A DNA stretch of 64,000 bases from assembly GCA_045638685.1 (NCBI GenBank), contig JAZUBT010000007.1, positions 130,551-194,550 on the forward strand, given 5' to 3'. Position numbers and translations under genes: made by a program. Shown here one piece after another: positions 1 to 64,000 of this stretch. The stretch is from Eubacteriales bacterium (lineage in GTDB: Bacteria; Bacillota; Clostridia; Oscillospirales; CAG-272). Each line of letters begins with the position of its first letter. Position 1 is the first letter of the stretch. The notes beneath the pieces were generated by a model, which saw only the letters and a list, made by a program, of their open reading frames with translations, was not told where the DNA came from and did no database searches.

Positions 1-1485
1 AAGCTCTATAATCTCCATACGGTCAAGGAGCGGCGCGGGTATTGTATCAAGCGTATTTGCCGTAGCAATAAACATAACGTCGGAAAGGTCAAAGGGCAGC
101 TCGACGAAGTGATCGCGGAACTCCTTATTCTGTTCTGCATCAAGCACCTCCATAAGCGCGGAGGCCGGATCGCCGTGGCTATCTCTTGTAAGCTTGTCTA
201 TCTCGTCAAGAAGCATAATGGGATTTTTGCTTTTCGCTCTTTTAATTCCGCTGATGATTCTTCCGGGCATAGACGCGATATAAGTTTTTCTGTGTCCTCT
301 TATATCAGCCTCATCTCTTACACCACCGAGTGAAACTCTGACATAATTTCTGTTCATCGCCTCAGCTATCGACCTTACAATAGAGGTCTTACCCGTTCCG
401 GGCGGGCCGACGAGACAGAGTATCTGATTTTTAACGTTCGGAGCAAGCTTTCTTACCGCGAGGTATTCAAGCACGCGTTCCTTAACCTTTTCAAGCCCGT
501 CGTGGTCTCTGTCAAGAACCTCTCTCGCGAGCGCTATATCGCTTACGTCCTCGGTCTTATTTCCCCACGGAAGCTCAAGACAAACGTCAATATAATTACA
601 TATTACCCCGTATTCCGCGGAGTTAAACGGCATTCTCGAAAGCTTGCCGGCTTCCTTTAAAAGCTTTTCCTTTGCGTCAGCGGGCATATCGGACTTAGAA
701 ATAAGCTCCTTATACTTATCTATTTCGCTGTCCTCTGCGTCCTCGCCAAGCTCGGATTTTAAAACCTTTATCTGCTCTGCAATATAATATTCCTTCTGGT
801 TCCTGTCAACGCGCTTTTTTACCTTTTTATGGATTTCTCTCTGAAGTCCCGCAAGCTCCGCTTGCTCGGAAAGAATACAGGAAAGCTCTATAAGTCTGTC
901 AAAAGCGTCGGTCTCGTTCAGTATTCTCATCTTATCCTGAATAGAGCCGAAAAGATTTGCGGCGACAAAATCGGCAAAGACTCCGCAGTCGGTAATGCTG
1001 TCGGCTTCGGAAAGAAGGTCGGAAGCAATTTCGGGAATACTCGAAGCGTACTGCGCAAGTGCGTCCTTTGCCTCGTTCATAGCAGCTTTTGCTCCCGCGT
1101 CATCAGTTCCTACGGTAATTTTCGAAGCTACGCTCGCTCTCCACGCTCCTCCTCTCATTCTCGGCTCAAAGAGCGCCAGAGCTTCTCCTCTCGTTTCACC
1201 CTCCGCGATAATACGGACGTTCCCGTTTGAAAGCTTTACAAACTGTCTGATTTTGCAAACCGTTCCTATGCTATAAAACCCGTCCGCCTTAGGCGAAGGC
1301 TCGATAGGATTTTTCTGTGTAAGTAAAAATATAGAACCTCCGCTTTTTTCCGCTTCCTCAAAAGCGCTTACCGACATTTTTCTTTCAAGCTCAAGGCTAA
1401 TCGGTATTCCGGGAAACGCAACCGCGCCGCGAAGCGGGATCATCGGACATTCTGTAAGACTCATATGTTCTGTGTACGGTGCCAT
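1..1485 (-). CDS. lon: ATP-dependent Lon protease, N-terminal 495 codons; 3' end lies beyond the left window edge
   Basis: Absent from the ORF track because no stop falls in the window. Own minus-strand translation from ATG at 1485 gives MAPYTEHMSLTECPMIPLRGAVAFPGIPISLELE... It stays open to position 1 and contains LCLVGPPGTGKTSIVRSIAEA (Walker A), PIMLLDEIDKL (Walker B) and FIATANTLDTIPAPLLDRMEIIEL. Confidence 0.85.
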   Translation of the reverse strand, partial: MAPYTEHMSLTECPMIPLRGAVAFPGIPISLELERKMSVSAFEEAEKSGGSIFLLTQKNPIEPSPKADGFYSIGTVCKIRQFVKLSNGNVRIIAEGETRGEALALFEPRMRGGAWRASVASKITVGTDDAGAKAAMNEAKDALAQYASSIPEIASDLLSEADSITDCGVFADFVAANLFGSIQDKMRILNETDAFDRLIELSCILSEQAELAGLQREIHKKVKKRVDRNQKEYYIAEQIKVLKSELGEDAEDSEIDKYKELISKSDMPADAKEKLLKEAGKLSRMPFNSAEYGVICNYIDVCLELPWGNKTEDVSDIALAREVLDRDHDGLEKVKERVLEYLAVRKLAPNVKNQILCLVGPPGTGKTSIVRSIAEAMNRNYVRVSLGGVRDEADIRGHRKTYIASMPGRIISGIKRAKSKNPIMLLDEIDKLTRDSHGDPASALMEVLDAEQNKEFRDHFVELPFDLSDVMFIATANTLDTIPAPLLDRMEIIEL

Positions 1486-1659
1486 GTTTAACTCAAAAAC
1501 CTTTCTTAACTGTTCAATACAGCATAAATATTTATATATTTTTTATTATTTATTATAACATAAAATATGGAAAATGTAAAGTAGATTATTAATGTTAATT
1601 GTAAATAAAATATTTACTGAGAAAAAGAAATTTTTTTCAATGATTTTTCAGTAAAGCTA

Positions 1660-1688
1660 TTGACAAACAGAAAAAGATGTGCTATAAT
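1660..1688 (+). promoter_or_regulatory. sigma-A type promoter for the tRNA-Arg/tRNA-His pair
   Basis: TTGACA (1660-1665), 17-nt spacer, TATAAT (1683-1688), about 19 nt upstream of the tRNA 5' end. Confidence 0.55.
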
Positions 1689-1706
1689 TATCTGCGTTAC
1701 TGATGT

Positions 1707-1783
1707 GTACCTTTAGCTCAGCAGGATAGAGCAACTGCCTTCTAAGCAGTAGGTCGAGGGTTCGAATCCCCCAAGGTACGCCA
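1707..1783 (+). tRNA. tRNA-Arg (anticodon TCT)
   Basis: Acceptor stem gtacctt/aaggtac. Anticodon stem actgc/gcagt with loop CTTCTAA. T-loop GGTTCGAATCC. Encoded CCA. Confidence 0.9.
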
Positions 1784-1786
1784 TAC

Positions 1787-1864
1787 GGTGGGTATAGCTC
1801 AGTTGGTTAGAGCGTCAGGTTGTGGCCCTGAAGGCCGTGGGTTCGAATCCCATTACTCACCCCA
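1787..1864 (+). tRNA. tRNA-His (anticodon GTG)
   Basis: Extra G at position -1, typical of tRNA-His. Acceptor gtgggta/tactcac. Anticodon loop TTGTGGC. T-loop GGTTCGAATCC. Encoded CCA. Confidence 0.9.
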
Positions 1865-1867
1865 TAA

Positions 1868-1897
1868 AAAGACAAGCTCCCGGCTTGTCTTTTTTAT
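1868..1897 (+). terminator. rho-independent terminator after tRNA-His
   Basis: Stem gacaagc (1871-1877) pairs with gcttgtc (1883-1889), extended by A/T pairs, followed by a T-run. Confidence 0.7.
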
Positions 1898-2099
1898 TTG
1901 CATTTGGATTTCACGTTGCCCTATGTAACATATTTTTTAACTCATAGCAATTTTTTTGTGTCTTGTAACAGTTTTTTCAGTTTTTTATTGACATTCAAAA
2001 TAAAATTGATATAATATAAATTGCGCGAAATAAAATAGCGGACAGCTTCTCCGCTTTTTCGGTAATGCGTAAAAATACAAAAAAGAGGAAATCAACATT

Positions 2100-2927
2100 T
2101 TGAGTAAAAGTCATATATCAAAGTATCTTTCGGAAACGCAGCCCGATACGAAATCCTTTTTTTCCGTCTCTCACCGAGCACTTAACGGAAAAAGCGATCT
2201 GCACTGGCACAGTTATATAGAAATGGAGCTTGTTACAACCGGCGAGGGTATGCAGCTGCTTAACGGAAAGCGCTTCCCTTTAGAAAGGGGTACGGTATCA
2301 ATAATCCGTCTTACCGACTGCCATAGCATTACCCCAAAAAACAACCTGCGTCTCATTAATCTTTCATTCGATGAAGGGCTCCTTAGCGATGACGTCCTCT
2401 CCGCGCTCTCCTCTAACGGTAAGGAGTTTTGCGTTCAAATTAATCCAAACGATTTTCACACCTTAGAGGGAATTTCGCTCCTCTGTCTTAATGAGACAGG
2501 AAAGGAAACGCCGAACAGAGAATACATAAAAACGCTCCTGAAAGCGCTCTTTATTAAGCTTTTTGATTCGGCCGACATAAGCTGCGAGCCGCAAACCGAA
2601 AAATCAAAGCAGACACCGCTTCGCCGTTCTCTCGAATATATCCATTCGCATTTCAGAGAAAACCCTTCTCTTTCCGAGGTAGCGAGTATAGCGCGCTACA
2701 ACCCGAGTCATTTCAGCGTTGTTTTTCGCCGAGAAATGGGGCAGACGTATTCTAAATACCTTAACAACCTGAAGCTCTCCTACGCAAAAGAGCTACTCGG
2801 CTATACCGATTTAAAATTTGAGGAAATCTGCTTTGAATGCGGCTTTACGTCGTATGCCAACTTTTTAAAGATATTCAAGGAGAAAAACGGGGTTTCACCA
2901 AGCGAATTCAAAGAAAATTTAAAATAA
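2100..2927 (+). CDS. AraC/XylS-family transcriptional regulator (TTG start)
   Basis: 275-aa ORF. The C-terminal double helix-turn-helix resembles AraC family members (SLSEVASIARYNPSHFSVVFRREMGQTYSKYLNNLKLSYAKELL...GFTSYANFLKIFKEKNGVSPSEF). The N-terminal half is cupin-like. Confidence 0.8.
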   Translation: MSKSHISKYLSETQPDTKSFFSVSHRALNGKSDLHWHSYIEMELVTTGEGMQLLNGKRFPLERGTVSIIRLTDCHSITPKNNLRLINLSFDEGLLSDDVLSALSSNGKEFCVQINPNDFHTLEGISLLCLNETGKETPNREYIKTLLKALFIKLFDSADISCEPQTEKSKQTPLRRSLEYIHSHFRENPSLSEVASIARYNPSHFSVVFRREMGQTYSKYLNNLKLSYAKELLGYTDLKFEEICFECGFTSYANFLKIFKEKNGVSPSEFKENLK

Positions 2928-2972
2928 AGCAAGAATTTGCGTAAAATAAAAATCACATAGGAACAGTAAAAA

Positions 2973-4397
2973 ATGAACATAGGTAACATTAAAAAATATC
3001 TCGGCAGCAAACGGCTTTATAAGGAAATGATAAAAATTGCCGTACCGGTTTCTCTTCAGCAGCTTATAACGGTCGGAATTAACCTTATGGATACCGTAAT
3101 GCTCAGCCAGATGGGAGACGCGCAGCTTTCTGCCTCCTCTCTTGCGGGACAGTTCATAAATTTATTTATGATATGCTGTATGGGAATAGGAATGGGCGCA
3201 TCTGTTCTTACCTCAAGATACTGGGGAATGAATGACGAGGACTCTCTTAAAAAAGCCATAACGATTATGCTTCGGTTCTGCCTCGTCTTTTCCACCGTAT
3301 TTACCCTTGCGACGGTAATAGCTCCGTCTCTGATAATGCGTATATACACCGATGATGCGGTAATTATTAATTACGGAGTTCTCTATCTCCGTTGGCTTAT
3401 CCCCACGTACTACTGTATCGGACTTTCCCTTACCTGCACCATAGTTTTACGAACGGTTGGTCAGGTAAGAATCCCACTTGCCTGCTCTGTAATCGCTTTC
3501 TTTGTAAACGTATTTGCAAACTGGGTGTTCATCTTCGGAAATCTCGGCGCGCCCAGAATGGAGATTGCCGGAGCGGCTGTCGGTACTCTTATCGCACGTG
3601 TTTTTGAGCTGCTCTTTATCTGCGGATATTTCTTCTTTATCGACAAGAGGATAAAATACCGTATAAAGCATATTTTAATGAAATCACGCGACCTTGTACG
3701 GGAATATTTCAGAATTAGCCTTCCGGTGCTTATAAGCGACTCGCTCCTTGCTCTCGGAATGAACGCCGTAGCTATGATTATGGGCAGAATAGGCCCCGCC
3801 TTTGTAGCGGCAAACGCTGTAACAACCGTCGTTCAGCAGCTCAGCTCCGTTTTAACGCAGGGCGTATCAAACGCAAGCGGAATAATAACGGGACACACAA
3901 TGGGGCGCGGAGAGTACGAGCAGGCGCAGACCGAGGGTTACACCTTCCTGCTTATGGGACTTGCAATCGGACTTTTCGCCGCTGGGGTTATTGCGATTTT
4001 ACGCGCGCCGATTATTAACTTCTACGATATTTCCGCCGAGGCTAAGGCAATAGCCGAAGATCTTATGGACGCTATAATTATTATCGTAGTATTTCAGACC
4101 ATGAGTTCAATTTTAACCAAGGGCGTCCTTCGCGCCGGCGGAGACACAAAGTTTTTGATGGTGGGGGACATTCTCTTTCTTTGGGTTGCATCAATACCCC
4201 TCGGCGCGCTTTCGGGTCTCGTCTTTCACTGGTCGGCATTCTGGATCTACATTATGATAAAGATTGAGCACATCATAAAATCCGTATGGTGTATCTTCCG
4301 TCTGCGCAGCGGTAAATGGTTAAAGAAAATTTACTCTGCCTCGGAAAGCGGCGCCGAAAAGCTAACGAAATTTAGCGCTACGGAGAAAAACGCGTAA
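2973..4397 (+). CDS. MATE-family efflux transporter
   Basis: 474-aa polytopic membrane ORF with about 12 hydrophobic segments. The N-terminus is MATE-like (IAVPVSLQQLITVGINLMDTVMLSQMG). Confidence 0.8.
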   Translation: MNIGNIKKYLGSKRLYKEMIKIAVPVSLQQLITVGINLMDTVMLSQMGDAQLSASSLAGQFINLFMICCMGIGMGASVLTSRYWGMNDEDSLKKAITIMLRFCLVFSTVFTLATVIAPSLIMRIYTDDAVIINYGVLYLRWLIPTYYCIGLSLTCTIVLRTVGQVRIPLACSVIAFFVNVFANWVFIFGNLGAPRMEIAGAAVGTLIARVFELLFICGYFFFIDKRIKYRIKHILMKSRDLVREYFRISLPVLISDSLLALGMNAVAMIMGRIGPAFVAANAVTTVVQQLSSVLTQGVSNASGIITGHTMGRGEYEQAQTEGYTFLLMGLAIGLFAAGVIAILRAPIINFYDISAEAKAIAEDLMDAIIIIVVFQTMSSILTKGVLRAGGDTKFLMVGDILFLWVASIPLGALSGLVFHWSAFWIYIMIKIEHIIKSVWCIFRLRSGKWLKKIYSASESGAEKLTKFSATEKNA

Positions 4398-4520
4398 ATT
4401 ATATTAGCCTACTATCAGTTTTCTTTATTTAAAGTTTTGCTCCGTGTGGGGATTTGTTGTTTTTACAAGAAAAACCATTTATAAGCAGTTAAAAAATAAA
4501 AAGAAAATTTTAAAAAGCTC

Positions 4521-4549
4521 TTGACAAATCATTTTAATTGTGCTATACT
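4521..4549 (+). promoter_or_regulatory. sigma-A type promoter for tRNA-Arg(ACG)
   Basis: TTGACA (4521-4526), 17-nt spacer, TATACT (4544-4549). Confidence 0.5.
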
Positions 4550-4568
4550 ATACAAGTACTCAAAGTAC

Positions 4569-4645
<77 letters not shown>

Positions 4646-4668
4646 AACCCATATCAAAACAAGCAAAA

Positions 4669-4716
4669 AGAGCAAGAGTGAAAGAAACGCCTTTTATTCT
4701 TGCTCTCTTTGTTTTA
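4669..4716 (+). terminator. terminator-like hairpin after tRNA-Arg
   Basis: agagcaaga (4669-4677) pairs with tcttgctct (4698-4706), followed by a T-rich tail. The loop is fairly large. Confidence 0.45.
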
Positions 4717-4752
4717 ATACTCATCAATACAATTTTGTGAGAGGAAAAAGAT

Positions 4753-5379
4753 ATGAAAAAAATTTCACTCATCCTTCTTTTCTTGCTACTTATCACAAGC
4801 TGTCTTACCTTTACGGGCTGTCAAAACAAGGTGGATATAAGCGACCACATCATTCACGGACGTACCCGAATCACCAAATCAGACACAACCAACGGCCGCG
4901 TTTGGCACGCAACCTACTATGTTAATTTGTCTAAATTTGACGTTAGTACTGCCGAAAAAATAGAAGTTGTAATCAACGGTAAAAAAATAATCGCATCTCC
5001 TTCTTCAAGCGACAACACCTTTGACGTTACGGTAACCGACCCTGACTACGAATGGACCGGACTAAGCGTTGATTCCTGCTACGCGCACGTTTCCAAGAGC
5101 GAGGCCTCGAAGACGCCTTCCAATGAAACAGTCGGCTCCTTTTTCCTGTACGGTATCATTATGGTTGTTGTTTGTTCGGTAATCCATTTAATAGGCGTCG
5201 TGGTTAACAGCGCGTTTATTGCCGGCGCTCCGGGAGTAATAAGCTTGATATTAACGGTTGGTACGTATATTTCATACGGTGTTGGCAGAGGAATTATTAT
5301 GACGGTATTTTTAGCTATCTACATCTTTATCGACATAGAAATTAACAAGCACTTCCTCGACTATGACGGAATCCTTTAA
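4753..5379 (+). CDS. hypothetical lipoprotein/membrane protein
   Basis: 208-aa ORF with an RBS (GAGAGGAAAAAG) upstream. Signal peptide carries lipobox-like LTFTGC. Three C-terminal hydrophobic helices. No recognisable family. Confidence 0.5.
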   Translation: MKKISLILLFLLLITSCLTFTGCQNKVDISDHIIHGRTRITKSDTTNGRVWHATYYVNLSKFDVSTAEKIEVVINGKKIIASPSSSDNTFDVTVTDPDYEWTGLSVDSCYAHVSKSEASKTPSNETVGSFFLYGIIMVVVCSVIHLIGVVVNSAFIAGAPGVISLILTVGTYISYGVGRGIIMTVFLAIYIFIDIEINKHFLDYDGIL

Positions 5380-5452
5380 CAAATCAAAAAAAGCTTTTCT
5401 GTCTTGAAATAAAATTTATAAAAAGCGCCTCTTTCGAAGCGCTTTTTTCTAT

Positions 5453-6253
5453 TTATTCCGTTTTATTCCGTTTGAAAATCTTGCCTATTCCGTTTTTTAC
5501 CGCAGAAAAGCCTTTTTTAATATAAATCGCGAGGTTATGCGCAGGGTTCTTTTTAAAATGCTTTTTCAGTAAAACCGAAATCAGCAGAACTACTGCAAAG
5601 AGCACAGCCGTTCCGAAAAGCATCATCAGGAAAAAGTAGCTTCCCGTTCCCTTAAAATCGGTATTAACGTTATTCTTTTCGGCGTACTCCGCGGCGTAAG
5701 GGTTATTTTTAACGTCAAGCAGAATGCTCTCACATTCCATAAATACGTCGTGCCCTATCGTTTTTACAGATGCCGGAACGGTAAGCTTGCCGAGCTTACG
5801 GCAGCCCTGAAAGCAAAAATCGTCAATAGCTTCAAGCGTTTCGGGAAGAACCACTCCGTCAAGCACGAAGCAATCCCTGAAAGTGTCCATAGGAAGCTCT
5901 TTAAGTGTCGAAGGAAGCTTTACAGATATAAGGCTGCGGCAGTTTCGAAACGCCGCCTCTCCTATAACGGTTACGCTGTCGGGAATTTCAATGCTGTAAA
6001 GCGAATAATTGTTCTGAAACGCCGAGGGGGCTATCTCCTTTACCGGAAGACCGCCTATCTCTGCCTCAATTTTAATTGAAGGAAACTGCTCAGTTGTACC
6101 CGTTACTATTACGTAGGTTCCGTCGTCGCTTATGCGGTATTCAATTCCGCTGTCAGCCGACGCGGCATTTACCGAAAGGACACAGGCGCTTAAAACGGTA
6201 AGCATTATAATAATGACGGCGAGAAAACGAATTTTTTTCATATATTTACCCAA
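5453..6253 (-). CDS. small BspA-type leucine-rich-repeat surface protein with C-terminal membrane anchor
   Basis: 266 aa. Signal peptide MKKIRFLAVIIIMLTVLSACVLSVNA. LRR units of BspA (LRR_5) style (IPDSVTVIGEAAFRNCRSLISVKLPSTLKELPMDTFRDC...). C-terminal TM helix plus basic tail. Confidence 0.7.
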   Translation of the reverse strand: MGKYMKKIRFLAVIIIMLTVLSACVLSVNAASADSGIEYRISDDGTYVIVTGTTEQFPSIKIEAEIGGLPVKEIAPSAFQNNYSLYSIEIPDSVTVIGEAAFRNCRSLISVKLPSTLKELPMDTFRDCFVLDGVVLPETLEAIDDFCFQGCRKLGKLTVPASVKTIGHDVFMECESILLDVKNNPYAAEYAEKNNVNTDFKGTGSYFFLMMLFGTAVLFAVVLLISVLLKKHFKKNPAHNLAIYIKKGFSAVKNGIGKIFKRNKTE

Positions 6254-6255
6254 AA

Positions 6256-7542
<1,287 letters not shown>

Positions 7543-7563
7543 TCAACTTAACCCCAAACTCGT

Positions 7564-9780
7564 CTATTTTCTTTTAAACCAATGCTCAATCTCGCCCTTT
7601 GAAAGCTCGAATGCAACCGGTCTTCCATGTGGACAAAAACGCACCGCGGGGTTACTTAGAACCTGCTTACACACCCAATCGGTATGCGCCGCGTCGTATA
7701 TCCTTCCCGCCTTTATCGCTGCCTTACAGGACGCCTGATAGAGCGCCTGCTCGTAAAACTCCTGCCTTGCGGTTTCAAGGCTTCCGGTTCCCGAGGCTAT
7801 CTTACCTACAACGCCTACAAGGAACTCCTCGGCTTCATTTGCCGAAAGTCCGGACGGAATAGCGCTTACCGTTATTCCACCGCTATCCTTTACAGAAAAA
7901 TCAAATCCCGTAGCACTAATTTCATCTTTATAATTTAGCGCGGCATCCGTTTCCTCGGGTGAGAGCATTACCTCAAGCGGTATCATTAAAATCTGACTGT
8001 CTCCCCCGTCCGATATATTTCTTTTCATATCCTCGAACAGTATTCTTTCGTGAGCGGCGTGCTTATCTATCATAAGCAGCTTTCCCTCGGTCTCAACGAT
8101 AATATAGGAATTAAACGCCTCTCCGAGTATCTTATATTCGGGAATTTCGATACCCTCTGCCGCTACCGCCGAATCTCTGCTGATATTACTTACCGAATAT
8201 TCCGGCGCTTTTCCCTGTGCTTCTCCACCGTTATTCGATACACCCGTAGCGTTATTTGCCGCGCCGCTCTCATTACTCTCCGTTACGGCAGAGGTGGGCG
8301 TTGCCGCAGCTTCCGTTACGGCATGGGTATTATTTACGTAGTTTTCCGAATCGCCCGTTTTTTCGTTTTTCAAATACGGTGATTCTACCGTTTTCTTCTC
8401 TTCTCTCTGCGGATTTACCGGTTCCGCAGCTTCTCTCTGTGTACCTATCGGTATCTCTTTAATAAGCTTTTCAAGCCCTCCGAGAAGTCCTGCCCTTTCG
8501 GTAATTGGCGGCTCGCTTATCTCGGAGTTAATCTCACTGTCAAGGGAAAAAGGAAGCGAAGCTCTCGCGTCCTCCTTCTGCGTAGAGATGGCGGGACGGG
8601 TATCGTCCGTATGCCTTGAATAAAGGTGCATATCGGACACCGCCTGCATTCTCTTTTCAACCGACTCATACGGCTTATAGGTGCTGCCGCCTTGTCTTTC
8701 TCCGTTATCTCTGAGCGGAACAAATCCGTTTACAAGGCGCGACTGACGTTTTGCTTCCTCCTTCGTTTTAAGGTTAAAGGCAGGGAGCGCAAGATTTTTT
8801 TCAAGGCTTGAACGGACTGCGGAGTAAACCGCGTCGAAAACCGCCTGCTCGTTTGAAAATTTAACCTCAAGCTTTGTCGGGTGAACGTTAACGTCAACGA
8901 GCGCGGGGTGTATGGTTATTCTTATAACGCAGACGGGGAATTTTTCCGACGGAATATAAGAATTAAACGCTTGCTCAAGCGCCGCCATAGCGGTACGGCT
9001 TTTTACGTATCTGCCGTTAATAAAGAAATTCTGATAGTTTCTGTTAGCTCTTATGTTTTCGGGTGTTCCGACAAATCCCTCTACCTCTATTCCACCGGTC
9101 ATACCGTGTACCGATACGAGGTTTTTGGCAAAATCCCGTCCGAGAACTGCGTATATGCAGCTTTGGAGATTACCGTCTCCCGCCGTACTGAATTTTATCA
9201 CTCCGTCAGAGATAAATTTTATTGCAAGATCGGGACGCGAGAGTGCTATTTTTTCAACAACCGCTAAAACGGCAAGCGCTTCGGACGAATCCTTTTTCAG
9301 AAATTTACGTCTTGCGGGAACGTTGGCAAAAAGCTCCTCTACTATAACAGTAGTACCGTCGCGGCAGCCCGCTTCGATTATTTCATCTATTTCACCGCCT
9401 ACGCTGGTCAGCTGCGTGCCCATAAGAGAGGCGCGCTGCTTTGTAAATATTTTAAGCGTGGATACCGAGCCGATAGCCGCAAGCGCCTCACCGCGAAAGC
9501 CGAGCGTGAGTATTCCGTCAAGGTCGCTTTCGCTTTGAATTTTGCTCGTTGCGTGTCTTTTTATACATACCGGAACGTCCTCTCGGCTCATTCCGCAGCC
9601 GTTGTCGGAAACACGCATAAAGGTTATTCCGCCGTGCTTTATTTCTACCGTTACCTCAGTGGATCCTGCGTCTATGGCATTCTCCATAAGCTCCTTTATG
9701 ACCGATGCCGGACGGTCAACAACCTCGCCCGCCGCAATCAGGTTTGCGACCTGTGGCGAAAGAACGTTTATAATTCCCAC
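7564..9780 (-). CDS. mutL: DNA mismatch repair protein MutL
   Basis: 738 aa. N-terminal GHKL ATPase (LSPQVANLIAAGEVVDRPASVIKELMENAIDAG). C-terminal dimerisation domain. Long low-complexity linker. Confidence 0.9.
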   Translation of the reverse strand: MGIINVLSPQVANLIAAGEVVDRPASVIKELMENAIDAGSTEVTVEIKHGGITFMRVSDNGCGMSREDVPVCIKRHATSKIQSESDLDGILTLGFRGEALAAIGSVSTLKIFTKQRASLMGTQLTSVGGEIDEIIEAGCRDGTTVIVEELFANVPARRKFLKKDSSEALAVLAVVEKIALSRPDLAIKFISDGVIKFSTAGDGNLQSCIYAVLGRDFAKNLVSVHGMTGGIEVEGFVGTPENIRANRNYQNFFINGRYVKSRTAMAALEQAFNSYIPSEKFPVCVIRITIHPALVDVNVHPTKLEVKFSNEQAVFDAVYSAVRSSLEKNLALPAFNLKTKEEAKRQSRLVNGFVPLRDNGERQGGSTYKPYESVEKRMQAVSDMHLYSRHTDDTRPAISTQKEDARASLPFSLDSEINSEISEPPITERAGLLGGLEKLIKEIPIGTQREAAEPVNPQREEKKTVESPYLKNEKTGDSENYVNNTHAVTEAAATPTSAVTESNESGAANNATGVSNNGGEAQGKAPEYSVSNISRDSAVAAEGIEIPEYKILGEAFNSYIIVETEGKLLMIDKHAAHERILFEDMKRNISDGGDSQILMIPLEVMLSPEETDAALNYKDEISATGFDFSVKDSGGITVSAIPSGLSANEAEEFLVGVVGKIASGTGSLETARQEFYEQALYQASCKAAIKAGRIYDAAHTDWVCKQVLSNPAVRFCPHGRPVAFELSKGEIEHWFKRK

Positions 9781-9856
9781 TTTTTGCGTTTTTCCTTTCT
9801 ATTATTTTTAATGTAATGATAATACTCTGTTACAGTTTTAGCACTCTGAAATTCCG

Positions 9857-12439
9857 TTAAAGCATCTTTTTAAGCTCAAAGATAAAGTTAAGCGCCTCTA
9901 TCGGGGTAAGTGTATTTATATCCACTTCTCTTACCGTGTCTGCGATCTTGGTGTTAATCATATCCTCAAACGAAACGTTTGCCGAGGAAACGGCGACGGC
10001 GCCTTCCTCTTTTCTCGGAGACGGCACCTCGCTTTCGATTTTCAGAAGAATATCCTTTGCCTTTTTTATTATCTCCGTAGGGATACCCGCGAGCTTTGCT
10101 ACCTCTATTCCGTAGCTGTCGTCCGCGCCACCTCTTATAATTTTACGAAGGAAAATAATGTCGTCGCCCTTTTTCTTTGCGGCAATATTGTAATTTACCA
10201 CTCCGTCTATCTCGTTTTCAAGCGCTGTAAGCTCGTGATAGTGTGTTGCGAAAAGGGTTTTCGCTCCGATTTTCTTGCTCGCTGTATATTCCGCTACCGC
10301 TCTCGCTATACTCATTCCGTCAAAGGTGCTGGTTCCGCGTCCTATTTCGTCGTATATTATGAGCGAGCGCTTTGTCGCGTTTTTAAGAATGTATGCAACC
10401 TCATTCATTTCAAGCATAAAGGTTGACTGTCCCGAAGCAAGGTCGTCCGAGGCTCCTACTCTGGTGAAAAGCTTATCAACGATACCTATTCTCGCCTCGG
10501 CGGCGGGAACAAACGCTCCCATCTGGGCCATTAGCGTTATTATCGCTACCTGCCTCATATACGTCGATTTACCCGCCATGTTGGGACCTGTTATAAGCAT
10601 AAGTCTGTTATGCACGGTATCAAGCTCGGTATCGTTGGGAACGAAATAGCTGTCTCGTACAAACTGCTCAACAACGGGATGACGTCCGTCCTTTATAATA
10701 ATTTTATCGTCGCAGGTAACCTCGGGACGGACAAAATTATTTCTGCTCGCTACCTCTCCGAGACTTAGATAAACGTCAAGCAGAGAGAGAAGCGTGGCAT
10801 TATTCTGCAAAGGAGCCGCAAAGGACGCCACCTTGTCTCTGAGATTACAGAAAATCTCGTATTCAAGAGCGGAAATCTTTTCCGATGCTCCGAGAATTGC
10901 CGATTCAAGCTCCTTAAGCTTCGGCGTAATATATCTTTCAGCGCCCGAAAGCGTCTGTTTTCTTATATAATAATCGGGAAGCTCACCCTTGTTGGCGTTC
11001 GTTACCTCAATATAATATCCAAAGACACGGTTATAGCCGTATTTAAGCTTTGATATTCCGGTAACACGTCTTTCTTCCTCTATAAGCTCGTCAAGGTATT
11101 CACGGCTATTGATAAGAAGTCCGCGCAGTCTGTCAAGCTCCTCGCTGACGCCCGCGGCTATCATCTCACCCTCTCTCACCGTAAGTGGCGGCTGGTCAAC
11201 AATCGTCGCGGAAATTTCGTCTATAAGCTCGGTAAGAGGATTAAGGCTGTCTCTTATATTTTTAAGCTCGTCGCACTGCACCTCTGCCATAAGCTCTATT
11301 ATCGGCGCTACGACGGAAACGGTATCCGCTATCGCCTTTAAATCTCTGGCGTTTGCGCTTCCATATACTATCTTGGTCATAAGCCGTTCTATATCAAGAA
11401 CGGAACGCATGGTCTGCATAAGCTCCTCGCGGAGCATATATCCGTCCTTAAACTCACCAACCGCATCCTGACGTCCGTTTATATGAACAGTGTTTACAAG
11501 CGGAAGCTCAATCCATTTACGGAGAAGCCTTGCTCCCATTGACGTAACCGTGTGGTCGAGCACCCAGAGAAGCGAACCGCGCTTTTCCTTTGTTCTCATT
11601 GTTTCGGTAAGCTCAAGGTTTCTTCTGGTATTCGGATCTATTTCAAGGAACTGACCGTCGGTAAAGAGACTTAGGTTTTTGATATACGAAATCTCGGTTT
11701 TCTGAGTATCGGCTATATAACGAAGCAGCGCGCCGACAGAAAGCACCGCCGTCGGGTTTTCAAAAATCTTCTCGTTTACCGTTTTACCGAACTGTCTTTT
11801 AACGGTGAGCGTTGCATCTCCAAGGCTAAACTCTGAGTATATTTCTCCATTTATAACGCTTTTCAGTCTCTCTCTGAAATAGGTGCGCAGCACGGGGTAG
11901 TCGTCAAGAGAAACGTTTATAAGCAGCTCTCGCGGACGGTATGCCTCGGCCACCGTTATAATTCTTTCCGAAAGGTTACCACCCTTTAAGACCGTGCTGT
12001 ACATCTCACCCGTAGATGCGTCGGCAAAGGAAATACACCCCTCTCCGTTCTGAATATAAACGGAGGACAGGTAGTTATTCTGTCTGTCGTCAAGCATCGT
12101 GTTATCGGTAACCGTTCCGGGGGTTACTATACGGACTATCTCTCTTTTGACAAGCCCCTTAGCTTCCTTAGGATCCCCGATCTGCTCGCAGATTACCACC
12201 TTGTATCCCTTAGATACAAGTCTCGATATGTAGGTATCCGCCGCGTGATACGGAACTCCGCACATAGGCGCGCGCTCTGCTTCTCCGCAGTCGCGTCCCG
12301 TTAAGGTAAGCTCAAGTATTTTTGAAGCACGAATCGCGTCGTCGAAGAACATTTCGTAAAAGTCTCCGAGCCTATAAAACAAAAACGCGTCGGGATACTG
12401 CTTCTTTACTTCAAGATACTGAAGCATCATTGGTGTCAT
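9857..12439 (-). CDS. mutS: DNA mismatch repair protein MutS
   Basis: 860 aa. N-terminus MTPMMLQYLEVKKQYPDAFLFYRLGDFYEMF. Walker A GPNMAGKSTYMRQ. Confidence 0.95.
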   Translation of the reverse strand: MTPMMLQYLEVKKQYPDAFLFYRLGDFYEMFFDDAIRASKILELTLTGRDCGEAERAPMCGVPYHAADTYISRLVSKGYKVVICEQIGDPKEAKGLVKREIVRIVTPGTVTDNTMLDDRQNNYLSSVYIQNGEGCISFADASTGEMYSTVLKGGNLSERIITVAEAYRPRELLINVSLDDYPVLRTYFRERLKSVINGEIYSEFSLGDATLTVKRQFGKTVNEKIFENPTAVLSVGALLRYIADTQKTEISYIKNLSLFTDGQFLEIDPNTRRNLELTETMRTKEKRGSLLWVLDHTVTSMGARLLRKWIELPLVNTVHINGRQDAVGEFKDGYMLREELMQTMRSVLDIERLMTKIVYGSANARDLKAIADTVSVVAPIIELMAEVQCDELKNIRDSLNPLTELIDEISATIVDQPPLTVREGEMIAAGVSEELDRLRGLLINSREYLDELIEEERRVTGISKLKYGYNRVFGYYIEVTNANKGELPDYYIRKQTLSGAERYITPKLKELESAILGASEKISALEYEIFCNLRDKVASFAAPLQNNATLLSLLDVYLSLGEVASRNNFVRPEVTCDDKIIIKDGRHPVVEQFVRDSYFVPNDTELDTVHNRLMLITGPNMAGKSTYMRQVAIITLMAQMGAFVPAAEARIGIVDKLFTRVGASDDLASGQSTFMLEMNEVAYILKNATKRSLIIYDEIGRGTSTFDGMSIARAVAEYTASKKIGAKTLFATHYHELTALENEIDGVVNYNIAAKKKGDDIIFLRKIIRGGADDSYGIEVAKLAGIPTEIIKKAKDILLKIESEVPSPRKEEGAVAVSSANVSFEDMINTKIADTVREVDINTLTPIEALNFIFELKKML

Positions 12440-12567
12440 AGATTTAAACCGTTCCTTTCGGTAAGTTAGATTTTCTGTTAATAAGTTAAGAAAGACTGTT
12501 TTTATGCGTCATTACGTTAAAAGACCGCATAGCCTTCTCATACACATTTTAATCCGTCGCGACTTTT

Positions 12568-13989
12568 TTACACAAGACGTCCGTAAAGTGCGTGCGGCTC
12601 AGCGTCCTCTATAACAAGACTGACATAGCTGCCGGTAAGCGCTTCGTCGCCCTCGAAGTGAACGAGCCTGTTGCTCGCTGTTCTGGCAGTAAGCTTACTC
12701 TCGTCCGTTTTACTCTTTCCCTCAACAAGCGCTCTTACCGTCTTTCCCTTAAACTCAAGGTTTTTCTGCTTTGATATCTCTGTTTGAAGAGCTATCATAC
12801 GCTGAAAGCGCGCACCCTTAACGTCATCGGGAATCTGATTTTCCATAGCGGCGGCAGGAGTTCCGCTTCTTTTTGAATATATAAAGGAATAGATATTATC
12901 GTATCGTATCTCTTTTAGCATCCGAAGAGTCTCGTTAAACTCCTCCTCGGTTTCTCCGGGGAAGCCGACTATTATGTCTGTTGTTATTGCAATATCCGGA
13001 ATTTTCTCTCTCATATAACGCACGAGAGCCTTATATCTCTCGGTACCGTAATGTCTGTTCATAGCCGTAAGCACTCTGTCGCTTCCAGACTGAAGCGGAA
13101 GATGGAACCGCCCGGATATACCTATTTTACCTTTTTCGGGCGGATTTTCCGCCATTACGTCAATAAGCTCCTCACTTGCGTCCTTAGGGTGGCTGGTCAT
13201 AAAATGAATTATAGCCTCGCCACGGAGCGCGCAGATATCCTTTAAAAGCTCTTTAAATCCGTAGTTTTCTCTTGAAATCGGACGGTAGGAATTAACGTTC
13301 TGACCGAGAAGGGTTATTTCCTTTACGCCAAGGGAAAGCAGCTCTTTTATTTCGTGGAGAACCGCCTCCGGCTCGCGGCTTCTCTCCCTGCCTCTTACGT
13401 AAGGCACTATACAGTACGTACAGAAATTGTTACAGCCGTACATAACTGACACGTAAGCCTGCCCCGCGGTAATATCACGGCTTACCGGCAGTCCCTCCGC
13501 GATAATAAGTGCATCGTTATCAATAAGAAACTGTCTCTTTTTCTCAGTAAGCGTTTTATAAAGCACCTCGGGAAAACGGTGAATAAGGGTTGTCCCAAGA
13601 ATAAAATCAATATAAGGATATTTATTTTTTATATCGCTTTTTCTGTGCTCCTGCGATACCATACAGCCGCAAATACCTATTATCAGCTCGGGATTTTTTT
13701 CCTTGCAGTGTTTATATCCGCCCGCTATTGAAAGTGCTTTAAGCTCCGCGTGCTCACGCACCGCGCAGGTGTTTATAAGTATAAGCGACGCTTCGTCCGG
13801 AACAGAGGTTTTAACGTACCCCATTTTTTCCGCCATTCCGAGCAGCTTTTCGCTGTCCGCCTCGTTTTGCTGACAGCCAAAGGTTTGCACGAACACTTTT
13901 TTGCCGCTTGTGTTCATTCTCAGAATTTCGTCCATATAAGAGAACTGTCTTTCGGTCTCCTCTTTTGTAGCGATTATCTCTGCTTTCAT
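12568..13989 (-). CDS. miaB: radical-SAM tRNA methylthiotransferase MiaB
   Basis: 473 aa. UPF0004 N-domain (FVQTFGCQQNEADSE), radical SAM CNNFCTYCIVPYVRG, C-terminal TRAM-like region. Sits upstream of mutS-mutL. Confidence 0.85.
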   Translation of the reverse strand: MKAEIIATKEETERQFSYMDEILRMNTSGKKVFVQTFGCQQNEADSEKLLGMAEKMGYVKTSVPDEASLILINTCAVREHAELKALSIAGGYKHCKEKNPELIIGICGCMVSQEHRKSDIKNKYPYIDFILGTTLIHRFPEVLYKTLTEKKRQFLIDNDALIIAEGLPVSRDITAGQAYVSVMYGCNNFCTYCIVPYVRGRERSREPEAVLHEIKELLSLGVKEITLLGQNVNSYRPISRENYGFKELLKDICALRGEAIIHFMTSHPKDASEELIDVMAENPPEKGKIGISGRFHLPLQSGSDRVLTAMNRHYGTERYKALVRYMREKIPDIAITTDIIVGFPGETEEEFNETLRMLKEIRYDNIYSFIYSKRSGTPAAAMENQIPDDVKGARFQRMIALQTEISKQKNLEFKGKTVRALVEGKSKTDESKLTARTASNRLVHFEGDEALTGSYVSLVIEDAEPHALYGRLV

Positions 13990-14042
13990 CGTTTTCTTGC
14001 CTTTTTAAATAAATAATATTATACATAATTTATTTTATCATA

Positions 14043-15357
14043 TTATATAATATTTTTCAATATATTAATGTGAATTTTTTTAGAAGTGTTATTATCTCCT
14101 CTATTCTTTGCTCGTTGCTGTTCGTCCGAAAGCTCTTGGTCATAAATCTCTGCCGCTTCTTGAACATCACCGCCTAAAACCTCGACAACATCTAAAAATG
14201 CTTCTCTCGATATGTTTGTCATATCAATAGGATTAGTTATATTAAGGTAATAGGCTTCGGTTTTTCCGTCCTTAAATTCGGGGAAGTTTTCCATATACTC
14301 GGCATCATCGGAGAAGAAGAAACCGAGATATGTGTTTGAGTCTCCTGTCGCTTCACCCTTTTTGGATTTATCAAAAACAGTAAAATCGTTTTTAGTGGTA
14401 TTGGTACACCTTGAGCAGATTTCCGTTAGGATCTACCGCCTTACTATCCTTGAAATACTCTCTCTGTCCTTTTGAAAGGCTGTTGCCTTCGCTATCTGCA
14501 GAGAGAGAATATTTTATAGAATTTTCCTTATCCCTCTTGACATTTGTTTCCTTTTGTGATATACTATCTTTCGCAAGGTTGATAATGCGAGACACCTCGG
14601 AAGGTTGGATTCCTATGGTGGCAAGCATTTGTTCAGCCTTGTTTTTGTTTATTGCAACAAGCTTTCCCTCTTCGGCACTTCTTGTTATTCTATCAACAAA
14701 ACCATCCAACGGATACACGCTTTTTACTTGATTTACTGTATCGCTTTCCATTGGTTGATTATTCCACACGCCCGCTATAACATAAGATGCGTTACCTCTT
14801 GTATCGTCCATTTCATAGGAAGTAATAATAGAAACTTTTTCACCGTTATCAATAAGCAACGAAGCTTCGGACAGATGTTGCGGCATCTTCTCAAAAAATT
14901 CATACGGAACAGCGTGAGAAGAATAATTTTTGTTTTTTGCCGATTGTCTTCGTGATTTTCTATAATCACTTTGATTCATAGCAAACGGAGCATTTGAGAA
15001 TCCCGCTGCCTGTAATTGCCCGGAAGGATTGCCGATATATAAGGAATTACTTCCGTTCATCTGTCCTTTTTCTATCGAATTTAACTGACTGTTGTATGAC
15101 ATTTTGGAAGTCTTGCTAATAGAATACTTGGTTTCGGTAGGTAACCTTGCACCGTTCCTATACGCATCTTCAAAGAGCTTCTTAACCTTTTCAAGCTGTC
15201 TTGCTTCTTTACTTCCCTTTGTTGCTACCTTGCAGAAATATTTAATCTTATCAAAGAGCCAATTAAATACGTTTCTGTCCTTTGCCGAAAGACCGAAAAC
15301 GAAATCCTCGTCAGTAAAGAGATAATCTCCCTTTGCTTCTTCATTTTCGGGTAAATT
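14043..15357 (-). pseudogene. 5'- and 3'-truncated, frameshifted fragment of a large mobile-element polyvalent-type protein
   Basis: The frame of ORF 14392..15102 stays open upstream to 15357 with no start codon; an in-frame TAG lies at 15358-15360. The frame breaks near 14395-14405: one frame reads ...NGNLLKVYQYH*, and the +1 frame continues CTNTTKNDFTVFDKSKKGEATGDSNTYLGFFFSDDAEYMENFPEF... into ORF 14043..14294. Confidence 0.6.
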
Positions 15358-15524
15358 CTAAACAAGTCCAAATACCGTTAAAAAGGGAGGATAAGTCTTT
15401 AAAAGGCTTCTCCCTCCCCTACCGCACAATATCGTTTGCATATCATATAATAATTCGGCATACGGTATAATAGCGTTCACAAAAAGTATTAGTGTTTATC
15501 ATACCGTATGCTTTTAATTATAAA

Positions 15525-15586
15525 AACGCTTATGCCCCTCTGTTTACGGCCTCTTATATAAGAAAGCCACAGACTGCATAAGCGTT
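15525..15586 (-). terminator. terminator-like hairpin downstream of the cpsD-like gene
   Basis: Perfect 11-bp inverted repeat aacgcttatgc (15525-15535) / gcataagcgtt (15576-15586), followed on the minus strand by a T-run. The loop is large. A second 11-bp inverted repeat lies at 15458-15468 / 15501-15511. Confidence 0.4.
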
Positions 15587-15603
15587 CTTCATTTTATTTA
15601 TTA

Positions 15604-16389
15604 TTATTCCGCCTTCGTTTCCTCGGATGACTTGTTTTCCTTAGGAGCTTTTTTAACTTTTTCGATTATGCGCTTAAAAAATCCTGGGCGGCGACCGGAA
15701 CCGGAATGTTTGTAGTAATAATAGTGAGTGTATTTACCTTTAGAGCCGATGTGTCCGGTTGCATCGGTATAGTTAAGTATTGCTCCCAATATCTGGCAGT
15801 TTGCTTTTTCAAACTGCTTTTTTACGTTGTATGCGATACGGTATTTTATCTTTCCGGCAGAAATGACTATTATCGCACCATCGCACTGCTTAGCAACAAC
15901 AGCAGCGTCTATAACCGCTCCGAGCGGAGCAGTATCTACGATAATATAATCGTATTCCTCGCGGCACTTTTCAAGAAGAATCTTAAATTTATCGGTATAG
16001 AAAAGCTCTACGGGGTTCGGAGGATATTTTCCCGCAAGAATCATGTGTAAATTCTCATACTGCGTTTCAAATACGATATCCTCAATGCTTGCCTGATTAG
16101 TAAGATACTGGCTAAGTCCAAGAGGAGAGCTTGCTTCAATCTTGTATCTTACCGCCATAACCGATTTTCTCATATCGGTATCTATAATCATTACCTTTTT
16201 TCCTATTTCCGAAAGAGATTTTGCAAGCTCTACCGAAATAAGGCTTTTTCCTTCATTTTGAAGGCAGCTTGTTACCGCTATGCACTTTATATCGGGACCG
16301 CTGAACTGAAAGTTGGTTCTAAGTGTTTTAAACGCCTCGCTCGTTCTGTACGATCCGGTGGTTACGGAAGTTATTTCTATCTTATTCAT
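15604..16389 (-). CDS. CpsD/CapB-type bacterial tyrosine kinase (BY-kinase catalytic subunit)
   Basis: P-loop TSCLQNEGKS and C-terminal tyrosine cluster KYTHYYYYKHS. I place the start at ATG 16389 (MNKIEITS..., GAGGA RBS 5 nt upstream) rather than the track start at 16467. Confidence 0.8.
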   Translation of the reverse strand: MNKIEITSVTTGSYRTSEAFKTLRTNFQFSGPDIKCIAVTSCLQNEGKSLISVELAKSLSEIGKKVMIIDTDMRKSVMAVRYKIEASSPLGLSQYLTNQASIEDIVFETQYENLHMILAGKYPPNPVELFYTDKFKILLEKCREEYDYIIVDTAPLGAVIDAAVVAKQCDGAIIVISAGKIKYRIAYNVKKQFEKANCQILGAILNYTDATGHIGSKGKYTHYYYYKHSGSGRRPGFFKRIIEKVKKAPKENKSSEETKAE

Positions 16390-16566
16390 AATATCCTCAC
16401 AATCCGCCGCGATAAGCGGCAACTTAAAATTCAAACGAGTTTGCCGTGTTTTGCCACCGCAAAACAAAAGGGTCTTAGCCTTTTAGGTAAACTCATACGT
16501 GAAATCCCCGTGTTTTGCGCATACAAAACACAAAAAGCTTTGTCTGCTGTTATCTTTATTATCCGA

Positions 16567-17307
16567 TTAATATCTGCCGTAATATCTGTATTCGTCAGCA
16601 AGCTTTCTCGCCTTTAACACGTTGGGTATTACACCGAGAACGCTTATTCCAAGACGGGATTCTATATCCTTTCTTGTGGAAATCTTATCCTCAAGAACGT
16701 AAATTATCGCGATTACAAGAGCCGCAAGGCAAGCTCCGAGGAAGGCAAAAACAACTGTATTTCTTAAAACGTTAGAGCCGATAAGCGTACCCTTCGCCGC
16801 AGGCGACAGCTTGCTTGCGGGAACATTGGTGATTTGGGGAAGCTCGTCATAAGCCGCATCGCGAACTGCGTTTGCAATAATTTGTGCGTTTTCGGGAGAG
16901 TCCCCGGTAACGGTTATCCAAAGAATACGGGTGTTTTCAGGAGAAACTACCGAGATTTTTCTTGATAAGCTTGAAGCATTCGCAGCAATTCCCTTCTCCT
17001 TTATAGCTGCGGAAACCTTGTCAAGAACTATCGGATCTTTAATAAGAAGCTCGTAGTCCTTAGCGATGTTGGTTGCTATCTGAACCGAGGTTACAGCAGC
17101 AGGATCCTGCTTGTTTCCGATTATATACAAGCCGACTTTTGTCTGATAGGCCGGGGTGTATGTTTTGTTAAAATAAATGAAAGCTCCTACTCCCGCAATT
17201 ATTGCAGCAAGAATTACTATCCATATTTTCTTCATAACAGAAAGAAGCATTCCGGGAATATTTATTTCCAACGCTTTTTCTTCGTTTCTTACCTCTGCGA
17301 TATTCAT
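16567..17307 (-). CDS. Wzz/CpsC-type chain-length determinant (BY-kinase transmembrane activator)
   Basis: 246 aa with two TM helices flanking an extracytoplasmic domain. Directly abuts the cpsB-like gene. Confidence 0.75.
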   Translation of the reverse strand: MNIAEVRNEEKALEINIPGMLLSVMKKIWIVILAAIIAGVGAFIYFNKTYTPAYQTKVGLYIIGNKQDPAAVTSVQIATNIAKDYELLIKDPIVLDKVSAAIKEKGIAANASSLSRKISVVSPENTRILWITVTGDSPENAQIIANAVRDAAYDELPQITNVPASKLSPAAKGTLIGSNVLRNTVVFAFLGACLAALVIAIIYVLEDKISTRKDIESRLGISVLGVIPNVLKARKLADEYRYYGRY

Positions 17308-18021
17308 TTAATTATTCTCCTTTATAAATAAATTATTTGCATTTGACCAAAATAACGGCTCAGCCACAGCCTCTCCGTATTTTTTTAAAACCATTCTGTA
17401 CGCTTCGGAAAAGCTATCATATGCCGCCGATACGTGAGCGTCCGATGAAACAATGCTTGCAAGACCTCGCTTTATAAGAGATTTCACAAAGCGCGATGTA
17501 CTCCAGCCGTTAATCCCTATAACGCTTTCGGCATTTACCGTTATGATCGCTCCCATCTGCTTTAGCTGCAACAGCTTCTTTTTCGTTATGTTTTTATACC
17601 GTTCAACATGCGCCAAAACGGATTTATATCCGAGCGATGTCATTCCGAGAACCGTTTCTGCCATATCGTGAAACGTAACGTTTACCGAAAACTCCAGCAA
17701 AACCTTATTATTTCCGGCGACAAACTTCCGTTTGTTTTCGATTAAAAAGCTCGGAACTCCGGAAAAAACGTATATCTCGTTCCACTTGTAAAGCCTTAAA
17801 TCCGGATATTTTTCTTTTGAATACTCAACGAGCTCGTTAAACGCTTTTTCCTCGCCTTTTGGATTATATTCAAACAGTTCAGGGTTATAGTGTGGCGTAA
17901 CGCAAATGACTCTTACTCCGTTTGCATATGCATTGTCAAGCATTTTTAACATAACGGACTTGTTTTTCGCACCGTCGTCAACTCCATAGAGAATATGACT
18001 GTGAACATCCGCTAAAAACAT
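17308..18021 (-). CDS. CpsB/CapC-type PHP-family phosphotyrosine protein phosphatase
   Basis: 237 aa. N-terminal DVHSHILYGVDDGA and later SSDAHV, matching PHP metal-binding motifs. Confidence 0.8.
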   Translation of the reverse strand: MFLADVHSHILYGVDDGAKNKSVMLKMLDNAYANGVRVICVTPHYNPELFEYNPKGEEKAFNELVEYSKEKYPDLRLYKWNEIYVFSGVPSFLIENKRKFVAGNNKVLLEFSVNVTFHDMAETVLGMTSLGYKSVLAHVERYKNITKKKLLQLKQMGAIITVNAESVIGINGWSTSRFVKSLIKRGLASIVSSDAHVSAAYDSFSEAYRMVLKKYGEAVAEPLFWSNANNLFIKENN

Positions 18022-18220
18022 AGAGGCTCCTTTCTTCTCTTACGCATATATTTTAACTCTAAACACATATATCAAGTCAATTATAACATTTATTTATGAA
18101 AAAAGCAATATGTTTTTTAAATAAATATAAAAATTTTATATTTTTTTACATATTTATGTTTTTTCTGAATATTTTTTTAATATATCTACCTCAAAAAAAC
18201 ATAACGAAAGGAACTTCTAA

Positions 18221-20968
18221 ATGCCAAAAAATTTTAATGGTCTCACCGAGGAGGAGGCGCTCCTTTCCCAAAAAGAACACGGATATAATCATCTTACCGT
18301 AAAAAAGGGAACCTCTTTTTTCAAAAAACTGATAAACAATTTTGGAGATCCGATAATCAAAATCCTTCTTTTTGCGCTTTTAATTACCGTCTTGCTTCCC
18401 GGTGGCGAGGGCTCGGTTTTTGAAACTGTCGGAATTGCCGCTACAATACTTATTTCAACCTTTGTTTCAACACTGAGTGAGCACGGCAGCGAAAAAGCGT
18501 TTCGACGTATGCAAAACGAGGCAAGGGTGCAGAAGTGCACTGTTATCAGGGGCGGTATGCATACCGTTATACCGATAGAAAACGTGGCTAAGGGTGATGT
18601 CGTTTGCCTTTTTTCCGGCGAAAAAATCCCTGCTGACGGAGTTATTTTAGACGGCTCCGTTTCCTGCGACGAATCGGCTCTGACCGGCGAAAGCAGGGAA
18701 ATTGAAAAAAACGCTTCGGACAGTCCGGAAAAAGAGGGAGATTTGGTTTTCAGAGGCAGCACGGTTACCGCCGGTGAGGCTATAATGTCGGTTACTGCTG
18801 TCGGAGACGGTACTTACTACGGTCATATGGCAAGTGAAGTTCAGTACGACAGCGGTAAAAGTCCCCTTAAAGAGAGACTTTCCGTTCTTGCCAAAACACT
18901 CAGCCGTTTTGGATATTTCTGCGCTGCCTGTGTCGCTGTTGTTTATCTTATAAACGCGTTTTTCCTCACTCCCTCATTCGTTTTCTCCCCTACCGGTATT
19001 TTTACCGAAATAATCCATGCCGCTACTCTTGCCGTTTCCGTTGTGGTTGTTGCAGTTCCGGAGGGACTGCCCATGATGATAACCGTGGTTCTTTCCTCCA
19101 ATATGCTTCGTATGCAAAAGGAGCATATTCAGGTCAGAAAACCCGTGGGTATAGAAACTGCGGGAAGTATAAACATACTCTTTACAGACAAAACCGGCAC
19201 TCTCACCTACGGTACTCCGACGGCGGCGGGTTATATAACCGGCGATTTGTCTAAAGCCGGACGCTGCTCGGACCTTTCAAAAAGCATTCGCTTTTTGCTC
19301 GGCGCTGCCGCGGTACTAACCTCCGACTGCATTATTGAAAATCCGTTTTCTCATAAATCAAGGCGCGTTCTCGGCGGAAATACCACCGACCGCGCAGTGC
19401 TTAACGGATATTTCTCCGCGGGAGAATATCCGAAAGGTCCTACGCCAATATGTAAGCTAAGCTTTGACAGTAAGATAAAGCTCGCCGCCGTCGCCGCGGA
19501 CGTTTCGGGAGTGCCGGACTCGGAAATAAAGCTTGGTAGCACCCTTACTTTCATAAAGGGCGCGCCCGAAATTCTTTTAGAAAAATGCACCGGGTACTAC
19601 GCGCCCGACGGAACTGTCAAAAAAATAAACAAGGCGCCCCTAAAAGCAGAGCTTGACAAAATCACCGCAAAAGGAACCAGAGTAATAGCGGTTGTAACGT
19701 CCGATGCCGAGCCTTTCGCCGTAGGAGGGCTGATTAAAGAGGTAAAGGAAAGCGAAAGCCCAAGACTTGCTCCTCTTTTTTCAAATGTCAACTTTGTATG
19801 CTTCATAGCTATAAAAGACGAGCTTCGCAGAGAATCTCCGAAAGCTATAAAGACGTTAACCGATGCAGGTATTCAGGTTGTAATGGTAACCGGAGACAGC
19901 TCGGCAACTGCGACAGCCATCGCAAAAGAGGCGGGTATATTAAAATCTCATGAAGACAACACGGTTATTGAAAGCTCGGAGCTTAATAAAATGAGCGACA
20001 GTGAGGTTGCCCGTATTCTCCCGCGTCTTCGTGTTGTTGCAAGAGCCCTTCCAACGGATAAAAGCCGTCTCGTAAGAATAGCTAAGGAATCGGGGCTTAT
20101 AACCGGAATGACGGGAGACGGAATAAACGACGCTCCCGCTTTAAAGCACGCCGACGTCGGGTTTGCTATGGGAAGCGGTACAGAGGTTGCCAAGGAAGCG
20201 GGCGACATTATAATAACCGATAATAACATTGCCTCAATAGTAAAAGCCGTGCTTTACGGAAGAACAATCTTCCGTTCTATACGTAAGTTTATAGTTTTCC
20301 AGCTTACAATGAATCTCTCCGCTGTCGGAATAAGTATAATAGGACCCTTTATCAGCTTTGAAAACCCGGTTACAGTTATTCAGATGCTATGGATAAATAT
20401 AATAATGGATACGCTTGCGGCTATTGCCTTTGCGGGAGAAGCACCGAGACGGTTCTTTATGAAGGAGCCCCCTATCCCCAAAAACGAGCCTGTGCTAAAC
20501 GGAGATATGATAACTAAAATTTTCGTTATGGGAACATATACCGTTATGCTCTGCCTTTTCTTCCATCAAAGCGCGTTTATCCGTAATATTTTCGGAAATG
20601 CCGACAACGCTTCCGCTTTTCTGTCCGGATTTTTTGCCTTATTCGTTTTTTCGGGAATTTTTGGAGCGTTCAATGCCCGCGCATCAAGACTTAATATTTT
20701 TTCCGGACTTCCCGAAAACCCCGTGTTTATAACAGTAATTTCCCTTATTTTCTCCGTACAGATGGCTATTATCTACTACGGTGGTGAGATTTTCCGCTCA
20801 GCCCCCCTAACCTTTTCACAGCTTAGAATTGTAATTTTACTTGCCTTTACAGTAATCCCCGCCGGCAGAATTTTGGAAATTATAATGAAGGCGGGTAAAA
20901 AGGAAATAAAAATTAAAAGCGGAGAACCGTCCATTCTTACTGCTAATTTTCACGTCGTAAGAAAATAA
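18221..20968 (+). CDS. P-type (PMCA/SERCA-like) calcium-translocating ATPase
   Basis: 915 aa. Motifs DKTGTLT (phosphorylation site), MVTGDS, TGDGINDAPALKHADVG. N-terminal cation-ATPase-N-like segment and about 10 TM helices. Confidence 0.85.
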   Translation: MPKNFNGLTEEEALLSQKEHGYNHLTVKKGTSFFKKLINNFGDPIIKILLFALLITVLLPGGEGSVFETVGIAATILISTFVSTLSEHGSEKAFRRMQNEARVQKCTVIRGGMHTVIPIENVAKGDVVCLFSGEKIPADGVILDGSVSCDESALTGESREIEKNASDSPEKEGDLVFRGSTVTAGEAIMSVTAVGDGTYYGHMASEVQYDSGKSPLKERLSVLAKTLSRFGYFCAACVAVVYLINAFFLTPSFVFSPTGIFTEIIHAATLAVSVVVVAVPEGLPMMITVVLSSNMLRMQKEHIQVRKPVGIETAGSINILFTDKTGTLTYGTPTAAGYITGDLSKAGRCSDLSKSIRFLLGAAAVLTSDCIIENPFSHKSRRVLGGNTTDRAVLNGYFSAGEYPKGPTPICKLSFDSKIKLAAVAADVSGVPDSEIKLGSTLTFIKGAPEILLEKCTGYYAPDGTVKKINKAPLKAELDKITAKGTRVIAVVTSDAEPFAVGGLIKEVKESESPRLAPLFSNVNFVCFIAIKDELRRESPKAIKTLTDAGIQVVMVTGDSSATATAIAKEAGILKSHEDNTVIESSELNKMSDSEVARILPRLRVVARALPTDKSRLVRIAKESGLITGMTGDGINDAPALKHADVGFAMGSGTEVAKEAGDIIITDNNIASIVKAVLYGRTIFRSIRKFIVFQLTMNLSAVGISIIGPFISFENPVTVIQMLWINIIMDTLAAIAFAGEAPRRFFMKEPPIPKNEPVLNGDMITKIFVMGTYTVMLCLFFHQSAFIRNIFGNADNASAFLSGFFALFVFSGIFGAFNARASRLNIFSGLPENPVFITVISLIFSVQMAIIYYGGEIFRSAPLTFSQLRIVILLAFTVIPAGRILEIIMKAGKKEIKIKSGEPSILTANFHVVRK

Positions 20969-21043
20969 CCGATGTAGGAAAAATCTCCCGCAAACAGCTG
21001 TTTCGGAATACCCTCATCATGTTTAATTCCATTAAATCAAAAT

Positions 21044-21080
21044 AAAAAACGCCGCTCCTTCCGGAACGGCGTTTTCTGTT
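21044..21080. terminator. bidirectional terminator between the ATPase gene and rpmE
   Basis: aacgccg (21048-21054) pairs with cggcgtt (21067-21073). An A-run precedes it and a T-run follows. Confidence 0.7.
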
Positions 21081-21083
21081 ATT

Positions 21084-21293
21084 TTACTTTCCGACTGCTT
21101 CAAGACGGCGTCTGAACTTATCAACGCGTCCGCCTGCGTCAACGAACTTCTGCTTTCCGGTAAAGAACGGATGGCACTTAGAGCAGATATCTACGCGGAT
21201 CTCGGAACCCTTTGTGGAACGGGTTACGAAGGTCTCTCCGCATGCGCATATTACCTTTGCTTCAACGTAATCGGGATGAATTGCTTCCTTCAT
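21084..21293 (-). CDS. rpmE: 50S ribosomal protein L31 (Cys-containing type A)
   Basis: 69 aa: [22 protein letters not shown]...[27 protein letters not shown]. Confidence 0.95.
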
Positions 21294-21440
21294 TATCTTC
21301 CATAGTACAAAACAATTAAAAATGATTCGCGGGATTTTGCCCGTTTAACTGTTTTTAACGGTTGTACGTCCTCCTTTCAGACAATTATCTCTTTGCCGCC
21401 AGAAACACCGTGCGATATTCTATAACGGCTTAACATTATT

Positions 21441-21469
21441 ATTGTATCATAAAAATATACAAAAATCAA
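21441..21469 (-). promoter_or_regulatory. putative promoter for rpmE
   Basis: On the minus strand: TTGATT (21464-21469), 17-nt spacer, TACAAT (21441-21446). This leaves a leader of about 140 nt. Confidence 0.4.
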
Positions 21470-21493
21470 TATGTTCTTAAAAAGTTTACAACT

Positions 21494-21928
21494 TTATTTT
21501 TTATCGTTTTTAAAAAGCTTTTTTATCCGGCTACGAATAAAAATAATTCCGGCCCTTAGGTAGAAAAAGTCGCAAATTAAATGAACGTATAACCTATATT
21601 TAAAGCTTCTCTCGGAAATGTACTTTTCGTTTTTGTAATAACCGTTCATTACGCCTACTATCCATTCCTTTGGCACCCTTTCACGGCTATATCTGTTGTC
21701 TCCGCACGTTATAACAATATCTTTTTTGACCTTTAATATCCTATGAAGCACGTATTGTCCGTCAGGACGTCTATAAAGCGGCAGGTCGTATCTTTTCAAA
21801 GGACGGGTGGGCCTTACTATCTCTACAATATTTTTTCTGTTCCTTAGCATCGGCTCCATGCTGTCTCCAACAGTCGTTTGAAAGTGTTTTCCGTTTTCTT
21901 CTAAAAGCTCTTCAATACTTTTACTCAT
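21494..21928 (-). CDS. S24/S26 (LexA / signal-peptidase-like) serine peptidase with C-terminal hydrophobic helix
   Basis: 144 aa. GDSMEPML motif near the N-terminus and a C-terminal hydrophobic segment LYVHLICDFFYLRAGIIFI. Its start overlaps the PqqD-like gene end by 8 nt. Confidence 0.7.
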   Translation of the reverse strand: MSKSIEELLEENGKHFQTTVGDSMEPMLRNRKNIVEIVRPTRPLKRYDLPLYRRPDGQYVLHRILKVKKDIVITCGDNRYSRERVPKEWIVGVMNGYYKNEKYISERSFKYRLYVHLICDFFYLRAGIIFIRSRIKKLFKNDKK

Positions 21929-22187
21929 CGAGCAGACCGGCTTTTCTTATTTTTTCTATAATATTTCGCACGTCCCCCGTCGCCGTTTCCTCGTCAACGT
22001 CATACCTTTCAAGTATAGCTTCAACAAGCTGCCTTTCGGTTTTATCCTCGGTAAGCTGACGGAATATAAAATCCGCCGTCTTGTTATTACGGATAAATCC
22101 GTTAAACAGCTTACTCGACTCTCCTGTGGCAACGGCTATATATCCGTCTCCTGCCTTCTCCATTACAACTCCGTTTTTAAGCTTCAT
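21921..22187 (-). CDS. PqqD-family protein (RiPP recognition element-like)
   Basis: 88 aa. Pattern FIRNNKTADFIFRQLTEDKTERQLVEAILERYDVDEETATGDVRNIIEKIRKAGLL is typical of PqqD-like peptide chaperones. Confidence 0.75.
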   Translation of the reverse strand: MKLKNGVVMEKAGDGYIAVATGESSKLFNGFIRNNKTADFIFRQLTEDKTERQLVEAILERYDVDEETATGDVRNIIEKIRKAGLLDE

Positions 22188-22261
22188 GTTTTTCGTTTGT
22201 TCCTTTCGCTACTTTATATTAACGTTACCGAATAGCTCTCAATATGCTACTGAACATCAGT

Positions 22262-22966
22262 CTATCCGAATATTCCCTTCTGCGCAACCTGCGCCGCCTC
22301 AACGGAAATATTACATTTCATTTTATACATAGATACGCTTTCTGCAAAAAGATTAATAAATCTTAAAGCGGCTACCGCTCCTGCCGGCTCGCTCGGACGG
22401 TGTGTCTGTGCAAAAAGCACTTGATATCCTTCGTTAAACGACAGCTTTTCGAGACTGTTTTCCACCGCACGCTCAATAACTACCACCGCTTTAACTTTTA
22501 CGCTTGTATTTGTTTCTATTCCGTGCTTACCGCACCACGGAGTACCGTACACGTATATTCCGTCGTCCTTTACCTTAAGCAAAGGCTTATCGTCGTTTAT
22601 AACGGTAACACGCTCGCCGAAGCCTTCGCGCCACAGTCTCGTATGGGTAGATTTTCCAGTTCCGCTCGGCGCTGTGAAAAGCACCCCTGCTCCGTCAAAC
22701 GCAATCGCGGAGCAATGAAAAAGAAAGGTATTTTCCTTTGCAAGCAGCGCACATATTTTTCTGTAAATCGCAAGGCTTTCAAGATATGCCGGCGGATATT
22801 TTATCTGCTCCGTGTCCTCTTTCAGTATCTCTTCCTTTGTAACCTCTACAGCAGTAGCGTTTACTGCAAGCTCCTCGGAGACGCTATAACCTTCGCACAG
22901 CTTTTTTACGTATTCGAATTTGTTTTTTACCGCAAAAACGCGGTCAGCTATTTTAAGAAAAAACAT
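22262..22966 (-). CDS. HPr-kinase-C-terminal-like P-loop protein (HprK-related kinase family)
   Basis: 234 aa. GAGVLFTAPSGTGKSTHTRLW resembles the HprK/PEPCK-like P-loop. GGAGG RBS upstream. Confidence 0.6.
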   Translation of the reverse strand: MFFLKIADRVFAVKNKFEYVKKLCEGYSVSEELAVNATAVEVTKEEILKEDTEQIKYPPAYLESLAIYRKICALLAKENTFLFHCSAIAFDGAGVLFTAPSGTGKSTHTRLWREGFGERVTVINDDKPLLKVKDDGIYVYGTPWCGKHGIETNTSVKVKAVVVIERAVENSLEKLSFNEGYQVLFAQTHRPSEPAGAVAALRFINLFAESVSMYKMKCNISVEAAQVAQKGIFG

Positions 22967-23003
22967 TACCGCTCGCCTCCGTTATAATTTAACTTATATG
23001 TTT

Positions 23004-23032
23004 ATTATATATCATTCTGTTTTTAAAGACAA
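23004..23032 (-). promoter_or_regulatory. putative promoter of the HprK-like/PqqD/S24 operon
   Basis: On the minus strand: TTGTCT (23027-23032), 17-nt spacer, TATAAT (23004-23009), about 38 nt upstream of the start codon. Confidence 0.45.
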
Positions 23033-23186
23033 GGGATATTTGTAAATTTTTCGAACGTGTGCCGATAACCTCGCGCTGTTCCCTATCACGTTGCCCAACA
23101 CCTTCTCCATAACTCAGCGTTGCTTACTCTACTGCAAGTGTTAAATAAGGCTCCCGCTTACTCACTACTGCATATGTCAAAAAACC

Positions 23187-23247
23187 TTTATTCATATTGC
23201 AAATATCAAAAAAAGAACTGTTTATTCATATTGCAAATATCAAAAAA
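23187..23247. repeat. perfect 27-bp tandem direct repeat (two copies, 34-bp period)
   Basis: tttattcatattgcaaatatcaaaaaa occurs at 23187-23213 and again at 23221-23247. Confidence 0.95.
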
Positions 23248-23292
23248 TTCGGGGCGTAGTTTGCTTTAAACTGCGCCCCGAATCGGTTTTTT
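23247..23292. terminator. bidirectional terminator downstream of the 1687-aa gene
   Basis: attcggggcg (23247-23256) pairs with cgccccgaat (23274-23283). T-runs follow on both strands. Confidence 0.75.
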
Positions 23293-23322
23293 GTTATTTT
23301 ACACCTTTGATTTAAACCTTAA

Positions 23323-26300
23323 TTACTCGGCTTCGACAGAAGCAAGGAACGCTTCGACAGCTTCGTTATATTTGTATATAGCTCTCATAAGGTTTTTCTT
23401 CATAAGGCTCTCGTTGTCGGTAGCGTTATTGGATACCCACTGGTTCCTTGCAACCGCAACCGCGCTGGTTTTAAGAGAAATTCCAAATCCGCTTTTATGC
23501 ATTGCGGTAATGGTGATCTCTTTATCAAGCTCGCTTGCATTAACCTCAGCCTCAACAGCAAGAAGTCCGTTTTCGGTCAACTGCGCTTTAACCTCTTCTC
23601 CGTTTACATAGAACTTAAATTCAGAAGGAACGGTTCCGGGAACGAAGTTAACCTTAATATTCATCGCCTCACCAAAGCTGAACGTAATATTTTCAGAGGT
23701 GTTTTCAAGCCATATATAGGTGCTTTGAGTGTTATTTTCAATAAATTCCCAACGTATGTCGCAATCAGAGGGGAACAATACCTTATCTCCATCGATCTCG
23801 GCTTCGAGCTCGGAATCCTCTATTTCGGTGGGATTACCTTCGCCGTAAACAAGCTTGTTTACGTTTTTCGTATATTCGTCAAACGCCTTTACAAGGTTAA
23901 TTACCTCTTCGGTAAATACCTCGTCCGGAGTAGAAAGTCCCGCAACGTATTTAATGTAATCTTCGATCTTGTACTCGTAGGAAGAGCCGTAGTGTCCGTC
24001 TGCTCTTACGTAGCGAATCTTTACAACAGAGTCAGTAGCGTTAGGAGCTACCGAAATTGCAACCTTTCTATAAGTCTTTTCGCCAACGGTTACCTGCTCA
24101 AGCTCGGTAATAGGAGTTTTCACGGTTGTCTCACCGATAAATGCGCTTCTGCGTCCTATTTCAATCTCACCCTCAGTGCCGGTTACGTCAAGATAGAATA
24201 TAACGTTTACACTCTTTCCTAACGAAATGCTATATCCGTAAACAGAGGTTACTCCGTCTGCCTTAACGCCATTTTCACAGCAGGTTGCTATACCCTTTAC
24301 GTGGGTTTCGTGTATATTGGGGTTAAGTTCCGTTTTACGGGTTTTCTCTTTTCCACACTTTTTGCAGGTGGACTTTTCTTCTCCTTCTGTCTTACAAGTT
24401 GCAAGCTTGGTTACAACATATTCACCGTAATCGTGAGCATTCGCATCTGCGCAGATAACTTTGCCGTATCCGTCAATATCAAAGCTGTAAACCGCTCCGG
24501 TATTAGGATCCTCGAACCTGCCGTTCTGGACAGAAACGCCGTTTGCATCGGTGTAAAGATAAACCTTTTCTCCGTCCTTTTCTCCTGCCTCAACAAGTCC
24601 GGATTTGATAACACCGTTTTCAAACATCTTATATGAGTAAATCGCATCGCCGAGCTTATTAAATCCGTTCAATACGCGCTCGATACCGTTTGTCTTGCCG
24701 ATAAGCTTGCCATCAGTATCAAACTTGTACCATACTCCGTTAACAGAGTAAATTCCGGTTACAAGCTTTGCGGTATTCGGGGTTGCGTAGTAATCGCCCG
24801 CATCAGGCTCTGCGCCGCTATTATTCTCGTCAATCCAGCCGACCTGCGCAACACCATTCTTATAATAGTATCCGTCTGCGGAAATACCGTCCTCCACTCC
24901 GGCATTAATTACAAGTCTTACAACCTTTAAAAGCTTTATCGAGTCAACCTTAACACCGGTTATATAACTGCTGTTAGCCGCGGTGTCAGAAATAAGACCG
25001 AGCCAGTCAATATCGTACTTTCCGTTATCTACAACCGGTATTTCAAGAGTATTCCAGCCGGCAGAAAGCTCTGCAAGGCTTCCGCTCATTGCTTCTGTAA
25101 CGTTTGCGGTTCTGACGTAGAAGGTGTCGCCGTAGCTCTTGCCAACAACGTCGTCGGTATCGTAGTAAACTACGTCTATTTCTCCTCCGCGGCCGTTTTC
25201 AACCGTGAAGGCTACCTCTGCCGCCGAAGCTACCTCCGCGCCTTCGGGAAGAACAGCGTTGTCAACAAAGTAGGTTCCGTCGCCAAATTTATAGTTATTT
25301 TCTTCAAGCCACGTTACCTTATAGAAGCGCTGAGTCTCACCGAGATAAATCTTAAACGCCGAGGTGGGCTTATTCGTTTCGGGGAGATAAATATTAAGTC
25401 TTATAAATTCATAATCGTTCTGCGTGAAGTAAAGGTTATTAAAAGTTACCGCGAATATTTCCTGTGCATTTGCCTTATTTCCAAGCACTCCGTATCCAAA
25501 GGATCCGTCTTGTACGCCGTTAAAGCTAACGGTGTACTCAGCATCCGTGCTTACGGAAGCATCATCACTGCTAACCGTGTGAACAACACCGTTCTCGTTA
25601 GCCATATAGTTTTTTCCACCCTCGTCAGCAAAAGTAACAAATCCGTTTCTCGCTGCAACCGGAAGTCCTTTATCGTAGTATCTCATTACTCCGTTTTCGG
25701 AAACGAAGCCCTGTCTAATATCGGACGTCTTTACAGCCGTGAGCGTTTGGTCGCTTGTAAGAGCAATCTCTCCACCAACCATCGTGTAGAACTGCTGCGG
25801 CTTCGCGGAAAGATACATATATATATCTTTAACGAAAACCGAGCTGTCCGCGTTTTTGAACGAAAGGTATTTTATGGTTTCAATGTGTGTCATATCATAC
25901 CCTGACGTAAAGGTGGAAACGAGAACGCCGTTCGCATATACGTCTGCGGTCATTTTCTCGCTGCTACCGGTTTTCGGGGTATGAATTACAACGGACAGTC
26001 TGGTAAATTCGTTTTTGCTGAGCTTAAAGAGCTTCACTGTAGAGTTATTATAATCGTAAACCCAGCCTTCTTTGTCAAGACGAAGGAGCGAGAAATATTT
26101 ATTTCCGCTATCGCCGTTTATCTTTCCTATTATATCAAAGAGCTGAACCTCCGTTGCCTGAACCTCAGACAAGCGCTCGTCAAGCATAAGGTCGAGCTCA
26201 AGAACAACGTCGGCATCCTTCTGGTATTCCGTAGGAAGTGCAATTTGCGACCAAGAGTTGGTGTCGGCGCCGGCATCCGCATCGTCATAGAACGAGGTGT

Positions 26301-28386
26301 AAAGAACCGCGTCATTACCGCCAATCTTTACGGGCTTCGTTATACTGTCTCTGTCGATACCGAAATAAGCACTCGTTGCGCCGGAGGCAGTATAAAGAAC
26401 CGTTCCGTCAGCAGAAGCTACAAAGAAATTCTCCGTTCCGGTGTGCACATAGTCAACGTAAGGAGCGTAGGGAGTAAACACAAGTCCGTCGCTCTCTTTG
26501 GTTGCGGAGCCGTTAAATCCAACGATATAGTTTTCACCGTCAGCCTCAAAGCTCTTCTTTTTAAAGGTTGAGTCTCCATTGTAGTAGCGGGTAATTCCGC
26601 TTACCTCGTGGAGTCCTTCGGGCTTGTTTTCGAATACGTCGATTCTGTCGGTGCCGTAGTCGTCGTAGGCGCTGGTTGTAATGTAAGAATATGATTTAAT
26701 AAGAAGATCCTGCTCCGAAAGGGCGTTAGTAGCAGCATCTACTCCTATGAAATCAATTCTCGACAGATGATAGTCGGTGGAGCTGTAGCCGTCTGATTTT
26801 CCCGTTATTGCGTCGGAAAAATTAATACCGAATGACATAGTGGCCTTAAGCTCATAATTAACCTTGCCGCCGCTGTCCTCGGTGCCTATGTAGAAAATTG
26901 CCGTCGGAAGCAGGGTGTTGGTTACAACGTCAACCTTTATGTAAGTATATGTATCGCTGTTAATTTTTCCAAGGGTAACCGTGCCGCCGGAGTAAACCTG
27001 AGCCTTAACCGTTCCGTCTCTAAGGAGCTGTACGTATATCTCGGCAGTACCTGCTTTACCTATAGTGCGTATGAGCTTGTAGTAGTCATAGTTCTTCGGA
27101 CCGGTAGAACCTGCCTTTACCGCTATACTTGCGGTAAAGTTAGTTCCCTTTTCAAAAAGCGTATCGCCGTTGTTTGCGATGGTAACCGATTTACCGGCGG
27201 TTTGTCCTGCGGGCTGGCGAACCTCTATCGCGTCTCCCTTGCCGTCGCCATCCTCGTCAACGAATCTAAGAGAAGGAGAATTGTCGCTCCAGAGTGAGTT
27301 GCTATCCCAAAAGCTTAATCCGTTCTTGTTGAGCATATAGGCGCGGAACTGAGAGCCTCCGTCGGCACCACGGTCGCTTGCATTCATAACAGCGCCTTTG
27401 GCAGCCGTAACGGTATTGGTAAAGGGCAGACGCGCACCGATAAGGAAGTTATCGAAATACATTCCCTTATGACCGGTTCTGTTGGTATTAATCTGGGTTT
27501 GATAAAGTCTTATTTCGTAAATCGGTATCGTCTTAACGGTATATACGTCGCGGTTCATTGTCGCCGCGTCGTTTGCGTCGTTCATCTCATTAACTTCATT
27601 CGAATTAAACAATGCAATTCCGTCGGGAGTAACGAGAACGTCGTTAAGATAAACGTAGTATTTATTCTTTAACCTGTCGGTTGCGACAGCTATTCTGGTA
27701 TATTCGTCCTCCGAAAGATATCCGAGTAGATTTTCGGGAGAATAGTTATCAGAGGTGTAAAGTCCTCCGACCGCGCTTAAATACACAACGGTTTTGGCTT
27801 TTGCGCTTCCTCCCGGTCTATATACAAAGGAGATCAGCGCGGCCTCGGAAACATTCTTTCCGCCCATCTTCATGTCCATACTTATAAAGAGGTCGTGAAC
27901 CGCATCTCCCTTTTGGTTAGAAAAGGTGTCGGAAAGACCGTGCATCAAATCTATGTAGTTATACTTGGAATTATCGTTTGTGTCGCTATAACCAAAATAA
28001 AGCGCCTTGTTTCCGTCCGACTCGGTTACAACGCTGTACGACTGTCTGAAATTAGAAAGCCTGATACAGTCCGTTCCGTTTGACGTAAAGTCCGCGTACA
28101 CACCGCTGGCGGCGGCACTGTCGGCAGCACCCTTCGGAAAGGTGTACGTCGTCGTACTGCCCTCGTCAAAGGTATTCCATTTTTCAAAGGAATGGAACAT
28201 TTTGAGGTCAAGGCCTTCTTTTTCGAACTCAGTCTGAATCTCGGTAAGAGTTCTTTCCTCGTACTGCGCCTGTGCATTTGAACCGGCAGAATACGGTCCG
28301 TCTAACGCAAAGAGCGAAAGAGGAAGGATTCCCACAACCATCAAAAACGTAAGCAGCATAGCAAGAATTCTGGTTTTTGCTTTCAT
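23323..28386 (-). CDS. 1687-aa secreted surface protein with cell-wall/glucan-binding-like repeats
   Basis: Signal peptide MKAKTRILAMLLTFLMVVGILPLSLFA. Aromatic-rich putative cell-wall-binding repeats (GWIDENNSG...GIYSVNGVWYKFDTDGKLIGK, YLYTDANGVSVQNGRF...). A Cys module ATCKTEGEEKSTCKKCGKEKT. No recognisable catalytic motif. Confidence 0.6.
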   Translation of the reverse strand: MKAKTRILAMLLTFLMVVGILPLSLFALDGPYSAGSNAQAQYEERTLTEIQTEFEKEGLDLKMFHSFEKWNTFDEGSTTTYTFPKGAADSAAASGVYADFTSNGTDCIRLSNFRQSYSVVTESDGNKALYFGYSDTNDNSKYNYIDLMHGLSDTFSNQKGDAVHDLFISMDMKMGGKNVSEAALISFVYRPGGSAKAKTVVYLSAVGGLYTSDNYSPENLLGYLSEDEYTRIAVATDRLKNKYYVYLNDVLVTPDGIALFNSNEVNEMNDANDAATMNRDVYTVKTIPIYEIRLYQTQINTNRTGHKGMYFDNFLIGARLPFTNTVTAAKGAVMNASDRGADGGSQFRAYMLNKNGLSFWDSNSLWSDNSPSLRFVDEDGDGKGDAIEVRQPAGQTAGKSVTIANNGDTLFEKGTNFTASIAVKAGSTGPKNYDYYKLIRTIGKAGTAEIYVQLLRDGTVKAQVYSGGTVTLGKINSDTYTYIKVDVVTNTLLPTAIFYIGTEDSGGKVNYELKATMSFGINFSDAITGKSDGYSSTDYHLSRIDFIGVDAATNALSEQDLLIKSYSYITTSAYDDYGTDRIDVFENKPEGLHEVSGITRYYNGDSTFKKKSFEADGENYIVGFNGSATKESDGLVFTPYAPYVDYVHTGTENFFVASADGTVLYTASGATSAYFGIDRDSITKPVKIGGNDAVLYTSFYDDADAGADTNSWSQIALPTEYQKDADVVLELDLMLDERLSEVQATEVQLFDIIGKINGDSGNKYFSLLRLDKEGWVYDYNNSTVKLFKLSKNEFTRLSVVIHTPKTGSSEKMTADVYANGVLVSTFTSGYDMTHIETIKYLSFKNADSSVFVKDIYMYLSAKPQQFYTMVGGEIALTSDQTLTAVKTSDIRQGFVSENGVMRYYDKGLPVAARNGFVTFADEGGKNYMANENGVVHTVSSDDASVSTDAEYTVSFNGVQDGSFGYGVLGNKANAQEIFAVTFNNLYFTQNDYEFIRLNIYLPETNKPTSAFKIYLGETQRFYKVTWLEENNYKFGDGTYFVDNAVLPEGAEVASAAEVAFTVENGRGGEIDVVYYDTDDVVGKSYGDTFYVRTANVTEAMSGSLAELSAGWNTLEIPVVDNGKYDIDWLGLISDTAANSSYITGVKVDSIKLLKVVRLVINAGVEDGISADGYYYKNGVAQVGWIDENNSGAEPDAGDYYATPNTAKLVTGIYSVNGVWYKFDTDGKLIGKTNGIERVLNGFNKLGDAIYSYKMFENGVIKSGLVEAGEKDGEKVYLYTDANGVSVQNGRFEDPNTGAVYSFDIDGYGKVICADANAHDYGEYVVTKLATCKTEGEEKSTCKKCGKEKTRKTELNPNIHETHVKGIATCCENGVKADGVTSVYGYSISLGKSVNVIFYLDVTGTEGEIEIGRRSAFIGETTVKTPITELEQVTVGEKTYRKVAISVAPNATDSVVKIRYVRADGHYGSSYEYKIEDYIKYVAGLSTPDEVFTEEVINLVKAFDEYTKNVNKLVYGEGNPTEIEDSELEAEIDGDKVLFPSDCDIRWEFIENNTQSTYIWLENTSENITFSFGEAMNIKVNFVPGTVPSEFKFYVNGEEVKAQLTENGLLAVEAEVNASELDKEITITAMHKSGFGISLKTSAVAVARNQWVSNNATDNESLMKKNLMRAIYKYNEAVEAFLASVEAE

Positions 28387-28811
28387 TTTTATTCTCCTTT
28401 TCGGGCGAAAATAATATATTTTTAAAGCACCAATGGTAAAAATACCTTCGGTGCTTATATTTTACTATTTTTTTATTATAAATTCAAGGGGTTAGTTAAA
28501 CAATTTACATACATTTATCTCTTTATTTACAAACACGCACAAATGACAATTTGCGCGTTATTTTTTTGTTTATTTTGACAAAGAGTTTTATAAAAAATCA
28601 CGTTTTAGGCCTTTTGGTTATCCTTTTCCGCCTTAATTTTTCTTAACCTTACGTTTTACGTATTTGCTCCGTCCACACGTTTAACAAACGCTGCTTTGCA
28701 AAACAAAGAGCTAAGCTTGTGTGTGCCGTGTTTTGGTACAGGCAACCACCGTAATCACTCCTTCCGCTAATCCCAAAACACATCTTCCGCCACACACCCG
28801 CCTCGACAACC

Positions 28812-28846
28812 AAAAAACCTCTGCCGTTTTTCGACAGAGGTTTTTA
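28812..28846 (-). terminator. terminator of efp
   Basis: cctctg (28818-28823) pairs with cagagg (28835-28840). A/T runs lie on both sides. Confidence 0.65.
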
Positions 28847-28915
28847 ATTAATTTTCACCGTTTAACTTAACCCAAAAGGGCTTTTCAGCTCACCCATAAA
28901 TGGGGAAAACAGAAT

Positions 28916-29482
28916 TTACGCTCTTTCGAGATACTCGCCGGTTCTGGTGTCAATCTTAAGGGTATCGCCGATGTTGATAAAGAGCGGAACCTTGATAGTA
29001 GCTCCCGTCTCAAGAGTTGCGGGCTTACTTGCTCCGGTTGCGGTATCTCCCTTGAATCCGGGCTCGGTATCGGTTACCAGAAGCTCAACGAAGGTCGGCG
29101 CTTCTACCGCGAATACGTTACCCTTGTAGGATATAACCTTACACATCATTTCTTCCTTTACAAACTTAAAGCCATCGTTAAGAACGTCGGAGTTAAGCGG
29201 AATCTGCTCGTAGCTTTCCATATCCATAAAGTAGTAAAGCTCGCCGTCAGTATAAAGATACTGCATATCCTTTCTTTCAACGAAAGCCGTCTCGAACTTA
29301 TCCGAGGGGTTAAAGGTTCTCTCAAGAACCGTTCCGTTTATAACGTCCTTACACTTGGTACGAACGAAAGCTGCTCCTTTACCAGGCTTTACGTGCTGAA
29401 ACTCTATAATCTGAAGAACCTTTCCGTCCATTTCAAAGGTTACGCCGTTTCTGAAATCTCCTGCTGTTATAGCTCCTGCCAT
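28916..29482 (-). CDS. efp: elongation factor P
   Basis: 188 aa: ...[30 protein letters not shown]... Confidence 0.95.
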
Positions 29483-29604
29483 TTTATATTCCTCCGAAAA
29501 ATTATTTCATTTTTTATATTTTACACTATTTTTTCAAATTTTGCAATACCTTTTTGAAAAATTCCGCTAATATTTTATTTTTTTAACATTTTCTCATTTT
29601 GCTC

Positions 29605-29633
29605 TTGAAAAATTTGAAAAGATATTGTATAAT
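29605..29633 (+). promoter_or_regulatory. promoter of glyQS (extended -10)
   Basis: TTGAAA (29605-29610), 17-nt spacer, TGtTATAAT (-10 at 29628-29633). Confidence 0.55.
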
Positions 29634-29732
29634 GTATAAGAATGGAATTTTAACCACGCCGCAGAGACAGACACTTTTTTGAAAACGAAGTGTTACACAT
29701 TTTACGCGGCGAAAGAAAGGATCGGTCAAAAA

Positions 29733-31130
29733 ATGAATAACAGCGAAAAAACAATGGACAAAATAGTAGCTCTTTGCAAAACAAGAGGCTTTGTTTTCCC
29801 CGGCTCTGAAATTTACGGAGGCCTTGCTAACAGCTGGGATTTCGGACCTCTCGGAGTAGAATATAAAAATAATGTAAAAAAAGCTTGGTGGAAAAAGTTT
29901 GTACAGGAATCAAAATATAACGTAGGACTTGACAGCGCGATAATTATGAACCCTGAGGTTTGGGTTGCTTCCGGACACGTCGGAGGATTTTCCGATCCTC
30001 TTATGGACTGTAAGGGCTGTAAGATGCGCCACCGCGCAGACAAGCTTATCGAGGACTACGCTTTCCAGAACAAGACCGATGACAACCCTGCGGGCTGGTC
30101 ATTTGAGAAAATGTCGGAATTCATCAAGGAAAAGGGTATCGCCTGTCCCGGCTGCGGCAAGACGGAGTTCACCGACATAAAAAAATTCAACCTTATGTTT
30201 AAAACCTTTATCGGTGTAACCGAGGACTCCTCGTCCGTAGCATATCTCCGTCCCGAGACCGCACAGGGTATTTTCGTAAACTTCCCTGCCGTTCAAAGAA
30301 CGACCAGAAAGAAGCTTCCCTTCGGCGTGTGCCAGATAGGAAAGAGCTTCCGTAACGAGATAACTCCCGGAAACTTCATTTTCCGTATCCGCGAGTTTGA
30401 GCAGATGGAGCTTGAATTCTTCTGTAAGCCCGGAACCGACCTTGAGTGGTTCGCTTACTGGAAGGACTACTGCAAGAACTTCCTTCTCTCCCTCGGCATG
30501 AAAGAGGAAAACCTTAAGCTCCGCGACCACGATCCGGACGAGCTTTCCTTCTATTCCAAGGCTACAACCGACTTTGAATATCTCTTCCCGTTTGGCTGGG
30601 GAGAGCTTTGGGGAATAGCCGACCGTACCGACTACGACCTTTCTCAGCACTCGGAGCACAGCGGAAAAGACCTCACCTATTTCGACCCCGAAACCAACGA
30701 GCATTATACGCCTTACGTTGTTGAGCCTTCTCTCGGCGCCGACCGTGTCGCTCTTGCGTTCCTTGTTGAAGCATACGACGAGGAGGTTATTGACGCCGAA
30801 AAGAACGACGTGAGAGTCGTTATGCATCTCCACCCCGCTCTTGCTCCGTTCAAGGCGGCGATTCTCCCGCTTTCCAAGAAGCTCTCCGAGCCTGCGGAAA
30901 AGATTTTCGATGACCTTTCAAAGCACTTCAACGTTGACTACGACGAGGCCGGTTCTATCGGTAAGCGTTACCGCCGTCAGGACGAAATTGGAACTCCGTT
31001 CTGCATAACCTACGACTTTGACTCCGAAACGGACGGCTGCGTAACCGTAAGAGACAGAGATTCGATGGAGCAGATAAGACTCCCAATCTCCGAGCTCAAA
31101 GACTATATTTCCGCAAAACTTGAGTTTTAA
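29733..31130 (+). CDS. glyQS: glycine--tRNA ligase (alpha2 GlyQS type)
   Basis: Class II aa[43 protein letters not shown] is the canonical N-terminus. The track ORF starts 54 nt upstream at 29679; ATG 29733 is preferred. Confidence 0.9.
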
Positions 31131-31137
31131 TTAACAA

Positions 31138-31183
31138 AAACCGACAAAGTTTGACCAATTCCAAGCCTTGTCGGTTTTTTGTT
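31138..31183 (+). terminator. terminator of glyQS
   Basis: ccgacaag (31141-31148) pairs with cttgtcgg (31167-31174), followed by a T-run. Confidence 0.65.
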
Positions 31184-31269
31184 TCTTATAAATTATAGGA
31201 GTGTAACCAGCTTTTTAAATAACCTTTATCCCAAAACTCCCTACGAACAGCCCTAATGATACAAAAAAA

Positions 31270-31303
31270 CAACCCCCTTGAAAACGCTTGATTTTCAAGG
31301 GGA
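31270..31303 (-). terminator. terminator after tRNA-Ser
   Basis: The minus strand reads ccccttgaaaa...ttttcaagggg followed by a T-run. Confidence 0.7.
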
Positions 31304-31305
31304 TT

Positions 31306-31394
31306 TGGCGGAGGGTGTGGGATTCGAACCCACGTGGGGTTGCCCCCAAACGGTTTTCAAGACCGCCTCGTTATGACCACTTCGATAACCCTCC
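31306..31394 (-). tRNA. tRNA-Ser (anticodon TGA)
   Basis: Reverse complement is GGAGGGTTATCGAAGTGG...GGCGGTCTTGAAAACCGT... with a long variable arm (TGGGGGCAACCCCAC), T-loop GGTTCGAATCC and encoded CCA. Confidence 0.9.
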
Positions 31395-31524
31395 GTAAAT
31401 ATAACGCAACAGCGTGCATCATATTTACGGAGCCGGTAGAGAGGCGGTTCGGTGAGCTTTGCTCGTCGATTCCACTTCGCACACCCCACACCCTGCGTGA
31501 TGCATACTGTAACAGTTCTATACT

Positions 31525-31553
31525 AATATACCACACTTTTTTCTAAAAGTCAA
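31525..31553 (-). promoter_or_regulatory. putative promoter driving tRNA-Ser through a ~125-nt leader
   Basis: On the minus strand: TTGACT (31548-31553), 17-nt spacer, TATATT (31525-31530). Confidence 0.45.
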
Positions 31554-31603
31554 TATGAAATATCAAATTTTTGCTTTTTCTCAAAACTTTTTGCAAAAAG
31601 CTA

Positions 31604-31632
31604 TTGACAAAAGGATTTTTTTCTGCTATAAT
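31604..31632 (+). promoter_or_regulatory. promoter of tRNA-Thr
   Basis: TTGACA (31604-31609), 17-nt spacer, TATAAT (31627-31632). Confidence 0.55.
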
Positions 31633-31660
31633 TATATCCGTTGCAAACAAATTAACATTC

Positions 31661-31736
31661 GCTGCTATGGCTCAGCAGGTAGAGCACGTCCTTGGTAAGG
31701 ACGAGGTCACCGGTTCGAATCCGGTTAGCAGCTCCA
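31661..31736 (+). tRNA. tRNA-Thr (anticodon GGT)
   Basis: Acceptor gctgcta/tagcagc. Anticodon stem cgtcc/ggacg with loop TTGGTAA. T-loop GGTTCGAATCC. Encoded CCA. Confidence 0.9.
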
Positions 31737-31737
31737 T

Positions 31738-31769
31738 AAAACGACAAGCAAATGCTTGTCGTTTTTTTC
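31738..31769 (+). terminator. terminator after tRNA-Thr
   Basis: acgacaagc (31741-31749) pairs with gcttgtcgt (31754-31762), followed by T7. Confidence 0.75.
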
Positions 31770-31830
31770 ATTTTATAATTTAAGGCAATACCGCGTTCCG
31801 GTATTGCCTTTTTCCGTTTACACAACAATA

Positions 31831-31857
31831 AAAAAGAGGATTTGAAATCCTCTTTTT
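31831..31857. terminator. bidirectional terminator (serves trxA on the minus strand)
   Basis: aagaggat (31834-31841) pairs with atcctctt (31847-31854), flanked by an A-run and a T-run. Confidence 0.6.
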
Positions 31858-31924
31858 GCTTAATCAAAGCTGTTTTCGTTTATATTCCGAGCAATTATCG
31901 TGCTTAATGCGTTTTAGCCGGTTT

Positions 31925-32230
31925 TTAAAGCATATCAAGAATCGCTTCCTTCGGACGTGCGCCTACCGCTTGGTTTACTATTTTTCCGTCTTTTATAACG
32001 ACAAGCATGGGGATACTGAATACCCCGAACCGTTCGGCAAGAGCCGGCTCCTCGTCAACGTTTATCTTTCCAACCTTAATGTCGCTTCTCTCCTCTGCTA
32101 TCTCGTGAACGATGGGTCCAACCATACGGCAAGGGCCACACCAGTCCGCATAGAAATCAAGAAGCACCGCCTTATCTGAGCTGAGAACCTCGCTCTCGAA
32201 ATTTTTGTTTGAAATTTTAATTACTGCCAT
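31925..32230 (-). CDS. trxA: thioredoxin
   Basis: 101 aa with the WCGPC active site. Confidence 0.9.
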   Translation of the reverse strand: MAVIKISNKNFESEVLSSDKAVLLDFYADWCGPCRMVGPIVHEIAEERSDIKVGKINVDEEPALAERFGVFSIPMLVVIKDGKIVNQAVGARPKEAILDML

Positions 32231-32319
32231 TCTGATTACCTTCCTTTCTGTTAAACCTTACGTAGCAAAACGTTTTCTTATGTATATTATACCGTTTTTT
32301 GTTTTTCTTACACGGCAAA

Positions 32320-32517
32320 TCATTTTTCCTTATAATAAAGCATACAGTGGCAAAAGCCCTCAAAATCGGGATCACTCACCTGCTCACGGAACTCCTTACA
32401 CATACATTTTGTGTCCTCGCTTCTTATCCTTATGCAAGGGCAGTAACCGCCCGTCCGCCTTAGTCCCTCTTTTACCGCTTTTACCGTTTCCTCATCGGGG
32501 TTTAATCTGACTTTCAT
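32320..32517 (-). CDS. small ferredoxin-thioredoxin-reductase catalytic-subunit-like Cys-rich protein
   Basis: MKVRLNPDEETVKAVKEGLRRTGGYCPCIRIRSEDTKCMCKEFREQVSDPDFEGFCHCMLY carries a CPC...CxC...CHC pattern. The start is set at ATG 32517 (GGAGAA RBS) rather than the track start 32553. Confidence 0.55.
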   Translation of the reverse strand: MKVRLNPDEETVKAVKEGLRRTGGYCPCIRIRSEDTKCMCKEFREQVSDPDFEGFCHCMLYYKEK

Positions 32518-32741
32518 TTTTTCTCCATTCTGCCGCCGTAGGCAGCTGCACAAAAACAGTAGAATTTTCTTTGTTTGCCGAGCAAAGGTATTAAGCTTTT
32601 AGATAAACCGTTTCGTGAAGCTCTCTTTGTTATCATAGGTTGAGCTTTCGCGCTATCCCCTTTACTTTCTCCGATTACGCCACGCTTTCTCTCTTTGCGT
32701 TTACACTCTGACAAATTTATGAAAACACGGCATCTTTTATC

Positions 32742-32761
32742 AGGTTAGCAACTGCTAACTT
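32742..32761. promoter_or_regulatory. palindrome with DtxR/IdeR-box-like half-sites (candidate operator)
   Basis: AGGTTAGCAACTGCTAACTT. The 7-bp arms gttagca/tgctaac are perfect. The half-sites resemble AGGTTAG/CTAACCT of the DtxR/IdeR consensus but have a longer central spacer. Confidence 0.3.
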
Positions 32762-32887
32762 GTAATTATTATACACTATTCCACCTTATTTGTCAACACT
32801 TAATTTTCTTTTTTAAATATTTTGAACAAACATTCTAAATGTTTTTTGTTTATAATTAACATATTTCCTTAAAATCTCAAAATTTAC

Positions 32888-32916
32888 TTGAAAAAAAAAG
32901 GTGAACATGTTATAAT
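32888..32916 (+). promoter_or_regulatory. upstream extended -10 promoter in the trx/dtxR intergenic region
   Basis: TTGAAA (32888-32893), 17-nt spacer, TGtTATAAT (-10 at 32911-32916). Confidence 0.4.
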
Positions 32917-33039
32917 ACTAATAAAGTAAATAAAATGCTTGTAATCACGCAGCTATCAGCTTTTAAGTGTACGCTGCTTTCTTTTCGCACCAAGTGGTTT
33001 TATTTTCACTCGCAAAAAGACTAAAAAAAATTCACCCTA

Positions 33040-33068
33040 TTTACAGATAACGCTGTATATGTTATAAT
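33040..33068 (+). promoter_or_regulatory. proximal promoter of the DtxR-family gene
   Basis: TTTACA (33040-33045), 17-nt spacer, TGtTATAAT (-10 at 33063-33068). The start codon lies about 22 nt downstream. Confidence 0.45.
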
Positions 33069-33089
33069 TATTACCGAAAGGATATTTTT

Positions 33090-33455
33090 ATGGCACTTCA
33101 TGAATCGGGCCAGATGTATCTGGAGGCAATATATGTTTTACTGCAAAAAAGCGACAAGGTTCGCGCCATCGACATAGGCGCTTATCTCGGCTACTCAAAG
33201 CCCTCTGTCAGCCGTGCGGTAGGCATACTTAAAAACGGGGGTTTTATATCCGTTGACACAGACGGTTACATCACTCTCAACGACTGCGGAATGGCTCTTG
33301 CCGAGCAGATGTACGACAGACACACCGTTCTGACGCGAGCCCTTGTCTCTCTCGGAGTTAGCGAAGATACAGCCGCAAAGGACGCGTGCAGAATCGAACA
33401 CGTGATAAGCGACGAATCGTTTGCCGCAATGAAAAAGCATTTTCACAAGGGATAA
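33090..33455 (+). CDS. DtxR/MntR-family metal-dependent transcriptional repressor (short form)
   Basis: 121 aa: ESGQMYLEAIYVLLQKSDKVRAIDIGAYLGYSKPSVSRAVGILKNGGFI (winged HTH), followed by a dimerisation helix region. Confidence 0.8.
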   Translation: MALHESGQMYLEAIYVLLQKSDKVRAIDIGAYLGYSKPSVSRAVGILKNGGFISVDTDGYITLNDCGMALAEQMYDRHTVLTRALVSLGVSEDTAAKDACRIEHVISDESFAAMKKHFHKG

Positions 33456-33521
33456 CGTTCCTTGTGTAAAATATAAATAAGTCATTTTTTAACTGCGTAA
33501 AAGCAGTGAAAGGAGATTAAA

Positions 33522-35237
33522 ATGAGATACCAACAGTACAACTTAAAAGAGGACGCAAGACTCGCCCTCAACTACCTCGACGGAATGACAGACAGAAAAT
33601 ACGACTATCTGCCCTTCTGGCTCACCCTGCCTCACAAAAAGCCCGCTGAAGCAGAGCATTGCCGCGTTGACGACGCAGAGCTTGTAGCTTCTTGGTTTGA
33701 GGCTGTTGACAGCATCATCGGAATACTCGGAAAGGTCGGCGCAACCGAGGAGCTCTATAACGGCTTCCGAGCACAGGTTCTTTCTAACTGGGGTGAACAC
33801 GGACTCCGTTACCACAAGAAATATCCGTGGACTCACACCATTCACTCTGCTTTCCACGAAATGGGATACGTACTCCCCGCTCTTAACCGTCTCGTAAAGA
33901 ACGATCCTAACGATGCGGAAGCTGAAAAGCGCGCCTCCGAGCTTGTTCGCGGCATGCGCTCCCTCGTTATCGAGAGAAAGCTTCGCACCTTCTGGTCGGG
34001 CGACACGGAGGAGAAGGAGCCGATATACGAGTTCCCGAACGACGTTTATCTTTGGGACGGCGGATTCGACCTCACCAGACACACCGGCCGCGGTGAGCAG
34101 TCTATAAGAAATGCCGTTATGCTTCACTCTCTCGTTGACCGCTACTGCATCGCCAACGACGAGGTTGCTCTTGACCTTGCAAAGGGTCTTGCAAACCAGC
34201 TTCTCGGCGTTTCCCGTTACTTTAACTACAAATACGAGTACTACGGACACGTTCACTCCTCTACCTGGGTTGCGGCAGGACTTATCTACCTCGGCCGCGT
34301 TACCGGTAACAGAAGATACCTTAACGCAGGAGAGAACATTTACAAGTTCTCCCGCTCCATGTCGTCCAGCTTCGGATGGGTGCCGGAATTCGCTCAGTGG
34401 AAGGCTCCCGAGCTTGAACACTGTGAAACCTGCTGCTTAAAGGATATGATACTCTGCTGCTACGAGCTCATTAAGTGCGGAAAGACGGAATACTGGAACG
34501 ACCTTAACCTCTTCGCAAGAAACCAGCTCACCGAAAACCAGATAAAATACACAGGCTACGTAGTTTGCGACAACTCGCTTGACGACGAAAACGGACGTAC
34601 CTTCCGCGACCTTGATAAGCGTCTTATCGGCGGATACTCCGGCGGCTCCGAGCCGAACAGTATTTCTCTCGTTCGCTTCCGTTCTATCGCGGGCTGCTGC
34701 ATAGGAACCGCTCCTACGGCTCTCCAAATGGTTTGGGATAACACCGTAACCGATGAAAACGGAATTCTTACCGTAAACGTTCAGACGGAAAAGGAAACCG
34801 ATAAATACGCTCTTACCCACGAAATACCCGATAACGGTGTTATCAATCTTGCTCTTAAAGCTCCCGCAAGCGCAGGCTTCCGTATCTACGAGTGGATGGG
34901 CAAGGACGTAAAGCTTACCGTCAACGGCAAGGCTGTCGAGGCTAAGGAAGCAAACGGAATTCTCTACGCAGAAAACCTTAACGCAGGCGACGTAGTTACG
35001 CTCACCTTCCCCATCGAAACTGTTGAGAAGAAGGAATTCTTCGCAGGCAAGGAATATACCGAGTTTTGGAGAGGCTGCGACATGATAGACATTCTTCCTC
35101 ACGGAGACCACGTAAGACTCTACCAGAGAGATCTCACCGTACCGAAGGTTTATCCGCTTCCGGAGGATCTTGAATTTACCGGCACGCCTGACAGAGGTCC
35201 CACCCAGCAGGCAAACATAAACACCGCGAAGAAATAA
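33522..35237 (+). CDS. DUF1680/GH127-like protein (possible beta-L-arabinofuranosidase-type hydrolase)
   Basis: 571 aa. Carries E-T-C within ELEHCETCC and a later CC pair (SIAGCCIGTAP). This resembles the Glu/Cys...Cys-Cys zinc/nucleophile arrangement of GH127. The assignment comes from motif memory only. Confidence 0.35.
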   Translation: MRYQQYNLKEDARLALNYLDGMTDRKYDYLPFWLTLPHKKPAEAEHCRVDDAELVASWFEAVDSIIGILGKVGATEELYNGFRAQVLSNWGEHGLRYHKKYPWTHTIHSAFHEMGYVLPALNRLVKNDPNDAEAEKRASELVRGMRSLVIERKLRTFWSGDTEEKEPIYEFPNDVYLWDGGFDLTRHTGRGEQSIRNAVMLHSLVDRYCIANDEVALDLAKGLANQLLGVSRYFNYKYEYYGHVHSSTWVAAGLIYLGRVTGNRRYLNAGENIYKFSRSMSSSFGWVPEFAQWKAPELEHCETCCLKDMILCCYELIKCGKTEYWNDLNLFARNQLTENQIKYTGYVVCDNSLDDENGRTFRDLDKRLIGGYSGGSEPNSISLVRFRSIAGCCIGTAPTALQMVWDNTVTDENGILTVNVQTEKETDKYALTHEIPDNGVINLALKAPASAGFRIYEWMGKDVKLTVNGKAVEAKEANGILYAENLNAGDVVTLTFPIETVEKKEFFAGKEYTEFWRGCDMIDILPHGDHVRLYQRDLTVPKVYPLPEDLEFTGTPDRGPTQQANINTAKK

Positions 35238-35330
35238 ATTCGCGTTCACTCACGCGGGATACATACCGCACACGAGGCTTTACCGTGTTAGCTTTCATTT
35301 TGGGATTAACACAGTAAAGAGCATCAAAAT

Positions 35331-35360
35331 AAAAAGGAACAGCGTGCTGTTCCTTTTTTT
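35331..35360. terminator. bidirectional terminator between convergent genes
   Basis: ggaacag (35336-35342) pairs with ctgttcc (35347-35353), flanked by A5 and T7. Confidence 0.75.
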
Positions 35361-35367
35361 ATGCTTT

Positions 35368-36957
35368 TTAAGACGTTGGCTCTGCCCCGAACTCCGTTAC
35401 CGTAACGGAAATCGTTTTATAATCGTTAATGCTGTAACGATATACGTAAAAAATAAGCTCATCTCCGATTTTCAGCGTCTTTAACTTTTTAGAATTTAAA
35501 AATTCGTTAAGTGCATCTCCGCTGTATTCAACTCCGTTTACGGTTAATTTCTGTATTAAATCGTCAAGGTTAAGTCCGGTCGCCTCCGCATCGGAGCCAA
35601 CGGAAATCTCTGTTATCCACCAACCCGTAACGAGGTACGGGGGTATAATTTCGGTTTTGTAGGTTACCTCTATCCCAAGGTTGGCTCTGCCTTTGACAAA
35701 GCCGTAATCTATAAGATCCTCTATTATAGGCTTTGCGGTATCTATCGGAATAGCAAATCCGATCCCCTCTATTTCCTCGGAAACGAATTTAGCGTTAACT
35801 ATGCCGACGAGCTGTCCACTCATATTGAACATTCCTCCGCCTGAATTTCCGCCGTTTATCGCCGCGTTGGTTTGGAGCAGCGACATTGCGTATCCGTCTA
35901 TGGACAGAGTTCTGTTTTTCGCCGATATTATACCGTTTGTAGCGGAACCGCCGAGAGTACCAAGCGGGTTACCTATTATAAGAATCTCCTCGGCAACCCG
36001 AAGGTCAGCGGATTTTCCGACTGTCGCTACTTTAAGGTTGGAAGCAAAAATTTCAAGTACCGCCAAATCGGTGTTTTCGTCCCTGCCTATAAGAGTTGCA
36101 TCGTAAACCGTACTGTTTGACAGCGTAACCTTTATATTTGTTCCACCCTCGACAACGTGGTTATTTGTTACTATATAATATCCGTCGTTATTACTTTCAT
36201 CCTTTGAAATAATGACACCGGAGCCTGAACCTATGGACGATTTTATAGCAACAACAGTGCTTTCCGTAAGCTGATAAACATCAGAATATTTATAGTGCTC
36301 ATCTGCGGGTACCTGTTCAAGCGTAAAGCCGCCGTTCTGTGAGCCGCCCGACTGACCGCCTCCGCCTTGCCCTCCACCGCTCTGCTGACCGGACTGCGGA
36401 AGAGTGTTTCCAATTTCGTCAAGCATATGGTTAAAAAGCTGAAATCCAACGATAAAGGCTGATACTGCTAACACAAGCGCTATCGCGCCGATAACACCGA
36501 AGAAAACCGCTCTCTTTTTATCCTTAGGTTTCTGCGGCAAACTACCCGAATAACTGTTTTGTCGGTAGTTTTGACCGTAGGAGCCGTTATAATTACCGAA
36601 ATAGCTTCCGCCGTACATTCTTCCGTCATCGGGGTAAACTCCGTTTTCCGAGCTACCGTTTTTCTTTCTCTCTGCCTCGTAGCTTTCCCAGCTTCCGGGC
36701 ATCGTGCCGTATTCAAGCTCTCCGTCTTCCTCGTTTTTAGTTTCAGAAGATTTTGTCTCCATGCTACTACCAAGCGACGAAATTTCATTCTTATCAGTAT
36801 AACAAGCACCGTTTTCAATAATTTCCGTTTCGTTTGTCTCCGATTTCGAGAAGGCAAGGCTGTCCAGTTCGTCTAACGTCTCATTTTTATTTACTTCGAT
36901 TTCGGAAACAAGGGTGTTTTCCTGTAAACCTTCCTTGTTTTCTTCCATTTTATTCAC
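35368..36957 (-). CDS. HtrA/DegP-type S1C serine protease with N-terminal cytoplasmic tail, TM helix and PDZ domain
   Basis: 529 aa. TNNHVV (His), DLAVL (Asp) and GNSGGGMFNMSGQLVGIVNA (Ser). TM segment AVFFGVIGAIALVLAVSAFIVGF. Confidence 0.85.
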   Translation of the reverse strand: MNKMEENKEGLQENTLVSEIEVNKNETLDELDSLAFSKSETNETEIIENGACYTDKNEISSLGSSMETKSSETKNEEDGELEYGTMPGSWESYEAERKKNGSSENGVYPDDGRMYGGSYFGNYNGSYGQNYRQNSYSGSLPQKPKDKKRAVFFGVIGAIALVLAVSAFIVGFQLFNHMLDEIGNTLPQSGQQSGGGQGGGGQSGGSQNGGFTLEQVPADEHYKYSDVYQLTESTVVAIKSSIGSGSGVIISKDESNNDGYYIVTNNHVVEGGTNIKVTLSNSTVYDATLIGRDENTDLAVLEIFASNLKVATVGKSADLRVAEEILIIGNPLGTLGGSATNGIISAKNRTLSIDGYAMSLLQTNAAINGGNSGGGMFNMSGQLVGIVNAKFVSEEIEGIGFAIPIDTAKPIIEDLIDYGFVKGRANLGIEVTYKTEIIPPYLVTGWWITEISVGSDAEATGLNLDDLIQKLTVNGVEYSGDALNEFLNSKKLKTLKIGDELIFYVYRYSINDYKTISVTVTEFGAEPTS

Positions 36958-37138
36958 TTCCCTTTCCGATTTATCATTTTAGCTTTTTTACTAAAGAGGC
37001 GCCAAAGAAAAAGGTTAATTCCCATTGCTTATTTTAATTTATTATAACGCTTTTCTTTTACGCAAGGTTAAAAAACTTAAAAAATAATCTTAAATTTTTA
37101 ACATCAATTTTTTTAACAAAGATTTTTTGCCTCGCCTA

Positions 37139-37167
37139 TTGACTTTTTTTTGAAAATATGATATACT
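37139..37167 (+). promoter_or_regulatory. promoter of tRNA-Leu
   Basis: TTGACT (37139-37144), 17-nt spacer, TATACT (37162-37167). Confidence 0.5.
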
Positions 37168-37263
37168 ACTTAGCGTTGCAGTTGAAAATTGAAGGTTTCA
37201 TTTTTTTAAGTTTTTACGCGGGTGTGTGCGGGTAAATTCCGCGTAGCACTCTCATATTCATTC

Positions 37264-37350
37264 GCGGGTGTGGCGGAATTGGCAGACGCGCTAGATTCAG
37301 GTTCTAGTGGGGGCAACTTCGTGCAGGTTCAAGTCCTGTTACCCGCACCA
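37264..37350 (+). tRNA. tRNA-Leu (anticodon CAG)
   Basis: Acceptor gcgggtg/tacccgc. Anticodon stem ctaga/tctag with loop TTCAGGT. Long variable arm. T-loop GGTTCAAGTCC. Encoded CCA. Confidence 0.9.
37334..37350 (+). repeat. attL-like core (tRNA-Leu 3' end)
   Basis: 17/17 identity with 48103-48119. Confidence 0.75.
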
Positions 37351-37354
37351 CCAA

Positions 37355-37393
37355 AAGCCTAAATTGAACCTTGTGTTTGATTTAGGTTTTTTG
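37355..37393 (+). terminator. terminator after tRNA-Leu (island-borne sequence)
   Basis: cctaaat (37358-37364) pairs with atttagg (37380-37386), followed by T6. Confidence 0.6.
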
Positions 37394-37673
37394 TTTTCTT
37401 AGCCGCATTTCGTTGTGTCATAAAGGCTTACCTTTGCTTTATAAAGCTTCTTTTAGCGTTGGGTATTTTTCGTATACCAATGCTTTTTTGTTGCCTTAAA
37501 CGGCGTTTTATGCCGCGAAAGACTCTTGATACGAGCGCGGAGTGTGATAGGCTATCTCACGCCAAAAGGCAACAAGAAAGCCCCTACGGGGCTGTCGTGT
37601 TGGCTCTTAATTGCCAAACATCACGCTCCGCAGAGGCTTGTGTCAAGAGTTCCGTGGAATAAATGCCGTTACA

Positions 37674-39152
37674 TTAACTAACGTGCATTTCTATCGCTAT
37701 TGTTTTTGAAGCATATAACCATACAAATCCTTTGTAAAAAGAAAAGCCCTGACTTTTGTCAGGACCGTTATTTATCGGGCTGTTAAAGTAGATGTCGATC
37801 TTATCGTTGTAAAGAACTATTTCTTTAACCAATAAGTTTATAGCCATTTCTATTTCACCTTTTAATGCTTCTTTGTAGTATTCTCGAATAATACTTTCCG
37901 GAAGCTTTACGGCGGATTTGCTTTTCTCTATAATTAATTGCCGCTCTAACTCCTCTTGCTGTGTTTCAAGCTCATGTAAACGTTTATTTGTGGTCTTGGA
38001 TACTATACCTTCTTCAATAGCCGACATAATGTTTTCAAGTGCTTTATCGACCTTTGCTTTTTCTTTTTTTAGTGTGTTGACTATAGGATTATCCGTACAA
38101 TAGCTGTCCTGCAATTTAAGTAGACTTTTGACCACTCCGTTAAGCGTTTCAGGTTTTGAAAGCTCTTCAATTATTTTAGTTACAATAGCTTCCTCTAAAG
38201 CTTCCTTTCCAATAACGCCTTGCTTACATCCGTTGTGATACGATTTTATTCCGAGACATTTATAATAACGCTTAACCTCTCCGTTTCTTGCCGTACCGGT
38301 CTCCGCACTTATAGGGTGTCCACAATAACCGCATCTCATTTTATGTCTGAACAGATATACCGTTTTTACGCTGCGTTTACCAAACTTATTCTGTTCCACC
38401 TTTTTTCTCACGGTTTCGTAGGTGTCGGAAGGCACTATCTGAGGATACATATTGTCCACCTTTTCGTCTCCGTGATAATATACCCCCGAATACTTTTCAT
38501 TTTTAAGTATGCCGTATATCGTATTTTTAGCAAACGGCTTTCCGTTATTTTTTATTCCTCTTAAAGTCAAAGCATTTATAATATCCCTAACGTATACCCC
38601 AGCGGAATACTGCTCAAATATGAACCTTACCGTCTCGGCTTTTTCCTCATCTATAACGAGCTTTTTTCCTTCGAGCTTGTAACCGTACAGTATAGCTCCT
38701 CCTTGATAATAGCCTTTGATTCTGTTTTCACGCATACCGCGTTTAACCTTTTGGGAGAGATCTGCGGAATAATACTGCCCTATACCTTCAATTAAGCTTT
38801 CAAGTATTACCCCCTCGGGCGTATCGGGTATATTCTCCATAGCGGACAATACCTTGACTCCGTTTTTTCTCAGCGTATTTTTGTGAATAGTGGCTTCGTA
38901 CTTGTTGCGTGAAAATCTGTCGAGCTTATATACGAGTACGTAGTTCCATTCCTTTCTTGCACTGTCCCTTATCATACGCTGGAAATCGGGACGCATATCG
39001 TTTGTTCCCGTCATAGCTCTGTCAACGTAGGTGGAAAGAATAAGAATGCCGTTTGTCTTTGCATATTCTTCACATACTCTGAGCTGACCTTCAATGGATT
39101 GTTCTGTTTGTGCATCGCTTGAATAACGTGCATAGATTACTGCTGTTTTCAA
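37674..39152 (-). CDS. large serine recombinase
   Basis: 492 aa. Resolvase catalytic N-domain MKTAVIYARYSSDAQTEQSIEGQ, a recombinase domain, a zinc ribbon (CGYCGHPISA...YYKCLG) and a C-terminal coiled coil. Confidence 0.9.
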   Translation of the reverse strand: MKTAVIYARYSSDAQTEQSIEGQLRVCEEYAKTNGILILSTYVDRAMTGTNDMRPDFQRMIRDSARKEWNYVLVYKLDRFSRNKYEATIHKNTLRKNGVKVLSAMENIPDTPEGVILESLIEGIGQYYSADLSQKVKRGMRENRIKGYYQGGAILYGYKLEGKKLVIDEEKAETVRFIFEQYSAGVYVRDIINALTLRGIKNNGKPFAKNTIYGILKNEKYSGVYYHGDEKVDNMYPQIVPSDTYETVRKKVEQNKFGKRSVKTVYLFRHKMRCGYCGHPISAETGTARNGEVKRYYKCLGIKSYHNGCKQGVIGKEALEEAIVTKIIEELSKPETLNGVVKSLLKLQDSYCTDNPIVNTLKKEKAKVDKALENIMSAIEEGIVSKTTNKRLHELETQQEELERQLIIEKSKSAVKLPESIIREYYKEALKGEIEMAINLLVKEIVLYNDKIDIYFNSPINNGPDKSQGFSFYKGFVWLYASKTIAIEMHVS

Positions 39153-39186
39153 TTTTTAGTCCCCTTTTCTTTTTGTTGAAATTTGT

Positions 39187-39340
39187 CTTTCGACGGGAGC
39201 GAAGAAAACGGAAATACCGAGAGAGGTCAAGGGAATAGGTGAAAATAATACGTTTTTGTTATTTGTTTTTCGGTTCTCCGTATTATTTTCACCCCCTTGA
39301 CATCGACGGTGTTTTCGTTTAAGCTCCAAAAGGACGAAAG
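39187..39340. repeat. compound palindrome between the 47-aa ORF and the serine recombinase gene
   Basis: Perfect 15-bp inverted repeat ggtgaaaataatacg (39238-39252) / cgtattattttcacc (39279-39293). It is extended by gtcaaggg (39226-39233) / cccttgac (39294-39301), with outer ctttcg (39187-39192) / cgaaag (39335-39340). Confidence 0.85.
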
Positions 39341-39391
39341 ATAAATTGATATATGTTTAAGTTCTACGGTTTTCCCAATTAGCGTGCGTAA

Positions 39392-39535
39392 TTATGCTTT
39401 TTCTCTTCCTTCACGTTCCCTTTTGTGGGTATCAAGAATCCGCACTAGCATAGCAACGTAGAACGTTCTTTTTTCATTATCGCTTAATCCTTCCGGGGGA
39501 GCAACACCGTGTGTGATGATTTCTTTTTTCTCCAT
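39392..39535 (-). CDS. 47-aa hypothetical protein upstream of the serine recombinase (below the ORF-track cutoff)
   Basis: Own translation: MEKKEIITHGVAPPEGLSDNEKRTFYVAMLVRILDTHKREREGREKA. Strong GGAGGA RBS 6 nt upstream. Same strand as the recombinase. Confidence 0.5.
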   Translation of the reverse strand: MEKKEIITHGVAPPEGLSDNEKRTFYVAMLVRILDTHKREREGREKA

Positions 39536-39865
39536 AGATTTCCTCCTTTTTTCCGTATTTACGTATCAAACGGACGTGGCCACTTATCCGCTTTAATAAC
39601 AGGTTAGCAGATACCTTAGACAAAAACAAGAATTCTGTATTCCTTCTTTTCTACCACTGATGGAAACTTTTTTCACTGTGTTTCCTCATTTTTGACTTAA
39701 GTCTTACAAAGCTATCTGCTACCTACTTTATGGTAACAAAAAAGTTCCCTTAAGTAAAGAGAACTTTTGGAGGTAAAATGGGGAAAAGTGTAGGTAAAAT
39801 GTAAGCCTAGAGAGAACAAAAAGAGAACTAATGTAGGGTAAAAAACGAACTTATCCAAAAGAAAC

Positions 39866-39945
39866 GCCGAGCGTTATTGCGGAATGTTGTGCAAACGGTT
39901 TAGTGCACAACTCCGCATCGCTCGGCTTTGGATTTATTTTTTCAG
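39866..39945. terminator. long extended stem-loop with T-rich tails on both strands (probable end of the minus-strand surface-protein operon)
   Basis: gccgagcg (39866-39873) pairs with cgctcggc (39919-39926). An inner stem pairs gcggaatgttgtgca with tgcacaactccgc. T-runs follow on both strands. Confidence 0.5.
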
Positions 39946-39957
39946 TTTAGTTTATCT

Positions 39958-40061
39958 TGGCGTGTGCTTGTCTGGCGGAGCAGCGGGGCTCCCCGAAACG
40001 AGCGAAGCGAGTTTTGGGGGCTAGCTAGCGTAGCCACTTGTATCAAGACAAGCACACGCCA
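39958..40061. repeat. 16-bp perfect inverted repeat enclosing a 72-nt GC-rich spacer
   Basis: tggcgtgtgcttgtct (39958-39973) is the reverse complement of agacaagcacacgcca (40046-40061). Confidence 0.9.
40037..40060 (+). repeat. 24-bp direct repeat, copy 1
   Basis: cttgtatcaagacaagcacacgcc matches 47660-47683 at 23 of 24 positions. Confidence 0.9.
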
Positions 40062-40326
40062 GGATCTCAAATGGGTTAAAATAGGTGAGTAAATAAATAT
40101 AATAAAAAAGCGAAACACTTCCCTCCGAAAATTAAAGGGTTGTGTCTCGCTTTTTATATATTTTTTCTTTGGTATCTTATTTGCACATACAATTGCAAGT
40201 ATAGTGTATGTACCTATATGCAATACCAAGAAACCTTCCTATAAAATTAAATTATGCTACGATTACATTATTAGAAATTCTAAACACTGTTATTTTGCTT
40301 TCCGAATTATCATAGCTTTTTACTAT

Positions 40327-40977
40327 TTAGCTTTTAAACTCATATATGGTTGTTACATTTGAATTTGCGGTTTGATATGTGATGGTTATTTTAGTTAATA
40401 CTGTTTCCGAATACTCAATATTAATCTTCATGTTTTGCACATTTACTTCTGAACCGTAAAATTCAGAAGGTGATATAACATCCGCTAACAACGAATTATC
40501 TTGTATAACAACATTCTTGAAATTACTTTCATGGAAATTAAAGCTGCCCTTTAATTCATCATAGGAGGGAAGTGAAACCGCTTCACCATTAAACTTTCCA
40601 ACCTTTCCGTTCTCAATGGTTGCAGAACCAGTCAAAGTTACCTTGTAATCCGGGGAAATATTTTCAATATTTCCATCACTGGGAAATAAATTCAATTGCT
40701 CAACAGAATATATAATCTCAGAATTGGTCAAAGTATACACCGCATTTAACTCAACCCCTCCGGTAACTGTGGAGACATTAAGTTTAACTTTGCTATAACT
40801 TTTACTTACCAATTCATTGAGGATATCATACGTTGTTTTTTCAGTTCCAGGAGTGGGAGCTGATTGATCGGAATTTGAGCCGCTATCTTTATTATGATTA
40901 TCTCCTTTATCATCACAAGCAATAAAGGTCATTAGAATTGTAAGAACTAGAAAGATAGAAATAATAATTTTTTTCAT
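40327..40977 (-). CDS. lipoprotein, function unknown
   Basis: 216 aa. Signal peptide with lipobox (LTILMTFIAC). Lies 12 nt downstream of the 1607-aa gene. Confidence 0.6.
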   Translation of the reverse strand: MKKIIISIFLVLTILMTFIACDDKGDNHNKDSGSNSDQSAPTPGTEKTTYDILNELVSKSYSKVKLNVSTVTGGVELNAVYTLTNSEIIYSVEQLNLFPSDGNIENISPDYKVTLTGSATIENGKVGKFNGEAVSLPSYDELKGSFNFHESNFKNVVIQDNSLLADVISPSEFYGSEVNVQNMKINIEYSETVLTKITITYQTANSNVTTIYEFKS

Positions 40978-40989
40978 TAGTGTCCCCCC

Positions 40990-43900
40990 TTATACAAAGA
41001 ACTTTTTCTTAAGCAAGAACCACAAAGCTGCTAAGAAAGTAAAGCTTGTTGTAGCAATGGGAGCAAAAGCTATCTCAGTTGCGTTTACTTGTTCGTTATT
41101 AATAACCTTTGCCTCCGCATTATATGCCTCAATGCTTACAAGTAATTTTTGATAAGACTCTTCTACTTCTTGCTTTTCTTCCTCGTTGAATGTGTTATAA
41201 ATTTGAATTGCTTCATAAATCTTTCCATATAACTCTTCGGATACCGCGCCGTCAACAAGTGCTGTAACCTTTTCGTTGAACACACCAAGATTTTTGTTTA
41301 TAGAAATATAGGTTGCCATATATGTTTCATTACCATCGCAAGCAACAATTTCTTTATCCCAACCGCTAAAGGTGTAGATATAGGTATCGTCCTCTGCCCT
41401 AGTCGGTATTCCGGGAGCAGTTATCTCATCGCCATAATGATAGGTTTGTGTGCTGAGAACAGTTCCATCATAATCTTTGAATACTACCGTATAGTCAATA
41501 AACGTAGGAGTATAAGTTGCAGTATAGGTTGCATTAGCCACGCAATCAACTATTTCCCTATCCCAACCATTGAAGGTGTAGGTGTATGTGTTATCCGCTA
41601 CTCTTGTAGGATCGGAAGGAGCAACAACTTCGTCACCGTAGTGGTATGTTTTACTACTTAGCGTATTGCCGTTATGATCCTTGAATACAACAGTATACTC
41701 GATATATTCGGAATTGTAAACTGCCGTATATTCCTTGTTACCGTTGCAAGAAGTAGAGATATTACCCCAATCCTTGAAAGTGTAGGTGTAGGTTTCATCG
41801 CTCGCTCTTACGGGATCTGCCGGAATGGTGATAGTATCACCGAAATGATATGTCTTTCTGCTTATAACAGAACCATCGTAATCCTTGAATACAACGGTGT
41901 AATTGATGAAGGTAGATTCATACTGTGCTGTGAAGGATGCGTTACCCGTACAAGTTCCGAGAGGCTTATTCCAAGACAGGAATGTGTAGGTATAAGTTTC
42001 GTCGCTATCTCTTTCGGGATCGGCAATAGCCGTGATTGTATCGCCGTAATGATACTTAACCGTTTGAATAACGCTACCATCCCAATCAAGGAACTTGATA
42101 TTGTACTCAATGTATGTAGCTTCATAAACCGCCGTATATTCAGCATCTCCAACACAGTTTTCTGCAACCGTCTTACCCCAGTTCTTAAAGGTGTAAGTAT
42201 AGACGTTATCCGCATTGCGTGTCGGATTTTCAGGCACGACAACTTCAGCGCCAAAATAATAGGTTTCGCTGCTGATGATGTTTCCATTCCAATCCTTGAA
42301 CACTACCGTGTATTCCACTTTGGTAGGATTAAATGTTGCCGTGTAAGTTTTGTTACCCAAGCAAGCAGTTACCTCGCTATCCCAGCCTGCAAAGCCATAT
42401 GTGTAGCTTTCATCTGCAGGCTTGGTTGGCGTTTCGGGAACAACAACGGTATCGCCGTAATGATAGGTTTTAGAGCTCAAAAGGCTACCATCTTCATTCT
42501 TGAATGTAACAGTATAATTAATATACGTTGCATTATAAAGAGCAGTATAGGTTGTGTTGCCTTTGCAATTAACAACCGTCTTATCCCAACCCATAAATGC
42601 ATAAGTGTAAGTAGTATCCGCGGCTCTTGTGGGATCGCTCGGCTTTGTAACGCTCTGACCATAATGATATACGTTACTGCTAATTACATCGCCGTTCCAA
42701 TTCTTAAATACTACTGTATATTTAATATAAACAGGTGTATAGGTTGCCGTGTATATCTTATTTCCGTTACAAGCAACTACTTCACTATCCCAACCTGCAA
42801 AAGTGTAGGTATAAGTGTTATTAGCTACCTTGGACGGTGTTGAAGGAGCAACAACGTTTTCTCCGTAATGATAGGTTTTAGAACTCAAAAGGCTACCATC
42901 TTCATTCTTGAATGTAACAGTATAATTAATATACGTTGCATTATAAGTTGCGATATAGGTAGCATCACCTTTGCAATTAACAACCGTCTTATCCCATCCT
43001 TTGAAGGTATAGGTATAAGTGTTGTCAGCTGCCTTGGTAGGAGCTTCGGGAGCAGTTATCGCATCTCCGTAGTGATAGGTATTAGTACTTATTATACTGT
43101 TATCCCAATCTTTAAATGTGATAGTATAATCTATATAGTCGATTAAATAGGTAGCAATATATACTTTATCACCATCGCAGACAGTGATATTTTTATCCCA
43201 TCCATTAAAGACATATTGTCCAATATTATCGGTTGGTTTGGTGGGGGGGGCAGGGATTTCTATATTCTCTCCATATTTATAGTTTTTAGAACTTATAGTT
43301 TGGTTGTTCCAATTCTTGAACTCTACTTTGTAATATTTGTAGCTTGTTGAATAGGTTGCAATGTAAACCTTATCCCCCTCGCAGGTTCCAACCGGACTGT
43401 CCCAACCAGCAAAAATATAATCACCAATTTTATCAGAAGGCTTTGTCGGCGAAATAGTAGGAGGCACAATAACATCGCCATAATGATAGTCATCTTTTGT
43501 TAAAACAATAGAATTATCCCAGTTTTTAAAGATTATCGTATAATTTTTATGTGTCGATTTATAAACAGCCGTATAAATTTTATCTCCGTCGCACTCTACA
43601 ATTTCCTTGTCCCAGCCAATAAACTCATATGTGTATGTATTGTCCTCGTCTCTCGTTGGATCGTTTGGAACAGATATTGCATCACCGATATAATAATATG
43701 TGCTGCTTAAAATTGTTCCATCATAATCTTTAAACACTATCAAGGGTAAATATTCTTTACAATTTTCACACTGATTATTAACATAATTATGACCTATTGC
43801 AGGAATTTCGGTAATGTTTTTTTGTGCGCCACAAATTTTACAATGAATTGATTTTGAACCCGCTGTTAAACAAGTAGGGTTAATATCAACAAAAAAATCA

Positions 43901-45813
43901 TCTTCCCATTCATGTGTATGTACTGTGACATCAGGCTCAAATTCAAAAATGCCAGCGGATGCATATTTATCGTTAGTACCTGCAATATATTCAGCGGTAA
44001 TTATATAGTCACCTTCAACAGCGACCCAGTCAATTGTTGCAATTGCCGTTATTTCTGTATCATTTTCGACCGGCGTTTTAATATCAGATGTCCCAATCTC
44101 TTTTCCATCTAATTTAAATAATATATATCCCTTAGGAGAAGGTGTTGAAATGTTACTTGTACGTGATATGCTTAATATTGCTTGTAAAGTAACTTTTTCA
44201 TATCCAACACATTCTTCCGGTGAAATTATAATATTTTGGACATTGATAGAAAATTTTCCATTACTATCGTATGTTCCTTCATGCTGATATGCGCCGTTAC
44301 CACTTATCGTACAGTTCGTAAATGTAGGATTTGAGACATTGGTTGCTCTACTCGCGGTGCAAAACTCAATACTTCCACCGGTTACAGTCAAGGAACCGCC
44401 ATTACCAACCTGAGTTCCATTGTATCCACCGCCAATATCAAAAGCGTTGCTTCCGGCGGTCACAACAACATTACCTCCGCAAACATTAACATTATGTCCA
44501 CTAATTTCACCAGTATAACCAGATCCGCCTATTCCTGCCGCACCATTACCTCCGGTTGCTGTAACTGTGCCTCCGTATATCGTAACGTTGGCATTAATAC
44601 CAGCTCCGCCGTTACCATAAAATGCGCCATTATCTCCTCTAGTTCCCGCAGTTCCTTTTCCAGTTCCACCAAAGCCTCCGTTGCCGCCAGAACCACCTAC
44701 GCCTTTGGCTCCTTCATTTCCACCTATTGCCGTAACATGCCCATCATAAATAATAAAATTTGTTGCCAGTATTGCTTCTCCACCATAAGAATTAGAACCA
44801 CCGTTGCCACCGTTGCCACCATTGCCACCTTTTCCACCAGGATAATTGGAATTCAAACTTACAGGGTAGTCACCTATGCCTCCATAACCACCTACACCTC
44901 CGTTGCCACCAGAACCACCTACGCCTCCTTTAACACTCAATGTTCCAAAATAACAAACAATGTCACCTGAGACAACTATACCTATACCACTTTTTCCACC
45001 ATCTCCTGCATTTCCACCGTTGCCGCCGTTGCCGCCCCGGTAATTTCCACAAGAATATGAGTTATCATCGGATCCTCCATCACCGCCATTACCGCCATTG
45101 CCGCCATCACCACCATTGCCGCCAACAACTGTAACTTCTCCACCATAAATATATAGATTAGAAACTTGAATTCCATGGCTACCGATATCTCCGTCAAACC
45201 CATTTGCACCTGCAGTACCGGCAGTAGGGCTCTGATCTCCACCTTTATCAAGTGTGTTAAATCCATCTTTACCACTTGTTCCATTAGCTCCGTTAAAACC
45301 ATTTTTTCCATGAACAGTTATAATTCCATCGTAAATTTCTACATTTCCACTTCCAACAATACCATTAGAAATATTAACAATGCCATTTTGAACTATCAAT
45401 GTAGTATTGCCAATATTTAATGACTTCCGAACCTTCAGACTACCCGAACTGCTTGATGCGTTTTTATCATAAGCGCTATCTAAAATAGAAAAACTTTGTT
45501 TATCTGAATTCACTGTCAACGTTGAAAGAGTCAAATTATAACCATTCAAATCTATTGAATGGCAACACGCAGTTACAACATCATCGATATTTACATCGAA
45601 CCACAATACTATATCTGCATTTTCAACTTTTAAATAAGACTTTAATGATTCTGCATCATATACGTTTATTTCAATAAATTCTTCGGATGATGTAACAGCT
45701 GGAATATTTGTTTCTGCCGCGCATACTGTAATGTAACTTGTTGCCAACATCATAGCACTAAGCAAACAACAAGTGATAATATAAAAATATCTTAAAAACC
45801 GTTTTTTAATCAT
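40990..45813 (-). CDS. 1607-aa surface protein: signal peptide, Gly/Asn-rich putative beta-helix, Cys module, ~13-14 Listeria-Bacteroides (InlB B-repeat type) modules, C-terminal TM anchor
   Basis: Signal peptide MIKKRFLRYFYIITCCLLSAMMLATSYITVCA. GGNGGDGGNGGNGG tracts alternate with IYGGxVT strands. Repeats are of the type YTVTFKNEDGSLLSSKTYHYGENVVAPSTPSKVANNTYTYTFAGWDSEV. C-terminus is TSFTFLAALWFLLKKKFFV. Confidence 0.75.
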   Translation of the reverse strand: MIKKRFLRYFYIITCCLLSAMMLATSYITVCAAETNIPAVTSSEEFIEINVYDAESLKSYLKVENADIVLWFDVNIDDVVTACCHSIDLNGYNLTLSTLTVNSDKQSFSILDSAYDKNASSSSGSLKVRKSLNIGNTTLIVQNGIVNISNGIVGSGNVEIYDGIITVHGKNGFNGANGTSGKDGFNTLDKGGDQSPTAGTAGANGFDGDIGSHGIQVSNLYIYGGEVTVVGGNGGDGGNGGNGGDGGSDDNSYSCGNYRGGNGGNGGNAGDGGKSGIGIVVSGDIVCYFGTLSVKGGVGGSGGNGGVGGYGGIGDYPVSLNSNYPGGKGGNGGNGGNGGSNSYGGEAILATNFIIYDGHVTAIGGNEGAKGVGGSGGNGGFGGTGKGTAGTRGDNGAFYGNGGAGINANVTIYGGTVTATGGNGAAGIGGSGYTGEISGHNVNVCGGNVVVTAGSNAFDIGGGYNGTQVGNGGSLTVTGGSIEFCTASRATNVSNPTFTNCTISGNGAYQHEGTYDSNGKFSINVQNIIISPEECVGYEKVTLQAILSISRTSNISTPSPKGYILFKLDGKEIGTSDIKTPVENDTEITAIATIDWVAVEGDYIITAEYIAGTNDKYASAGIFEFEPDVTVHTHEWEDDFFVDINPTCLTAGSKSIHCKICGAQKNITEIPAIGHNYVNNQCENCKEYLPLIVFKDYDGTILSSTYYYIGDAISVPNDPTRDEDNTYTYEFIGWDKEIVECDGDKIYTAVYKSTHKNYTIIFKNWDNSIVLTKDDYHYGDVIVPPTISPTKPSDKIGDYIFAGWDSPVGTCEGDKVYIATYSTSYKYYKVEFKNWNNQTISSKNYKYGENIEIPAPPTKPTDNIGQYVFNGWDKNITVCDGDKVYIATYLIDYIDYTITFKDWDNSIISTNTYHYGDAITAPEAPTKAADNTYTYTFKGWDKTVVNCKGDATYIATYNATYINYTVTFKNEDGSLLSSKTYHYGENVVAPSTPSKVANNTYTYTFAGWDSEVVACNGNKIYTATYTPVYIKYTVVFKNWNGDVISSNVYHYGQSVTKPSDPTRAADTTYTYAFMGWDKTVVNCKGNTTYTALYNATYINYTVTFKNEDGSLLSSKTYHYGDTVVVPETPTKPADESYTYGFAGWDSEVTACLGNKTYTATFNPTKVEYTVVFKDWNGNIISSETYYFGAEVVVPENPTRNADNVYTYTFKNWGKTVAENCVGDAEYTAVYEATYIEYNIKFLDWDGSVIQTVKYHYGDTITAIADPERDSDETYTYTFLSWNKPLGTCTGNASFTAQYESTFINYTVVFKDYDGSVISRKTYHFGDTITIPADPVRASDETYTYTFKDWGNISTSCNGNKEYTAVYNSEYIEYTVVFKDHNGNTLSSKTYHYGDEVVAPSDPTRVADNTYTYTFNGWDREIVDCVANATYTATYTPTFIDYTVVFKDYDGTVLSTQTYHYGDEITAPGIPTRAEDDTYIYTFSGWDKEIVACDGNETYMATYISINKNLGVFNEKVTALVDGAVSEELYGKIYEAIQIYNTFNEEEKQEVEESYQKLLVSIEAYNAEAKVINNEQVNATEIAFAPIATTSFTFLAALWFLLKKKFFV

Positions 45814-46160
45814 AACTTTTGCTCCTTTTCACAATATGGACAAGTCGAATTTATAGACGTATCTTTTAATATTTCTGATATTTGTGAGTTAAAAATCCTA
45901 AAATCTTGATTTTCACCGTATTTTTCTTTTAACTTATTGGCACATACAGCATAAATTGCTTTTTCATCAAAAGAATAGGTTTCGTAATAATAATCTGAAT
46001 GAATCTCACATTCTTTAATTGCACCGATTTCAATCAAAATATCATATGCAATTTGATGATAATCTTGAATCTTGTCCAAAAAATCTTTAATTGCACTCAT
46101 TTTTGTTTGATTCCTTTCTTGTTTTCTGTTTTCCTTTATATTCTTTATATGTTTCCTCAC
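45810..46160 (-). CDS. hypothetical small protein with C-terminal CPYC motif
   Basis: 116-aa ORF; ATG 46100 (MSAIKDFL...) is an alternative start. Its stop overlaps the start of the 1607-aa gene as ATGA. Confidence 0.45.
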   Translation of the reverse strand: MRKHIKNIKENRKQERNQTKMSAIKDFLDKIQDYHQIAYDILIEIGAIKECEIHSDYYYETYSFDEKAIYAVCANKLKEKYGENQDFRIFNSQISEILKDTSINSTCPYCEKEQKL

Positions 46161-46299
46161 TTATACATTCTCCGCAAATAGAACAGCGGTAGTCGCCTGT
46201 TCGTGTACCTAAATAGAATTCTTTTTCCCAAACATGAGAGCAATCGCCACCTTCCCATAATTTGGCGAGCTTGTCAGCTTTGTCATGTTGAATAGCCAT
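46087..46299 (-). CDS. hypothetical 70-aa zinc-ribbon-like protein
   Basis: CSHVW...YRCSICGEC supplies four potential metal ligands. AGGAGG RBS upstream. First gene of the surface-protein operon. Confidence 0.45.
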   Translation of the reverse strand: MAIQHDKADKLAKLWEGGDCSHVWEKEFYLGTRTGDYRCSICGECISEETYKEYKGKQKTRKESNKNECN

Positions 46300-46361
46300 T
46301 ATTAATACCTCCTTTTAATCGATAACTTTGCACCGAATGATTTATTCGACGCAGTTTTTGC

Positions 46362-46407
46362 AATAAAAAACAGCATATTTTTTAAAAATAAGGTAGAAAA
46401 ATATGCT
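46362..46407 (-). terminator. terminator downstream of the integrase gene
   Basis: 11-bp inverted repeat agcatattttt (46372-46382) / aaaaatatgct (46397-46407), followed on the minus strand by T6. Confidence 0.6.
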
Positions 46408-46517
46408 AAAGTACTATAAATTTACATTTTAGTATTGAAAAAAATCTACAGAAGTAGTATAATATCTTGTAGACAAGGAAAATTATGCACGGAATAAATC
46501 AATCGACGCAGTTTTGC

Positions 46518-47450
46518 TTACAAAATCCGTGGTAGTTTCTGCATCATTTCAATTTTATGGTCGAGCATACAGTGGGTGTATCGGTTAAGGGTGATGGATG
46601 CGTTTTGATGCCCCATGATATCGGCAACGGTCTTGATGTCCATTCCGCACTCGATAGCACGGGTAGCAAATGTATGACGCAAGGCATGAAAGTTGAGCTT
46701 ACGCACTTCCGCGCGTTCGGTGAGCTTTTCGAATATGTATTGGTACGAACGGATCGACATTCGTTCGCCTTTTTTATTTTCTACAACGTATTGTGTTTGA
46801 GCGTTTTCATAGTCCTGACGTAGTATATCGGTGATATATTCGGGCAGAGGAATCACTCTGTCCGATGCTTTTGTTTTCGGCGTATCTACGCAAAGCTGCC
46901 ATATCCCGCTTTCGTCCTTTTCTCGATATACAGTTTTCGTTATTTTTATCACGCCACGGTCAAGATCAACATCATTCCACGTAAGCCCCAGCAATTCGCC
47001 TATTCGCAAGCCTGTATAAAGGCAGAGGAGAATACCGTGAAGGCGTTTATCATCGGATCTTGATATTTCTGTTTCAATTGCTCTTTGTTCCTCCACAGTA
47101 AATGCTTCAATTTTCTTTGTTTCTGTCTTTGTACGCCGTACTCTGATGCATGGATTTTCCTCGATATATTCCATATCACAAGCGTATTCAAATGCGAGAT
47201 TAAGGACGGATAGCATCATATTCGTGCTTGTAGCAGATAGCTTTTCACCATTACGAATATTTCCGTCCTTTTTCTGTTGAGTGAGAAATTCTTGAATGTC
47301 CCACCGACTAAGTTCGAATATGTTTCGCTTTCCAAGCATCGGGACTATGTGCATTGTTATAAGTCCTTGGTATCGGCTATATGTCCGCGCCTTGATATGC
47401 TCCTTTTGGTAGATCTCCAGCCATTCGGTAAGTAGTTTTTGTATTGTCAT
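46518..47450 (-). CDS. tyrosine-type site-specific integrase
   Basis: Contains ALRHTFATRAIECGMDIKTVADIMGHQNASITLNRYTH (R...HxxR...Y). N-terminal SAM-like domain. The start is set at ATG 47450 (GGAGG RBS) rather than the track start 47501. Confidence 0.9.
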   Translation of the reverse strand: MTIQKLLTEWLEIYQKEHIKARTYSRYQGLITMHIVPMLGKRNIFELSRWDIQEFLTQQKKDGNIRNGEKLSATSTNMMLSVLNLAFEYACDMEYIEENPCIRVRRTKTETKKIEAFTVEEQRAIETEISRSDDKRLHGILLCLYTGLRIGELLGLTWNDVDLDRGVIKITKTVYREKDESGIWQLCVDTPKTKASDRVIPLPEYITDILRQDYENAQTQYVVENKKGERMSIRSYQYIFEKLTERAEVRKLNFHALRHTFATRAIECGMDIKTVADIMGHQNASITLNRYTHCMLDHKIEMMQKLPRIL

Positions 47451-47659
47451 AATGACCTCCTTGAATTTTGATGATACTATATTGTATCTCAAAATTATCA
47501 CAAAGGTATTAGCAACACAATATCACGACCACTGATGAAAGTCCAGATAACTTTTTGTTAACTCGAAAAATACGTTCCTTTGTATATTGTGACGTAAATT
47601 TTAGTACGCGAAGCATAAAAATTAGCCAATGCAGACATTTCATCGTCAATGTTGGCTTT

Positions 47660-47683
47660 CTTGTATCAAAACAAGCACACGCC
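47660..47683 (+). repeat. 24-bp direct repeat, copy 2
   Basis: cttgtatcaaaacaagcacacgcc differs from 40037-40060 at one position. Confidence 0.9.
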
Positions 47684-48102
47684 GTGTGGTCATTAGTGAT
47701 ACGTTTCTTATTTTAACTGTTACATAAAAGCTTTAATGTAAACCCTTTCGGGCGGGGTAATAATCAACAAGTTTAAACTAAAATAAGGGTGGGATATATG
47801 TCCCGCCCTTTTTGCGAAATAAAAAAGCGTAAATCAAACCTTTCGGTTCAATTTACGCTCGGAATGGTGCACCAAAAAAAGTATAGCCGAACCATAGTGT
47901 TCGGCTTGTTTTTTTGCCGAGCAATAGGCTACGAAGAACCTGCGATGCTATCCTATTTAACATTAAAAACAGAACTGTTAACAAGGATAGCATCTTCTTT
48001 TTCCGTGTTTGACTCGGCAAACTGACGGCAGCGGCGTCAAGGGAAAAGCAGGAAAGAGCGCCGAATTGTGTTAGAATAAAAGGCGCTCTTTTTTTCAACC
48101 TC

Positions 48103-48119
48103 TCCTGTTACCCGCACCA
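48103..48119 (+). repeat. attR-like copy of the tRNA-Leu 3' end
   Basis: tcctgttacccgcacca is identical to 37334-37350 and is followed by its own terminator-like hairpin (cgaacc...gggttgg with a T-rich tail). Confidence 0.75.
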
Positions 48120-48232
48120 AAAAAAGCATAGTCGAACCTGTTCGGGTTGGTTTTGTGTTTTATAAAAAGTAAAAACATAATAACTTAAGCCCTTGGCTCT
48201 ATTTTGAGTCAAGGGCTTTTTTGTTTTTCCAG

Positions 48233-48769
48233 TTAATTTATAAAACTGTCAAATACGGGGGTGGCTTTTTGTGTTTCTAATGACGTAAAAGCACATAATT
48301 TCACATCTATATCATAGTCAGGATAATCCGAAACGAACTTGTTGTATGCTCGGCAGCACTGCTTAGTAGATTCAGCAACGGGATTAATTAAATTACCACC
48401 AAAAATACCAGAGCTTATAAGTGGAAAGGAAATGCTGTGCAGTTCATGCTCTTTTAAAACCAATAGAGAGTTGTAATATGCCTCATACAATTCTTTAAAT
48501 GCATTGGGAGTTTCGTAAAAATCAGGGCCGACTGCGTGAATTATAAATTTTGTATTTTGCATTTTAAATGCCGGAGTTATAACCGCTGAACCATCTTTAA
48601 GGGGTGTTTTGCAGGCATTACACGCATCTTGTAGTTCAAAAAGACCTGCTTTTTTAAAAATAACTCCGCAAATACCTCCTCCTGCCAACAAACGCTTATT
48701 GGCTGCATTTACAACTGCGTCAACAGTTTGATCAGCACAGGAAGCATTTAACAATTCAATTTTACTCAT
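48233..48769 (-). CDS. stand-alone Macro-domain protein (ADP-ribose binding/hydrolase family)
   Basis: 178 aa. Motifs DAVVNAANKRLLAGGGICG, IIHAVGP and SISFPLISSGIFGG. Confidence 0.85.
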   Translation of the reverse strand: MSKIELLNASCADQTVDAVVNAANKRLLAGGGICGVIFKKAGLFELQDACNACKTPLKDGSAVITPAFKMQNTKFIIHAVGPDFYETPNAFKELYEAYYNSLLVLKEHELHSISFPLISSGIFGGNLINPVAESTKQCCRAYNKFVSDYPDYDIDVKLCAFTSLETQKATPVFDSFIN

Positions 48770-49030
48770 TTTTATCCCCCGTTTAGCCTTATCTCATAAA
48801 TTTTACTATATTTATTTTACCACGTTTTTGTGAATAAGTCAATTAACAAAAGTAAGATGAAATCTAAAATGACTAAGTATAAATTCTTTAAACTTCAACG
48901 TAAATTTCTCCAAATCAAAGAATAGTAATGTTTTGGGGTTGCCTTTCGTCGTTTTTGTGGAGCACAGTTCTCGTTTTTGTCAACAGTGTAATGTAAATAA
49001 AATTTTGCATTATAATTAACGCATTTTAAG

Positions 49031-52000
49031 TTAAGTCCTTTTCAGCCTTCTTTTTTTGAGTATAACAACCAACCCAACAAAAACGGAGAATAACAAAATA
49101 ACTATGATATAATACGATACTATAAAATCTGCAATATCTTCTATAATGGTTTTAAAATTGACTGCTCTTCTGCTATTCCAATTTTTATGCCATTTCGAAA
49201 TATAGCACTGGTTTCGTGTATCTGAATTAGTTACCCTTGTATTCTCATTAAAGACCTTTTTGCCTATGTACTCTACATTATCCGCCAAAGATACATTCGA
49301 AAGCTTTGTGCAATCGTAAAAAGCATAGTCCTCTATAATCTTGACGTCACCGGCAAAAACAACGCTTTTCAAATTATTACATCCGCTAAAAGCCTTTTCT
49401 CCGATTTTTTCAACACCGTTAAGAATAGAAATTTTAGTTAGTTTTCCCATTCCCGTAAACGCCTTTTCGCCGATGATAATCTCTTTTCCGGCTATGGATA
49501 TATTTTTTATACCGGAGATATTTTTAAAATATCCCTTTGAAATTTCATGTACGTCACCAAGCGAAATTTGTGTTATTGAAGATGCGGTGCTGCCCAAATA
49601 GTATTCAAGGGGGGTGGCGGATTTGTCAGTAGACCGAGAAACCGTTAATTCTTTGACACCCGAAACGTTATTAAATGCATTTTCAGCGTATTCACAGTTT
49701 GGGTAAAGCGTCAGCTTTTCGGATAATTTGCATCCGTAGAATGCGTTTGCTCCAATAAAGCTTAGGCCCCCTAATTTTATGTCATTTAACGAAACACAAT
49801 TTTCAAGTGCATTGGCATTCAGCTTTCTTATTCCGCCCCAATTTTCAAACTTTGCCAAATGCTCACAGTTACTAAAAGTCTTTTCTCCAATCTCATCGGT
49901 CGAGGTAGAAACTGTAACATCGCTAAGTAGTTCACACTCGGCAAACATATAATCGGGAAGCTTTTTGATTTCGGACTCTATCACTGCATTTTTCAAATTA
50001 ACACAATTCGAAAAAGCCCCCTTTCCAATTTCATTTATATTTTTGGGAATGGTAATTGAGGTAAGTCCCGTATTTTTAAATGCGTTTTCTCCGATTTTTT
50101 TATAATGCGTAAGATCAAAGCTTTTAAAGCCTGTAAAGTCGGCAAAATAATTATCAGGTATAGTCTCAGTTCCCGTTAAAATAAGTTCATCTAATGTCAC
50201 ACCAAACTTTTTCGGAAAATAGCTTACAAACGTTCTCGTATCGGCGATAGGAACTGTAACTTCTCTTATAGAATAACACCCACTAAAAATCTCTTTGCCT
50301 ATTTTTTTAACAGCGATTGGAATTTGAATATTAACTAATGATGTGCAGTTATTAAATGCATGGTCATCGATTTTTGAAATGGTATCAGCAATAACCAATT
50401 TCTCAAGCGAAATACACCCGTCAAACGCATACTTACCAATTTCCGTTATATTTCCGTTAAACACAACGTTTGTTAAACGTGAGCATCCGGCAAAATAATT
50501 TTTTGGAATTTTCCTCATCTTAATGGCTTCAACCGTGATTTGGGTAAAATTTTTCACCACTTCCGTTCCAAAAAAGTCTTTGAGTGGCTTATTAAACAAA
50601 GAAATTTTTATCTCGCTTAATTTGTCACAGCCCATAAATGTATTGTCCGCTGATTTGTTAACGCTTTGTCCCAAATCAATAGAGGTCAGACTATCACATT
50701 CTGCGTAGGCATATTCTCCTATTTCTTTTATGTGGTTTGGAAGAACAACCTCGGTTATCGAATCACAATCATAAAATACATAGCTCGGAAGCTTGGTAAC
50801 GGATTCATTAAAGGTAACCGCAGACAGCTGCCTGCAGCCATAAAACACTCCCTCACCTATTTTACGTGCGTCTGATACAAAGCTGAAATCACTAAGATTA
50901 TAGCAATTTTTAAAGGCGTACTCACCGATACTTTGAATATCAGTATCAACAGTTAATACCGAAAGAGCGTTGCACCCCTCGAAATAAGAGCTTGGTATAT
51001 ACCGAGCATAATTCAAATGCACCTCCGTTAACGTTTTTATGACACCCCCATCGCATATATCGAACAAAGAGTCTTTTTTCGAAGTTATAGGAAGAGTTAA
51101 GCTTCTGAGATTTCCACATCCGCCTAAAACGTTTTCCCCTATCTTCTTAACAGAGATTGGAATTTGAATATCAACTAATGACGAGCAGTTATTAAATGCA
51201 CGGTCTTCGATTTTGAAAACGGTATCATCAATGTTTAATGCCTCAAGTGAAACACACCCGTCAAATGCATACTTACCGATTACCGTTATATTTCCGTTAA
51301 ATTCAACGTTTGTTAAATGTGAGCATCCAGCAAAATAATTATTCGGAATCTCCCCTGTCTCAACAGCTTCAACGGCAATTTGTGTTAACTTCTTTGCTTC
51401 TTCCGTTCCCAAAAGATCTTTAAGAGGCTTATTAAACAAAGGAATTTTAACTTCCCTTAAGTTATCACAGCCCTTAAATACGTTATCTTCTGATTTGTTA
51501 ACGTTTTTTCCAAAATCAACAGATACCAGTCTGTCGCATTCTGCGTATGCGTACGTTCCCAATTCTTTTATATGGTTTGGAAGAATAACCTCGGTTATTG
51601 AATCACAATCATAAAAAACATAACGTGGAAGCTTGATAACGGATTTGTTAAAGGTAATCTCAGATAACTGCTTACAGCCGTAAAACGCCCCTTCACCAAT
51701 TTCAGCAGCGGTCGATACAAAACAAAAATCTGTAAGCTTATAGCAGTTTTTAAAGGCATATTCGCCAATGCTTTGAACTGCAGTGTCCATAGTCAGCACG
51801 GAAAGAGAGGAACATCCTTTAAAATATGCGTCGGGGATGTTCTGTGCATTTTTTAAGTGAACTTCAGATAAGTTCTCTACCACATTCCCATCGCATACGT
51901 TTATCAAATTGTCATTTTTCGATGTTACTGGAAGAGTTAATCTTCTAAGATTCACGCATCCGCCTAAAACGTTTTCGCCTATTTCCTTAACAGAATCCGG

Positions 52001-55000
52001 AATCTGAATATCAACCAATGACGAGCAATTATTAAATGCACGGTCACCAATTTTTGATGCAGTATCAGCTATATTCAGCGAAGTTAATAAGACACATCCG
52101 TTAAACGCATATTTACCGATAGATGTAATATTACCGTCAAAAACAAGATCGGTTAAATTTAAGCAATCGGAAAAATAATAGTCGGGAATCTTTGTGTTTT
52201 TAGAGGTGTCAACCGTGATTTTTGATAGCTTTTCAGATATGTCGCTTCCTAAAAACTTATTAAGCGGTGTGTTAAGCAACGGAATGTTTATTTCTGTTAA
52301 TCTGTCGCACCCTGCAAACGCTCCGCTTTCTGCTTTAGCTACGCCTTTGCCAAAATCAATCAAAGTAATACTATTACATTCCGCATATGCGTAGGCACCT
52401 ATTTCCTTTATGTGATTCGGAAGACTAACCTCGGTTATTGAGTCGCAATCATAAAAGACGTAATCAGGAAGCTTGACAATAGTCTCGTTAAAGGTAACTG
52501 CAGATAACTGCTTACACCCATAAAAAGCTCCCTCGCCTATTTTACTTGCAGCTGTTACAAAACCGAAATTTCCAAGCTTTACGCAATTTTTAAAGGCATA
52601 CTTGCCTATACTTTGAACGTCGTTATCAATAGTTAATATCGAAAGCTCGGCACAACCATCAAAATACGAGTCGGGAATATACTTTGCGTTATTCAGACGC
52701 ACCGAAGATAATGTTTTTGTTACGTTTTCACCACATATACCCTTTAAAGTGTCATCCTTTGACGTAATCGGAACGGTTAAGCTTCTAAGCTCACTGCAAC
52801 CCGTAAATATATTGTCACCTATTTTCTTCACTGAAACGGGAACTGTAACCTCGGATATACCTTTACAACCGAAAAACGCCTCATCCTCTATACTTACCAC
52901 AGTGCTCGGTATAGAAAAATCCTTTAGTGACAAGCAATTATAAAATGCTTTTTCACTTATTTGGGAGATACTTAAATTCTCAAAAATAAGTTCGTTAAGC
53001 GAAAGGCAATTTGCGAAGGCTTCCTTACCTATTTTCGTTACGTTACCGGAGATTTTACAGGATGACAACCCGGTACAGTCCTTAAACGCATTATTCCCTA
53101 TCGAAGTAATCTCACCATTTACCGAAACAGTTTTAATATGTAGGCAAAAAGATAAGAAATTATCGGGAATAGTTCTACCGCCATCCAAAATTAAGCTTGT
53201 CAATTTATCAAGCTTTCCGAAAATGGCAGATAAATCACCGCCAGGTATTACAGAATAATTTTCAATACGCAAGGCTTCAATGTTATTACAGTTTTCAAAA
53301 GCATCTTTGCTTATTTTATCTACACTACCGGGTATCACCAGTGTTTCACTTAACTTACATCCGCTAAATGCATCTGCACCTATCTCAACAATTCCAAGCG
53401 GCAACACGTCAAACGACACGGAAACACTGTTTTTAAAGGCTGCCTTTGGTATTATTTTAAGTTCCTCGCTAAAGACAATTTTCCCTAGTGAGCTACAGCT
53501 TTCAAACGCATTATTCTCCATGCTCGTAATGGTTGACAGGTTTATATTAACCAGCTTTTTACAACCGCTGAATGCGTAAGCCTCTATCTTTGTTAAGCCG
53601 GCATCATGCGTTACCGTATGCAACAAAGAACATTTTTTAAATGCTTTTTGCGGTATTTCACGCACACTTTCCGGTAGCTTTACCGTTTGCAGCTTAACGC
53701 AACCCGAAAAGCATCCGTCACCCATTCTCTGTATCCCGGTATCCGATAAGTCAACAACCTTAACTTTTCTGTTTCTCTTGAACACGTTATCGGAAAGCAC
53801 GGATACCTGATAATCGTCTATGTTCCGCGGGAGGTCGTACACCAATTTCGTTCTATCCCTTAGTCCGTCAACTACTATACTGCTTGCATCGTTTTTATCA
53901 TAAACGTAATAGTAAGTTTCATTGTAACCATCATATCTGTAAATAAAATACAAATTAAGACTGAAGAAAATAACTGTAATTGCTAAGTAAGATGCCAGCG
54001 AGTATATAGAAAATTTCTTTCGCTTCGGTCTTTTAAATTGCTTCGCGTTTCTGTATAAGTTGAGCAAGGCCATCAAGGCACATCCCGTGATGCACGAGAA
54101 TATGATCATAAGATTATGCCTTTCCCACATCTCTTTTAGCAAAGTAAAGGTATAGGTAAAGGATAACCCTAATGAAACAAAGAACAAAATAAGTCCGCAG
54201 GCACTCGGGGTGTACTGAACAAATCCATCTATTATCTGTCTTTTTCTGATGTCCTTTTCAATGATTTTGTTAATGTGACCAAACATAGAATTTCTGTATA
54301 GGCTGTACATAAGTCCTAAATCAAACCTATACATTTGAACGTAATCCTCCTCACCATTAATATCATTAATGGCAGCAAGCTTAAGCTCTTGGGTGTCAAC
54401 GAGAAAACAATCCGTGGCCTTTTTAATTTTTCTTTGCTTGAAGCAATTCAGATCATTAGACAAAAAGCGGTAAAAAGAATTGAAAATATAACGGTAACCG
54501 TCAAGCTTTGCAAGCAATTCGTCCTTTGAATGCCGTGTCTTTTGAATTATTTTTTCATCAACAGACATTCCGAGTTGCTTAAACAACGAATCGTTCCTAT
54601 TAAAGGATAACGGCAAATACTTGTCAAGAATCAATAGTTTCCCGTACAAAAAACGGTATCCCTCCTCAATAAACTTCAGGATTTTTTCGCTGTCTTTTTT
54701 TATCAGGAGTTTGTTGCCGCGTTTAATCCATCCCCGAAGCTGTCCTTTGATTCTATATAAGGCGGTTATTTTGATTTTGTTTTTACACTGAGCATGATCA
54801 AATTTTTTCAAATTTTCCTCATACTGTTCGTTCCACAACTCGCTATATCTTTTCTCCGCGGCTTTTTCTTCACGTATCGCTTTATTGGCGCACTTAATAA
54901 ACTCTTCAAGATACCCGTATCGGGATGACTCCTCTTCGGCGCCATCCTGATTTTCCGGGCATAATCCCAAACCGACGTAACTTAAATCCAAAAGCTTCAG

Positions 55001-55270
55001 ACGGTAAAGTCTATTAATTGAAAATATTTCGCGGGAGCATAGCAGTTTCTTTAAGCTTTCCTTTTCCTTCAAAAATCCAAGCGTATCAAACTCAAGACGA
55101 CGGATGCTGACATCATAATCATGCTCTGCTATGGGCTTAAGCAAGTTTAACGTATCAACTAAATATCCGACGGTTATATCATTGGGTTTAATTTCACCGG
55201 GATCTCCCAGAACGATATTACCTTCGTGTAATTTGGATTTTTTTTGCATTTTAAGATTCTCCCACTTCAA
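49031..55270 (-). CDS. 2079-aa membrane protein: ~350-aa cytoplasmic N-domain, 3 TM helices, very long BspA-type LRR ectodomain, C-terminal TM helix with basic tail
   Basis: No signal peptide. Hydrophobic segments are ACGLILFFVSLGLSFTYTFTLL, LMIIFSCITGCALMALLNLY and IYSLASYLAITVIFFSLNLYFIY. Dozens of ...IGxxAFxxCxxLxxIxIP... units follow. C-terminus is YYIIVILLFSVFVGLVVILKKRRLKRT. Confidence 0.75.
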   Translation of the reverse strand: MKWENLKMQKKSKLHEGNIVLGDPGEIKPNDITVGYLVDTLNLLKPIAEHDYDVSIRRLEFDTLGFLKEKESLKKLLCSREIFSINRLYRLKLLDLSYVGLGLCPENQDGAEEESSRYGYLEEFIKCANKAIREEKAAEKRYSELWNEQYEENLKKFDHAQCKNKIKITALYRIKGQLRGWIKRGNKLLIKKDSEKILKFIEEGYRFLYGKLLILDKYLPLSFNRNDSLFKQLGMSVDEKIIQKTRHSKDELLAKLDGYRYIFNSFYRFLSNDLNCFKQRKIKKATDCFLVDTQELKLAAINDINGEEDYVQMYRFDLGLMYSLYRNSMFGHINKIIEKDIRKRQIIDGFVQYTPSACGLILFFVSLGLSFTYTFTLLKEMWERHNLMIIFSCITGCALMALLNLYRNAKQFKRPKRKKFSIYSLASYLAITVIFFSLNLYFIYRYDGYNETYYYVYDKNDASSIVVDGLRDRTKLVYDLPRNIDDYQVSVLSDNVFKRNRKVKVVDLSDTGIQRMGDGCFSGCVKLQTVKLPESVREIPQKAFKKCSLLHTVTHDAGLTKIEAYAFSGCKKLVNINLSTITSMENNAFESCSSLGKIVFSEELKIIPKAAFKNSVSVSFDVLPLGIVEIGADAFSGCKLSETLVIPGSVDKISKDAFENCNNIEALRIENYSVIPGGDLSAIFGKLDKLTSLILDGGRTIPDNFLSFCLHIKTVSVNGEITSIGNNAFKDCTGLSSCKISGNVTKIGKEAFANCLSLNELIFENLSISQISEKAFYNCLSLKDFSIPSTVVSIEDEAFFGCKGISEVTVPVSVKKIGDNIFTGCSELRSLTVPITSKDDTLKGICGENVTKTLSSVRLNNAKYIPDSYFDGCAELSILTIDNDVQSIGKYAFKNCVKLGNFGFVTAASKIGEGAFYGCKQLSAVTFNETIVKLPDYVFYDCDSITEVSLPNHIKEIGAYAYAECNSITLIDFGKGVAKAESGAFAGCDRLTEINIPLLNTPLNKFLGSDISEKLSKITVDTSKNTKIPDYYFSDCLNLTDLVFDGNITSIGKYAFNGCVLLTSLNIADTASKIGDRAFNNCSSLVDIQIPDSVKEIGENVLGGCVNLRRLTLPVTSKNDNLINVCDGNVVENLSEVHLKNAQNIPDAYFKGCSSLSVLTMDTAVQSIGEYAFKNCYKLTDFCFVSTAAEIGEGAFYGCKQLSEITFNKSVIKLPRYVFYDCDSITEVILPNHIKELGTYAYAECDRLVSVDFGKNVNKSEDNVFKGCDNLREVKIPLFNKPLKDLLGTEEAKKLTQIAVEAVETGEIPNNYFAGCSHLTNVEFNGNITVIGKYAFDGCVSLEALNIDDTVFKIEDRAFNNCSSLVDIQIPISVKKIGENVLGGCGNLRSLTLPITSKKDSLFDICDGGVIKTLTEVHLNYARYIPSSYFEGCNALSVLTVDTDIQSIGEYAFKNCYNLSDFSFVSDARKIGEGVFYGCRQLSAVTFNESVTKLPSYVFYDCDSITEVVLPNHIKEIGEYAYAECDSLTSIDLGQSVNKSADNTFMGCDKLSEIKISLFNKPLKDFFGTEVVKNFTQITVEAIKMRKIPKNYFAGCSRLTNVVFNGNITEIGKYAFDGCISLEKLVIADTISKIDDHAFNNCTSLVNIQIPIAVKKIGKEIFSGCYSIREVTVPIADTRTFVSYFPKKFGVTLDELILTGTETIPDNYFADFTGFKSFDLTHYKKIGENAFKNTGLTSITIPKNINEIGKGAFSNCVNLKNAVIESEIKKLPDYMFAECELLSDVTVSTSTDEIGEKTFSNCEHLAKFENWGGIRKLNANALENCVSLNDIKLGGLSFIGANAFYGCKLSEKLTLYPNCEYAENAFNNVSGVKELTVSRSTDKSATPLEYYLGSTASSITQISLGDVHEISKGYFKNISGIKNISIAGKEIIIGEKAFTGMGKLTKISILNGVEKIGEKAFSGCNNLKSVVFAGDVKIIEDYAFYDCTKLSNVSLADNVEYIGKKVFNENTRVTNSDTRNQCYISKWHKNWNSRRAVNFKTIIEDIADFIVSYYIIVILLFSVFVGLVVILKKRRLKRT
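50270..52790. repeat. three tandem copies of an 840-bp (280-codon) unit inside the LRR gene
   Basis: Homologous anchors (..gcagttattaaatgca.ggtc..) occur at 50341, 51181 and 52021, exactly 840 bp apart. Protein blocks LR(S/R)LT(V/L)P(I/V)TSK(D/N/K)D...GGC(V/G)N recur three times. Confidence 0.85.
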
Positions 55271-58200
55271 ATGAGCCTATACCGTTACTTAATTCATAAT
55301 TACTGTCATCTGCAAGAACAACCGTATAGTAATATACGCCCGGCTCGGTAAATTCCGTAACTAACGTTTTAAGAGTTGAATCGCTATATACGTTCAGCTG
55401 ACACTCAGGTGCTTGTTCACCCTCAACCAAACCTAAAAAGCTCGTCTCTCCAAGTGCTATTTTTGTCTCATCTACCGTAATAATACGCTTTTCAATTGTG
55501 AACGTATGTCCTTCTCCGTCGAAATCATAATTTAGTAATGCGAAGTTAAGTTCTACCGTTATGTAATATTCACCTGCGTCAGTCGCCTTAAATGTATAGA
55601 TAATTCCGGTTTCATTCTTAGAAACCGTCACATTTGCGTTGCTGTCATAAATCAAGCTTTTTCTAACGGAGTCTATATCAGAACTGAGTATTCCGCTAAG
55701 TTCAAGGACATACCCCTGCTCCTCACCTGAATAATCGGATGCTGTACCCGTCCAATTAGCAGTTATTTGCCTTTGGTTTACGGTATAGGTATTTGATGTA
55801 CTTTCAAAAATGTAATTTGTATTATTTAAGCTAAAGACGCTGATATTATAATTACCGCTGTCTTTGACCTTAAATATAAGCTTTATAACACCCGTAACGG
55901 AATTATCATAGGAATACTGATAGTTGGATACGAAAACGTCATTGAAGCTTTCAACGTTTACGAATCCCTTTACGGTTAACGTAACGATTTTTTCAGTTCC
56001 GTCATACATATCCGAAGCATTACCGGTTGAGGTAGACCATTCTGCAGTTAATTCTTTGGGAGCAATCGAAAAGCTTACGTTATTTTGTGCTGCAAACGTA
56101 TAATTGTTCAGTTTTTCGTTACTCCTTATGCTGAAGGTATACGATGTTGTCTTTGCATTGGCATTACCAAAGTAATAGCTTAATCCGTTACTGCTTTCTC
56201 TAATCTCAGGTACGATGTCCCCGGATGTTATCAAATAATCCTTGAACGAGGAAACGTCCTTAGCAACGATTCCGCTGATCTTCAGAGTTTTTCCTTGCTT
56301 TTCACCGGTATAAACATAGTTATCCGCTCCGCTCCACGTAAGTGTAACAGCCTTGGGTGTTACGGTAAACGTTTTCGTTTTCTCAGCATTCTCGGGCAGG
56401 ATATAATTTTTGCCGTTGTAGCCTGTTACGTTAAACGTATAAGTATTGGCATCACTTACGGAAACAGACAGTACCACCGATGCGTTGTCTTGGCTTATCG
56501 AGGTATCAAGCGTTCCGAATGAATATACGAAATTATTGAAGCTCTGTGATCCACCCTCGCTGTTTACAAATCCTGAAATTATCGCCTTTACGGTGTAATC
56601 CCCACCGAAATACTCGTTTGTAAAGTATCCGGATGACGATTCCCAGCTGATTGTTAACTCCCTGGGTGTAATTGAAAACGCTACGTTGTTTTGTGCCTCG
56701 AACGTATAGTTCTTTAATTCATCATTACCGGCAACGTTAAACTTATATGGCGTTTCTCTTGCATTAATAGCTCCAAAGAAGTAGCTTATTCCATCACCGT
56801 TTTCCTCAACCTTAGACGTTAAAGCATCTCCGGAAACCTCCAGATAGTTTTTGAATGAAGAAATATCGCTTGAAGCAATTCCGCTGATTTTTAAGGTTTT
56901 TCCTTGTGCACTGCCGTTATAAACATAGCTGTCTGCTCCGCTCCATTCGATGGTAACGACTCGAGGCGATACTACAACTTGCTTCTGCGATGCGGACAGG
57001 ACATAGTTTCCGTTATAACCGTAAATACTGAAACCATAGGTTCCCACATCCTTAACTAAAACTAATAACTCCACCGCATTGCTATGTTTGACTAACTTAG
57101 GAGTCTCTCCGGCAAAGCTATAACTGAAGTTGCCTACAGTCTGCGATGCCTCTTCTCCGTTTACAAAGCCCGTTACTTTCGCCTTTATTTCTTTGGTGCT
57201 GCCATCATAGTTAAAGCCTGCTCCGGACCAAGAAACCTGTAATGCTTTCTTATTGATTGTAAAGCTATTTACGGTTTCATTAAAGATATAATTCGTTAGA
57301 TTCGGGTTGCCAGAAACTTTGAAGCTATAAGTTTTTGCGTTAATAGCTTCAAAGAAATAACTTATTCCGTCACCGTTTTCCTCAATCTTGGTTATTACGG
57401 AATCTCCGGAAACTGTCAAATAATTTTTGAATGATGAAATATCGCCTGAAGCAATTCCGCTGATTTTTAAGACTTTTCCTTGCGCCTTGCCACTATATGT
57501 ATAACTGTCTGCACCGCTCCATTCGACGGTAACAGTTCTTGGTGATACTATAGCTCGCTTCTGCGATGCGGACAAGACGTAGTTTCCGTTATAACCGTAA
57601 ATACTGAAATCATAGGTTCCCACGTCCTTGATCGAAACAGAAAATCCTACCGCATTGTCTTGTTGAGTCAACTTAGGAGTCTGTCCTGCAAAGCTATAAT
57701 TGAAGTTACCTAAAGTCTGCGACGCTCCTTCTCCGTTTACAAAACCCGTTACTATCGCCTTTATTTCTTTTGTATCACCGTTATAATCGAAGCCTGCTCC
57801 GGTCCAAGAAACTTCTAATTCTTTCTTATTGATTATAAGTCTGTTTGCAGTCTCATCAAAGATATAATTGGCTAACTTTGAGTTACCGGAAACGTTGATA
57901 TTATACGTTTTCGCGTTAACTGCACTAAAGATCAAGCTTATACCGTCACTGTTTTCCTTAACGGTGGGTGTCAAAATATCTCCGGAAACCGTCAAATAAT
58001 TCTTGAATGATGAAATATCACTTGAAGCGATTCCGATAATCTTCAAGGTCTTTCCATGTGTGGTACCGCTATAAATATAACTCTCATCGCCAATCCACAT
58101 AGAAGTAACGGCTTTTTTGGTTATAGTAACCGTTTTTGTTTTTTCTGAATCATCGGCTAAAACGTAGTTTCCGTTGTAACTGTTAAGGCTGAACGAATAC

Positions 58201-61200
58201 GTGCCTGCGTCTTTGATTGAGACCGATAATTCTGCAGTACCGTTGTTGTAACTAAGCGTCGGGGTTGAGACTTTTTCAAATGAGTAACCAAAATTGCTCA
58301 GCTTAGGTGCTGCATCAACACCGGCGAAACCTGTTACTATTACCTTAACGGTATGATTAATGCCATCATATTCAAACGCATCCAAGGATTCCCAAGAGAA
58401 ATTTAGCACAGCCTTATTAATAATCCAGGTCTTTGATAATCCCTGTGTTGGCAACGTATAGTTTGAGTTTGAAAGACCAGTTGCCGTTGCTGTATATGAA
58501 CCTGCGTTGGTTTTGGAATAATTAGATAACTTAACGGTTACGGTATCTCCTGTACATACGTTCTTTACTGTACATCCCACAACGTGAGCAAGTCCGTCAT
58601 ACGTAAACGGATTGGAGTAGTCCCATTCCAACTCAGCTACTCTCTTATTAATTGTCATGGTACCCTTAGGTGCAGAGAAGCTGTAGTTACCAGAGTTGCT
58701 TATCGATGATAACTGATAATAATAAGTTCCCGCATTGGTTTGCGTAAAGGTCAGAACGGCACTTGTACCTGAAATCGTAAACCGATCGATAGACATTGTT
58801 GAGTCGGAAGCAGTAAAGCTTGACGCCGTCTTTTCGTTCAAATCATTTGCCACAAAGCCCGAAATTGTCATTGTTACGTTTTTGGGCTGTCCGCTATACG
58901 TAAAGACGTTCGTGTCGCTCCATGTTATCTGCAACGATTTCTTACCGATAACCCATGCATGATTTACCGTTGAGGGCAAACAGTAGTTTCCGTTACTGAT
59001 ACCTGTAAGAGTTGCCGTGTAATTTTTTGCGTCAATTCCGGAGCAGCCATTGTATACGAGATTAACCGTATCCTTAACACCAGTCAATACGTTAGTGTAA
59101 ATTGAATCGCTGTTAACCGTTGGCGTTACGTATTGCGTTGTTCCGTTATACGTTAAGGCCGAATCGGACCAATCAACGATAACTGGTTTCGGAGAAATGA
59201 TATAGGTTATATTAAGCGGTGATTTCAGCTTATAGTTGGAATCATCAAATATGCTACTAAGATCGGACACGGTTACTGTGTACTTTCCCGCATTCACGGC
59301 TGTAAGCTTCAAGCTTGATGCTGTATAGCTATCGTTTCCGTTATTGCCGTTATGACTGTATTCTAACGGATTAGTATCAAACAGATGTGCGTCGGAAAGA
59401 ACGTATCCCGAAATATCCAATGTCACACCCTGATATTTTCCGTTATAAACAAAGTTTACGCCCGAATACATAACCGTTATATCTTTGCGATTTATCGTAA
59501 ACGTTTTTTCCAGATTACTTGCACCAACGACTGTATAGTTACTGTTGTCAACAGAAACTACACTTAAGGTGTAAACGCCCGCATCCTTCATAGTAGTTGA
59601 CGTTATCGTTTGACCTAAATAGGAGTCTCCGCTAAACGAATATAAAATCGGTACTACGTCGTTGCCTACAACATTTGATACGCTTGCTGCAAAGTTTTTA
59701 CCGCTACCGTCATACGTGTATTCAGAAAGCGTAGGCCAGGTAACCGTGACAATTCTGCGATTAATCACGGAAGAAACCTCTGCACACGGATCGATTACGT
59801 AGTTATCGTTATTTTTGCATCCGATTATTTCAGCCGTATATACACCTGCGTTACTTGCAACGTAATTAAATACACAGTGGCTTGAATACGCTACCTCTTT
59901 AGTTAACGTGGCGTTCGACTGATTATGAACGTTATCGACAGAGAAGAAGTTCGATTCTTTTTCAGTGGGAAAATTTCCAATTTGAAGAGTTATAACGGGA
60001 ACCATTTCCCCATTATAGGTGTGAGCGGAATAGCTTATGTCTACCGTCAACCTTCTCGGTATAATCTCATAATCGCTCTCTTGGCTCGTCTCGGGCAATT
60101 TGTAATTTGCCGCATCGTCACCTGTCAGTTGGCTTATTTTAACCTTATAAAATCCCTTGCTTACGGTGCTTACATTTTCAGAGAAACTATTATAAACACC
60201 GTTACTGTTCATTAACGAATAACTGTATACAAGCTGTACGCTGTCAGAATTATAAAGATTGATTATACTTGCAATTTTTGATTGATGCATTGCATTAAAC
60301 TCAAAGCTGTTTTCAGATGACCAGTTTACCGCAATTTCTCTCTGAAGTATAACCCACTCCAGCTTGAATGCCTGAGGTGTAACCTTGTAGTTTTTGTTAT
60401 CAACGCTAATAACCGACGCTTCGTATCTTCCCGCATTGGTGCCGTTGCCGCCCAGTATAATGGTTGAAACCAAATCAAGCGTTTGCAGGTCTTCTCTTTC
60501 ACATCTGTTTGTTACTACAGCGTTTACCGTATAGAGTTGTCCCGCATAAGTGAACGGAGATACGTAATCCCAGGAGATTTCAACCTCTAACTGTTCAATT
60601 GCAAAGGTTAAATCAGTAATATTAATCGTGTAGTTTTCAAGCGTGTATTCGTTAAGAGTAACCTTATAATTTTGGGCATCAATTGCTTTGAATCTTGAAA
60701 CGTAGCAACTGCCCTCGATCATATCGGTTTCCTTTTTAATATTCGTGTCACCATTAAAGGTGTATGTAAAATTATTATCGACAACAGATAATAAGTCATT
60801 ACCCATAAATCCCGAATACTTTATTTTGAAGTACTTATACTTACCGTCATACACAGGACTAGGTATAACCGCATTATTCTTATCTACCGTTTCAATAACG
60901 TAACTCAGTGCTCTCTTTTGGATAGTCCACGTCTTATTACATGCTGAATTTGTTACGTAGTTAGGGTTATTGTCCACTTTTATAGACGCAGTATATGTTC
61001 CTGCATTGGTTGCAGTGTTATTTGAATAAATAAAATCAATAACGTCATTACCGCAAATATTTACGATTTTCTTTACCTTGACTGTTTTTTCCGTATCGTC
61101 ATAAGTATATTGAGGTGCGTCCCATTCTACCTCTAATACTTTCGGCTGAATGCTGAACGAATAGTCTACCGCGTTGCTAAAGGTGAAATTATTATAGAAT

Positions 61201-64000
61201 TTTCTAAGATCAACCCCCGTTATTTTAGGTAAATACGTACCTGCATTTTTAGCATAGAATATTATATCCACGTATTTGCCTTGTACGTTAGGCAAAAACT
61301 CGTATTTTTCTCCGTTAAAATCGATATAGAAATCTTCTATACCCATTCTATTAATATCAACGTCGCTAATACCCGATATTCTATAAACGCGGCATTGATT
61401 TTCACCGTTATAAATCAATCGGTCGTCGTTTATCCATGCACCCGTTAATTCTTTAGGCTCAATCTCAAACTGTGTGCTTGTTGTCGATATAATATAGTTA
61501 TCATTTACAATTTTTTGAAGAGATATGTTATACGTTCCTACGTTAGTAGCGTAAAAAGCAATCTCGATTTTTCCGTTTCCTTGTGAAATAATTTCGTAAT
61601 TGCACTCGGAATTAAATACAAAATAATTGCTTAATACCGCATTGGTATATTTTGTCTCATCACCCCTCAAGAATCCGGAAATGGTAAGTATCTCGCACTG
61701 TGCATTGCCACTGTATACGGCTGCTGTATTACTCCATGTAGCGCTTAACTCTGCTTTTGTTATCTCAAGTGTCTTATTAACCGATGCAAAAACATAGTTA
61801 GTATTGGTAAAGTTTTCTAACAGTATATCATAACTGCCTATATCTGTTGCGGAAAACGTAAATTTACCGTTACTTGATGAATAATTCTTGCTAACGAGAT
61901 TAGGCGTTATACAGGTAAAGTTTGCAAGTGTTACGTTACCTCTGTCTCTGTTGACTATACCGTCTATCGTTAAATCGAACACGACCGAGCCACCCGTGTA
62001 CTGCTTTTGAGTGCTTCCCCATACAATAGAAATCGGTTTCGGCAGTATATTCCATTCCTTGTACGAAACAATAGCGGGATCAAGCATATAGTTGTCATTA
62101 TCTACCCCGATTATTTCAGTAACATAATGACCCGCATCAGTTCCGCCATCGCTTTTAAGCACAAACCTTACTTCATCGTTTAAACACATTCCGTTAATGT
62201 TAGGAATTAAGTTATGCTTGATACCATCATATACAATTTCAAAACGGTCGTTCCAACGAACGTCGCTTTGATCCCAGTTTGCAGTTACAGGCTTCGGGGT
62301 GATGGTTATTGATGAATATAAATAACCAATGTTATAGTTATCACGCTCCTCACCTATGTTTTCAAACGTATATCTAACTCCATACGCTTCCGCCCTAACT
62401 TTAATAGGTCCAACGTTAGAAGTGTAATCTCCGTCAATATCATATGACTTAGATACCTTAATGGTAGACGGAAGATTATGCGTATAGTTTAACTCTTGAG
62501 GCATTCCGTTATAAACTCTTGTTACGGCATCCACCTCTTCAATGGAAGACAAATCGATATCCTTCTTGTTTATGTTGATAGAATATTCCTGCGAAGACGC
62601 TGCCTTTTCTCCTGTATCTGCGGTTGCAATAATTTCTATCTTGTATACACCCGATTCCGCAACGTTTCTCAACGAATAATTGAAAATACTGCTATTATTG
62701 GAAGTATTTAATTCCCGAATAATCCGGTAGGTCCCGTTGGGGTTGCGTTTTTTCCAATTACACGTCAGCGTTACTTTATCAGAAACGTGTGCATACGATG
62801 CCATATAATTTATTATTTGAGATTCATCAAATCCAAACGTTAAATTACTACCTTTATATACAACGTTATTTACTTTAGTCTCGTAAGAAAGCTCTGGACG
62901 TTCAAGCTGCCACTCGGCTTTGATTCTTATTACGTCTTCTTCAGAGTTAAGCAGATCTGCTGTTTTTTCAACAACGGTATTACCGTTTTTCCATTTCAAA
63001 GACGCAAATCCAACCCTGGAAATGTCTCCTCCGTCCTTTTGAAGTTTCGGAAACGTTATCGACTCATTTATATCGGAAGAGCTTACGAAGTAAATCGTTG
63101 TAATGCGCTCGTTATACGGATAATAGTTAGACCAGTCAAGCTCGACAGCTTTAATCTTATCCCAACGCGCATATATCGTGGTGTCATCGGTAAAATTAAC
63201 CACCTTAGAGTCGGAAAAATCACATTCAAGGGTGTATTTATCGTCTCTGTACCATCCTCTGAAGGCATGTCCTTGTTTGGATTCGAATCCGTCACTGGTA
63301 TAGCGATACGCATTGTACAGAACTGTATCCTTAATAAAGGTGCTCGTCTCCTCGCCGTCATTTTTTAGCGAGGTTATATCTAATACGGCATTATTTTTTT
63401 GAAGTATTTTACTGGACAGATATTTATCGGTATTGGTTTCAAAGTCAATAACAATATAATCTTCACCTGATATCAAATCGAAAACCTTACGACTGTCAAA
63501 AAACTTCTCTCTGTACTGATTATATAGATTAACGGGAACGTTAACCTGCAAATCAAAGCTTTCATAATCTGCATCTACAACACTGTTTTCATTTTTTATA
63601 TTTACCAAAGAAAGCTTTTGGGAGTTAAAACAGCTGCGAGTAATGGAACACGTCGAAAAAACGTTAACCGTCTGAACTTCTTTTCCTGTAATTGCATTTT
63701 TACCAATGGTCTCCAAAGAAGCGGGCAAATCGATTTCTTTGATCTTGTTTAAGTTAATAGCGTTGCTTTCAATCAAAACAACGTTACTGTTCAAAACACC
63801 GTTTGCATTATACTCGCCTATTTGGATGCTGTTAATTACACCTTCGTCGGTTATCGCATTTTTTAGAATACCAACTACCGGCTTATCGTTGTACGTCAAC
63901 GGAATAACTACTTTATCATTTTTTCCATAATATATACCGGAAACGTAGTATCCATCCTTATAGCCTTTCTCGTTTTCAAGATACTTATACTGTACAACAC
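55251..64000 (-). CDS. giant (>2900 aa) surface protein: N-terminal BspA-type LRR, one B-repeat, about 30 MBG-like Ig-type modules; 5' end beyond the window
   Basis: The track ORF starts at TTG 63899, but own translation shows the frame stays open to position 64000 (..VVQYKYLENEKGYKDGYYVSGIYYGKNDKVVIPLTYNDKP..). Repeated modules are of the type YTYDG..K.V......NAGTYT....V.N.NY......W.I.K. No C-terminal anchor. Confidence 0.75.
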   Translation of the reverse strand, partial: VVQYKYLENEKGYKDGYYVSGIYYGKNDKVVIPLTYNDKPVVGILKNAITDEGVINSIQIGEYNANGVLNSNVVLIESNAINLNKIKEIDLPASLETIGKNAITGKEVQTVNVFSTCSITRSCFNSQKLSLVNIKNENSVVDADYESFDLQVNVPVNLYNQYREKFFDSRKVFDLISGEDYIVIDFETNTDKYLSSKILQKNNAVLDITSLKNDGEETSTFIKDTVLYNAYRYTSDGFESKQGHAFRGWYRDDKYTLECDFSDSKVVNFTDDTTIYARWDKIKAVELDWSNYYPYNERITTIYFVSSSDINESITFPKLQKDGGDISRVGFASLKWKNGNTVVEKTADLLNSEEDVIRIKAEWQLERPELSYETKVNNVVYKGSNLTFGFDESQIINYMASYAHVSDKVTLTCNWKKRNPNGTYRIIRELNTSNNSSIFNYSLRNVAESGVYKIEIIATADTGEKAASSQEYSININKKDIDLSSIEEVDAVTRVYNGMPQELNYTHNLPSTIKVSKSYDIDGDYTSNVGPIKVRAEAYGVRYTFENIGEERDNYNIGYLYSSITITPKPVTANWDQSDVRWNDRFEIVYDGIKHNLIPNINGMCLNDEVRFVLKSDGGTDAGHYVTEIIGVDNDNYMLDPAIVSYKEWNILPKPISIVWGSTQKQYTGGSVVFDLTIDGIVNRDRGNVTLANFTCITPNLVSKNYSSSNGKFTFSATDIGSYDILLENFTNTNYVFASVNKTLEITKAELSATWSNTAAVYSGNAQCEILTISGFLRGDETKYTNAVLSNYFVFNSECNYEIISQGNGKIEIAFYATNVGTYNISLQKIVNDNYIISTTSTQFEIEPKELTGAWINDDRLIYNGENQCRVYRISGISDVDINRMGIEDFYIDFNGEKYEFLPNVQGKYVDIIFYAKNAGTYLPKITGVDLRKFYNNFTFSNAVDYSFSIQPKVLEVEWDAPQYTYDDTEKTVKVKKIVNICGNDVIDFIYSNNTATNAGTYTASIKVDNNPNYVTNSACNKTWTIQKRALSYVIETVDKNNAVIPSPVYDGKYKYFKIKYSGFMGNDLLSVVDNNFTYTFNGDTNIKKETDMIEGSCYVSRFKAIDAQNYKVTLNEYTLENYTINITDLTFAIEQLEVEISWDYVSPFTYAGQLYTVNAVVTNRCEREDLQTLDLVSTIILGGNGTNAGRYEASVISVDNKNYKVTPQAFKLEWVILQREIAVNWSSENSFEFNAMHQSKIASIINLYNSDSVQLVYSYSLMNSNGVYNSFSENVSTVSKGFYKVKISQLTGDDAANYKLPETSQESDYEIIPRRLTVDISYSAHTYNGEMVPVITLQIGNFPTEKESNFFSVDNVHNQSNATLTKEVAYSSHCVFNYVASNAGVYTAEIIGCKNNDNYVIDPCAEVSSVINRRIVTVTWPTLSEYTYDGSGKNFAASVSNVVGNDVVPILYSFSGDSYLGQTITSTTMKDAGVYTLSVVSVDNSNYTVVGASNLEKTFTINRKDITVMYSGVNFVYNGKYQGVTLDISGYVLSDAHLFDTNPLEYSHNGNNGNDSYTASSLKLTAVNAGKYTVTVSDLSSIFDDSNYKLKSPLNITYIISPKPVIVDWSDSALTYNGTTQYVTPTVNSDSIYTNVLTGVKDTVNLVYNGCSGIDAKNYTATLTGISNGNYCLPSTVNHAWVIGKKSLQITWSDTNVFTYSGQPKNVTMTISGFVANDLNEKTASSFTASDSTMSIDRFTISGTSAVLTFTQTNAGTYYYQLSSISNSGNYSFSAPKGTMTINKRVAELEWDYSNPFTYDGLAHVVGCTVKNVCTGDTVTVKLSNYSKTNAGSYTATATGLSNSNYTLPTQGLSKTWIINKAVLNFSWESLDAFEYDGINHTVKVIVTGFAGVDAAPKLSNFGYSFEKVSTPTLSYNNGTAELSVSIKDAGTYSFSLNSYNGNYVLADDSEKTKTVTITKKAVTSMWIGDESYIYSGTTHGKTLKIIGIASSDISSFKNYLTVSGDILTPTVKENSDGISLIFSAVNAKTYNINVSGNSKLANYIFDETANRLIINKKELEVSWTGAGFDYNGDTKEIKAIVTGFVNGEGASQTLGNFNYSFAGQTPKLTQQDNAVGFSVSIKDVGTYDFSIYGYNGNYVLSASQKRAIVSPRTVTVEWSGADSYTYSGKAQGKVLKISGIASGDISSFKNYLTVSGDSVITKIEENGDGISYFFEAINAKTYSFKVSGNPNLTNYIFNETVNSFTINKKALQVSWSGAGFNYDGSTKEIKAKVTGFVNGEEASQTVGNFSYSFAGETPKLVKHSNAVELLVLVKDVGTYGFSIYGYNGNYVLSASQKQVVVSPRVVTIEWSGADSYVYNGSAQGKTLKISGIASSDISSFKNYLEVSGDALTSKVEENGDGISYFFGAINARETPYKFNVAGNDELKNYTFEAQNNVAFSITPRELTISWESSSGYFTNEYFGGDYTVKAIISGFVNSEGGSQSFNNFVYSFGTLDTSISQDNASVVLSVSVSDANTYTFNVTGYNGKNYILPENAEKTKTFTVTPKAVTLTWSGADNYVYTGEKQGKTLKISGIVAKDVSSFKDYLITSGDIVPEIRESSNGLSYYFGNANAKTTSYTFSIRSNEKLNNYTFAAQNNVSFSIAPKELTAEWSTSTGNASDMYDGTEKIVTLTVKGFVNVESFNDVFVSNYQYSYDNSVTGVIKLIFKVKDSGNYNISVFSLNNTNYIFESTSNTYTVNQRQITANWTGTASDYSGEEQGYVLELSGILSSDIDSVRKSLIYDSNANVTVSKNETGIIYTFKATDAGEYYITVELNFALLNYDFDGEGHTFTIEKRIITVDETKIALGETSFLGLVEGEQAPECQLNVYSDSTLKTLVTEFTEPGVYYYTVVLADDSNYELSNGIGSFEVGES
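56266..58600. repeat. tandem ~576-bp (192-codon) near-identical repeats inside the MBG-repeat gene
   Basis: The anchor gcaattccgctgattttta.. recurs at 56875 and 57451, with gcgattccgataatctt at 58027 (576-bp spacing). A more diverged copy lies near 56266. Confidence 0.8.

Follow-up and report, generated by a model that had tools for sequence, protein, structure and literature searches.

[quoted passage not shown] Deletion of lppK leads to the loss of a +80 Da series, deletion of lppS to the loss of leader removal, and cleavage by LppS requires LppB (Popov et al. 2026, PMC13381572). The linear peptide made in this way bears a polyphosphorylated Ser. The catalytic residues of LppS (S29/H68/D93) have been validated by mutation, and residues N33 and D70 of LppB hold the Tyr and Pro of the leader, for which the motif YxxPxVLxHQxIxFETxxS (Px9Fx[T/A]) has been reported, with the precursor encoded within about 5 kb (Popov et al. 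2026, PMC13381572). The dataset of that study includes few Clostridial peptidases, which fall into network clusters outside the LPP cluster, with their RREs classed as 'others' and no precursor assigned (PMC13381572). HprK-like kinases are also found in the paeninodin and pseudomycoidin lasso-peptide clusters, where they phosphorylate a Ser of the peptide and a PqqD-type RRE binds a [Y/W]xxP leader (PMC6993621, PMC13381572); the coupling of the RRE to a SipW-like peptidase is the hallmark that parts LPP from lasso clusters (PMC13381572).

In the window, by which we denote the whole 64-kb stretch of DNA analysed, a sequence-only reading had singled out three adjacent genes as a self-contained cassette of an undescribed class, encoding an HprK-like kinase, a PqqD-like RRE and an S24/LexA-type peptidase. 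The class is no longer undescribed, since it corresponds to the LPP family (PMC13381572), and in our view the three genes likely encode the catalytic core for the maturation of an LPP-type RiPP and belong to a Clostridial branch of this family. The functional guess of a kinase, an RRE and a serine leader peptidase was essentially right, and the interpretation as a whole is partly supported; for the window itself, the main result is an early guess that has since been answered by the literature.

Organization of the locus

The kinase (K), RRE (B) and peptidase (S) genes are encoded on the minus strand, in the following setting:

22262-22966, minus strand: lppK-like gene, encoding a 234-aa predicted P-loop kinase of HprK/PEPCK fold, Pfam PF27840 'ScmC' family
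21921-22187, minus strand: lppB-like gene, encoding an 88-aa putative discrete RiPP recognition element of PqqD fold
21494-21928, minus strand: lppS-like gene, encoding a 144-aa putative archaeal/ER-type (SipW-like, S26) Ser-His leader peptidase
22974-22978, minus strand: ribosome-binding site GGAGG, 8 nt ahead of the K start codon
23004-23032, minus strand: predicted sigma-70-like promoter of the trio, TTGTCT-17-TATAAT, with 10/12 matches in a consensus scan, a consensus match alone
23187-23247: two exact 27-nt direct repeats TTTATTCATATTGCAAATATCAAAAAA, between the giant-gene terminator and the trio promoter
23247-23283, minus strand: intrinsic terminator of the upstream giant gene, a strong hairpin with 16-nt arms followed by a T-run on the minus strand
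23323-28386, minus strand: giant secreted-protein gene, 1687 aa, with a signal peptide and without Pfam match
21084-21293: rpmE, flanking the trio

The ORF coordinates reproduce the arrangement initially reported for the trio, with a spacing of 74 nt between K and B (22188-22261), an overlap of 8 nt between B and S (21921-21928), a single predicted promoter ahead of the three genes and the motifs GAGVLFTAPSGTGKSTHTRLW (K) and GDSMEPML (S) both present in the ORF translations. S, the start of which overlaps the lppB-like gene, presents C-terminal hydrophobic helices. The terminator at 23247-23283 is predicted to set the giant gene transcriptionally apart from the trio. A third copy of the 27-nt repeat, at 70%, is located at 23158-23184, and these repeats are a possible operator. 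The repeat has no further occurrence in the window (0.11 matches expected by chance) and was not found in any of 91 fetched loci, and an Rfam search around the operon did not return any match. Capsule-synthesis genes (CpsB, Wzz and a tyrosine kinase) lie close by, at 15604-18021. The gene at the right edge runs beyond the window.

Identity of the three proteins

The AF2 model of K (pLDDT 93.4) returned ATP-PEPCK and HprK/P as its top Foldseek matches in the PDB (E 2e-6 to 1e-5). The 234-aa protein is hence predicted from its model to have an HprK/PEPCK P-loop fold, which bears out its initial description as HprK-like (Foldseek E about 1e-6 to HprK/P and PEPCK). Its Walker A (SGTGKST) and NDDKPL motifs are invariant in 27 homologues. 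A homologue search with K yielded 5675 matches in total, and all of the 120 homologues listed among them carry a precomputed PF27840 assignment. Against NCBIfam, K presented weak matches to ScmC (1.6e-4) and HprK_rel_B/A, falling far under the equivalog cutoffs (21.1 bits vs 125 for ScmC and 14 bits vs 200 for HprK_rel_A). ScmC and ScmD of the SynChlorMet cassette correspond to TIGR04249 and TIGR04248, and the HPr-rel-A system to TIGR04352 and TIGR04353, all of them bioinformatically defined; to our knowledge, there are no experiments on either system. The modelled fold of K, together with its gene context and the description of the kinase by Popov et al., would tie it to LppK.

The PqqD-like nature attributed to the 88-aa B was confirmed with the Pfam PqqD model, which matched it over the gathering cutoff (E 1.8e-14), and B is predicted on this basis to be a PqqD-type RRE. 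Its nearest NCBIfam models are lasso-peptide PqqD chaperones, under their cutoffs, and the ScmD model scores 16.2 bits vs a cutoff of 100. A profile generated from Clostridial B homologues matched the published LppB at 3e-9, and in the profile alignment the conserved columns of B take in the equivalents of the leader-binding LppB residues N33 and D70. None of the three proteins had a significant match in PDB sequence searches, the best one being TbiB1 (E 0.11, for B), and the LppB structure 9X8Z was not among the matches of these searches.

The reading of S as an S24/LexA-type Ser-Lys peptidase was dropped, given that Pfam Peptidase_S24 matches it with an E-value of 0.022 and 14.9 bits, under the cutoff of 23.3, and that a His occupies the general-base position. 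Searches against NCBIfam matched sigpep_I_arch (9.6e-5) and SipW (0.01), BLASTP against the experimentally characterised LppS yielded 23% identity with an E-value of 2.7e-6, and a profile of Clostridial S homologues matched LppS at 4e-11. Residues S23/H62/E83 of S align with S29/H68/D93 of LppS and are all invariant in 31 homologues, the general-base position being taken, as in LppS H68, by an invariant His in an LHR motif. The general base of ER/archaeal S26 enzymes is likewise a His. The best PDB folds for the AF2 model of S (pLDDT 92.3) belong to clan SF and comprise LexA, lambda cI, UmuD', SpsB and SipA (E 4e-3 to 2e-2). Sequence comparison thus identifies S as a predicted S26/SipW-type archaeal/ER Ser-His enzyme, in place of the S24/LexA type initially assigned. 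The accompanying proposal, a serine peptidase that removes the leader in an RRE-dependent peptide pathway, has been shown experimentally for its homologues (PMC13381572), and by analogy would apply to S.

Clostridial cassettes and the reduced form in the window

Gene neighbourhoods were compared in a set of 84 non-redundant Clostridial loci. K, B and S occur together in 49 of them, revealing conservation of the trio as a unit across Clostridia. The modal gene order is K-B-S-D-N, with the exporter D present in about 40/84 loci and the nucleotidyltransferase N in full cassettes; reduced architectures (K only, K-B and K-B-N) are also numerous. Ahead of the Clostridial cassettes lie genes for small peptides whose leader, MKEvYEtPEMEVVeFetEDVITTS, is new, and 39 distinct small ORFs adjoining the cassettes have the leader Y-x-x-P...F-x-x-EDVITTS in common. 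Searches with these peptides against NCBIfam identified no family, and a full-text literature search for EDVITTS-type strings returned nothing relevant. Also located ahead of the cassettes are genes for lipoproteins ending in ELPFVP tails and for large secreted proteins related by a common C-terminal domain, and the predicted matured phosphopeptides and co-encoded lipoproteins appear to end in the same locus-specific (I/V)ELP(F/I)(I/V)P tail. The examined members are mostly Ruminococcus, Oscillospiraceae and Lachnospiraceae of gut and rumen. These sequence features define the Clostridial members as a putative distinct branch of the LPP family, distinguished by a leader motif and conserved partners of its own. 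The branch is large, as reflected by the kinase-family matches reported above and by 573 stretches with the kinase family confirmed in a scan of species-representative genomes.

Of the Clostridial cassette, the window has retained K-B-S and the large protein alone. The trio is a reduced form of a larger cassette with an ABC exporter, a nucleotidyltransferase and precursor genes, and not the self-contained minimal cassette originally envisaged. Neither the 64-kb window nor the 16-20 kb surrounding orthologous trios yielded a precursor, an exporter or a nucleotidyltransferase. The D profile did not match any window ORF of at least 25 aa, ABC_membrane was absent from the Pfam-scanned ORFs, and the N (PF14907) profile did not match any window ORF. 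Searched for in six frames of the window and of 11 loci, the published LPP motif ([YWF]xxP-x9-F-x-[TAS]) had no matches beyond those due to chance, and the Clostridial leader profile found nothing better than E = 1 in any six-frame segment of the window and orthologous loci. Precursor genes can be located as far as 7-10 kb from K (L059 and L034), and a local precursor is present in 1/7 reduced K-B-S loci vs 11/16 full cassettes. Given that there is no LppD, LppN or recognisable precursor within 64 kb, the most likely mode of action of the trio is in trans, with its precursor gene at another place in the genome, as the sequence-only reading had contemplated, and this precursor is probably a peptide with the MKEvYEtPEMEVVeFetEDVITTS leader, as with the full cassettes of related Clostridia. 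Since the reduced K-B-S form of the window is under clear purifying selection (see below), such a core can persist without a linked precursor, exporter or transferase, which is relevant to mining rules that demand co-localisation.

The kinase, leader-binding and leader-peptidase roles have been shown experimentally for homologues (PMC13381572), and may be assigned to the trio by homology and fold. In the proposed pathway, B would bind the Tyr-x-x-Pro leader motif of a ribosomal precursor peptide, and K would use ATP to phosphorylate the conserved Ser (or Thr) directly past the leader. B would then present the leader-core junction to S, which would cut the leader off.

The giant secreted protein, alternative readings and known systems

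The C-terminal ~215 aa of the giant protein (nt 23326-23985) correspond to the domain common to large secreted proteins of other Clostridial loci, where such proteins adjoin LppA-like peptide genes. A phmmer search with the giant protein against all locus ORFs returned orthologues only. An iterative profile search confined to the C-termini of locus ORFs identified an L050 protein in round one (E 1.2e-5), and then about 20 full-length C-terminal matches (E 1e-18 to 1e-59); in a 5.8-billion-protein database, the domain presented one homologue and no Pfam family. The flanks initially described for the trio, rpmE and the giant gene, are indeed present, but the treatment of the giant gene as incidental did not hold, because its C-terminal domain recurs beside cassettes. 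Because this domain recurs beside such peptide genes, we infer a functional link between the pathway and the giant protein encoded beside it, an association that suggests its membership in the system.

The large secreted proteins and the ELPFVP-tailed lipoproteins and peptides suggest a cell-surface role, which would bear on what LPPs do. In particular, the conserved C-terminal domain of the large secreted proteins, whose genes lie directly upstream, might use the (I/V)ELP(F/I)(I/V)P tails as ligands or anchors. The broader notion that the LPP-type machinery of gut and rumen Clostridia is part of a cell-surface system, and not a free-standing natural-product pathway, is speculative and in our view doubtful. 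If true, linkage in the window clade would have been reduced to the giant protein and the K-B-S core, with the trio serving a distant peptide or a non-canonical protein substrate for display or regulation of the giant protein.

A full-length substrate is also conceivable, with the trio working on the giant secreted protein or another complete protein, like SipW maturing TasA and TapA; B would recognise a protein segment, K would phosphorylate it and S would process it. The giant-K-B-S synteny is preserved in all fetched relatives of the clade, despite divergence of the giant protein to 46-53% identity, and the recurrence of its C-terminal domain beside cassettes in about 20 other loci, the absence of a local small precursor and the fact that LPP precursors of Bacilli reach 200 aa (Popov et al. 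2026, PMC13381572) would all fit such a substrate. However, the leader profile has no match in the giant protein, which has a signal peptide of the ordinary Sec type and is encoded by a gene with a terminator of its own, the trio having a separate promoter, and S lacks the SipW-type N-terminal anchor, displaying instead an N-terminal helix and an RRE-coupled arrangement as in LppS. Furthermore, in other loci where both could be checked, the leader-peptide ORF comes after the C-terminal-domain match, and the separate small leader peptide that always goes with the large protein is the obvious substrate. We therefore regard a full-length substrate as unlikely.

The absence of the exporter, nucleotidyltransferase and precursor genes of the modal cassette is also what would be expected if the trio were a decaying remnant of a complete K-B-S-D-N cassette, with its function gone. 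The many reduced architectures suggest frequent gene loss, and a patchy gain-and-loss history has been reported for LPP clusters (Popov et al. 2026, PMC13381572). Nonetheless, no ORF of the trio is disrupted in the window or in three more distinct loci of the clade (L009, L010 and L012), and homologues of 69-90% identity fall into 16 sequence clusters. In comparisons across three species, K has a dN/dS of 0.12-0.14 and B one of 0.08, with dS of 1 or more, and S shows dN of 0.12-0.18 with dS saturated. The trio is under strong purifying selection, and dN/dS values of 0.08-0.14 indicate a presumably working trio. The Walker A motif, the catalytic Ser/His/Glu and the RRE pocket residues are all kept, together with a good predicted promoter, a good ribosome-binding site and translational coupling, making loss of function quite unlikely.

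Membership in a paeninodin-type phosphorylated lasso cluster or a SynChlorMet-type radical-SAM cassette, suggested by the kinases and PqqD RREs of paeninodin and pseudomycoidin clusters (PMC6993621, PMC13381572) and by the best NCBIfam matches (lasso PqqD chaperones, ScmC and ScmD, all under cutoff), is highly improbable, since a Pfam scan of the 27 main window ORFs, a non-exhaustive set, identified no asparagine-synthetase-like lasso cyclase, transglutaminase-like B2 protease, RiPP-type radical-SAM or SPASM enzyme, an Asn-synthase-like gene lies near K in only 3/84 homologous loci and a radical-SAM/SPASM gene in only 4/84, and translation of the RRE is coupled to that of a SipW-like peptidase, the LPP hallmark (PMC13381572). 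The interpretation of the trio as a lasso-cluster fragment was dropped for want of a cyclase or B2 protease in the scanned ORFs, and that of SynChlorMet (SCM) cassette membership on account of under-cutoff scores and the lack of ScmE/ScmF. The same 27 ORFs contain no ABC exporter, in agreement with the lack of cyclase, leader protease, radical-SAM enzyme and transporter noted in the sequence-only reading. None of the three outcomes named there as speaking against its proposal was observed, since the trio is conserved as a unit, the 234-aa protein is HprK-like and the homologous loci do not sit inside lasso or sactipeptide clusters.

The trio, in its preferred reading as an LPP-type core, resembles the P. 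alginolyticus cluster in the absence of a cyclase and in the types and order of its enzymes, an HprK-like kinase being followed by a discrete RRE and an archaeal-type SpI peptidase. The window encodes an archaeal-type peptidase (LppS homology, invariant S23/H62 and clan SF fold), a discrete RRE adjoining it with a Tyr-type leader pocket, and an HprK-like kinase in the operon (fold and Walker A). S and B are homologous to LppS and LppB, with catalytic and leader-binding residues conserved, Clostridial relatives of the trio also have an MsbA-like exporter and a PF14907 nucleotidyltransferase, and capsule-synthesis genes lie near the trio, as noted for Bacilli (PMC13381572). In contrast, the window lacks lppA, lppD and lppN, and with them a leader precursor, the LppD exporter and the LppN transferase; S and B share only about 23-24% identity with their counterparts LppS and LppB, and S has Glu (E83) as its third catalytic residue where LppS has Asp (D93). 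The Clostridial leader, Y-x-x-P-x6-F-x-x-EDVITTS, also differs from the published Y-x-x-P-x9-F-E-T-x-x-S, with F located 7 residues past P instead of 10 and a conserved EDVITTS stretch, and the Clostridial loci have conserved partners that are not mentioned in PMC13381572, namely the ELPFVP-tailed lipoproteins and the large secreted proteins that have their C-terminal domain in common.

The paeninodin and pseudomycoidin systems (Zhu et al. 2016; Zyubko et al. 2019, PMC6993621) resemble the trio in their HprK-like kinase and discrete PqqD-type RRE, and its wider cassette in the nucleotidyltransferase and ABC exporter. The trio differs in lacking the macrolactam cyclase and the B2 cysteine protease, with leader removal predicted to be carried out by a serine SpI-like peptidase; given this peptidase and the absence of a cyclase, the product is expected to be linear. 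The SynChlorMet and HPr-rel-A systems also combine an HprK-related P-loop protein with a PqqD-like chaperone, and Pfam names the K family 'ScmC' (PF27840), but K and B score far under the SynChlorMet cutoffs and the ScmE and ScmF radical-SAM/SPASM partners are missing. Bacillus subtilis SipW is the ER/archaeal-type signal peptidase of the tapA-sipW-tasA operon. S is predicted to be of the same subtype (Ser-His, S26B-like) and, like SipW, would be dedicated to substrates encoded nearby. Unlike SipW, S lacks an N-terminal transmembrane anchor, is much shorter (144 aa) and is translationally coupled to an RRE, on which, by homology to LppS, it would depend for cleavage.

Layout of the operon and its surroundings

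The sequence-only reading had placed three closely packed genes on the minus strand of the window, and their coordinates, the 74-nt gap and 8-nt overlap between them, and the motifs quoted from their products were all verified exactly. It had also predicted a promoter ahead of them, and a promoter-like site does precede the first gene, together with a GGAGG ribosome-binding site. Downstream of the trio, rpmE has its own extended -10 promoter.

Features of the operon and its upstream flank (window positions)
21494-21928, minus strand: S, 144-aa serine peptidase
21921-22187, minus strand: B, 88-aa RRE
22262-22966, minus strand: K, 234-aa HprK-like kinase
23032-23004, minus strand: promoter-like TTGTCT-17-TATAAT before the K gene
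23158-23247: 27-nt direct repeat (TTTATTCATATTGCAAATATCAAAAAA), in two exact copies and a third one at 70%
23247-23283: hairpin and T-run ending the upstream gene for a 1687-aa secreted protein (the giant protein)
23326-23985: C-terminal domain of the giant protein, 220 aa

The 27-nt repeats sit between the terminator of the giant gene and the trio promoter; no further copy was found in the window or in relatives, and they may represent an operator or a recent duplication. The wider window contains several other features. GC content falls locally to 0.376 at 14-16 kb, around a MuF-domain gene that is possibly left over from a phage or a toxin system. The segment from 36000 to 64000 has a GC content of 0.36-0.41, compared with 0.42-0.48 in most of the DNA on its left side, and resembles an integrated element or an island of adhesin genes.

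Other features of the window
14392-15102: phage MuF C-terminal-domain protein, between miaB and the capsule genes
15604-18021: CpsB/CapC phosphatase, Wzz chain-length determinant and tyrosine-kinase-like ATPase, about 3.5 kb from the trio
18221-20968: P-type ATPase, between the capsule/exopolysaccharide regulation genes and the trio
37674-39152: serine recombinase
46518-47501: tyrosine integrase
48233-48769: macro-domain protein
36000-64000: three giant surface proteins, of 1607 aa (Listeria-Bacteroides repeats), 2079 aa (13 BspA-type LRR_5 stretches) and >2882 aa (running off the window)

Identity of the three proteins and kinship with LPP enzymes

The assignment of B as a PqqD-fold RRE was confirmed (Pfam E 1.8e-14). 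K was harder to place by sequence, its matches to ScmC and the HprK-related kinases A and B all being weak; the Pfam family PF27840 ('ScmC') was found on all 120 K homologues among the matches listed, of 5675. Its structural model (pLDDT 93) matched ATP-dependent PEPCK and HprK/P in Foldseek (E 2e-6 to 1e-5), in keeping with the HprK-like P-loop originally proposed, and both the Walker A SGTGKST and the NDDKPL motif are invariant. The designation of S as an S24/LexA-type peptidase did not stand, as it scores under threshold against Peptidase_S24 (E 0.022) and better against archaeal-type signal peptidase I (E 9.6e-5) and SipW, and has an LHR motif whose invariant His, in place of Lys, occupies the general-base position. 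Residues S23, H62, D77 and E83 are invariant among 31 homologues. The confident AF2 model of S (pLDDT 92.3) matches LexA, lambda cI, UmuD', SpsB and SipA at E 4e-3 to 2e-2, which places S in the clan SF fold, and the modelled C-terminal hydrophobic helices (residues 109-143) probably anchor it at the membrane.

The sequence-only reading could name no RiPP class for this trio, a statement now out of date, since the class of linear polyphosphorylated peptides (LPP) was described in 2026 by Popov et al. (Nat Commun 2026;17:6633, PMC13381572). Starting from lasso-like clusters with an extra archaeal-type signal peptidase, these authors defined a family whose members include a precursor (LppA), an HprK-like kinase (LppK), a discrete RRE (LppB) and an NTP transferase (LppN). 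When the cluster of Paenibacillus alginolyticus is expressed in B. subtilis, core Ser3 receives up to four phosphates from LppK, and the peptidase LppS cuts off the leader after F-E-T, a cleavage that requires LppB and is lost on mutation of S29, H68 or D93. Bacilli LPP clusters are located in capsule loci (PMC13381572).

We compared the window proteins with the published sequences (Supplementary Data 1, PMC13381572). S shares 23% identity with LppS (BLASTP E 2.7e-6), S23, H62 and E83 aligning to S29, H68 and D93, and a profile of its Clostridial homologues matches LppS at 4e-11. The RRE profile matches LppB at 3e-9, and LppB D70 and N33, which fix the leader Tyr and Pro, are conserved in Clostridial RREs. 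These alignments bear out the earlier mechanistic guess of a kinase, an RRE and a serine leader peptidase acting together, and identify the trio as the core (K-B-S) of a pathway of the LPP type.

Peptides and surface proteins at Clostridial loci

We compared 84 non-redundant loci, mostly from Ruminococcus, Oscillospiraceae, Lachnospiraceae and other Clostridia (7 via exact-protein look-ups, 80 via a scan of species-representative genomes), annotated with custom-built profiles. The trio is conserved as a neighbourhood: K, B and S lie together near K in 49 of these loci, some of the 84 ending at contig ends. Adding the MsbA-like ABC exporter gene (D) and the PF14907 nucleotidyltransferase gene (N), the modal order K-B-S-D-N occurs in about 23, K-B-S-D in 8, K-B-S-N in 6, K-B-S only in 9, K-B in 8 and K alone in 10. 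Other gene families each turn up in 6 of the 84 loci at most. A TraX-family (acyltransferase-like) membrane protein gene stands between K and B in four loci (L001:6723-7442 and L002-L004), an abundant gut variant (466 blocks of the collection in the index; 246 contigs seen) in which the peptide may be modified further. Within a few kb of K homologues lie a radical-SAM/SPASM-like gene (L059:7321-8631 and three other loci) and an asparagine-synthetase-like gene (L081:4944-6761 and two others), which may mark hybrid or neighbouring RiPP clusters.

Three classes of gene recur upstream of K. The first, class (a), comprises ORFs of 31-50 aa (39 distinct sequences), often tandem and adjoining LppK/B/S cassettes, with a near-invariant leader, MKEvYEtPEMEVVeFetEDVITTS, followed by a tail that is short, acidic and variable. 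The leader retains the YxxP RRE-binding motif and often F-E-T, but its F lies 7 residues after the P, as opposed to 10 in the published LPP leader, and the published Px9Fx[T/A] pattern therefore misses these peptides. Examples are found at L023:9259, L076:9348, L089:9248 and 9924, L001:4978-5073, L085:2368-3146 (six copies) and L086:923-1271, and at about 25 further loci. Among loci with enough flanking sequence, leader peptides accompany 11 of 16 full cassettes (D and N), 7 of 10 with D or N only, 1 of 7 K-B-S-only loci and 2 of 10 K, K-B or K-S loci. No NCBIfam model detects class (a) peptides, and we came across no mention of the three classes or of the EDVITTS leader in the literature, a full-text motif search giving nothing relevant.

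Class (b) genes encode lipoprotein-like products of 130-230 aa, rich in Ser, Thr and Glu, and end 4-25 nt before K (L005:5586-5990; L013, L014, L023, L030, L038, L039, L054, L073, L076, L079, L087, L089). Their extreme C-terminus, (I/V)ELP(F/I)(I/V)Pxx, also closes many class (a) peptides, and the tail covaries within a locus (the peptide and lipoprotein genes both encode IELPVIPI in L014, (K/E)LPFIPA in L030 and ELPFVPA in L023), which suggests a common binding partner.

Class (c) products are large secreted proteins (300-1936 aa) with variable bodies and a common C-terminal domain of about 215 aa, which matches no Pfam family and occurs in otherwise unrelated proteins (L023:3377-9187, L077:508-3711, L089:5135-9184 and L059:863-2770, among others). 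Wherever both could be checked, a class (a) LppA-like ORF directly follows, and the pair can be 7-10 kb from K (L059, L034). The giant protein falls in this class, its residues 1468-1687 matching the domain profile end to end. The domain is divergent, the only first-round phmmer match outside the clade being to an L050 protein (E 1.2e-5) and the others entering by iteration; a database search with the giant domain returned one homologue. We thus infer this membership from the profile search and the consistent gene context.

Neither a class (a) peptide nor a class (b) lipoprotein was found in the window or in its orthologous loci L008-L012.

A reduced form of the LPP system

Pfam searches of the 27 main ORFs of the window, and custom profiles run on every ORF of at least 25 aa, detected no ABC exporter of the relevant type, PF14907 nucleotidyltransferase, lasso cyclase, B2 protease or RiPP radical-SAM enzyme, in agreement with the sequence-only reading of a locus devoid of cyclase, transglutaminase-type protease, radical-SAM enzyme and transporter. 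From the joint absence of an exporter, a transferase and a precursor, we infer that the precursor on which the trio acts has its gene elsewhere; a minority alternative is that the substrate is the giant protein or some other protein.

A decaying remnant is unlikely, given low dN/dS and identical gene order. In comparisons of three loci (the window, L009 and L012; amino-acid identity 69-88%), dN/dS was 0.12-0.14 for K and 0.08 for B, while S had a dN of 0.12-0.18 with saturated dS; in the same pairs the giant protein had diverged to 46-53% identity. All relatives fetched have one and the same gene order (EF-P, giant protein, K, B, S, rpmE). The trio is maintained by selection. A lasso-cluster fragment is likewise unlikely: Asn-synthase-like genes lie near K in only 3 of 84 loci and radical-SAM/SPASM genes in 4, so rarely that the cassette is not part of a lasso-peptide or sactipeptide cluster.

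For the preferred reading, an LPP-type core acting on a distant precursor, homology to the characterized enzymes predicts that B would bind the YxxP leader and present the leader junction to the Ser-His peptidase S, and that K would phosphorylate the Ser or Thr that is conserved within EDVITTS. The cleavage and phosphorylation sites in the Clostridial peptides are presumed ones; a cut after F-E-T, as in Paenibacillus, would make the Clostridial core start with EDVITTS, in parallel with the conserved xQSWNKG start of Bacilli cores.

Clostridial peptidases are few in the published dataset, where they fall into network clusters of their own; the RRE is listed under 'others', and none has a precursor attributed to it (PMC13381572). 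The uncharacterised Clostridial branch as a whole, with its surface-protein connection, is a more interesting lead than the window itself. Since the window lacks the exporter, the transferase and the canonical precursor, we file the trio as a reduced Clostridial form of the known LPP kind, as distinct from a full LPP cluster.
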